Below are positions 1 to 64,000 of a DNA stretch of 64,000 nt, piece by piece; position 1 is the stretch's first letter, and each line of letters opens with the position of its first letter. Origin of the DNA: Pecten maximus (lineage: Eukaryota); the NCBI RefSeq assembly GCF_902652985.1, contig NC_047016.1, forward strand, positions 48,298,001 through 48,362,000, read 5' to 3'. The translations under genes and the position numbers were made by a program. A model generated the notes under the pieces. That model saw only the letters and a program-made list of their open reading frames with translations, made no database searches and was not told the origin of the DNA.

Positions 1-3000
1 GAACTAAAAGATTCGCGGTTCTATTTTTTTTAATTATCTTTCTATATAATTTCATTTCAACGACCGTGAACTCTGGATCAATCTTTATATATCTTTAATA
101 CATTAAATAAAAACCTGTAGATGAATGTTCTATTCCTGTCTTCTTTACTCTTTTATTCTTATTAATCTATTCTTTCCTTCTTTGATTTGATGGCGGGTTC
201 CATAGGTTCAATACTAAAACAGTTTTTGTTTACAATTCAAATACAGTATTCTATGACGTTTTGAATGTTAATCTGTGATTTACATTGTAGAGTTCGTATC
301 CCTAAACTGTAAATTATTATTAAATTTGTTTTGTTTGCAACATTCATTGCCGATTTGTTTTACATTGACTCCTTAGAAAATGATTTTGTGTCATCATATA
401 TAATAAAGAATAGACAGATTTAATTCAATATTTCACAATGTATTACATCAAAGCAGGATATTATAATTGTTCTTATTAGTAGTGTAGGTACCCAATGGGA
501 TTATATACCACTAAAACTAAAATGTTTTATAATTAGTTAACATTTTACTCATTAAGTCTCTATGCACAATGGAGAGTGGAATAATGCTATATTCACTTTT
601 GCTTTTTATACATTTATGGAATAACGTATATCACTTTCATGCTTCCCGGAAATTACACTGCGTAAACAAGTTTCAATCATACATTATCTTAAATTGAAAT
701 GTTACCCTCACATACAACCAGAGTAGCAAAATTATCATTTTTTGTTGCATAGAAAGGTGCACGAATTATCGTTCTTTTATAGACTTAACTAAAGTAACCC
801 ATTCTAAATGGAAAAAAAACGGCGATCGGGTACGCCTGCAAAGACCGGAGTTGTGCAATATATACCATACTATTCTTCTGATTAAGTTCACTTCGTAACC
901 AGTTTCCCATTATATTGGGAAGCCATAACTGAAAATTGATTCCTGCCTTTTTTATCTGGTTTTAATAGTAGAGCGGTAAATTCTACGCATTTGTGTAGGC
1001 GGATATTGACTTGATATAGGACGAGTCAATGTCCAGGTAAAAACAAATATTGTTAACCAAATAAAACTTATTATAGATACATACACAATATGTAACAACA
1101 AGAAAAACAAGAAAGCTCTAAACATCGAAAATGATTAAAATTAAACCATTACCTATGCTATACGCTTCCAATTGCCACGCTGTCTAGGTTTTTCCAGGTG
1201 ATAGAAAATGTGACATTGTCAAGTAGCCCGGTCTGGTTAGATTGAGTAAACCGCGATAGCTGTACATGTATAAGCTGTGTTGTTCGTTCAAGTCAACAAG
1301 TCCTGAAAGATAAACATCAAAGGTACTTTAGTGGACAATTTCTTATTGTAATACATCTAATGTATCATCTTGTATATCTAAATTAATTTTTATGATGTCC
1401 ATGTACCGAATAATTTTAATTTTTTAAAATCTTTGCCGGCGAGTTCAACATCGTGATGCACTATCTAGAAAGATTCATGTTATCAATGATGATTGTTAGG
1501 TGTAACAAAGGTTGCAGGAAGTATTATCAGGTTAAACTGTAACATGAAATCCTGACCTATCCGCGTCCACAGTCAGCAGTGTATCGAAGGCGTTATCAAC
1601 AAGGCGTTATCATTTATGCAATCATTTGTTGTTCGTAAATGAAATCTAAACAATCTATTCGTATCGTTGTTGGCTTCATCTAAATGTAACCATGTGTAAA
1701 CACCTATATATGATTTATGTTCGGTGACAATGACCTAAATTAACAGTACATTTATATCATTGTAAAAATTGTAAAATAAAAAAAAATATTGAACAGAGAT
1801 TGGAAATATATGATCTAACTAAACTGCAGCTGGTAAACACTGTTGGTGAATTCTAGTCTCCACGGTCTGTGATACAGCTTGATGATGCAGTCTGCATGCC
1901 TTTTGTAAGTAATTTGAATAACGACACGGTTCAGAATATATACAATGTACTTAACAATATTTTAAATCCAACATTGGAAATATGATATATTTTGTTCAAT
2001 TATCGCACATTTTTACCTTCCCATCAAGATTTTGTCTTTTCTTTCGACCTATTTTGATTCTACACTTTGGGTCCTTAGCGTCAATGACGAGTCTTAAAAT
2101 GGTGAAACAGCTATATGATATAGCTTAATTCATTTTATATCTACTGTATCTTACTCAGATTTTGCATTGAACCCATCAATATCTTGCTTTTTGTAACATT
2201 CTTTTAAAACAAAGCGGTATCAAAAGGCCATAGCTTCTTTTAAACGAGAAAATTATATGTTAACATCATAAACATACGAATTTGATGTGTTTGATTCAGA
2301 TTTACTATACCAATTGAGATGTACAGACGGGATTAAGTATTAATGGAGCGAAGCTAACATGTTTTAAATAATAATGAGAAGATGTTATCTTGAATTAAAA
2401 TTCTAAATTAAACTCGTAATAGCGACTATCAGCGGATAAAAAGCATTTCATAGAGCTTTTAATTCCTTTTCATTTCATATGATTATCATATCGAATAATG
2501 TATTAGCGAAGTTGAATTCACTAAATAGATAAATATTACTTTTATCAAATGCCAAACGTCATTTCTGATTATAAATATTGCATTGCATAAGGCATTCAGT
2601 AAAAATAGATAAAAGAATGTTTTAGCCATGATATGTACAATATACATGAACACTTTATATATATATTTATGATATCAATACCTATCATATATTAAACTAT
2701 ATCTGCCTTTGTTATTTCTGATGTAATACGGGAGTCACATGAGTGTTAACTGTATGGCATCATACAAATAATACAATGACAAAAGTGATTCGGAAAATAG
2801 TCACTTACCTTTCCATCTTAGATATTTATGTATTAAGCAAGTGTTGAAACACGATATCCTTCGTACGTTGTGTCACAGCTTGTACCACCGCCTTTAGTGG
2901 GTTGGAGTGGCTAGAGGACGGAAGTTCAATGTAAAACTACCACTTGTATCACATGTACTGATAACGTAACGTTGTAGCAAAGTAGGTGAGATTAGTACTA

Positions 3001-3169
3001 CAAAATGAGTATTTTTAGCCTACACAACCTTTGTGAAAAGGCAAATGAGCAAAGAGGACAAAGAATTTCAAACTACACTAAATCGAATTAATTATTGTCA
3101 ACACTACGGTAATTTAAGGTGATTGTGTCAATGTCTGGAGCAACATGTGTGGTTTATTGTCTTTAAGTG

Positions 3170-3830
3170 AAGTGTCACATGTGTGGCATGATTGTCTTTT
3201 AGACTTGTGCCACTTGTGTGGCATGATTGTCTTTTAGACTGGTGCCACTTGTGTGGCATGCTTGTCTTTTAGACTGGTGCCACTTGTGTGGCTTTGACTG
3301 CCTGTTAGTCTGGTGCTAAATAAGTGGGATGATTGTTTTTTAGTCTGCGGTCAATGTGTGGCATTATGATGTTTAGTCTAGTGCCACATTTGTGGCGTTA
3401 TTGTTTTAGTCCTGTGCCACATTTGTGGCGTTATTGTTTTAGTCCTGTGCCACATTTGTGGCGTTATTGTTTTAGTCTGGTGCCACATGTGTGGCGTTAT
3501 TGTTTTATTCTAGTGCCACATTTGTGGCGTTATTGTTTTAGTCTAGTGCCACATGTGTGGCGTTATTGTTTTATTCTAGTGCCACATGTGTGGCGTTATT
3601 GTTTTAGCCTAGTGCCAAATGTGTGGCGTTATTGTTTTAGTCTAGTGCCACATGTGTGGCATTGTTGTTTTAGTCTTGTGCCACATTTGTGGCGTTATTG
3701 TTTTCGTCTAGTGTCACATTTGTGGCGTTATTGTTTTCGTCTTGTGCCACATGTGTGTCATTATTGTGTTTAGTTTTGTGTCACAGTTGTAGTTTGACTG
3801 CCTGTTAGTCTGGTGCCACATTTGTGGCAT
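3170..3830. repeat. 33-bp minisatellite (~20 copies), unit ~GTGCCACATKTGTGGCGTTATTGTTTTAGTCTA
   Basis: Visible tandem array; it produces the 11-aa periodic ORF 3333..3773 (LVPHVWRYCFS); each unit contains the inverted repeat GCCACA-NN-TGTGGC. Confidence 0.95.
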
Positions 3831-4327
3831 ACCATTGTGGCCTAAATGATTTTTGAAAAATGATAGCTTGCATTTTTGTCGTGATGATTAATTCCTACAC
3901 CATTTCTATCAAAATATTCATGGGTAAAGACTGATACGAGACAGCTATGTTAACTCATACAATTGTTATCCTAACATAGAGAGTTTTAATTGTCATTCAA
4001 TTGAAATATCGTAAATTAAACTAAAAATGCTACTTTAAATGATGAATCAATAAACAGCAGATACAAACGATTACACAAATATACATATAACTAGATATGA
4101 TTGATATTTCTCTTTGTTTTCATACCTGTGATAATTAATTTACTTAACCCTCACAACATTTGTTAGTGTTGGGATGAAACGTGTAGCTGATACTGACCGA
4201 TATTCCTATGTTTGGCAGTAGCCATAACAATATGTTCAATGCTAGATCTAAGCACATATTTGTTGATGAGTTTGAAAATAAAAACAGTGATGATGATTTT
4301 TTCTTTTCAATGGGTAATGAGGTAGGT

Positions 4328-4457
4328 NNNNNNNNNNNNNNNNNNNNNNNNNNNNNNNNNNNNNNNNNNNNNNNNNNNNNNNNNNNNNNNNNNNNNNNNN
4401 NNNNNNNNNNNNNNNNNNNNNNNNNNNNNNNNNNNNNNNNNNNNNNNNNNNNNNNNN
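4328..4457. other. Assembly gap (130 N)
   Basis: Run of N bases. Confidence 1.
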
Positions 4458-5551
4458 ATTAAAGATGTATAGATGACATAATATCAAATAAAATCCGATG
4501 AGGATATATCAAAGTTTCGTATAAGATGTCTGCTCGAAAACGTGCATAGCTTAGTATTTTCTTAACTTAATGCTATTTGTTTCATACTCGATATAACCAG
4601 TAAGCAATTATATTGCCAAATTCATTTCGGAGACATGTATAGTGGTTTGGGTAGAAGGGCTTGACAATTCGTGACAAATTGCTGTCAAGCCATACTGATA
4701 TAACCAAGCGAATGTTAACTAGTAACATACATCAGCTTTGTGCACTATTATCTAAAGTTGGTGAGTGGTTTACATATCAACTTGTAGATAACATGTCTTC
4801 TCAGCATACACCGCAACATCATACTTCCGTATAGACTTTTATACAACTTGTAAACACTTATATGTATTTTTACATAGAAACTTATGATGTGTGAGTGAAA
4901 ACGAAAATCTAACCTAGATCTTTATATAAAAATACAATAGAGCCGATAGAGAGTAAGAGGGGGACTATATGAACAAAATATTGATAGTCACCGAGAATGC
5001 ATGGAGACTAAGACCAGATGTTCCAGGTAAGTAAGCGTCCTCTGCTTCATCAACGAAACCCGCAATGCAAATCTAAGCCAGATCCAGGTAAAGTTATTAT
5101 CTCAGATTAAGGACCGGGTGTATGTTATTATTGTGCTGTCATATGTCGGTGCCTGTTGACTTTGAGCAGACCATCAATGTTTTTTTGAAAGATTTTATAA
5201 AATAACTAAGTTTGTACTAAATGTACATTTTAAGCGTTACTGGTCATGAATCTACGTGTAATATTGAAAAGAATATATGCTTAACATATTTCATATCAAA
5301 ATAAACATCAATAATGTAATGTAGGATATTGGACTCCTACATCAACTCAAATAGATTTTTTATACAATTGTATTGTACAGAAGAACATTTAATTAGCGTA
5401 TACAGATTATAAAGTATTAAAGACTACCGTGTACTTAAAAAAACAAAATATGTAGCTTAGTTATTTATTATTTTAAACATCAATAACATTAGAGTTAAGG
5501 ATGATTTTTATCGCCATATCTTTTATCATTAGATCAATTTATTAAAACCAC

Positions 5552-5928
5552 TTAAGCATTGATGTAATTTTTTTTAGTTTCATCGGGGTATGAAACAAAT
5601 TTTGTTTGCAAACTGTATGAATCCGCGTATCGGATTCTTACAGAAGTTTGCAAACAAAATTTGCGGATTCTTACAGAAGTTTGCAAACAAAATTTGTTTC
5701 ATACCCCGATTTTTGAAAATGATTTTCTAATTTAAAACATGTTTTATGTACAATTTTACTGGTTTTAAATGGGATTATTTTTCTCAAATCAATACGCAAC
5801 GTCAATTGTCGTATTGTGACGTCACATTTTCGCGCCATTCTCGGAATTTCTTTCATAGAAGAATGAAAAGAATTTTTCGACCAATCACATTTGCGTATTT
5901 ACCATGAAAACAAAGAAAAATTAATTAT
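5552..5928. mobile_element. Non-autonomous foldback element (Crypton/tyrosine-recombinase-like), copy 1
   Basis: Near-identical to 16521-16900; long hairpin; carries a 33-bp internal duplication and has lost the internal junction. The family assignment is inference. Confidence 0.75.
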
Positions 5929-5944
5929 AGTGCTTTTAATTTCA

Positions 5945-8900
5945 CTACTCTTTTTCCGACACGAAATGCTCAGAATATGCCACATGTTCCTGTATATTGT
6001 TCCGCGATCCTGTACCACATGTGAAATAATAGTCGCTATTTACACTAGCAGTACTTGTAACACTCCGATGCGTATCCCCGGGAAAACTCACATAGTTAGG
6101 CAAACAGTGATTTTCATCTTCTATTTTCCGATGCAAATCATGTTTCTTGTAGGAATTCCATCCAGATGGATTATTCATTAATTCATTGCAAGGATATTCG
6201 TCGGTATCGTCGATTTCATTTTCGTCATATTTCCGACATGCAACCTACAAATGATACACAAATGGAAAACAAGTGAAAAGGGACACTAAACAGTGACTGT
6301 AAGTTTTCTTTATCTTATACATCAAGTAATTGTATAATTATTAAAGCTATAAACCCCCCTTTTATTTGCCCAGATCATTTTCCCCTGATGTTATACGGGA
6401 GGACAGGGAATATCCACAAGCTTATCGGTGTGACATTAAAATAATTTTGTACTTTAGGATGAGGCAGAATATCATGTCTCGTCACGTTATCTTGCATTGA
6501 TGCAACATCAATATTAGATACAAGAGGGTAAACAGGATAAGAGAAAAAATAATAGATAATCCCTTGGAAGTGAGGGAGGGGGGTCCAACACACGTATTTG
6601 CCAACTTAAAAATATGTGTATGATATCCGTAATGATAACTTCAGTTAATACTCAACTAAATCAGTAATCGAAGGCATTATTACCTCCCCTGCTCGGGTAT
6701 TCCCTCCTTTGGGTGGACATAACTGTTGGTCAGACACCATACTCCTGGGCCCGTTTATGGCATTATCTCTTTGAAAAGAGCAGTATTCATTATCTTCTCT
6801 CTCCTTAGATCCCTCGGTTCCTGTTTCCTGGAGGTTCACAGCAGCATCGCAGTTCAGTATACATGGCACTCGTTGTGAATGCAGAGCATTATCTCCCTGT
6901 ACATATACATGTAATAGTTATTTACTACAAATGACGGTACTTATACGTTTGTTCATCTTAATATACAAAACATTAGGTCAATGGGTCAAGTCAGGTCAAT
7001 AGTTGAAAGGTCAAATGTCATGATGGGTGACAGATATTATATATTCATATCATATATAAATTTATATTTATCGATTTATCCTGTCCCATATGTTAAATAG
7101 AATGTATGCTATTATAGTGCAAATAACAAATGTATCATTTTGTTCACTTTCTTAGCCGAGGATGATTAAATAAGACATTTACTGTTTTATCTCCTAAGAA
7201 CTTATCATCAGAGGCTGCAATGCGGTGCCGTACTAATTTGCCTTTATGTGAAGTCGGACCAGCAGCTGCCCTATGTGTGTCCCCAGGAAGTGTATGTACA
7301 TAGTTCGACAAATTCTTTGTTCGATTTTCTTGTTCAGGACTGTTCTGCGTACAATTATTCCATCCAGAGAGATTTCGAACGGTTATATCTAAGTGGTTGA
7401 TATCTTTGTCTTCAATTGTATATTTGTCATCTTTTCGTAATGATATCTGTAACTGAAACGAAATTATTATATCTACAATACACAGAAAAAATATGGTTAT
7501 ATTCAGTTCGTTTTGTAAAACTAGTTTCTTGTGAGAATATTGTCAACTAATTGCTTATACGGGCCTTGAGGAATTAGAAATTTGGCAGAGAATACTGCTA
7601 AGTGCCAGTTCATAGGCCTTAGTATATTCGAAATTTCACTGTTTTAAAATTTTAGATAGAGATGTTTTCATTTGTCTGGTTAAATGCTACCTCTACGTCC
7701 TCCATGTCTTTTAATATGTTCTCAAAGTAGCTTATATCATCTGCCAACACGCTCCGGTCTCCTGGAGGAAAGCCCGCATCATCATCACTTGGCTCAATAG
7801 TCGGATGGGTTGTGTGCGAACTACCATAATCCTGCAATATTGTTTACATAATTTGTTTACAATGTGTGTTGCATTTACTCCATTTATTGTCATCTTAAAC
7901 GACACTGATGCCAGGCCAACCCAACGCTACCTTTGCAAAACAAACAAAAACAAAACAAACAAAATAATACAAACAAGAACACATAAAAAAAACTTCCAGT
8001 AATGGAAAAAGACCCAGTCTTCATTCTGTTTCTTATATTTTTATACCATGTACGCTTGAACATAATAGTAAAGTTTGCATGCGCAGTGTAATCCAGAGGC
8101 TTACTCGATTTGCACTCTTCTCCTTCTAGAATATATCTTCCGGTCACTCGACTTGTAGCTCTTCTGCTTCTGGAAGATCTTCTATCTCTTCCGTCTCGAA
8201 GTTGGAAGATTTATCTTCCAAGATGGTGGCGACCATGTTTAAATGTGCGAGTGATGAATTTCACTAGAGAAGGATTTATGACACATGCATGCACATGTTT
8301 GTGTCATAGTGTTTGAGAAAACTTAAAAACTTGTTTGTTTTAGGTTATGTTCTTCCGGTTTACTCGATTTACATATAACGGAATGCGATCTTCTGAGAAG
8401 GCTTTTCTTCCGAGAAGAGTGCAAATCGAGTTGGACATCAGTGATATTCCTGTACAGGGAACTGCATTGAAGTATAGCGGAAGGACCTACGAAACTAACG
8501 TTCAACGATGTTGATTGGTTCAATTTGTACCCCGTTTGCTTGTGTCGTTAAAACCCTTTGATGTCACTCTCACTGATTTCCTGTATGGCACGTATTATAG
8601 AAAGTTTCAAGTTAACACTGGCTAGTGCCCGGAATCGTTCTTGAGTCATTAAGCATTTAATTTTCGAGAAACAATTTTCAGCTGGATTTAGAATACACAG
8701 GCAAAATGTAAAGCCGACACCCTGCATATGAAAAAAACTGTGATATGACCCTCTCTGCGCTGTTGTGGTTATTGAACAGTTATCGACAACTACCACATAT
8801 TCCGGTAAGTCAGTCCTGAGATAAACTTGCTTCATTCCAGAAGTTCAAGTACGTGTTCGTGTCTAGAAGGCCCATCCACGAAATTGTAATATATAACACC

Positions 8901-11900
8901 ATTCAAACCTACAAGTAGATTTAAAGTTAAATTACGACCTTGGTGAAATTTGCCTATTTCAACACATGCACACCCTTCTTAGAGTGACCATAATTCGAGT
9001 TAGTAGAGGTTATTTTGAACCCACTCTCGTCCATAAATTTCACTTGACAAGGCCGTACCGTTTTGCAAAAATCCATATCGGCTTGTGTGTAAACCATATT
9101 ATACCGAAAATGCATGATTTAACCGTTTGTTTAAATTTATTGTTGAACGGAAACTGCTAAATTATTGCATTTTTACATATTTTTTTAAATACCATTAACA
9201 AACGTGATTATATAATATAAAAGACTAACCTTGAGGGATATATGTGTAGCATATAATACATGTACATTTTACGTTTAACCAACAACTTATTTTTGTAATT
9301 ATGAATGTGCTAAATATGAGAAAGTTGAAAATAATATATCCCGAAAATGGACTACTGTTTGTAGTCTGTTAGTACATTTCAATTAATGTGTTCATTTGAT
9401 TCTGTCAAGGACGTATATATTAGAATATTATAATATACAATTCCTTGATTTCCTTCATTCATTCATCATAGTAACTATCCACTCTGATTGGCCAGTTACT
9501 ACGATAAGATCAATGGGACAGTAATGAATCGTGTCAATAGTAACTATCCACTCTGATTGGCCAGTTACTACGATAAGATCAATGGGACGGTAATGAATCG
9601 TGTCAATAGTAACTATCCACTCTGATTGGCCAGTTACTACGATAAGATAATGGGACAGTAATGAATCGTGTCAATAGTAACTATCCACTCTGATTGGCCA
9701 GTTACTACGATAAGATCAATGGGACAGTAATGAATCGTGTCGATAGTAACTATCCACTCTGATTGGCCAGTTACTACGATAAGATCAATGGGACAGTAAT
9801 GAATCTCACGGCCTGTATTTCCGCTACGACACTGAAGAAATCTATACAATAATAATAATACAATATAATCTTTACAAACGATTTGATTGGTCGTTCAATC
9901 AAAAGTAGTAAACGGATGGGCGGAGCGATGTAACGTTATACTTCAGTACAGTTCCCTGTATCAGTCTATTGAATCATTTGACTTACATTTTTGAGGTCTG
10001 GCAATACAAAGACGTCAGTCGTGCTGCTACGTCTGTATGGTTCGTTCTCTCTGTGACCAGAAGTCCGACGCGAGTCTCCAGGAATATATACATAGTTCGA
10101 CAGACTGTCTTTATTCTTCCTCATTTCTGGCACGAGGTCGTATTTTTGGCATGATCTGTTTTTCTCTCCCTGATCATTACTGACCTCATTTTCGTCCGTT
10201 GTGTCTGCGTCAATGTTATTGTCTTTCCTACGCTGTACATACAACAACGAGTATTGATCATGATCAAGACAAATCCCTTGTTTATGTTTTTTTTATCTTA
10301 ACGTTAATTATATTGATAACAAAGATACTACTTTTCATTTTGGTATTAATTCACAATAATATATTTACATTTTGGTGGCAAAGCCACGATATAAACTAAG
10401 TAAAAAGATTTGCAGTCTATGTGACCATAATTGACACCCAAAACTTGACATAAATCTATGCTACGCATGGATATATTCACCAACCGGAACTACTTGTAAC
10501 TAACGTAAACAATCATGGCTCTATGAAAAAAGCCTAGGACTACGTCGTTTTTTATGTTAATTAAAAAGTATCAAAAAGAAACTTTATACAATATTGTTAC
10601 ACAAATAATAAAAAGAATTGAACAGACTGTGTGTTTTTTTCATATTATTTCAATGCACTTTTTTTGTTTGCCAATCTGCACGTGGCAAATGAATTTTGAA
10701 TAAATAGGCTGTTCTATTTGTCGAACCCCATTGACGAAGTTGCTGAATATTGGCATTTTTTATGCTAACTCAATTTTAATTTTCAGAAATAACAAAACGA
10801 ATATGTTGAGAACAGATAAACATGTCGAGAACAAATAAACATGTCATATTGTGCGGTTCGCAAAGCTCTGGCATCTATATCGACCATAGACACCAAAAAA
10901 ATTCTTAAATATTCATGATATCTTACCTCCAATTAATTTGTATTTGTCAAATTCCCTCAAATGTAGTACTTCCTAAAAAGGAACACAAATCTCACTAACG
11001 TTTGTGTTGCTTTTACAGAATACCAATTATCTTTATCCGAATGATGACTATTTTGATTTTGGTATTCATTTGCAATGATATATTCATAATATTCAAATTA
11101 CCGGACTGGTAGTACTTTCTACGAAGGGACACAACTCTCTATCAGACACCGCCATGCTGCCATCGGAGACGGTGTTGTCGGCCGGATGAAGACGACTATA
11201 TTCTGAATTCTTTATTTCCTCGTTTCCAGTTCCCCGCCTCTCGGTTTCCTGTTCGTTGCTATGCTGACTTGTTACTGAATCGTCTCTTCTGTTTGAATCA
11301 GAACTGTCGACTCCCTACAAACATGATATTGCTTGTGAAATTGAATTTGAATATCATGATAATCATAGAACCATCAATGAAATATCAAAGTGATGAAACA
11401 ATATGACAGTTATGAAAATCGAAACTGCCTGCCAGTCGTAGTAAAATTGGAAATATCTGTGTAAGTAACGTCATTGTCCCTGGAAGAGTGATAAGTCATG
11501 TTGGGGATTCCTTTGCGGATCCTTTGAAGGTTACTCAGAACCTACCTTTGTTATTTTTATGATTGGATTTGAATTTCAATATATTACAATTTACAGTTTA
11601 TCAGAACATGTATTTTATATGATATTTAAACATTTTACTTACATTGTAAGGTTCTCCCAGATCAATGTCAGTTAATGTATAGTGAGGTACATTTTGACTA
11701 CCGGCAGTTTCATTTGCAGCAGTAGCCTGAATCGTATCCTCAGGTATATTCTGTAAACAGTATTTCTGCATTTGTAGTTAGTGTTCATTGGCTAATTAAT
11801 TACATTTAATCACTTTTCGGTTTCTCATTAACTGGCTGTTGGTTAATGTTTAATGTTATTTATCTTTCTGGGTTTTTTTTTCAATTCTGTCTGTGTTACA

Positions 11901-14900
11901 TACAAATATTATAATAGGCGTAGGTTTCTATTAATCTAAGACATTAATTGTAATTTTGCACTACTTTAGTAATAAATCAAATATGAAAATAAACGACAGT
12001 TAGGTTGAAACCAACTTATCGAAAGTATAAATATAAAAAATATAAAAAACAAAATTGTAAAAAAAAAAGCCATGTTTAGATATATGGTGACGTCATTGAA
12101 TTCTTTTAAATGTGGCCATCGCCTATGTATTGATATATCGTTAAAATATCAAATTTCACACATGAATACATTTGGACTGCAGATTTCAATTCCTTCTTTG
12201 ACTGTATTGGATAGTCTGATGACCATCTGGACCAGGAGACTATTTTTCTATAAACATCATTAACTGAAGGCGTGACACGATAATATCGAAAGAGAGAGCT
12301 ACTGTATATATAAAGAGGTTTAGCCGAAAATTGTACGCCGAATCCCAGGCAAGATTCCGATACCCGGACTGTGAAATTTATTTTCACTTGAACTTAGGCT
12401 TTAACTTGATCAAAGATTGAACGTTTGATTTAGTTTATTATAGAAAGATTGACTATCATTCAGTTAAGCCTCATTAAGATTAGATAGATTTAGATCGGTC
12501 AGGGATTTCCCTCTATATTTATGTAATTAAACAGTTTTTGGAGCCCAGTCTTACGTGAAATTTGATTAGGGACGCACACAATCGTTAGATAATACTTGGT
12601 TCAATTTGTAAGCTGTTATTTGCTTCAGCGGTGACCACACACGTTATACCAGTAATATTCCGTTTGGTAAATAAAATGGACTATAATCATACAGCTTTCC
12701 CCATAGTCTATAGTACAGCCAAGTGTTTAGCCATGTGCCCGACCCGTCAATCTGTTGTAATTTTAGAGTATTAAGTAAACCGACCGATCGACTTAAAATA
12801 AATTTATTTTATTTCCTTGTTTATTTGGTCAAGGAAGAATAGTTATCTGTTGGAAACAGAAATATATACAGCTGTTAAAATTTAATACGCCAACCTTTAA
12901 GCGCACATTTAAATGACATTATAATTATCATCATCATCATTTTGTAGAAATGAACTTATTACCTTAATACGTAGGGTTAAATCTGTATACGTAGAAAATC
13001 TAGAAAATTCTCTTAACAACCAGTCTACTTCTGCATCAAAATGGTGGAAAACAGCAAAAGCAATCTTGAAAATTGATGACAAATCACCTATCATTCCTCC
13101 ATTAAATTGTAATAACTCCATTTTATTTCATCCACTTGATAAAGCTGAATGTCTTGTTGATTATTTTACATCTACATGTATTTCAACTTCTTCTGATTAC
13201 ATTGATCCACTGCCTCCTGTTCCAGAATCCCCAAATACTCTCAATAATATTTCATTTCAAGAACAGGAGATAGTGGATCAGCTGACTGTATTGAATGATA
13301 GAAAGCCTGCAGGATCTGATGAAATTGTACCTAAAATTATTAAACTCCTCTCACCATCACTAGTAACTCCCCTTACTTTATTATTCAATAAAACTATGTC
13401 TACAGGCTCTATTCCTCTGTCTTGGAAATTAGCTAATATTAATGCTATATATAAAGGTAAAGGTAATAAATGCGATGTATCCAACTATCGTCCTATTTCT
13501 ATCACATGTTGCTTTAGTAAGATATTAGAAAAAATTGTTTTTAAACATTTATATAATCACTTAATACAATATGAAATTATTACAAAATATCAGTCTGGAT
13601 TTATCCCAGGTGATTCTACTGTCAACTAACTACTATCATTGTATAATACAATTATTCAAAAATTAGATGAAGGACTTGAAATTAGATTAATATTCTGTGA
13701 TGTTAGCAAAGCATTTGATCGAGTCTGGCATCCTGGTTTACTATTTAAACTTGAAATGTATGGCATCAAAGGTAAGCTCCTTAATTGGTTTAAGGATTAT
13801 CTCTTAAACCGTTAACATAGGGTCATGACAGAAGGTTTCTGTTCATCACCATGTCAGGTAAGTGCTGGTGTCCCCCAGGGATCAGTCCTCGGCCCTTTTC
13901 TATTTCTTATTTACATCAATGATATCACTGAATGTATAACTAATGAAAAAAGATTATTTGCAGATGACACATCTCTCTTTAGAGTAATACATACCACTCC
14001 ATTAGATGCTGCCAACAGCCTATCTACTGACTTAGTAAATGTTGATGTATAGTCCAAAAAATGAGACATTAAGTTTAATCCAAATAAAACTGAATCATTA
14101 ACTTTTAGTCGTAAAAGGAATATAATTAGTCCTGATATTTTATTTCAAAATGAAATCGTATCTAATGTTACATCACATAAACACCTTGGTGTATTTTTCT
14201 CTCCAGATGGTAAATGGCATCATCACATTGACTATATCTATAATAAAGCATATAAACGTCTTAATTTACTAAAGTCAGTAAAATATAAAATGAGTCGAAA
14301 AACCTTAGTTACTTTATATACTTCTTATATTAGACCCATTTTAGAGTATGGTGATATTATTTTTGATAACTGTACGCAAGAAGAAGCAAAACTTCTTGAA
14401 TCAATACAAATAGAAGCTGCCCGTATTATTACAGGACTGCGTAAGGGAACCTCTCATTATAAACTTTACTGTGAACTTGGTTGGGACACCCTTGCTGCAA
14501 GACGGAAAAAACATAGATTAATACTCCTTTACAAAATTCTCTGTGGAACTACACCAACTTATCTGAATTAATTAATTGAGCCGTACTTTACTAATGCAAA
14601 TCCATATTTATTACGTAATGATAGAATGTTTACTATTCCATTATGCAGAACCAATATCTACGCAAAAAGTTTTATTCCAGCCACATAGAAAGATTATAAT
14701 GAACTTGCAGCAAGGTGTGACCTTACCAGTATTACATCAATTTATCAGTTTAAAAAACTTTTAAATATGCATTTAAGTGACATCAGATTCGAAAATATTA
14801 ATTATGCCTATTTTAATGCTGGTACCGGGAAAAACAATATACTTCTTTGTCAATTAAGAAATAATGTGAGTAATCTTAACTCTGACTTACACAGAGATCA

Positions 14901-17900
14901 TCTTTCTGAATTTCCAGTATTTACATGTGGAAACGCCCATGAAACAGTAGAACATTTTTTCTTAACTTGTAGTAAATATGAGGAACCCCGAAGAATACTA
15001 AGAGAAAAATTATTCAATTTAAATCATAATCATTATAATTTAAATATATTTTTGTCTGGCTGTGAAACTTGTAATAAACTAACTAACTTAAATATATTTG
15101 ATAATGTCATTGAGTTCGTTAGAGCCACCAATAGATTTTTACTATAGATTATACCCCATTATTGTTCTGCGATCTGCAATTTCTTTCTTTCCTTATTAAG
15201 CCCTATATATGGTCACCTACCCCTCCCCCCTTTTTCTGATTGGCATGAAATTTGTAATACTTAACATATTATAATAATATATTCCAAGTATTACATATGA
15301 AATATTACATAGCTCTGAATCAAATCAATTGATTATGAAATAAGTAAGGACAATATCAGTCCACTAATACCATTCTACTAAATTTCTTTTCTTCCATATT
15401 CTACAATATATTTGTCCATGACTGAATATAGTATCCATGACTTAATCCAAAAACTCATGGGTGGATGACCAATGGCTAGTAAGCCAGTATGGACTTTTTA
15501 GGTCTGTATCCCATAGGTGGATGGATTATGTCTTGGATAATGTATTCTAAATCCTCCAAAATTTATACAAATTGAAAATACATTTAAGACAAGCCAACTT
15601 TTATTAATAATAATCATAGAATTGTCCTTACTACTCAAATTACATATTCATACCATATTATATTATATATGTACTAAGTAATATCTTTATTGCATTGGAA
15701 TTACTTAATTCTATTAAATTAGCAATTTTATATAATTATATATGTATATACACTTTGTTACAAGGAGATAACTTATATAGGCATATTCCTGTTGTTAAAT
15801 CCTTTTCTTTATTGAATAAAATTTTGTGAAATTGAAAAAAAAAAAAAAATTGTAGAAACCAACAGCACCACGTTATATTGCCTGAACACTTTACTTTCTT
15901 TAAATCCTAGAGAGAAGAATGTTTATCCTTAATTATTCGGTACTGGCAACTAGTCAATTACAATTCTGTTACCTCAGATTCCCAGTAACTTGATTGGTTG
16001 TTGAAGCCAAAGGAGGACATCTCTTGGTCTGATGTCATTCCATTGTCTCCCGGCATGGCATTGTCTGCAGGATGTAGGCGACTATATTCAGAGTTTCTCA
16101 TTTCCTCGTTCATATTTTCCCACTGTTCAGCAGTTGTATCTTCGCTAGGCTTATGTGTTGAAGACGTGCGAAATGCACTTGAATTGACATCTTCCTGTAT
16201 ATAAAGTTGGTGTATAATTTAAAAATCTAATTTTAGTTCTAAAAATGGTAGATGATACAATAACTTAACGCTCAACATGCTAGAAGTGGGGTGACTAGAT
16301 CACCTGTTGTCAGTTTAATGAGACTGGGTGTGGTGTTCTGCTTTGTGCCTTAGGGAATATATTTCAGTGATGTAGCACTATAAACTCGGAATCAGTTCCG
16401 CGCTATTATAAGGAGGGAAGGATGGAAACATCGACTTACTATAGCCTCCCAAAACACCCGCTCACCACACATGCATATTACACACAGGGGAGGTCGTCCT
16501 TAAAAACCATAGCTGTTCATTTAAGCATTGATGTCATTTTTTTTAGTTTCATCGGGGTATGAAACAAATTTTGTTTGCAAATTGTATGAATCCGCGTAGC
16601 GGATTCTTACAGAAGTTTGCAAACAAAATTTGTTTCATACCCCGATGAAACTAAAAAAAGACATCAACGCTTATAATTAATTTTTGAAAATGATTTTCTA
16701 ATTTAAAACATGTTTCATGTACAATTTTACTGGTTTTAAATGGGATTCTTTTTCTCAAATCAATACGCAACGTCAATTGTCGTATTGTGACGTCACATTT
16801 TTCGCGCCATTCTCGGAATTTCTTTCATAGTAGAATGAAAAGAATTTTTCGACCAAACACATTTGAGTATTTACCATGAGAACAAAGAAAAATTAATTAT
16901 AGAACGTTAAACAGTACATACATCCAAACCTGGATTACAAAGCGAAGTAAAGCCTCAAAAGATACACACATTGGTAAGCAGTTCATTGTGAATGAAAGAT
17001 TATCAAAATGTTATATACCTTATTATTATTATCAAAGTCTATGCGCATTATTGACGTAAAACATTTGTAGATGATTAGAAACCATTTAATAAAGCCGCCA
17101 GACCAGGTCAATTATCATTAAAACAATTTTAACCCTTTGAGGGAATGTTCATATGTTGAGTAATTCAAAATCCTTATATAGTTCGATATTCCATTATCTC
17201 ATGACATTTTTACTAGTTGTGCGGTCTGATATTGAGAAGAAACACGTACACTATCAACAGTGGGGAGGTCAAAGTCATACGCTGCACAACGATTTCGGCA
17301 TTTGTTCCTATATAAAACAATAGTATAGAATAAATTTAGCACTTGAAGATAGTTATTTACTATAAATGAACATGACATTAGATGTTAGATATATAAAAAA
17401 AGAGATATGAAAATAATAACTGAATATCCTTCCCATTAAATATGAAATTAATATGATGATGCTACTTTATCCCGGTGTAAATATTAAAGATGTTAAATCT
17501 CCGATAAAGAGTAATGATGATCGATTGAAAACAAAGAATGGGCTGTTATATATTTGCATACCATACCGAAAGTTACATACATTGCCGCCATTCAAATGTT
17601 GGAGCTTCTCTTTTCATCTGTTTCATAGACATATATCTCTATACCGTGGGTATCAATTTGAGCAATTTTGGAACAAGAAGTGTATAAACTGTCAGCGATT
17701 TAATATCGATCACCGGTATTGTTCTTTTAAATAAATATAAATATAACTTACCGTTTGCAAACTACTGCGACCAGTATCGATAGTGGCAGCGCGAAAAGCG
17801 CGAAAAGTGCGTAAAGGTAGTCTGAAATTCAAGGAATTACAGTGTTGTGTATGTAGAGGTAGCAGTCCATCTAAATGAGGAAATGTGATTTTGAATGTCT

Positions 17901-20900
17901 AGTTGAATAACATGGCAACATCATAGATAATTGTTATCAATCAAATCAACAAAAATGGCAATTTCTCGTGATTCAGAGGGTCTTTATCGCTCACCTGGTT
18001 TCATGAAATATGAAACAAGAATGATGCTGAAGTATGATTTGTCGCCTGTCTTGCTATGTCAATATATCATACGCATTTTATATGGCTACATGAACATTGA
18101 TTTTATTGTAATTCTAAAAATGTAAGGTTTTTATGCCAAAAAGTGCATTGATCAATGAAATAGAATTTACTTTCGGCCCAACCCCATAGGCATGCTACCA
18201 CACACATATGAGCGGTATCCATTGCTTAGTTTCAGAGAAGAAATTGTTTATATCAATTTAGCCAAATTTACCCCTGTTGGCCGCGCCCTTCAGCCCTCTC
18301 ACCCCTTTATTTGTACAATTTTGAAAGCCTATCCAAAGGGGATGCTACCAGTCAAATATGATCGACATCCATCGCTTAGTTTTAGAAACAAAGTCGTTCA
18401 TATCAATTTAGCCAATTCAACCCCTTTTGGCCCCGCCCCTCATCCCCCGGAGGGTCAGTCCCACCATTTGTACAATTTTGAATCTCCTCCGTATAACAAG
18501 GCTACTAGTCAAATTTTGTTGAATTCTGACTAGTGGTTATGAAGAAGTCAACTGTCAATTGGACGGACGGACCAAGTAAGCTAATATAAATGAGATATCG
18601 ACATAAGAATTGGTAATGTACGTTAAAATGTAAATAAGACCAAAACGTACCTTTTTTCTCGATAGAATGTGAGGTAAAAATATTTCTCCATCCTGTAGGA
18701 AATATCATTTCAATGGATTTTAAAAGTAGAACACTGGGAATGCATTTATACGTATTGTATACATATCTAACAAAAATAAGTAATTCAAACATAAGTATAT
18801 GTTAATAACTTACTGGTATTACCATTATATAACTAGAGCATAGATTGCCTGGTCAATACTAGGACTGCCTTCTCAATGTAATATTTACAAAAGATATAGA
18901 AAATGAGTTTTACCTATTTACACCTCAGAATTAATATACCAGAAAGGATTTTTGACAGTAGTTAATACTTGGGAGCAACAATGATAATGTCAAGAAAAGT
19001 AATGGACACCCTATGGAACAAATGGAACAATCAAAATTCGTAGGTGTTCTCTAAAAGAACAACATCCATTATTGGCTGCATCTCCAACGGAGGAGTGCCA
19101 GTTTTGACTAGTCTACATTCCTCGGTATTAAGAATATTTTCAATGAAAGATTTTTTTTTATCATTTTTCTAAAGTATTTCATATTAAAATAGACGGGGAG
19201 TAAAAATGAGTCACAATGACTTCTGTTTTCAGTTTTTGGCATTCGTTTCATCTTATCTTTCAAAGTTTAAAAATTCTTTTGAAAATTGCATGACATTTCA
19301 CAAATATATCTATAATTTAACACCCCACCCTCCAGGCCGACTACCCGTGACAAATTTCTATAAAAAAAAAATCGAATGCTTTGAGTATCATACCATATGC
19401 AGATGACATTAAAATATACTTATCACAGTGGGGCCGCATAACGGCCTAAATTGGTACTCCTCTACTTGACCAAAGATACAATATAGATAATTACCGTATG
19501 GTAATGTACATGTCTCCCATCGGATGCCTCCTCTAGATACAGGTGATGCAATTGAGGCGCCAAAGACCCACGAATGATCCATTCGGGCTAGTTTCGCGAT
19601 CACAATCTTCATTTGTGTTTCCTTGGAGTAAGCAAAATCGTAATTGGCCTGTTGGTTAAAGCATATAAACTCATAAACGTAAACGAAGCTCAGATTTCAA
19701 TAGATTTCAAAATTTATTGTGAGGTACGCCCACATACATGGATTCATTGACTGAACGCACATTGTAATTGTCAAGTACAATACAAGAAAATTTTATGAAA
19801 TCGATTCAAATGTCTTAGCAGAATAACGATTATTTTTTAATTGTATTGACTATCATGCATTTAAATAAAATGATGTCAACAATGTTTACTGAGGTCATTT
19901 ATCTTAAAGTTGGTTTGATAATTAGTAACTGACATGTTTAAATGCCATGTCGAAAGAACCACACACAACTGGTATTTTGAGATCATATCATATTTTGAAA
20001 ATGAATGGATCCTGGCTAACAATATCATAACCATTCGTTAATCGCCAACTACACTGAATTACAAACCATACGTACTGTGCAGTCGACAACTCCTCGATCT
20101 TTGCAATCGTAGTCACGTGCGGTTACCTGGCACCAGTGATAGATGTATGTGATGGTTTTGTTTAACGAAGTCAGGTGTTGGATTGTAACCAGGAATTGAT
20201 GATGATCAGGGAATTCGGAAACAGTCACACTTTCGACACTTAATGAATCTGCATTAAAACATCTGTATCTTTAGTTGATGCCAGAGTAATTGATATTCTC
20301 ATGTTCATAGCATTTTCCCCGCTTTTTGCTATCTGATAACCTATTTTACCGAGTCAAACAGATATCGCCTTACAAATACATATGATATTCATCTTTCCAA
20401 CAAAAGGCTAAATTACCACCAACGAATCGGAAAATTAAGTGGCATATTAATGAGATTTAAAACATAAAAGTGACTTATTCAAACAATATTTAGTCGACCA
20501 ACTTTTTCTTAGATATATGTTTTTTCTTCATAAACATAGGTTTGAGCTGTCATTGTTTTGGCAGATTATTAAACAATGGCTTAAGAGAAGAGACCTGAAA
20601 GATATATATGAGAAATGTGATCAATTATATTGGGTTGAAACACTTTTTCTAACTAATTCAAAATTCTATTTTAGAGAAAGCGTTGTTTTTGGTCAGTACC
20701 CGTTTTCTCCTGATGCATACTTTGATGGTCGTCTTTCTTTCTAAATGTCTTATCATGAAGAATACTGAATAATCATCTTTCTTTTTATTATATTGTAGTC
20801 TTATATTGAATATGTGCTTAATCATTGTGCTAACTTTGCAATTACTGTATTATGATTGTTAAGTTGGCTTAATACCATTACCTTTTCCTGTGGGTTTTAT

Positions 20901-23900
20901 ATCAAGGTTTAAATGAAGGCTAGCACGTGACTTTCCAACAACAGTCAGTGACGATATGTCCGCATATAAGCCCATGGTATCGCCTTGTATATTCTCTATA
21001 ATAAGGGTTGATTTTACTGGATACGTCTTTGTCAGAAGTGCCAAGCTGGTATTTGATGATGAAAACAGCTGGAGCTCATATCCTTTCAGTATACCGTTGA
21101 TTGTATCCGGAGCAGGAGGCTGGAAGGGTTGAAATACCGCGCATAGAAATATATAATTTATTTCATGTCCGTCATGAACGTCAAGTACGTTTGTGTAAGA
21201 TGGTATGTTTCTTATATTTCATATTTCGAAATATTTCTATCAAAACAATAGAGAGTATACAGAGACTACACTGGATAACTAAAGATGTGTATTACTTACA
21301 CCATTCGACCAAATTTATATAAAATTGATATTGGGCTGATGAGTTATGGACCATTACACAAAAACATGTATACTGTATAGTGAGCATGTCATCACGGCTA
21401 CACAAGGCTCCACAAACAAACATGCATGCACGTCAATATGGTATATGTTATTCCTGCTTCGTGTTCATTGAAATTGGGGGGCCGCAGTGGCCGAGTGGTT
21501 AATGTGTCCCGACACTTTATCACTAGCCCTCCACCTCTGGGTTGCGAGTTCGAAACCTACGTGGGGCAGTTGCCAGGTACTGACTGTAGGCCGGTGGTTT
21601 TTCTCCGGGTACTCCGGCTTTCCTCCACCTCCAAAGCCTGGCACGTCTTTAAATGACCCTGGCTGTTAATAGGACGTTAAACAAAAACAAACCAAGCAAA
21701 ACAAAAATCATTGAAATTGGTTCACGTGTCAACAAAGTGTAGATCCATCTTATCATGGGTCTTCTTTTGATTACCATGGCAACCAAATGACGTCTAATGT
21801 CTTGGATGGAAAAAATTGTCATTGTGATTACCATTCGTAAAATCCCTTACATAAAATGAAAATCAGACAATGTATCTTTTTTGACAGATCAGAAACCTCC
21901 ATTATGCTTCCATACTAACGGATCCACATAAACCTTATGTGTCATCGTTAAGCTACACCACTTGACCTAGTTTAGATAACTGATGTAAGGATTGATGAGC
22001 TATATGCCATTATACTGATCTTTCCATCGCATCTTTAATATACTTACCTATGTGTTCACAGGAAATATTTTAGCTAAATTACATGTGAAAATGATTTCAA
22101 ATATGACTGAACCTACCTTGATATATATCGCTACGGTACAAGTTTGGTTTTTGCTCAGGTACATGGAGTATGATGTCGGAGTTCCTTGGGGTCCATACAT
22201 TGGAACTGACGATGAAATATGTTTATTCATGAAAATTGATAGAAATGGCATTATGCGTAACGGCAAATATACAAATGAAGATTGGGTGAAGAGAAGATTT
22301 ATTATAATTGAAAGGTTTAGTAGCAAGGCAAACAAATGGTTGGTAATGTAGTTCATATTACCGTCCTGCTTTGTTGAAAACTTTGCCGTACTACTTCGAG
22401 ACCAATATCTGCTTTCGGTAAAGCGACACAAGACTTGAATCATGTAGTTTTGGAAAGGCTTCAAAGGCTCTACCACATACTGTACATATTTGCTATTTTT
22501 CCAGAGCTGGAAAATTAATGAAAATCGATAATATTCATATGTATATAAATACAAGTATTCACGTTATTTTAAATTGCAACGTTGACGGAGAACAGGCAAA
22601 TACAACGAGTGAGCATATCGCTAGATGCATGGTTTGTCTCGTAAAAGTGTATTTGAATTTACAATTACGATCAAAATCTAGTTACACGACTAACAAAAGC
22701 ATATTCGCAATCTTCAAATTTACAGTAAATATATCGAAACAACACTATATTTGATAAAAATATTAACATTTCAAGGTGTCATCTTTCTTTCGGGACACCC
22801 GTTACATCAAGAATGTAACAAATTAGGTTTAAATGAACAGTTTATTATTCTAAATTGACTGTATTCATCTCTTAAAGTTTTGAAATGTGCTCATCTGTGA
22901 TAGTGTTGTTTTTAATGCGTTGATGTGTGCTCGTGTTTCTTTCGTATTGAAAAGTATTGTATGTCTTAGTTATTTCAAAGTCTTGTTGTGTGTCTTTCAT
23001 ATGGAAAAATACTGCTGTGTGCCTTTTATATTGAAAAGTTCTGTTTGTCTTTTATATTGAAAAGTGTTGTGTGTCTTTTATATTGAAAAGTGTTGTGTGT
23101 CTTTTATATTGAAAAGTATTGTGTGCCTTTTATATTGAAAAGTAGTGTGTGCCTTTTATATTGAAAAGTGTTGTATGTCTTTTATATTGAAAAGTGTTGT
23201 GTGTCTTTTATATTGAAAAGTGTTGTATGTCTTTTATATTGAAAAGTGTTGTGTGTCTTTTATATTGAAAAGTGTTGCTGAGCCTTTTATATTGAAAAGT
23301 GCTGTGTGTCTTTTATATTGAAAAGTGTTGCTGTGCCTTTTATATTGAAAAGTGCTGTGTGTCTTTTATATTGAAAAGTGTTGTGTGTCTTTTATATTGA
23401 AAAGTGCTGTATGTCTTTTATATTGAAAAGTGTTGTATGTCTTTTATATTTGTATTGAAAGGTGTTGTTGTGTGTCTTTTGTATTAAATGTTTTGCTATG
23501 TGTCTTTTTTATAGAATGGTGTTGCTGTGTCTTTTGTATTTGTATTAAAATGTGTTGTTGTTTTTTATGTGTCTTTTGTATGGAAAAGTATTGTGTTGTA
23601 CGTATGTGTCTTTTGTATTGAAAAGTGTAGATGTGTGCTTGTGTGTTGTTGTACAATCAAAATACTAGACATATATATCAAGATGTCTCGCTTTTTACAC
23701 GACATCAGTATCCGACGTCTGTATAAAACATATATACCTCTGTCACACTTTGTGACGTGTTGTATGTGATATTGCAGGATATTCCTGCTTTGTAGTATGC
23801 AGGGTTATTTGGGAAATACCAAGTCAGTGTTGCTGTGGTAGATGTAGTCGATTTAACTGTGAATCTCCGTAATGGCCCCAATTGCTCTGGAAAAGAACAA

Positions 23901-26900
23901 CAGAAGGTCATAACAAGGTGCATGCATCTAAGGTCTCTGAATAGCTTAGCATTGTATCTTCATCTTGAATAGTAGGATCTTATGAAATATAAAAGCAATT
24001 AATTAGTTATTTATCTATAAGTTGATAATAATTTTTTTTTTTCTTTACACATTTTACCAGTCTTTAAGAATAGCTAAGACAGGAATATTAGCGCAGAGGG
24101 TCATAGTTGCCTAACATTGTTCAAATTAAGGTAGATATCGTTCCACATGGCGTGGTAGATATCGGCTGAGGCAAATTACCATAAAAGCCATAAATACCAG
24201 TCATGGCGTGGTAGATATTGGCCAAGGTGAATTACCATAGAAATCATACCAGTCAGGGCGTGGTGGTAGATATTGGTTCAGGCAAGTAACCATAGAAACC
24301 ATATCGGTCAGGGCTTGGTAGATATTGGCTTAGATGAATTATCATAGAAGCCATACATACCATTCAGGGCGTGGTGGATATTGGCTCAGGCAAGTAACAA
24401 TAGAAACCATACAGGTCAGGTCGTAGTGGTAGATATTGGCTCAGGCAAGTAACCATAGAAACCATATCGGTCAGGGCGTGGTAGATATTAGCTCATGCAA
24501 GTAACCATAGAAACCATACCGATCAGTGCGTGGTAGATATTGGCTCAGGTGAATTACCATAGAAATCATACCAGTCAGGGCGTGGTAGATATTGGCTCAG
24601 GCGAATAATTATATAAACACCGGTCAGAGCGTGGTTGATTTTTTCAAAAGTGTATATTTACATTCATCGTTAAGGGCGTGGTGAATATCTGCCTAGATTA
24701 ATAACTATAGATACCTATCAGGGCGTGATAGATATGGTTCCAGCCATATATCTTAATATGATATATATATTGGGTTAGACCACATGAACTTGGCATGGCT
24801 TCCGAATACATGGTCCACGTAAATGCATTGTGTGTCATATACTATATATACATGGTGATCAGACATAAAATTACAGCCATCGGATATGTCAAGAGAGATA
24901 TCTGATAGGAATGGTGGTAAAACCTGTTTACTTCCCCATATACTGTTGATAAAAAGAAGTAAATACTTGAATCTTATCTAAAAAAAACAAATCACAAAAT
25001 TAACATTTTATGTAGATGACACGACCTACCAATAGTGATATTTGTGGTGATGTTGTAATCGAAAGAGGATGTACCATAGGGACTTCTTCCCTCAATATGT
25101 ATTGTGTATCGTTCATCTCTTATAGCATCTGCAAGTAGGCAAGTCGTCTGGATCTCCTTCTCATGAATGTCCTGACACTTTCTCGTTAGCTGTGGATGTA
25201 TAAGTAGTTAGATACTAGTAATGTCTGTAATAGGAAGAAGTGTAAAATAGCCTTCCGGTCTTGGGGCCTCTCTCGTACATCCTACCACTGAGCAATAAGA
25301 GAATTCCCCATTATTTAAGCTAGTACACTTCTCATTCTTTCACAAAGTCTTCGCTCCAGATGACAACCACAACCAAGGTTCCTTGGCTCCATGAAAGCCA
25401 CTCTCAGTCTCTTATAACTTAAACTTGCATTGGTCAACGGCACTAAATCTGTTATGGTGTAAAGACACATGAAAATCATTCTTCAGCAATTATGTCTAAA
25501 TAATATATATCTTGTTATCTTATTGAGATTTGAATGTAAAAAGGTGACATATCTTTAAACAGGAGCTACTTACAAATCTGTAACTATTGTCTTCGTCATT
25601 GAAGTCGACACAATGTTGTGATTTCCTTACACTGTTCGTACAGGTACAGCTGTAGGATGCAAGTTTAATTATCGTTAAATTCAATGAATTTATTTAATCA
25701 TCTGAGGGTTTCTAGCCTTGATACGACAGGAAGAAATATTTTCCTAGAAAAAATATTCACTATGATTACTATAACAGTGATAGGTCTAATCAGCAAAGGT
25801 GAAGATAGTACTAATAATTTTTTAACCTTGCGTAAATATTGATTCCTATAATCTTATCAAAGTTGATAAACCTATTCCTAGATTCGAATATATGTTTTCC
25901 TTATAAAATGTTTAACTTTATAAAATGTTAGCATGCGACTAATCCTGTTGGAATTGTTTATACACTGCATTAGATGATAATCGAGAGAATTGAAATGTAT
26001 TGGTACAAACCGTGAAGGATCTTCTTCCTCCGCTGACATGCGGTATTGCAGTGTCCATTCCACGCATGAATCATACATGGAAAAATAACATTGTACACCG
26101 CCATTGCTGATGATACAGTGGAAGTACAGTGGATCGGGAGGTACATCTATATAAACAGGCAAATCAATTGTGTCAATGTACTTTCATCACGGTCATTATC
26201 GGTATACTGTGAACATATATGTTTTAGAGAGTTTCATATTTTAGCGTGTTTACTGCATTTGCATTAGCTCATACGGGCTTCAATAAATGAACTTTTTGTT
26301 ACAGAAAACCAGCAAGGAGGAAATTTATCTCACTGTGTTAGCATCTGAATTATCACAATACCAGTATATAAAAACCAACAAAAATTAACCAAATTAATGC
26401 AGTTTGGTAATATTTACGGAAAAATTAATTTAGCTATTTTCGCTTCCAATGATACCGTGAAATAGGATCTCTGTGAATATAACTTGTATTATCAATTTGT
26501 CTTTTTTATTCACATACAAGAAGAAAGTGCCAACATGACCACGAAATACCGAAAATGAATCCCCGCGAACTACTATCGACTTGGTCAGACGCAAAATATT
26601 AACCCCAGCGAAATCAAATAACTATACTTTACAATATATACACAAATACTAGGCCGATATATTGAGTTTAATCTCTTACATACCAACAAATAAATTATTC
26701 AGCGAAAGGACAATAACAAAAAATACCAAACAAATACTGATGGATAGAACAGAGGAAACATGTCTCATGAATATATTTATTGTTTCTAAACTTATTTTCA
26801 GCTTCAATTAATAAGCAAGACTGTAAACCAACTTATTTTCGCGTGCCTTAAAAAAAATCACGTATTTCGCGTGCGATTGAAATCCGCGAAATAGTTTCAA

Positions 26901-38060: not shown

Positions 38061-41000
38061 ATGGCCATGTCAAAATTTACCGACACGATTGCAGATCTAC
38101 CCTCGGGAGTAAAGATTGTGGGCGGGGCTCTGGTCGCCGGGGCCGTGTTAGTTGCTGTCTGGAGGAGACTTGGTGCCCAGCACACCAAAAGGTATTAAAA
38201 CAAATTATGATAGGATTATTTAGACGACGTTTTAAATATTTTAGATAAGCTTTCTAGTACGCAAATAGCATTGTTAGCTTTTGAAGTGTTGACTAAAACT
38301 AGCTTACCGCTTTATGGTTCAGTAAATAGGACTTTTTATCGTTTTTCACATATTTATTTATTTATTTATTCATTTATTTATTTTAACAGGAAGGTGTATC
38401 CCCCGGATACCATTGTTATCCATCAGTTAGGGCGTGGCCCATACGTCCCTAGCCTCACACCTTTTGCAATCAAGCTCGAGACATACTTTCGGTTGGAAGG
38501 CATTCCATACCAGGTAAGTATATTCCTGTAGAATGTTATGACCAATTAAATTAACATATATATTCATCACCTGTGTATGTCTAGATATTTTGTAAACACA
38601 CATAACTCGGTGCATGCCTCAATCTCGCACCTACTCAGCGATATGCACAGCTTAAGTGACTTGGCCTTACCTGTCGTGGTTGTGAAATATGGGTATGCCG
38701 TCACACAAAGATATATTTTTATATGCATTGTACGGCAGTGTACACACCAAATACAGGAGAGGCAGAAAAGGGGATGTCATTATACATTAAACAGTTTTTG
38801 TACCATACGTCCTGTTATCACATGAAATTGAGTTGATCACGCGGACTGTTAATTGACACTTTTTTATTATATTGGCTGAATATTAATAGAATAATCGGTC
38901 GCGTATTGGGACTATCTATCAGTGTACTGAATTGATAATAGGGATTCCGGTTACGCCTATCCAGTCAGCGAAACGTACGTATTTATCGTTACAACAAGTT
39001 TTGAAGTTTCAGATGGGACCGTGGGCGTGAACATGACCAGGGCTCTTTCCTGTTACACATATCATCTGACTCGATGCAGTCATACAAAGCCCATTTACCT
39101 GATGATTCACTGCATGTCGTTATCACTGGAACCCAAATCCCTGTCATCTTACCTAGGTCAAGGTCACTATTGTATCATCTCAAGGTCACTCCGTATTCTT
39201 CTACAAAAAGTGTGGAGGAGACACCGATATACTACCCCTACACCTTTCTCCTCACTAGGTTGAAGAAAAGTCATACCTGCGATTAATGCGAGTTGTGGCT
39301 GCAGTGGAGACCGCATAATATCGCTTATCGTTTTATATGTAAGGTTCCGTAGTCACCACACTGTTATATGGTATTCATTTAGAGGACGCAAAATAATCTG
39401 GATTCGTTTTAGATTAACATGGCGGATGTCGCGGATGAGGCAAAAGACGCTTTTTTTTACATGAACACCTGGTCTTAGCCTCTGTATAATTTTTCATTAG
39501 CGTCGGTGTAAATCGATATTTTGTTCATAATTTCACTTTTTTTTTTACTGATTTTTGTTAGAATTACGACTATACGATATATATTTCATACATATTATTT
39601 TAAATACAAATGTACACGCCACATGTACAGACATTTGTCTGTTGTACATTTGAAAAGTATGCATAGAGGATGTAAAAGAACGCTATCGCGTAGGGTCCAC
39701 ATTAACACTACCAACAATAACATACTCCACCCAGCGATATTACACTGTGTCTAGAGTCCATCCATTTCTCACTGAGCTATTCATCAAAGATGGTCATCGC
39801 TGAAGCAATGGACATTTTCTCGATAAAATATTATATTGTCTATACCCCTAACTAATTCCACGTTACGTTGTGTAATGGTACAAATTTTAATTTATCTGCG
39901 CTTTTTTTCGGCACTGTGGCTTACAAAGCTTGTAGACCGGTATATTTTATACTACTTTCCTGTTCAAGCTAGACATTAGACGGCCGAATAAAGTATGAAT
40001 GGACATCTGGAAGCAAAAAATTACATGGTGTGAAATTCTCCGATTGTATCTTACGAAGGCGGTGACCACCTTCAAGATCAAAAGGAGAATAAAAAATCCT
40101 ATGTTCAAGGGTATATGACCCATACCTGTCTTTTCCTGGGCAAACGCTCATGTATACACTTAGACACTCTGTTTGGAAGATATTGGAAGACTTAAATAAA
40201 CACAAAAAATAGCTATGAAATAAGCTAAATGTTTTTAATTGTTTATTGGGGATAAGGACTTGCTAAAGTGATGTAAGATATCATATAAAAACGTGACCTT
40301 GCTCAGATAATATACCACATTATAATTCTGCCTGAAGAAGACAGCGTGAACAGATTAATATACGGGTTTATAGTTAAAGTGCTTCAGGAGAGGAAGTGTT
40401 CAGTTAGCGTGAACCAGAAAAGGCTGCCACTTAAGAACCTCAGACAACTTTTAATTATGTCTTGTCGATGAGCTGCATATTTAGAATATCAGCGAAATCT
40501 GGCGGGAATTCCACAGTTGTTTAAAATTTCAGAAATATTAAGCTATATTATTGTGACAGGGTGATAAATTTGATAAGGGGCAGCGACAGAGTAGGGGGAG
40601 AGAAACAGACTGGCATGTATGTATGTCCAATCGATGAGTCTGACATTGTCCCACGGCACCTCACCAAGTGTCAAGAGAGGTAAACTTTAAATTGGAGTGT
40701 CATGATCGTAAGTAAAATAAAGGGAAACTTATAATTAGACTGTTTAGATTAGGCTATGTTTATTTATGAATTAATGCATTGAATTGTTCTTTTGGATGAG
40801 GAGTAAAAGTTTATGGCTTGACAGATAAGGGTAGCCAGTGGCGTGATAATGTGTGTGCCTGGACAGGGTGATTAGGATAATGGTATGTAGCATTGAATGG
40901 TCAGTCGAGTGTGAGCAGCGAGAAGTGCGGATGGGACAGCGTGTGGAAGTGCGGATGGGACAGCGTGTGGAAGTTTGACTCATGTACTGTAAATATGTGT

Positions 41001-44000
41001 GACTTGTAAATAGAACTTGTAAATATGTGAATAAACTGTAAATAGGAAACTGTCGGATTATCGTTGTGGGATAACCAAACCAGTGGCTCCGTCACATTAT
41101 GTACGGAAATCATACGAAAACTTAACTAACCCTTCAAACCCCATATGCATTTATTGTCTATATTTTTGAGATATTAAAAGTGATGTACTTATAACGTACT
41201 TATTTTAGCGTACTTAAATTTTCGCGCTTAACCGAATTCATCAGATTAGCGCGGTGACACTTTACAGAAACTACAATTACAACATAATTTAGCGGAAATC
41301 TATAATAAGATTATCGTCATAATATATATGTTTGCAGTTATAATGACGTCATATATATTTGTGTTTAACAAACAGCCTTCAATGCGACTTTTAATCTCTC
41401 TTTGTATCTCCGTTAGGTTGAACATGACCTGCTCAAGAAAAGCAAGAAAACAGGAAAAGTGCCGTTTTTGCAGTACAACGGAGAGGAAGTATCGGATAGC
41501 GAGTTCATCCTAGAGTTCCTCAGTAAGGAAAAGGACTTTGACCTTTATAGAGATCTTACACCTGAACATATTGGAATCGGCAGGGCCTTCCAGAAAATGG
41601 CGGAGGAAAATACATACTGGTATGCTGACATTGTATCACAATATGTATAAATAGCCCCCAACGGGGTGCCATCTTGGTGTTTATCTCTGTATATTTCGGT
41701 ATAAAGACTGAAGTAGTATATGGCAAACACGAGGAGTCCGTGCAGGAACGTGGAAAGCATATATCTGCTGTGTCACACTTAGTGTGGTGAGAGGCGACTA
41801 ATTGTGGAGACCCCCTGCAGGGCTAGGGGTGGGTTCTCATTGGACATTGAAGAGACCAAAATCAAAATAGATGTTCTGCCCCCGTTAAATTACTTGCGAT
41901 CTTAAATAATCATTGCTATGTCTTTCTTGCTTTGTCTTCTTAGTCAAGGTGTCACCTTGACGCCTGTCCTCATATAACACTGGCTGTTAATTTGTGTCTC
42001 CTAGACACCCGTTCTCATATAATTTATGTCTCCTAGACACCCGTTCTCATATATCACTGGCTGTTAATTTGTGTCACCTTGACGCCTGTCCTCAAATAAC
42101 CCTGGCTGTTAAATTGTGTCTCCTAGACACTCGTTCTCATATAACAGTTGTAACCACGGTGACGTCAATAGCCCACAATAGCCCACAATCAAAATGGCTG
42201 TCTCATTTAAAGGGTCATGCTCTCTGTAATGTAACTCAACGGATTTGACCTAGATTAGTATGGCAGTATTGTCGATGAAGCAGAAGACGCTAAATCTTCC
42301 GGAACACACGATCTTGTTTTGTCTCATTGGACTTTGTCAAGGATCTCCATGCAAATCTATATTGTAGCCGTATTCGCTCTCGTTTATCGATTTTGAGTTA
42401 GAATTACGTATTTGCATTAGTGTATGTATTTTCTGTTAATCTCTTAATATATGAAATGAATAAGAAATGTAAATACAAGTATAAAACCTCCCAAATTTTA
42501 ATGTTAACAGTCTTGAGACATTATTATAAAAACTGTGTTTGGTAACATACAATATGGAAGTTATAATATATAAGTGTATATTTTTTCTAGGTGCTTTGTG
42601 GCGGATAGGTGGGTTCTTGACAAAACCAAAACAGCACTGAAAGAGTCCGGTATTCCTCGGTTTCTATGGTAGGTCATGGATTACACCGATTCGTTGATTC
42701 TCGGAAAAGGTATAACGTTTGATCCCACAAAGTTTTATAATATCAAAATGATGGCAAAACCATGAAAGTGATCATAGCAGTACAAACTTGAAATCAATTA
42801 GTGGAAACCAAGTAGGTGATCGTAGCAATACAAAACAAGAAATTGATTAGGGGAAACCATGTAGTTCATCATAATAATACAAAACTAGAAATTGATTAGA
42901 GGAGACCATGCAGTTCATCATAATAAAACAAAACAAGAAATTGATTAGGGGAAACCATGTAGTTCATTATAATAAAACAAAACTAGAAATTGATTAGGGG
43001 AAACCGTGTAGTTGATCATAATAATACAAAACTAGAAATTGATTAGGGGAAACCATGAAGTTCATCATAATAATACAAAACTAGAAATTGATTAGAGGAG
43101 ACCATGTAGTTCATCATAATAAAACAAAACAAGAAATTGATTAGGGGAAACCATGAAGTTCATCATAATAAAACAAAACTAGAAATTGATTAGGGGAAAC
43201 CGTGTAGTTGATCATAATAATACAAAACTAGAAATTGATTAGGGGAAACCATGAAGTTCATCATAATAAAACAAAACTAGAAATTGATTAGGGGAAACCA
43301 TGAAGTTCATCATAATAAAACAAAACAAGAAATTGATTAGGGGAAACCATGTAGTTCATTATAATAAAACAAAACTAGAAATTGATTAGGGGAAACCGTG
43401 TAGTTGATCATAATAATACAAAACTAGAAATTGATTAGGGGAAACCATGAAGTTCATCATAATAATACAAAACTAGAAATTGATTAGAGGAGACCATGTA
43501 GTTCATCATAATAAAACAAAACAAGAAATTGATTAGGGGAAACCATGAAGTTCATCATAATAAAACAAAACTAGAAATTGATTAGGGGAAACCATGTAGT
43601 TCATTATAATAAAACAAAACTAGAAATTGATTAGAGGAGACCATGAAGTTCATCATAATAAAACAAAACAAGAAATTGATTAGGGGAAACCATGTAGTTC
43701 ATCATAATAATACAAAACTAGAAATTGATTAGGGGAAACCGTGTAGTTCATCATAATAATACAAAACTAGAAATTGATTAGGGGAAACCGTGTAGTTCAT
43801 CATAATACAAAACTAGAAATTGATTAGGGGAAACCATGTAGTTCATCATAATAAAACAAAACTAGAAATTGATTAGGGGAAACCGTGTAGTTCATCATAA
43901 TAAAACAAAACTAGAAATTGATTAGGGGAAACCGTGTAGTTCATCATAATAAAACAAAACTAGAAATTGATTAGGGGAAACCGTGTAGTTCATCATAATA

Positions 44001-46461
44001 ATACAAAACTAGAAATTGATTAGGGGAGACCATGTAGTTCATCATAATAAAACAAAACTAGAAATTGATTAGGGGAAACCATGTAGTTCATCATAATAAA
44101 AAAAAACTAGAAATTGATTAGGGGAAACCATGTAGTTCATCGTAGCCGTAAAAAAATCGAAATTGATAAAGTATTTATCTTTTTCTTGTTGTAGCCACTT
44201 TTGGATCAGTGACGGTTGACATTTTTATATCATAACTGTTCATTGTGCTTTTCCTCATTACCGTGTCCCACTAAGGCAATAATCTAATCAACCTGATATT
44301 TTTTACATTGAACATCATATAATATAGGGTTGTTAATTAGCCAATTCCATATTGGCCCTGTTATTAGGCCAAGGTCTGTCATATTGGCCTGAGGCCGCAG
44401 GCCAAGGGCCAATTTGACAGACCGAGGCCTAATAACAGGGCCAATATGGAATTGGCTGATTAATGACTCTTTTATTAATTAACTACTAACGCATATTTTT
44501 GCCAAATAAAATTTAATGACAACAATACATGTAATAATCAGTTCAACAAATTTAATGACAACAATTAATTCAATAAAAATATTCTAATAAGAATCATTAT
44601 AATGAGTCAGTTCAATTAATTTAAATTATTCTTGAGAGCTGGGAGGGAACTGTAGATAGTCGTCGGCGATAACCCTGCGGCCTCAGGCCAATATGACAGA
44701 CCTTGGCCTAATAACATGGCCAATATGGAATTGGCTAATTAATAACCCTATATTATTGCGTAGACGTTAAAGGGAAAATTCACGACACCATAATCTAATC
44801 ATTTAGTGAAGCATTTCTTAATAAAACATAGATAACTGTGTATATTTGTTTAACTGGTAACATTGAAATATGTCCTTATATTTAAAGTACATTGTACATA
44901 AAGACCTTAACAGCTAAGCGTTTCCAAACGTGTTTATATAGCACGCATATATAATAGTCTTTTAATACGAATCTAGTAAAATATTCTTATATAAATTTAG
45001 TAAAAGATTCCTATATTCGTACTGAGGAATAAAAAAGTGTAATGAATAGCATAATCACGTGATATGACTTACGTTTGTTGTAATCGTAGGGGTAGAATGC
45101 AAAAAAAAGTCTGGACTCAGATACATGCACAAGGTATAGGGCGTCATACACCAGAGGAAATACGTCACATCATGTCGGGAGACCTGAAGGCCATATCCGA
45201 CTATATTGGTAAATATTACCGCCTGACATGTGTTTTATTCTGCATTTTATTTTTTATCTCTAATATCAATATTTCGATTTATACAGTACTGTTTGTACTG
45301 TGGGTGACTAAGACTTAAGTTATGAATTATTTTTAACATCTATTTTAGGGTCAAAGAAGTTTATGTTCGGTGAGAAAGCCTGTAAATTTGACTGTGCAGT
45401 ATTTGGAATTTTGGCCGAGATCAGATGGGCGTCATTCGGAGGGTTTGGAACATCTGTCATCAAACGTGAGCTTCTATTAATATAATATGTAATGTATATC
45501 ATACATCATGTTCTTAATATCGTGAAGAGAAGAGAAGAAAACTATGTAAAGAGATCTCTTCACTGTTTTCTTTGATTAAAAAGACAAGAACTGTAAAAAT
45601 CATTTTTGGAAAATATCAACAGGCGCAATATTTCTAAGAATATATAACTAAGATTTCCTCTTAATTACGAATATTAAAAGTGTATGCTACCAGATACCTA
45701 AATCAGTGCAAAACAACAGTTTTACAACTTTGTAGGTCCTAGCTACGAGGACGCGTCACTATGGTACCTCTCGTAAGCAGAGGGCTGCATTATCTAGCAT
45801 CAACGCGACTTCGTTCTTGTTTGTTTTTACAATTATCAACCGAGATATTTATTCATAGAACATTATAGGCTCGTGTATCGGCGTATCTTAAACCCATTTC
45901 ACCATCTATCAGAAGAAATCATAATTTTATGATTGTGAAATCTACAACTAATGTCGCTTTAACAATATTTTATATTGATATATATATATATATATATATA
46001 CATTTTTGTAATTGTAATTTACATGATTACAAAACATGTAGTACCAGCTGCCACACTGCAAATGCCACAGGCATATAGAAATACAAAAATATATCTAAAT
46101 CATCGGAAGCATAGAAAGTGGCTTAACATGATGTATTCACTTCATACTAGATAGATACAATTATTTATAAGAAGAATGACAGCTATGGGACTATCCCAGT
46201 CACAAAGCAAGATATCTTCGAGGGCAAACAAGACTGTATTTCTAACTCAACATGGCAGCAAAGCATGAACATAAGAACAATAGTATTTTAGGACCAAGTG
46301 TTTCGGAAGGATCACCGTTTATATTTAAACCGACATAACAGATTTATTTCATTATTATTCTATCTTCAGAATATCCTAATCTTTGCGAATATTGTGAAAG
46401 AATGAAGGAAACATTTTGGCCTGACTGGAACGAGTATATTCAACGAGACTGCACCAAGTAG
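38061..46461 (+). CDS. FAXC: Failed axon connections homolog (metaxin/GST-fold protein), ~287 aa
   Basis: Exons 38061-38191 (N-terminal hydrophobic anchor), 38390-38513 (HQLGRGPYVPSLTPFAIKLETYFRLEGIPYQ), 41417-41619 (GKVPFLQYNGEEVSDSEFI..RAFQKMAEENTYW), 42591-42668, 45090-45208 (AQGIGRHTPEE..DLKAISDYIG), 45349-45465 (KKFMFGEK..DCAVFG), 46370-46461 (YPNLCEYCERMKETFWPDW). All introns are GT-AG with consistent phases; AATAAA at ~47298. Confidence 0.93.
40552..41096 (+). mobile_element. Solo LTR (Gypsy-type), copy 2, in FAXC intron 2
   Basis: TGTGAC...GTCACA termini; 4-bp TSD TTAT; AATAAA at ~41029; short internal tandem duplication GAAGTGCGGATGGGACAGCGTGTG. Confidence 0.85.
42783..44150. repeat. 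49-bp minisatellite (~28 copies) in FAXC intron 4
   Basis: Unit AAAACTAGAAATTGATTAGGGGAAACCATGTAGTTCATCATAATAAWAC. Confidence 0.97.
44319..44756. mobile_element. Foldback element with 83-bp terminal inverted repeats and an internal hairpin
   Basis: 44319-44401 and 44674-44756 are reverse complements with 2 mismatches; 44336-44464 also folds back on itself. Confidence 0.8.
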
Positions 46462-48689
46462 TTAAAATGCCTAGACATGTCCGTTACCTGTGAAGGACAC
46501 AATCTGCCAACATAGAAATACATAATGATCCGACATATGATGGCTAGACAGTGGTGTGTTGTTAGCAACTTTGTCTATGTGCCTTTTCCCAGTGTCTTAC
46601 ATTTTGAGGAGAGCAGGGTAATATGGATGTCCTGGTATCATAGAAATTGGAACTCGTCTGAAACAAAATGTTAAAATTTTGTTATTAAGTTTCTGTTTTA
46701 AATTGGAAAAAACACACAAGAAAGCTGTCTGTTTCAGATACTCTGAATATACATAATGTATATAGTTTAATGCATATATTTGTATAAAGCAGAGGCACTA
46801 TGACACGAATACCGGTTCAGTGCATTATCACGCAACATGGCATGGTGAAAAGTGACGTCATTTCCTGTACTGTCAAAGTTCACGTCAGGACAAACAAGAA
46901 TGTTGATTAAAATTGTAATCAATCTTTGTGAGTTTAGGTTTTCTTTCATGTTCTGAATTTTGAAATCTGTTTTTTTTTTTTTTCTTTCTTTCTTTTTTTC
47001 GCACATCTTATTCTGTCTGGTGAAAGGTGATGACGTCACTAGCCTTTGAGTATAAGCAAGCTTTTGGTCATGTAATTCATCACTAGAGTGGTAAAATATC
47101 TGGTCGTAAAAGTCCTATGGACCCCAAAGGCCTCAAAATCTAAGAATGGTTTTATTAATGGTTTAAAGCATTAGCATGGTTAGGTAATGTATTAAGTTTT
47201 TTTATTGTTGTTTTAATTTTACATGGTTGTAATTAATATATATATATGTAAAAAGTTTTTATATACATTTGTAAAAAATGGAAGACAGCATAATCTCAAT
47301 AAACTATTCATCCCAAAGAAAGCTTAGTTTAAAACGTTGAAATTTTTTGATGGGAAAAACATTCAAAAACAAAACAAAAACAAAAACAAAACAACTTTCA
47401 TTGAACATTTTTCGTATTGACAGTATATTTTTTTGGTTTTTGTTTTTTTTGTTTTTTGGTTTTTTGGTTTTTTTTACTTTTTATTTGAACACCAACCAGA
47501 AAACTGCAGCGTAAAAGTTAACAGGCAGCCATGTCTAGCCCTAGATTTACCACATTTATCGAGGTGAGCAAGAATATGACAAGGTAAAGGTTTGAACTTA
47601 CCTTTTTCTGTCGTCAGTTCAGAAGGATGGGATAGAAATTTGATGAACAATGTTCATTAAACATGTGTTGTTAACTACAAGTTTGACTTTCTTTTCTTTG
47701 TTTATTTTTTCAGCCCGAAAATTTAGGTGCACGAAAAAATGATACATCTACAATGGACTTCACAAATATGCTCATATCTATCATTAAATATATAATCTAG
47801 AATGTAAAATCACATCCGTTATGCTTGTAGTATAAGTATGTCTATTTGAGCAAGCTTAAGCGATAGTTATTCCAGTTGTTTTCTAATACACTATGTACCT
47901 CATTAGTCTGCGTGTTGGTGAATATAGCAAACTGGTGGTCATTGTAGAAGTAGAAGAAGAAAAGTGTGAATGCATATTTCTAATAGTAATCGACATTTTA
48001 TGACGACATTGCATTATTGGACACAATATATGGTGTGATATCAATGAGTTCAGAAATCCACCTCAATTTCCATAGGGTTGGAGATATATGAAAATCTGTG
48101 AGTTTTTGTTTTTAAGAGGCTTTATGAATTTGCTCTCAGCTTAATGTACTGTAACAATCGAGTCAATTGTGTTATGTATAGTTATAAAATATTGTATTCT
48201 GTAAATCCGCTTATTTTGGCGAACTCAAATTTTAGCAAAAAAAAAAAAAACAACCCCAAATTCAGAATTAACGCAAAGGCGATATTGCCGCTGAGGTAGC
48301 ACAGAAAAAAAACTATAGTAAACTATAGGTAGCAGTAGCAACATGCATAATCCAATTAGCTTGATCATAATGAATGCTATCTAGCTAAATAGCTAAATAG
48401 CTAAAACATACAAATTATGATATACTTAGTATAAACAGCAATTCCTTTCTATGTACTGTGTACCGACACGCTTCATTTGATTCATTGTCACTAACGCGCC
48501 TCCGTGATTTCGGGGGAAGTTACTTTCAAAGTAAAGGGTCATCCATAGGACAGGAAAATTGTCAAAGTAAAAACAACAGTCAAATCCTCCGGGGACTGAA
48601 GGACCAGAAAAATATGACAAACTTGGAAAAACCAGAAGCAGCCAAATAGCTAACAAGCTCCTATACCAATACCGATTACTTAACAATGC

Positions 48690-49466
48690 AACTCTGATAT
48701 AATTGCCATTGCAGAAATATAACCCCAAAACCTATAGATATGCAGAATTTTCATTGATGGATATGATCTTTTCTTGTAATAAGTGGTATTCCTCAAGGAA
48801 GTGTACTGGATCCAGTTCTATCTATCCTGTATATAAATGACCTCCCAAAATTTACTGCGTCCCCTTCACCACTATTTTTTTTATGATACTTAATTATTCA
48901 TGCACATAAAGACTAACGAGGATGTTTTGATTCTTCAAAATGATTTGAACAAATTGCAAAACTGGTCAGATACTTATCCATAAGAGCTTCTGAATTAGAA
49001 TGTCATTTTTGTATCTTGATACAGGAATATTTAAACTATTATCTAAAGCACTAGTAAGACCCAATTTAGAGTACGCCGGTAGTAGTTGAAGCTGAAGACA
49101 TCAATCTCATCAAGATCGTGCAAAGAGCAGATATTGCCTGGTTTTAAGTATCTGCCATACACCGAACATTTAGAGAGTTTTAATCTACCAACACCAAAGT
49201 ACCGCCGGAGTAGAGGAGACATGATAATTGTTTTTTTTTTCAAAATTGACAACAATATTTATTATTCCAGGATAACTAGAGAATATTTCCAAATAGACAA
49301 TGCAAACAGAACCAGGGACCAAACCAAGAAAAAACACAGATGTCGGCAGGATATAAGAAAAAAAAACATTTTCAGTCAAAGAATTATTGCTACATGGAAC
49401 AGTTTATCACAATCTGTTGTAGAGGCGGACAACACACTACATTTTGAGATAGCTCTAGAAATTTAG
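48690..49466 (+). mobile_element. Heavily decayed CR1-group LINE fragments
   Basis: SGIPQGSVL, LQNDLNKLQNWS, KALVRPNLEYA, LPTPKYRRSRGDMI and FSQRIIATWNSL occur in broken frames. Confidence 0.8.
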
Positions 49467-50530
49467 ATGACATTGCAAAAATATTTTGATTATTTTGTCA
49501 ATTCTTTAAGTTGTATACCGCACCGAAGTATTATATTTATATTACATCTATATGATAATGGTATAGAGGCTTTCAGTCTGCATCCATAACTTTGCTTTTA
49601 AAACAGAGCACAGGGGAGATAACTCCCACTTAACGTGATAGCTTCCCCAAAATGCTAAGAGAGCTACAATCAGCATTATAATAATTAATGATTGTTTTTA
49701 AGTAAGCAGTTAGTCTGAATTAGACTGGTACTTTGAAGCTGGCCTAGCTATACTGAGAAATTATTCATAAGAAATATAATTTGCAGTATGTAAATTCGCA
49801 CACCTGGCGTTGTTTTTTTTCTGCGTTTTTTTCCTCCAAGTAGTCCAGGACTTTGCTTTTTTGTTTATATGGTAACCAGACTTTCGTCGAACTTTTGCCA
49901 TATCAAATACATTTTATATCATTTCCGATTAAGTTCGTTTTGAAAACAAAAGTTGACTGTTAAGTCTCACTTCCAATAAAATCGATACTGGATGATTAAA
50001 TATGTTATTAAAATAATCCCAATTGTTGATTGGGATATGCATTTTGCAAATATTCATGATATAATCAAAACTGAATAAAAATCCACGAAGTAATAACAGC
50101 GGTGATCTGCAGACGCCCCGTCACACTTTCGTCGCCTTGTTTATATTAGAGCTGAGCAAGTAATTTCGCACACTTTCGGTATGTATTCAAAAGCATTTCC
50201 ATAGTTAATTTCAAATCGAGAAAGAATACCTCACATTATTAGATGTACAAATGCTTCGTAAAGTGCAAGTGTGTAACCTGATGTGCGCACACGTATCACT
50301 GCACATGGGAGCTGTTGTTAACTTGTCAAGATTTGAAGACGATCGGAGCGTAATTTCGCACACCAATCTAACTTCTTTAATTTTGTTGATAACTATAGTT
50401 TTCAACCATTTTGTAGACAAACAACATCCTGAACTAAGATTAAGCCCAATATTGACATGATATAAATAGTCTTTAAAAACAAAATAAATGTAAAATTCGA
50501 AAGTGTCAATTTACCGCCATATCTGCTTTA

Positions 50531-50598
50531 AAGATCGGGGAATCGAACCCCAGCCGCCAATATGAAAGGCAAGTGAGCTACCACTGTGCTACACGACC
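50531..50598 (-). pseudogene. tRNA-like remnant (pseudo-tRNA or SINE head)
   Basis: The minus strand reads TAGCACAGTGGTAG (A box) ... GGGGTTCGATTCCCC (T arm/B box); the acceptor stem does not pair. Confidence 0.55.
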
Positions 50599-51599
50599 TT
50601 CCATCCAATTTCAACACTGCAATGTATAAACAATATAATTATGCAAATGTATTTGGTAGGATTTGGGGATACAACAAGGAAATTGTCATCATTTTCTGCA
50701 GAAATTGCATTGACGTATGGGACTATCACAAGAGTGGACCAGCCTCCTGAAGTCCCTAGAGTTTTCAACTCTTCGAAAATCATTTGGGAGACTGTTCCAC
50801 ACTCGAGATGTCTCAATAGATTGTGACTTTCTGTCGTAATTCAGTGTTTACAATTCTGATGTCCGTTCCTTCTTGTGTATCATACTTAAAAATTCTGAGT
50901 CTGATGAGGGTTTGAATGTATCCAGATGAATACCTTATTGATTGTTTTATAAACCTCACATGACACGTCTATCGGACGCTTTACATATAGCATATCGCTT
51001 TTGATAAACTTCAGTAACTGTGAAAAAATAAGTTATGGTCATCATTAATGAATCTTAAAGCACCTTTTAAGTCTCTTTTTCGTTTTCCGAACACTTTTCG
51101 TGTAAGAGAATTGCCACATTAAGAGACGGTTATTACACTTGGAAGTGATTAAAGGAATTATTTATGAATCTAAAGGCGGCAATGTTTGGCTTAAAAACCC
51201 ATCAAATTCTCTTTAAAATAAAAAGTTGTTAGGAAGCTTTTCTATAGATATATGAAATGTGAGTCTCAAAGCTTAAAAAAGAGTCAAAATTTTCACCTAA
51301 AAGTCACCTACATTTTCTGGAACAATGACAGTAACTCCAACTTCCAAAGACTGTGTCATCTAGAGTATGGCCCCTGTAAAATTGGCCTGGCATTTATCAG
51401 GATTAGCCTACATGTGGTTCGATTGAAACCATTTAATAAATTACTGCAGTGATTTTCAACATGTTTAAGCTAAAGGATCTTAATTTGAACCACCAGCTGT
51501 GTTGTCATCTGCATATAGTTGTAAAGTTTGAAAAACTCACAGATATAAAAACGTATTATTTACAAATACAGTAAAAAGGAAAGGGCCAAACATCAATAC

Positions 51600-51790
51600 C
51601 GAAGGAACACATTTCAGCACGTCCAACTAGTCACCGCATTTGGAGTCAATCTTTACCTGCTGTTTCCTGCTGCTCAAGTAGCAGCTATATACCACGTTAA
51701 CAGAGTCTCCACTCATACCAAAAGCCTCCAGCTTCCTGAGCAGAAGATGATGGGGAAGGCAGCCAAAAAGTCTTGGACGAGTCCATAACA
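51600..51790 (-). mobile_element. Decayed LINE RT fragment
   Basis: FGCLPHHLLLRKLEAFGMSG..YLSSRKQQVKI matches the conserved RT segment AFDxxxHxLLLxKL..SYLSxRxQxV. Confidence 0.7.
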
Positions 51791-52540
51791 AACCGCGACA
51801 GGGTAGACTGACATCTAAATCCTGGCCTGAAATCAGTAAGGAAAGGATGAGAAATATTTGTAATAAAAACTGATCATACATGCTTCTTTCAAACAATCGT
51901 AGACATACATGGTAAAATACTGACAAGTCAAAGCTTTGTTTATCTTAAATACTTAAAAAACATGAACTACCTGTGTTCCCTTCAATATCTCTACATGGGA
52001 ACTCAGAAGTTTCCAAACAATGATTCATCAATTCCTCTAGTAACACTTATATTCGTACTACAGGCTCTCGGGAGTTTATGGGAAAGTGAAACCAATACTT
52101 TATGAAGGTATAATTTTATTATTTTATGTTAACATTTCCTGTTATATAACTATAGTTTAACTAGTAGCATGACTGATAAGTCTTGTGGTACCTGGTCCTG
52201 CAGGTAGGCCCTAAAAATTACTTGATCGAAGGGGTGACTAAAGGTGCGGTCAACATATATGGAGATTTAACATTAGCATCGGCCCCTGCTTGGATTTTCA
52301 AAATATGTTAAATACAAAAAGGTATGGGTATGAGAAGCCTAAATCTGGAAAAGTTCGTTTCAGAATTAATTCTGTGAAAAATTGGGACCTCCTTGACTAA
52401 CACCTGTGTCAAAGGTGCTGCTATATACCCCCCCCCCCCCCCCCCCCCCCCAAGAGTATTATATAACACAGTTACATACAATTATTTTTTCATTCTGTTG
52501 GTACCAAATATTACGATATTTCAAAGGAAAATGTTCATTT

Positions 52541-53200
52541 TTATGGCTGATTTATATTCAAGGAAGCTGTTGCTACTTTCACCAGTTTTTCTATTACGTT
52601 AAGGAAATAATTTGAACTGAGCTGTTTTCTGAACAGTTTCAGCTGTTTCAGTCTTCCATGGTAACTCTCTACCACCCATCTTGACTTTCTACACCGGCGG
52701 TTCTCGTTGGCAGTCAGTGTACCATACTGTGTTTGACCTTGTAGAAGATAGGAAGGCATGTACACAGAAAATCCTGAACCTCGGAGCAGGTCCAGTACAT
52801 CCCTAAACCCCCGGTCAACAATCACATCGTCATTATCACTGAGCCACAAGTTCAGGTTTTCAAATGATTGAAGTATTGTTTTCAAGATATTTGTATCATT
52901 TTCATTCCCATAAAATGGACCAATAGTATCTAGTACATGTAACCGTCTGGTAAGACAATGCTCATGAACTTAACATAGTTGCGTTTCTTTTGCACAGTAT
53001 GAGGATCTTGGAAGAGGGTGGTCAGCACTTTTTTTAACAGAGATGTAAGTACCATCAGGGATAACAGTTACTTTGTCCCCATAAAAACATCTTGTAAATG
53101 CATTGGTGTGGTACTTAGCGTCCTCACGACTAATATGTCTTGGACCAAGGAAACCAGGCACAACAGTCTGGCTCAATGCTAGCAAGACGCTATGAAATGT
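52541..53200 (-). mobile_element. Decayed PIF/Harbinger-related (ISL2EU, DDE_Tnp_4-type) transposase
   Basis: DGTYISVKKS..RSSY, DTIGPFYGNEND, VIVDRGFRD, MPSYL..GQTQ..ANENR and RWVVESYHGRLKQ, with frameshifts between blocks. Confidence 0.8.
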
Positions 53201-53868
53201 GTGAGGCACATACTGGTTTTTGTTGTTGTTTTTTTTGTCAGACCACACAAGACACCAAGTTGAGACCATGAAATATTCGTCTTTAATTCAACCCAGAAAA
53301 GATACAAAGCATGGAAGAATGGATGTTGTTTGGTATGTCATAAAAATAGAAAAATAGTAGTTTTTGCATAAAAAACATGATAGGCAAATCTTCATGATTA
53401 TTGGTATTTATGCATAGGGCATGTTTGGCGTGCTCAAAAAAAGCATTTTACCGGTTTTGAAATTACATTATTTTTTGTCTGTATACAACATATATATGTG
53501 GAAAGTTTTTTGAGAAGTATAAAAGGTAGACTGTGATTAGAACCATACAAAATCATATTGACAATGTTGGATATATTTTTTGTTTTATGAAAAATTCGCA
53601 TATTTTTCTAATTAAAGGTGTCACTACGCTTATTTCGTGTATACTAATATAACATATTTGGTACCACAATAACTGTAAATTTATACACTATACAATGATA
53701 TCAGTCAATTTGAAAATTAACATTCACCTGTGACAAAAATCAAGCGTTTTGTTAGAGTACCCCCGTCAATCAATCTGGTTTTATGCAAGGAGGTCCAGTA
53801 TGACTATCGTAGTGCTGATAATGACTAATCCTTTATGGAGATATGGTCTTGTGTTACCAAATCCATTT

Positions 53869-54082
53869 GGTTTGTTTTTGTTTAACGTCCTATTAACAGC
53901 CAAGGTCATTTAAGGACGTGCCAGGTTTAGGAGGTGGAGGAAAGCCGGAGTACCCGGAGAAAAACCACCGGCCTACGGTCAGTACCTGTCAACTGCCCCA
54001 CGTAGGTTTCGAACTCGCAACCCAGAGGTAGAGGGCTAATGATAAAGTGTCGGGACACTTTAACCACTCGGCCACCGAGTCC
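53869..54082 (-). mobile_element. tRNA-derived V-SINE
   Basis: Full-length reverse complement of the 21478/31844 family. Confidence 0.92.
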
Positions 54083-54179
54083 GTGCATGTGACATAAGTT
54101 CGTATTCTCGAACTATTGACATGATCCTTCGAGTTCGAGTTAGCGAGGTTTTACCAAGGCAATCAGCCGATAAGGCCTC

Positions 54180-54900
54180 AAGTGCATTTTCATTTTAATT
54201 GTTGTCCTGTGTTATTTGTCAAAAGGCAAGTGTTTGTTTGGCAGCAGAATAGTTGACGGGATGTAAACTTTTAATCCCAAAAGGTCATCAGCGAAATGCT
54301 TCGGAGACTCCCTGTCTCATTTACTATTCTAAAAACGTTTATCATATCAGCTCTTTATACCTTCTGTGTTGTAGGGTTGAGAGATTTAAATTAGCCTTTC
54401 CGGATATGTCAGGCTTTAAAATCCAGTCAGTAGGTTTTGGCCATTCTCTGCACATTCTCAATGAGTTCGATATATTTTAACTTTGATGGACTCGAGTAAT
54501 TCCCATCATATTTCAGATAGGGTCTGGCTAGTGAATTAAATAGCATTATGAAAATAGATCCATCCAGATACACATAAGACGTGTTAGTCCTAACTATACT
54601 CATGGCTATATTGACAATCAAATGTATTTACATGTGTGTTTTGAAGTATAAATCGTTATCTATCATCACCCTATCATCCTACTATTCTTTACGTTTGTGA
54701 CATGCTCCAGTTAACCAGTTAAATTTCTGTTTATATATATATATATATATATTTGTTTGTTGTTGCTTTAGCAAAAAACAATGTTAAGGTGAAATTTTAT
54801 TGTGCATTTGTTCGACTAAATTTTCAGTTTGTCCAAATCGTTTTGAAGTGTTTCAACATCCTCGCTGGTGCTTATCTGTCTATATATTTTGCAATCTAAT
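54180..54900 (-). mobile_element. Decayed CR1-group LINE 3' fragment
   Basis: LFNSLARPYLKY, KYIELIENVQRMAK and LNLSTLQHRR in broken frames. Confidence 0.65.
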
Positions 54901-56914
54901 TAAAATCTAGATGGTCATTCTCACTACGTTATATGAAGATCGTGGATGTATACAACTAATAGAATTGGACCGAGTACACTTCCCTGAGGGATACCACTCA
55001 TTACCAGGGTATGCTCTTGATAACTCGCAGTTGACTATCATTCATTTGTATCTTCTTTTAAGAAATGTTTTTAATCCAATTTACAACCTAGCTGTAGACT
55101 TAAACCATATACTGACATTTTTTCAATAAACGTTGGTTTGACACTACCAACGACTTCATAAAATCCACGTATATGAAATATCCAGGCTCACCATCCTTGG
55201 GCCTAATTCGTTTATGCGGACAAACCGGTTCGTCAGTTTTTAAATGTAATATTTCAAACATATATCTTGACGGACCTGCAAATGTTAATACAGGCACTGG
55301 AAGTCTTTGTCAAGGCTCGTCTAAAAACAATATAAAATCACCAGGTCCGTCTTTATTTCATAAACGAACAACACCGGTCTAACTGGTCCAACCGTTTGGA
55401 CCGCAAAAACGAAAACGGTCCGTGTCTACAATCACTGTCCATTCTTCAAGTCCTATTCCTCCGGTTCATTCCCACTCAGCCAACATGTTGTTTTTGTAGA
55501 AATAGCATTGCCTGGACAATATGTAGTATAGCCGATTTCAAAATATACAAAGTATATCAACCTACGGCCAATGTACAATTAAACTGGAATATTCATGTGG
55601 AAATACAATATTTTCCGCACATTTAAATATTGCACCCACAAGTAATTAGGATGTCTATTTCTATGATATTAAATCAAATAAGTAATTGCTGACCATATTT
55701 AACATACGCATATTATCTATTTATTCTTATTTATTTATTTTCTATTTTATTTATTTATTTGTTTATCTATTTATTTATTTTGATTATTTTATCTATTTGA
55801 TTTTTAATGGATATTTAGACGGTCGCTAACTTTTATTTAGCAAAAAACATGATTTTCTTGTTATTCTTGTTATTATGAAAAAAAAACTATTTGGTCAACA
55901 TCATCAAAAGTTATTCTACCAAAGCAATAAAAATTAGAAAAGAAAATGATATTCAGTTCCAATGTCAGATAGGCGTATATGGGATGCTATTCTCACGTGA
56001 CGACCATGGGTCAGTTTCTAATTGTAGATACCGTCTCACCTTAATTAGAATTTTATCTTCAATTTAATTAACTCTACATGATTCCGCTTGTTGAATTTTG
56101 AACACCACATTTTCAATAGATTGATACCGTCTATAATTTAGTTACTCGGCACTAAAAACGGATATTTTAAATATATCTTCAGTTTGATGAGATTTTTTTT
56201 TTCAAGTACAAATTAATATTTAAATATAGCTTTGTTGTATCGATAACTAACTTTAATCCCGTACAGTTCAATTGATTCCTAATTGTGTATTCCATTTAAA
56301 CTCACTGAATAAATTTGCATGCAAACACAATATCAAAATCTGAGGTTTTAGCCTTAAATAATGGTAAACACACAGAACATAAACCAAAATTGAATCAATA
56401 TTTGGAGAATTGAGATTCCATACATCTTCTACAATGTAACTGTGTCCCATATTTTGTTTTTTGTTTTTGTTAGAATACCTCTGGTACAGTCTGTGAAACT
56501 GAGTTAAATATGTACAGCTTTACATCATGAACTGTATCTCATTATATGGACTGAAAACTTAAATTTGAATTTTACAATTGTGTAAGAGTTTTGGGTATAG
56601 GTGCGAGTACTTTACCATAAAACTCAGAGCTAAGAATGCCATTAATTGTTACTTATATATATATATATATAAGCGTACATTCAATAACATAATTATTGTT
56701 ATTTACTGTTTTAAGATACATGTTTAAACACGACTTTGTTCGGGGCCATTCCTTTACAAATTATTCGGGTTAGTCACAATAGAATTTGTACATGTCAGTA
56801 ATGCGTTAAAGTATCCATGAATGCATTTCAAGTTCTTGTTAATAGGATTTTTCTTATCTCTGACGTTGATCATGTTTATCGGCATTTTTTCTAAACCAAG
56901 GGTCAAATGGGGTA

Positions 56915-57010
56915 ACATTTCCGGAAATCCTATTCGCCTCTGTATTTTAGTTTCAACCTAAAAATTAACAACATCCGGGCAACTCGGAGTGGTGTCGGCC
57001 ATATTGGAAT
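56915..57010 (+). promoter_or_regulatory. Putative ACVR2 core promoter / 5'-UTR start
   Basis: TTTCCGGAAA (ETS-like palindrome) and CGGCCATATTG (YY1-like) 190-280 bp upstream of the ATG, with local CpG enrichment. Confidence 0.45.
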
Positions 57011-57195
57011 AAAAGTAAACAGAGTTTTCGGCATTGCATGCAGAAAAAAACTGAAAATTTGTGTTGAACAACGAAGATTAGGGAGACATCCCTTAATATG
57101 ACTTCAAACGATTATCTAGAGACTCGTATTCTGCAATAAGAAAGAATATTTATTTGTTTTCTTGTTGCAGAAGGAATCGATACTCGAGCTGAACC

Positions 57196-60100
57196 ATGAA
57201 CTCACAAAACTTGTTTCAGAGGCTCTGCCCGATCTTTTGTGTTTTTAGTCTCGCACTATCGTTTCAAACAAGTGGTAAGTTTCAAAGATCTCCATTGTTT
57301 AATTAATAATATGTTTAAACAGATTGTTCGCGTGCTAAAAACTCCAATTATCCTGATTATCTGAAGAAATCTTGTGAAATAACCCGACCTGTTTCTGAGA
57401 TTGATGACTGTTTACACAACGTGTGGTCATCGACACCGGTACGTAGCATTGTATGCACGTGCCCATATACCAACATCTATGTGATATGAAGATGTGAGTA
57501 TTTTAGAAGATTGGTGTGCTATTATCATGTCTCCACTAGGACATGACCATGCCAACATGATAACATATAGCATACCTTTGCAAGGAGAGTATACATAGTA
57601 GGGTATAATACTCTCCTACTCCTATACGTGTATGAGGTGTCATTCCACCTGATTACATTGGTGGATATTGCGACCTCATATATCCCCTCAGCATGTTTTT
57701 CTTGTAGCTGCCAGCGCCCTGATTCTGGGGCGCGACAAAAAAGTGTCATAAACCATCTAAAGTGATAATTCATGTTAACAAATATGTGTACGCTTACTTG
57801 TTGATGAAGTATCAATCCATTTATGCACAAACTGTTGATGGACACCTCTTAAATATAAGATAACATTTAAACGACTTTAATTAGGTAGGTCACAGCAACA
57901 GGTTTTACGTGTGGTGGTAATTAGAGGTTACATGACAGCCTGTTAAAAGTTTGCAGTCGTGTAAACCTCTAATATTATTGGAGTAAATACTCTCCCAAAT
58001 GAACTAGTTCAGGCACCAATCCTGAAATCCCGTCTTACCAACAGCCATAAGTATACTATCCCTTTCAATAATATATGAATAAATATATAAGTTTTTTTGC
58101 AATTCTGTGCAGGCTATAAATAGTAATTGTTATCAAGCGCCTCTATTAGCGGAAACATGTATTAGGGAGATAAGTAACATCACTATTTCCCCGTACAACT
58201 AGTGACTCCCTTTATTCGTAACCAGTCAAGTGTATCCCTTATTGAGAGCGCCTTGTCCCCTATCAAACACACACGAGCACAGGTAAATCGGGTTTTGCGC
58301 ATGTGTGTATCGATGTATGGGATCTTGTCATAACGTCATGATCAGACCAAAACATTGTCAATTTTAAACGCACACAAAAAGCACATCGTTTTATGTAGGC
58401 CACTATAAAGTTACTTATCATCCGGGAACTATCATAGTCTTGTTGCACACTTTGAATATGTTGTTGAATGGATCAAATAAAAATGTTCATCATTTCATAT
58501 CGCAATGAAATTTTCTAAAAATCGTGTAACCTAAAATAATGTTTCCCCATTATCCACAGACTAACTTAGTAAAGATATTCAAAACTAAAAATAATTATTC
58601 ATAACATTTCATATTTTCAAAAAACCCAGTGTCTGGTTTTCAAGTTTTCTCCAATATGGCGCCAAGTAACGACTGAACAAGTGACCGCGAAGGATTGTGG
58701 GAAGGTCAGGGGCCACCACGTAGACTATAGGGGCAAATAGAGAGTTACTGATCTGTGTTATATATGTTTCTGCTATCAGCGAATACCTAAAAATGGTGTC
58801 AAAAGACGAATAGTTATAGTGTTTTATGGTGCCCAAACATGTGTAATGTTATTATCTATTCCTGAGTAATTTTGAATTATATGATTTTCAGTATTTTCTT
58901 TACCCAATGACTTCACCTATGTGTTGGTATTTATTTTTTTGATGAACATCCAAGAATTGATTGAGAAGTTAAAAATAGAAGTTCCCATGCCTGCCACCAA
59001 GAAATAAGAGAACAAATCAAATACTGTGCTGGCATATTATGATGTCGCAGTCATATCTTTGATGTGTATCACATTGTTAAAGTCTCACGGGAAACTATTT
59101 TCATCTTGAGGATTACTCTGTGTCACACGAGATCTTATCAGATCACCTGAATGCAGTCATTACATATATCATCCTTGATTTGCTGAAAATCTTAATATGT
59201 TTATGTTGTCATTATTGATGACATTTTAGTATTTAGTTAGAAAATTAATGAATGTTTGTCTATACTTGAGTTATTTTTGTACTTTATTGGCTTAGGTGAA
59301 TGCTCATGGCCAAAATATTTCTGACTTAAATTTGGTTACAGTTTGATGTAAGATTATCATTGCTAGCTATTCATGATAATGTTCCAGGTATTACTATATC
59401 AGTCACGGTACTCACTTTTTTTCCCGACAGCTGGTTCAACTATTGAAGGAAAGACCCCTGAAGTGCCAAAGTTACGCTGTGTGGTGTATAAAGATCAGTG
59501 TAACAGTAGTATAGAGCACTGTGACACAGTTCAGGAATGTGACTCAGAAATGCCACACTGCTTCTCAGCATGGCACAATACCTCCAATGGCATAGACATT
59601 ATGAGACAGGGCTGCTGGGCAGACAGGGACATGTGTGATCAGGAGAACTGTATCCAGAGTCAAAAGATCACAAGCGTGAACTTCTGTTGCTGTAACAAGC
59701 CGTTATGTAACCAGGACATCACACCGATGAACTACCCTCCAACATCTACACCCAGCACCACAGGTACAGGTAAGTCACTTGTACCTTCCCAGGTCTATAC
59801 CCAGCGACACAGGTACAGGTAAGTCACTTGTACCCTCCCTAGTCTATACCCAGCGACACAGGTACAGGTAAGTCACTTGTACCTTCCCAGGTCTACACCC
59901 AGCACCACAGGTACAGGTAAGTCACTTGTACCTTCCCAGGTCTACACCCAGCACCACAGGTACAGGTAAGTCGCTTGTACCTTCCCAGGTCTATACCCAG
60001 CACCACAGGTACAGGTAAGTCACTTGTACCCTCCCAGGTCTATACCCAGCACCACAGGTACAGGTAAGTCACTTGTACCCTCCCAGGTCTACACCCAGCA

Positions 60101-63100
60101 CCAAAATTTGGATACTGAAAAGTCATTTAATTTTATGTCCAAATTTTAGAATGACCTATATCAGCTTGGTGCACGAATAGGACAAATGTACCTTAATATT
60201 TGCATATAGTGCACATTTTTTTTCTCAAAAATTGACTGGTGAAAAAAACCACTGGCACTATACGTAAGTACAAGCCTTTGTCGGTCAGATGCATGAATGT
60301 GATTTCAGATTTGTGATCGTTTCCTTCAACAGCAGGGTTATGATTTAATGCTGTAGAATTCAGCTACCACGCAGTTGAATATTGAAAAAAAAAAAAATTA
60401 TTTTTAAATATTTTTTTTTTTTTGAAAATGAATCTCAAAAACGTACCTGCTTACTGTACGTGATTGCGCACTATACGCTAATATTTACAGTACCAAAGTA
60501 TTTAAATGTTTTACAAAAAAAGACACATCTCATTATTTATTCAATTTTTGAGCTGAGTTAGCTATATTTTGGACTACAAAATGAGGAAAAACAATAAACA
60601 ATCTCTATAATCTGTCAGTAAACAAAACTGTGATATTGAGTTCAGTGTTCCAAACTTAACTTTTTACAACAGAAAATCAACTGTGATGCAATATTAATAT
60701 TAGGCAATTTTTCACTGAACTTGTTGTTCTGTTCAAATCTTTTTTATGCATATGTTTTTTTGCAGATACCTCATCTACCAAGACAAATCCTCCAGAGGAC
60801 AAGTTGTTGAAAACTCTACTCTACTCTATTGTTCCTATCATCGTGCTCGTCATAATCATCATCGGTGTCTTTTTCATGTGGAGATTCTACTTCAAAGATA
60901 ACAGGTAAACAGACAGAATATGTGCTGATAAATTTTTTCTTCAATTGCATGCCGAGGTCAGCTCTTGAAGTTTTGTTCTTAAAAATGTTTTAAAAAGGTT
61001 GAAAAGTCTCACAGAGCTAGGAGCCCAGATCATGTAGACTCTTAAGAAGTAGGAGACGCTGACCTATATTTTGACCTTGACCTACATCAAAGAAGAAGTT
61101 TGTCGACACTCTATCTCCTAAACTACTTGTCGCTGAAACTTCATCCTTGGGGCTGCAATAGCTCAGTTGGTTAGTGTGGCTGTTACATAATCCTAGGTGA
61201 AGACCTGAGATGTGTGGTTCAACGCTCCCTACCTGTGTCTATTTGTGTTTCTTGAGAGACTGAGATTAGAGTTGTTCTTGTGGTTTTGTCCATGGACAAG
61301 ACACTCTACCCTAATGGCATTGGATGGCAAGTGGCAGCCTCACGTGTGTTATCCAGTGAGTTAGTCACCAACTACTACAAGGGGACCCTGCCTCAAAATG
61401 ACCCTGACTGTTCATGGGGCAAGAAACCCAGCAAATAAACAAACATCATACCTGGGTAATTGGTCCACCTAGGTGAGGCAGTGTTTCATGTGACAAAAGT
61501 AGAACACTCTGGTACTTCATACTTGGTTCATGGGTTCAGGCGATGTGTCATTTACTAAAAGTACAGTCGCTCTGACTTACGTTTTGACTACATCAAAGAA
61601 AAAGTCTGATCTTCTGTTCTTCTTGTCACTTAAACGTCTTACTTTGGGCATAGGTTCATCTTGCAAGAGGTTTACGACTTCTTACTTCGGGCATAGGTTC
61701 ATCTTGCAAAAGGTTCATGACATTGAATTTCTGATTGCAGTTGTAATGGGGCTTTTTTGGGGCCCCATACCCAATTGAAATTATTTCATGTTTAAGGCAA
61801 ATTCCCAAAATTGGCTGTTTATTCTTGAAAAAATCTTTCCCAATTCATCAATTTTCTTCCCAAAATGAGACAAAAAGGCCTCATCCCAAACAAGTGAGAA
61901 AAAGCCCTGAGTAATATTCCTAAATTCATTCACATGATGTTTGGTATATATTCACACATTCGGTATATATTCACAGGGGAAAGACAAGAAAATATAACCA
62001 TATTTTGTATTATCTGTAGATACATGCAGCATCACCAACTGTCCACTGGGGACCCGGAGCTTGATCTGCCTCCCTCACCACACCCTCTGCGGCCAGTACA
62101 ACTGGAAGAGGTCCGTGCACATGGCCGTTTTGGTGTTGTTTGGAAAGGAATCATGAGCGACCAAAGTGTTGCTGTTAAAATCATGCCGTTTAAGGAACGC
62201 TCATCTTGGATGACAGAACAGGAGATATATAAGCTACCTCACATGAAGCACGAAAATCTACTCACGTTTATTGGTGCAGAAAAGCGTGACGAGAACCTCT
62301 GGTTGATCTCGGTCTTCCATGAGTACGGATCACTCTCCGACTACCTCAAAGGCAACACCATCACCTGGAGTGAGCTCTGCAAGATTGCAGAAACCATGAC
62401 CAATGGCCTGGCATATTTGCATGACGAGATCCCAGCAGCTCGTGGGCAAGAAGGAAAGCCATCTATAGCTCATCGGGACTTCAAGAGCAAGAATGTGCTC
62501 TTGAAGGATGACTTGACAACCTGTATTGCAGACCTTGGTCTGGCAATCAAGTTTGAACCAGGCAAAAGCCCAGGAGAGACCCATGGCTTGGTATGTATGG
62601 TTTTGACAGAAATATATATTACAGACAATTGAAATACATTATCTGTCCGAAAGTACATGGGCAGAATATAACTGAAATTTAAAATGTTTACAATACTAAA
62701 TAATTCAAATTTACTGAATACTACTTGTATTTCAAAATTACAGTTTTGTTTACTACATTTAGCTTTCTTTATTTTACACCAGGTTGGGACAAGGCGTTAC
62801 ATGGCGCCAGAAGTTTTGGAAGGTGCAATCAGTTTTAATAGAGATGCTTTCTTGCGTATTGACATGTATGCATGTGGCCTCGTCCTGTGGGAACTCATGT
62901 CACGGTGTTCAGGGTCAGATGGTCCAGTTGAAGACTACCAGTTGCCATATGAGGAGGAGATAGGCTCACATCCAACCCTAGAAGATATGCAGGAGTTGGT
63001 GGTGATGAAGAAAATTCGTCCCAGCGTTAAAGATCATTGGATGAGACATGTGGTAAGTTTGCCATGGCAACCCTGACCCACCACATCCAAACCATTCATA

Positions 63101-63814
63101 TCATTTGTGCGACTATGGCTTGCCTTGCTAAGCTGTACAATATCTGTATATAGTATTGAAATAAATGAATCGGTGAAACCTTTGGAAAAACTTGTGTTGT
63201 AATATTGAGGTCTAATAATCAGGAAGTTGTGTGTTATGTTATTGACTTCGTTGTGTCTATTTGGTAAGAACTTAATAAATGTAGGTCTTAAACAAAAATC
63301 TAAATTTTAAGAACTGTGCTATTTATATATTACATTAATGAAAACAAGTTTAACAGGTAAGAAGTAAGCCTTCAGCATAGAATTCTGCTCTAGCCATACC
63401 TATGTAAAACTATTGTTTCTCTTTCCCATCACAACACACCTCTATCTATAAACCATCCAGTTGCAAAATTTTCTAAAACCTGACTTCGTCAATTGCAATA
63501 AATATTTTACTAAAGAGATATTATTTTAAACTCTTCTTTTATTCTAAACTGTAAAAAAAATTTGTACAATGAAATATATAGTTTTTAGGTACTTTAAATT
63601 GTATACCTGTTCAATTTTTATCGTACAGGGGTTGGAAGCTCTGATCCCAACTATAGAGGAGTGCTGGGATCAGGACGCGGAGGCGCGTGTGTCTGCTGAT
63701 TGTGTCCATGAACGCCTCCTACAGATTGGCCGCACACTCAACGTATCTAACTCAACTAACCACCTACTCAGTCAGGAAACAACCCACTACCAGATATCCA
63801 CCATCTCATCGTAG
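57196..63814 (+). CDS. ACVR2: Activin receptor type II (TGF-beta family Ser/Thr kinase receptor), ~527 aa
   Basis: Exons 57196-57274 (signal), 59431-59769 (Cys-rich ectodomain, [13 protein letters not shown]), 60766-60904 (TM), 62020-62590 ([21 protein letters not shown]), 62783-63052 ([37 protein letters not shown]), 63629-63814 ([15 protein letters not shown]). There is no GS box, so it is type II. Confidence 0.96.
59745..60102 (+). repeat. 49-bp minisatellite spanning the ACVR2 exon 2/intron 2 junction (7 donor copies)
   Basis: Unit TCTAYACCCAGCACCACAGGTACAG|GTAAGTCACTTGTACCYTCCCAGG; GT at 59770, 59819, 59868, 59917, 59966, 60015 and 60064. Confidence 0.97.
61148..61445 (+). mobile_element. 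tRNA-derived CORE-type SINE nested in an older HINE-like repeat
   Basis: TAGCTCAGTTGGTTAG A box, GGTTCAA B box, GTCCATGGACAAGACACT CORE-like block, tail AAATGACCCTGACTGTT shared with the V-SINEs, (AAAC)n end. Confidence 0.7.
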
Positions 63815-64000
63815 CTCAAACTTGGCCAAAAAATGGGGAGGGAAAAGTAACAGCAGAGATTGAATGCTGGAGGGACAGCGAGACGCAGTGCAAGTCCGTG
63901 GGAAGGGCAGTACATTACATTACACATATAATGGGGAGGGTTTGGGAATGGCAGTGCAAGTCTTATGGGAAGGGGTTGGGAAGGGCTATATCGACAGTGC

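What the first reader, a model, noticed from the sequence alone, without database searches (positions are those of the whole stretch)
5945..16194. Cytokine-receptor tail assembled from duplicated phase-0 exons, each carrying one tyrosine module
Seen: all eight tail exons begin in phase 0 and the seven internal ones also end in phase 0. Two paralogous exon families alternate. Type B: 16194-15973 [22 protein letters not shown], 11314-11102 [25 protein letters not shown], 6896-6684 [22 protein letters not shown]; the last two are both 213 nt and start GGA G. Type C: 10232-9987 [13 protein letters not shown], 7452-7183 [21 protein letters not shown], 6244-5945 [20 protein letters not shown]. Conservation is concentrated on the Tyr motif while the flanks diverge, and B and C mostly share Y-x(3,4)-P-[AG]-D. 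Inference: a signalling tail grown by exon duplication, with docking-site number tunable by in-frame exon skipping. I do not know this design from gp130 or Domeless, whose tails are mostly encoded by one or a few exons.
Basis: partly seen in the sequence, partly recalled or inferred. Interest (0 to 1): 0.85.

Follow-up and report, generated by a model that had tools for sequence, protein, structure and literature searches.

The report
Scallop cytokine-receptor tail built from duplicated exons
The stretch is the 3' half of an annotated but unstudied king-scallop gene for a gp130/LIFR-like cytokine receptor, whose long intracellular tail is built from eight in-frame exons, six of them old duplicates that each preserve one short tyrosine motif; exon skipping to tune the tail has not been shown.

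Summary
The six quoted exons translate as stated. All have AG/GT splice sites. Their boundaries match, base for base, the public protein XP_033761732.1 (Pecten maximus LOC117343474, 1184 aa, 22 coding exons).

- **Intron phases:** the 13 ectodomain, transmembrane and juxtamembrane introns are mixed. The last eight are all phase 0.
- **Exon families:** there are two real families. B (x3) carries [12 protein letters not shown]. C (x3) carries LSNYVxxPGDTHR. Two further exons are orphans.
- **Order:** B, X1, B, C, X2, C, B, C. This is not a strict alternation.
- **Selection:** the B1/B2 12-codon core has 7 synonymous and 0 non-synonymous differences. The flanks are near saturation. This indicates old duplication with purifying selection on the motif, not gene conversion.
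- **Orthologues:** only two were found, both in scallops. Mizuhopecten has four B-C pairs, one pair recently duplicated, and two B copies have lost the Tyr. Argopecten has eight tandem 20-aa B cores and one C.
- **Ectodomain:** Ig plus a cytokine-receptor homology region plus FN3. The best solved relative is LIFR (E 4.8e-6).
- **Motifs:** there is no YxxQ and no classic Box1.

Phosphotyrosine docking is inferred, not shown. A multi-exon, tyrosine-per-exon tail is already known from PECAM-1. I rate this a new variant of a known kind, of moderate interest.

The parts
15973..16194 (-). Tail exon 15 (B1, 222 nt, phase 0-0); core [12 protein letters not shown]
11643..11750 (-). Tail exon 16 (X1, 108 nt, phase 0-0); orphan, weakly C-like (NVPHYTLT)
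   Evidence: unique in the genome
11102..11314 (-). Tail exon 17 (B2, 213 nt, phase 0-0); [12 protein letters not shown] ... AVSDRELCP
9987..10232 (-). Tail exon 18 (C1, 246 nt, phase 0-0); [13 protein letters not shown]
7691..7831 (-). Tail exon 19 (X2, 141 nt, phase 0-0); orphan acidic exon, donor GTAGCA
   Evidence: unique in the genome
7183..7452 (-). Tail exon 20 (C2, 270 nt, phase 0-0); [14 protein letters not shown]
6684..6896 (-). Tail exon 21 (B3, 213 nt, phase 0-0); degenerate core [11 protein letters not shown] ... VSDQQLCP
5945..6244 (-). Last coding exon 22 (C3, 297 nt plus stop); [13 protein letters not shown]; AATAAA 401 and 475 nt downstream
17250..17307 (-). Juxtamembrane exon 14 (58 nt, phase 2 to 0); motif YDFDLPTVD, conserved in three scallops, sits where Box1 would be
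17752..17821 (-). Transmembrane exon 13
18651..29367 (-). Exons 1-12: signal peptide (29367-29292), Ig (28136-27861), cytokine-receptor homology region (26146-26011, 25649-25574, 25189-25030, 23886-23738, 22506-22362 carrying YWSRSS), two FN3-like domains (22205-22117, 21119-20882, 20248-20076, 19648-19495) and stalk (18692-18651)

Best explanation
The stretch is the 3' half of Pecten maximus LOC117343474, a single-copy receptor found only in scallops. Its architecture is signal peptide, Ig, cytokine-receptor homology region, two FN3-like domains, transmembrane helix and a tail of about 570 aa. This is the gp130/LIFR 'tall' topology. The tail is acidic and rich in Ser, Thr, Asn, Gly and Pro. 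It is encoded by eight symmetric phase-0 exons. Six of them descend from two ancestral exons by old duplications. Symmetric phase is what makes such duplications frame-safe. Only a core of about 12 residues per module is kept by purifying selection: B = N-S-E-Y-S-R-L-H-P-x-D, C = L-S-N-Y-V-x(1,2)-[ILF]-P-G-D-[TS]-x-R. Inferred, not shown: after ligand-driven dimerisation an associated tyrosine kinase phosphorylates these tyrosines. They then act as repeated docking sites for SH2 or PTB proteins (STAT, SHP-type phosphatase, SOCS). Valency is set over evolutionary time by module gain and loss. That happened by exon duplication in Pecten, by B-C pair duplication in Mizuhopecten, and by a 20-aa tandem repeat in Argopecten.
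For: The exon chain and phases are fixed by an exact protein-to-genome map and by canonical splice sites. The B and C families are supported at z 5.8-14 against shuffles. The B1/B2 core has 7 synonymous differences over 7.5 sites and 0 non-synonymous over 28.5 sites, while flank pN is 0.51. C cores have pN 0.13-0.21 against about 0.5 in the flanks. No intron-to-intron similarity remains, so the duplications are old. The six-module profile hits only three representatives among 1.84 billion: the gene itself, Mizuhopecten (6 stretches, E 2.4e-23) and Argopecten (4 stretches, E 4.3e-5). Most three-species invariant tail residues lie in the juxtamembrane motif, the B1 and B2 cores, the VSDxELCP block and the C1 core. 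Mizuhopecten units 3 and 4 are 70.5% identical over 146 aa, and Argopecten has eight 20-aa repeats. The ectodomain profile hits LIFR at 4.8e-6 across the WSXWS region, IL-31RA at 1e-3 and LEPR at 7e-3. The Atlas neighbours are EBI3, CRLF1 and IL-12B. STAT loci exist in this genome.
Against: There is no YxxQ motif and no PxxPxP Box1. JAK-specific FERM families were not detected exon-wise, and that search had no working control. The AlphaFold model was unusable at pLDDT 30, so family membership rests on weak sequence similarity. Two Mizuhopecten B copies lack the Tyr. YSRL is also a perfect YxxPhi sorting signal. Phosphorylation and partners are entirely inferred.
Confidence: 0.6

Rival explanations
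1. The B core is mainly a tyrosine-based sorting signal (YxxPhi, here Y-S-R-L, resembling the Y-Q-R-L type). Repeated copies drive clathrin/AP-2 endocytosis and lysosomal delivery, making the protein a ligand-clearing or decoy receptor rather than a signalling one.
For: Nearly all Tyr-bearing B cores read Y-[SN]-R-L and one reads Y-C-S-F; all fit YxxPhi. There is no YxxQ and no classic Box1. Argopecten amplified just the 20-aa core eight times. That YxxPhi with Arg at +2 is favoured by the AP-2 mu2 subunit is my background knowledge and was not tested here.
Against: The conserved footprint runs from -3 to +7 around the Tyr, longer than a four-residue sorting signal needs. C cores are equally conserved but mostly do not fit YxxPhi (YVHT, YVLT, YVQH). 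A conserved juxtamembrane motif sits at the Box1 position.
Confidence: 0.2
2. The tail is inhibitory. B cores (S-E-Y-S-R-L) and some C cores (S-N-Y-V-Y-I, S-S-Y-V-C-I) are ITIM-like and recruit SHP-type phosphatases, so the receptor dampens JAK/STAT or other tyrosine-kinase signalling.
For: Three P. maximus tyrosines, two Mizuhopecten tyrosines (Y660 and Y744) and nine Argopecten tyrosines fit [SIVL]xYxx[IVL] (contexts). YxxQ is absent. An earlier scan note (s1-802715) made the same reading independently.
Against: Ser at -2 is the least typical ITIM residue. Most C cores fail the consensus. The conserved H-P and P-G-D residues after the motif are not ITIM features. No partner was tested.
Confidence: 0.2
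3. Module number is regulated within one animal by in-frame skipping of tail exons, as in PECAM-1.
For: All seven internal tail exons are 0-0 symmetric, so any skip keeps the frame. X2 has a weak donor, GTAGCA. There is a PECAM-1 precedent (PMC2132561).
Against: Symmetry is a precondition of exon duplication and needs no splicing explanation. Only one P. maximus sequence sits in the 90% identity cluster. No transcript-derived fragments were found. There are no RNA data.
Confidence: 0.15
4. Part of the model is an annotation artefact: the orphan exons X1 and/or X2 are not used, or are used only in minor isoforms.
For: X1 and X2 have no significant relative in the Mizuhopecten or Argopecten tails or among the other exons. 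Their support is limited to open frame, splice sites and the gene model.
Against: Both have canonical sites in phase 0 and are unique, non-repeat sequence. X1 scores above 498 of 500 shuffles against the C-module profile.
Confidence: 0.15

Closest known systems
gp130 / LIFR group of class I cytokine receptors ('group 2' of PMC1963337)
   Same: Ig, cytokine-receptor homology region, FN3 domains and a transmembrane helix in that order. A profile hit to LIFR spans the WSXWS region. There are conserved Cys pairs C128-x8-C137 and C166-x9-C176. Domain exons are bounded by phase-1 introns. Small separate transmembrane and juxtamembrane exons are followed by a long Tyr-bearing disordered tail.
   Different: WSXWS is degenerate (YWSRSS). 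There is no PxxPxP Box1 and no YxxQ or YxxV sites. There are two rather than three membrane-proximal FN3 domains. The tail is split into eight exons, whereas to my knowledge most of the gp130 and LIFR tail is one terminal exon (not tested here). Relatives were found only in Pectinidae.
Drosophila Domeless
   Same: An invertebrate receptor with a cytokine-receptor homology region plus FN3 domains, feeding JAK/STAT.
   Different: No detectable sequence similarity was returned. The Dome homology region is encoded by a single exon (PMC1963337), while here it is split in the vertebrate-like way. Dome uses a YxxQ-type STAT site (my knowledge), which is absent here.
PECAM-1 (CD31) cytoplasmic domain
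   Same: The tail is encoded by many short exons (9-16). Tyrosines sit in separate exons, and loss of one exon changes signalling (PMC2132561). It is the nearest precedent for the tyrosine-module-per-exon design.
   Different: PECAM-1 is an IgSF adhesion receptor, not a cytokine receptor. Its exons are not recognisable duplicates of two families. Alternative splicing is demonstrated for PECAM-1 and untested here.
ITAM exon repeats of the CD3 zeta chain (from memory, not checked here)
   Same: Repeated Tyr signalling motifs that arose by exon duplication within one tail.
   Different: The motif differs (YxxL-x6-8-YxxL), as do the receptor class and the fixed copy number.

Membership tests
Class I cytokine receptor, gp130/LIFR type | Significant sequence similarity of the ectodomain to the cytokine-receptor homology region of known members | tested here: met
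   A profile of three scallop proteins against PDB gives LIFR 4.8e-6, 6.6e-6 and 3.8e-5, IL-31RA 1e-3, LEPR 7e-3 and gp130 0.1. Atlas neighbours are EBI3, CRLF1 and IL-12B at 0.90-0.92. The support is weak but consistent.
Class I cytokine receptor, gp130/LIFR type | Two conserved cysteine pairs in the first half of the homology region | tested here: met
   C128-x8-C137 and C166-x9-C176 are invariant in three species. Disulfide connectivity itself cannot be tested here.
Class I cytokine receptor, gp130/LIFR type | WSXWS motif at the end of the homology region | tested here: inconclusive
   YWS[RKQ][SI]S aligns with the WSKWS of LIFR. The first W-S is invariant and the second Trp is absent.
Class I cytokine receptor, gp130/LIFR type | Box1 (proline-rich JAK-binding motif) shortly after the membrane | tested here: inconclusive
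   There is no PxxPxP. The motif YD[FI][DE]LPx[VI][DE] is conserved 10-12 residues after the transmembrane helix, on its own 58-nt exon. JAK binding is not testable here.
Class I cytokine receptor, gp130/LIFR type | YxxQ STAT3-type docking tyrosines | tested here: not met
   None of the 22 tail tyrosines of P. maximus, 14 of Mizuhopecten or 11 of Argopecten has Gln at +3.
Class I cytokine receptor, gp130/LIFR type | Fold of the ectodomain (two FN3-like halves forming the cytokine-binding elbow) | tested here: inconclusive
   AlphaFold2 on the three-sequence alignment gave mean pLDDT 30.2, so no fold search was run.
ITIM-bearing inhibitory receptors | [SIVL]-x-Y-x-x-[IVL] motifs that recruit SHP or SHIP phosphatases | tested here: inconclusive
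   B cores fit (SEYSRL), as do C1 (SNYVYI), Argopecten C (SSYVCI) and the first Mizuhopecten C (SNYEDV). The other C cores do not. Phosphatase recruitment is not testable here.
PECAM-1-like alternatively spliced multi-exon tails | Tail encoded by several short exons, each with its own tyrosine | tested here: met
   Eight exons of 108-300 nt, each with at least one Tyr.
PECAM-1-like alternatively spliced multi-exon tails | Documented isoforms that skip tail exons | not testable with these tools
There is a single sequence in the 90% cluster and no fragments were found.

The most novel reading that the evidence does not exclude
This scallop-restricted gp130/LIFR-like receptor is the still-unidentified surface receptor feeding the bivalve JAK/STAT (interferon-like) pathway. 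The number of its two docking motifs is an evolvable, and possibly splice-regulated, dial of signal strength. It would be reset in each scallop lineage by exon duplication, exon-pair duplication or a 60-nt coding minisatellite.
Probability: 0.15. Interest if true: 0.7.

Novelty: new variant of a known kind. Interest (0 to 1): 0.45.

Why it matters
Bivalves have JAK and STAT and an interferon-like antiviral response, but the oyster antiviral review I consulted names no upstream cytokine receptor (PMC5869526). A scallop receptor of gp130/LIFR type gives a concrete candidate with short peptides that can be tested. Its tail consists of a few sharply conserved tyrosine cores embedded in freely diverging sequence. 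It is also a clean natural example of how the number of linear motifs in a disordered signalling tail changes. The same motif was multiplied in three genera by three different mutational routes. The gene itself is already annotated, though as 'uncharacterized'. The multi-exon tail design has a precedent in PECAM-1. The value is therefore moderate.

Tried and rejected
- **Exon structure in orthologues:** Whether Mizuhopecten and Argopecten modules are separate phase-0 exons is unknown.
- **Transcript-derived fragments:** a search with the last exon found nothing.
- **Wider orthologues:** the full-length search and the alignment search returned only the three scallop proteins. The length and word limits of that tool mean this is not proof of absence.
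- **Structure:** the AlphaFold2 model was too poor to use (pLDDT 30), so no fold search was run.
- **Tail look-alikes:** none in the ESM Atlas or in PDB.
- **JAK:** the JAK-specific FERM families PF18379 and PF17887 were not found exon-wise, and the controls did not ring either, so this is uninformative.
- **Exonised repeat idea for X1 and X2:** rejected, because both are unique in the genome.
- **Gene conversion as the cause of the identical B1/B2 core:** rejected, because synonymous sites are saturated.
- **B and C as one family:** not supported over whole exons (z about 0). They share only the Y...P-[AG]-D core.
- **Perfect (B-C)x4 alternation with X1 a decayed C and X2 a decayed B:** X1 is marginal and X2 unsupported.
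- I redid it from the window file.
- **Joined model:** Exons were searched one by one by reference, and the full-length steps used the public record P0001 that a search returned.
- **Complex prediction:** not used, because I name no specific partner.
Full report
**What is there.** The window is chromosome piece C2:48,298,001-48,362,000 of a 918,306,378-bp, 3,983-contig assembly. The proteins it encodes are recorded as Pecten maximus.

Each is preceded by a pyrimidine-rich tract ending in AG. The five internal ones are followed by GTA, and the last ends at a stop codon. Every length is a multiple of three.

I aligned the six exon translations (A1) and searched a profile of them against 1.84 billion representative proteins. 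Only three came back:
- P0001, XP_033761732.1, 'uncharacterized protein LOC117343474' of P. maximus, 1184 aa.
- P0002, a Mizuhopecten yessoensis protein that its depositors named 'Leukemia inhibitory factor receptor'. The longer RefSeq form is P0004, XP_021375262.1, 1252 aa.
- P0003, XP_069122190.1 of Argopecten irradians, 956 aa.

**Gene model.** P0001 maps at 100% identity to 22 coding exons on the minus strand, from 29367 to 5945. Each intron has exactly one canonical GT-AG solution.

Intron phases are 1,1,2,0,1,0,1,0,1,0,1,1,2 through the ectodomain, the transmembrane exon (17821-17752) and the juxtamembrane exon (17307-17250). All eight remaining junctions are phase 0.

The tail exons are:

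| Exon | Coordinates | Length |
|---|---|---|
| B1 | 16194-15973 | 222 nt |
| X1 | 11750-11643 | 108 nt |
| B2 | 11314-11102 | 213 nt |
| C1 | 10232-9987 | 246 nt |
| X2 | 7831-7691 | 141 nt |
| C2 | 7452-7183 | 270 nt |
| B3 | 6896-6684 | 213 nt |
| C3 | 6244-5945 | 300 nt with stop |

Only 4 of the other 13 introns are phase 0, so eight in a row is not expected by chance. Symmetric phase is, however, simply the condition under which an exon can be duplicated without breaking the frame.

Exons were searched one at a time by reference, and the full-length steps used the public record returned.

**Two exon families, two orphans.** I compared Smith-Waterman scores against 1000 shuffles:
- B1-B2 z 14, B2-B3 z 7.2, B1-B3 z 5.8.
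- C2-C3 z 12.3, C1-C3 z 9.2, C1-C2 z 6.6.
- All B-C pairs about 0. X1 and X2 reach at most 2.4 with anything.

blastp agrees. A translated search of the window finds no further copies. Searches of the whole genome find B and C modules only in this gene, which is single-copy.

The order along the mRNA is B, X1, B, C, X2, C, B, C, so the alternation is imperfect. X1 scores slightly above chance against a C-module profile built from three species (2 of 500 shuffles reach it). X2 fits neither family. Neither orphan is repeat-derived.

B and C do share the short pattern Tyr, three or four residues, Pro-[Ala/Gly]-Asp in five of the six modules.

**Selection on the motifs.** The evidence comes from within the genome and from the three species:
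- In the 12-codon B1/B2 core ([12 protein letters not shown]) there are 7 synonymous differences over 7.5 synonymous sites and no non-synonymous difference over 28.5 sites. In the flanks the non-synonymous proportion is 0.51.
- The duplication is therefore old, and the identity of the cores is due to purifying selection, not gene conversion.
- C cores show pN 0.13-0.21 against about 0.5 in the flanks.
- Tail introns share no similarity with each other, which fits an old origin.
- Across the three species the ectodomain is 50-58% identical and the tail 30-36%.
- Most residues invariant in all three tails fall in four short blocks plus the juxtamembrane motif: [19 protein letters not shown] and S-YV-IPGD.

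**Module number varies among scallops.**
- Mizuhopecten has B,C,B,C,B,C,B,C. Its last two B-C units are 70.5% identical over 146 aa (E 1.5e-72), so this is a lineage-specific duplication of a pair. Both of those B copies have lost the tyrosine (DEFRLLP, DNSRLHP).
- Argopecten has eight head-to-tail 20-aa copies of EETRSSEY[SN]RLHPTGHG[LV]PG, then one full B and one C.
- Best matches between species are not collinear. For example, Pecten C2 pairs best with the first Mizuhopecten C (E 2e-12). This suggests gain and loss of modules rather than a fixed array.

**What kind of receptor.**
- Pfam sees an I-set Ig domain and weak fn3.
- A profile of the three proteins against all PDB sequences puts LIFR first (E 4.8e-6). 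The alignment runs from the end of the first half of the homology region, through the second half, into the next FN3, and places YWS[RKQ][SI]S on the WSKWS of LIFR. IL-31RA, leptin receptor and gp130 follow.
- Language-model neighbours are EBI3, CRLF1 and IL-12 p40 clusters.
- Cys pairs C128-x8-C137 and C166-x9-C176 are invariant.
- The domain exons are bounded by phase-1 introns.
- The topology (N-terminal Ig, homology region, FN3 modules, transmembrane helix) is that of 'group 2' receptors as defined in PMC1963337.
- Against full membership: WSXWS is degenerate, there is no PxxPxP Box1, and none of the tail tyrosines has Gln at +3.
- At the Box1 position, on its own 58-nt exon, sits the motif YD[FI][DE]LPx[VI][DE], conserved in all three species.
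- The AlphaFold2 model was unusable (mean pLDDT 30).

**How it most likely works.** Shown:
- The gene structure.
- The duplication history.
- The motif-level constraint.
- The copy-number variation between genera.

Inferred:
- The tail has about 19% acidic residues, about 40% Ser/Thr/Asn/Gln/Gly/Pro and 17% hydrophobic residues. I read it as a disordered scaffold.
- The Tyr cores would be phosphorylated by a receptor-associated kinase and would bind SH2 or PTB proteins.
- The conserved footprint, from -3 to +7 around the Tyr, is of the size such domains read.
- STAT genes are present in the genome. JAK-specific domains were not picked up exon-wise, but that search had no working control. JAK and STAT are reported from oysters (PMC5869526).
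- The sign of signalling is open. SEYSRL fits the loose ITIM consensus, as an earlier scan note also remarked (s1-802715). YSRL also fits a YxxPhi endocytic signal. These are the main rivals.

**Exon skipping.** Every internal tail exon could be skipped in frame, but I obtained no evidence that any is. The 90% identity cluster holds a single P. maximus sequence. No transcript-derived fragment was found.

**Comparison with the known.** To my knowledge, gp130 and LIFR encode almost all of the tail in one terminal exon. I could not find a paper in the library to cite for this.

A tail spread over many short exons, with tyrosines in separate alternatively spliced exons, is known from PECAM-1. Its exons 9-16 encode the tail, and the exon 14 tyrosine changes function (PMC2132561).

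The library holds no paper on this scallop gene.

**Verdict.** This is an annotated but uncharacterised, scallop-restricted gp130/LIFR-like receptor with a modular, duplication-built tail. I class it as a new variant of a known kind, of moderate interest.

Noticed in passing
window 12925-15144 (+): Decayed non-LTR retrotransposon, antisense to the receptor gene, inside the 4.2-kb intron between B1 and X1. Reverse-transcriptase pieces in several frames match Pfam RVT_1 at 2e-5 and 3e-6. It explains why this intron is the longest in the tail.
   Followed up: partly
window about 9468-9805: Tandem array with a 69-bp period, copies 98-100% identical, in the intron between C1 and X2. It reads as repeated open frames on the minus strand but is intronic.
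   Followed up: partly
window 30281-31573: Satellite-like array of about 1.3 kb, open in several minus-strand frames (repeating DFHHYHDFIIKDF-type peptides). It lies 0.9-2.2 kb upstream of the receptor's start codon at 29367.
   Followed up: no
window 21384-21653 (+) and 31744-32019 (+): Two copies of the same dispersed element (shared open frame ...[26 protein letters not shown]...). One lies in a receptor intron and one upstream of the gene.
   Followed up: no
window 33349-34569 (-): The neighbouring gene upstream on the same strand has an exon matching Pfam Hisat_C, the histidine N-acetyltransferase C-terminal domain (1.3e-12).
   Followed up: no
window 59367-63811 (+): Activin/TGF-beta type receptor kinase gene: an Activin_recp ectodomain exon (1.1e-6) and kinase exons (1e-21). 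An earlier scan note (s1-802777) reports a minisatellite at its ectodomain splice donor.
   Followed up: no
window 41417-41647 (+): Exon with a GST_N_4 / Tom37-like domain (4.9e-15), belonging to a metaxin/FAX-type gene between the receptor and the activin receptor.
   Followed up: no
window 52544-53287 (-): DDE transposase remnant (DDE_Tnp_1 2.2e-8, DDE_Tnp_4 2.8e-6).
   Followed up: no
G000:C2:45973656-45975499 and G000:C2:27098225-27098335: Two STAT_bind-positive loci on the same chromosome as the receptor gene. The nearer one is about 2.3 Mb away.
   Followed up: no
window 4328-4457: A run of 130 N about 1.5 kb downstream of the stop codon.
   Followed up: no
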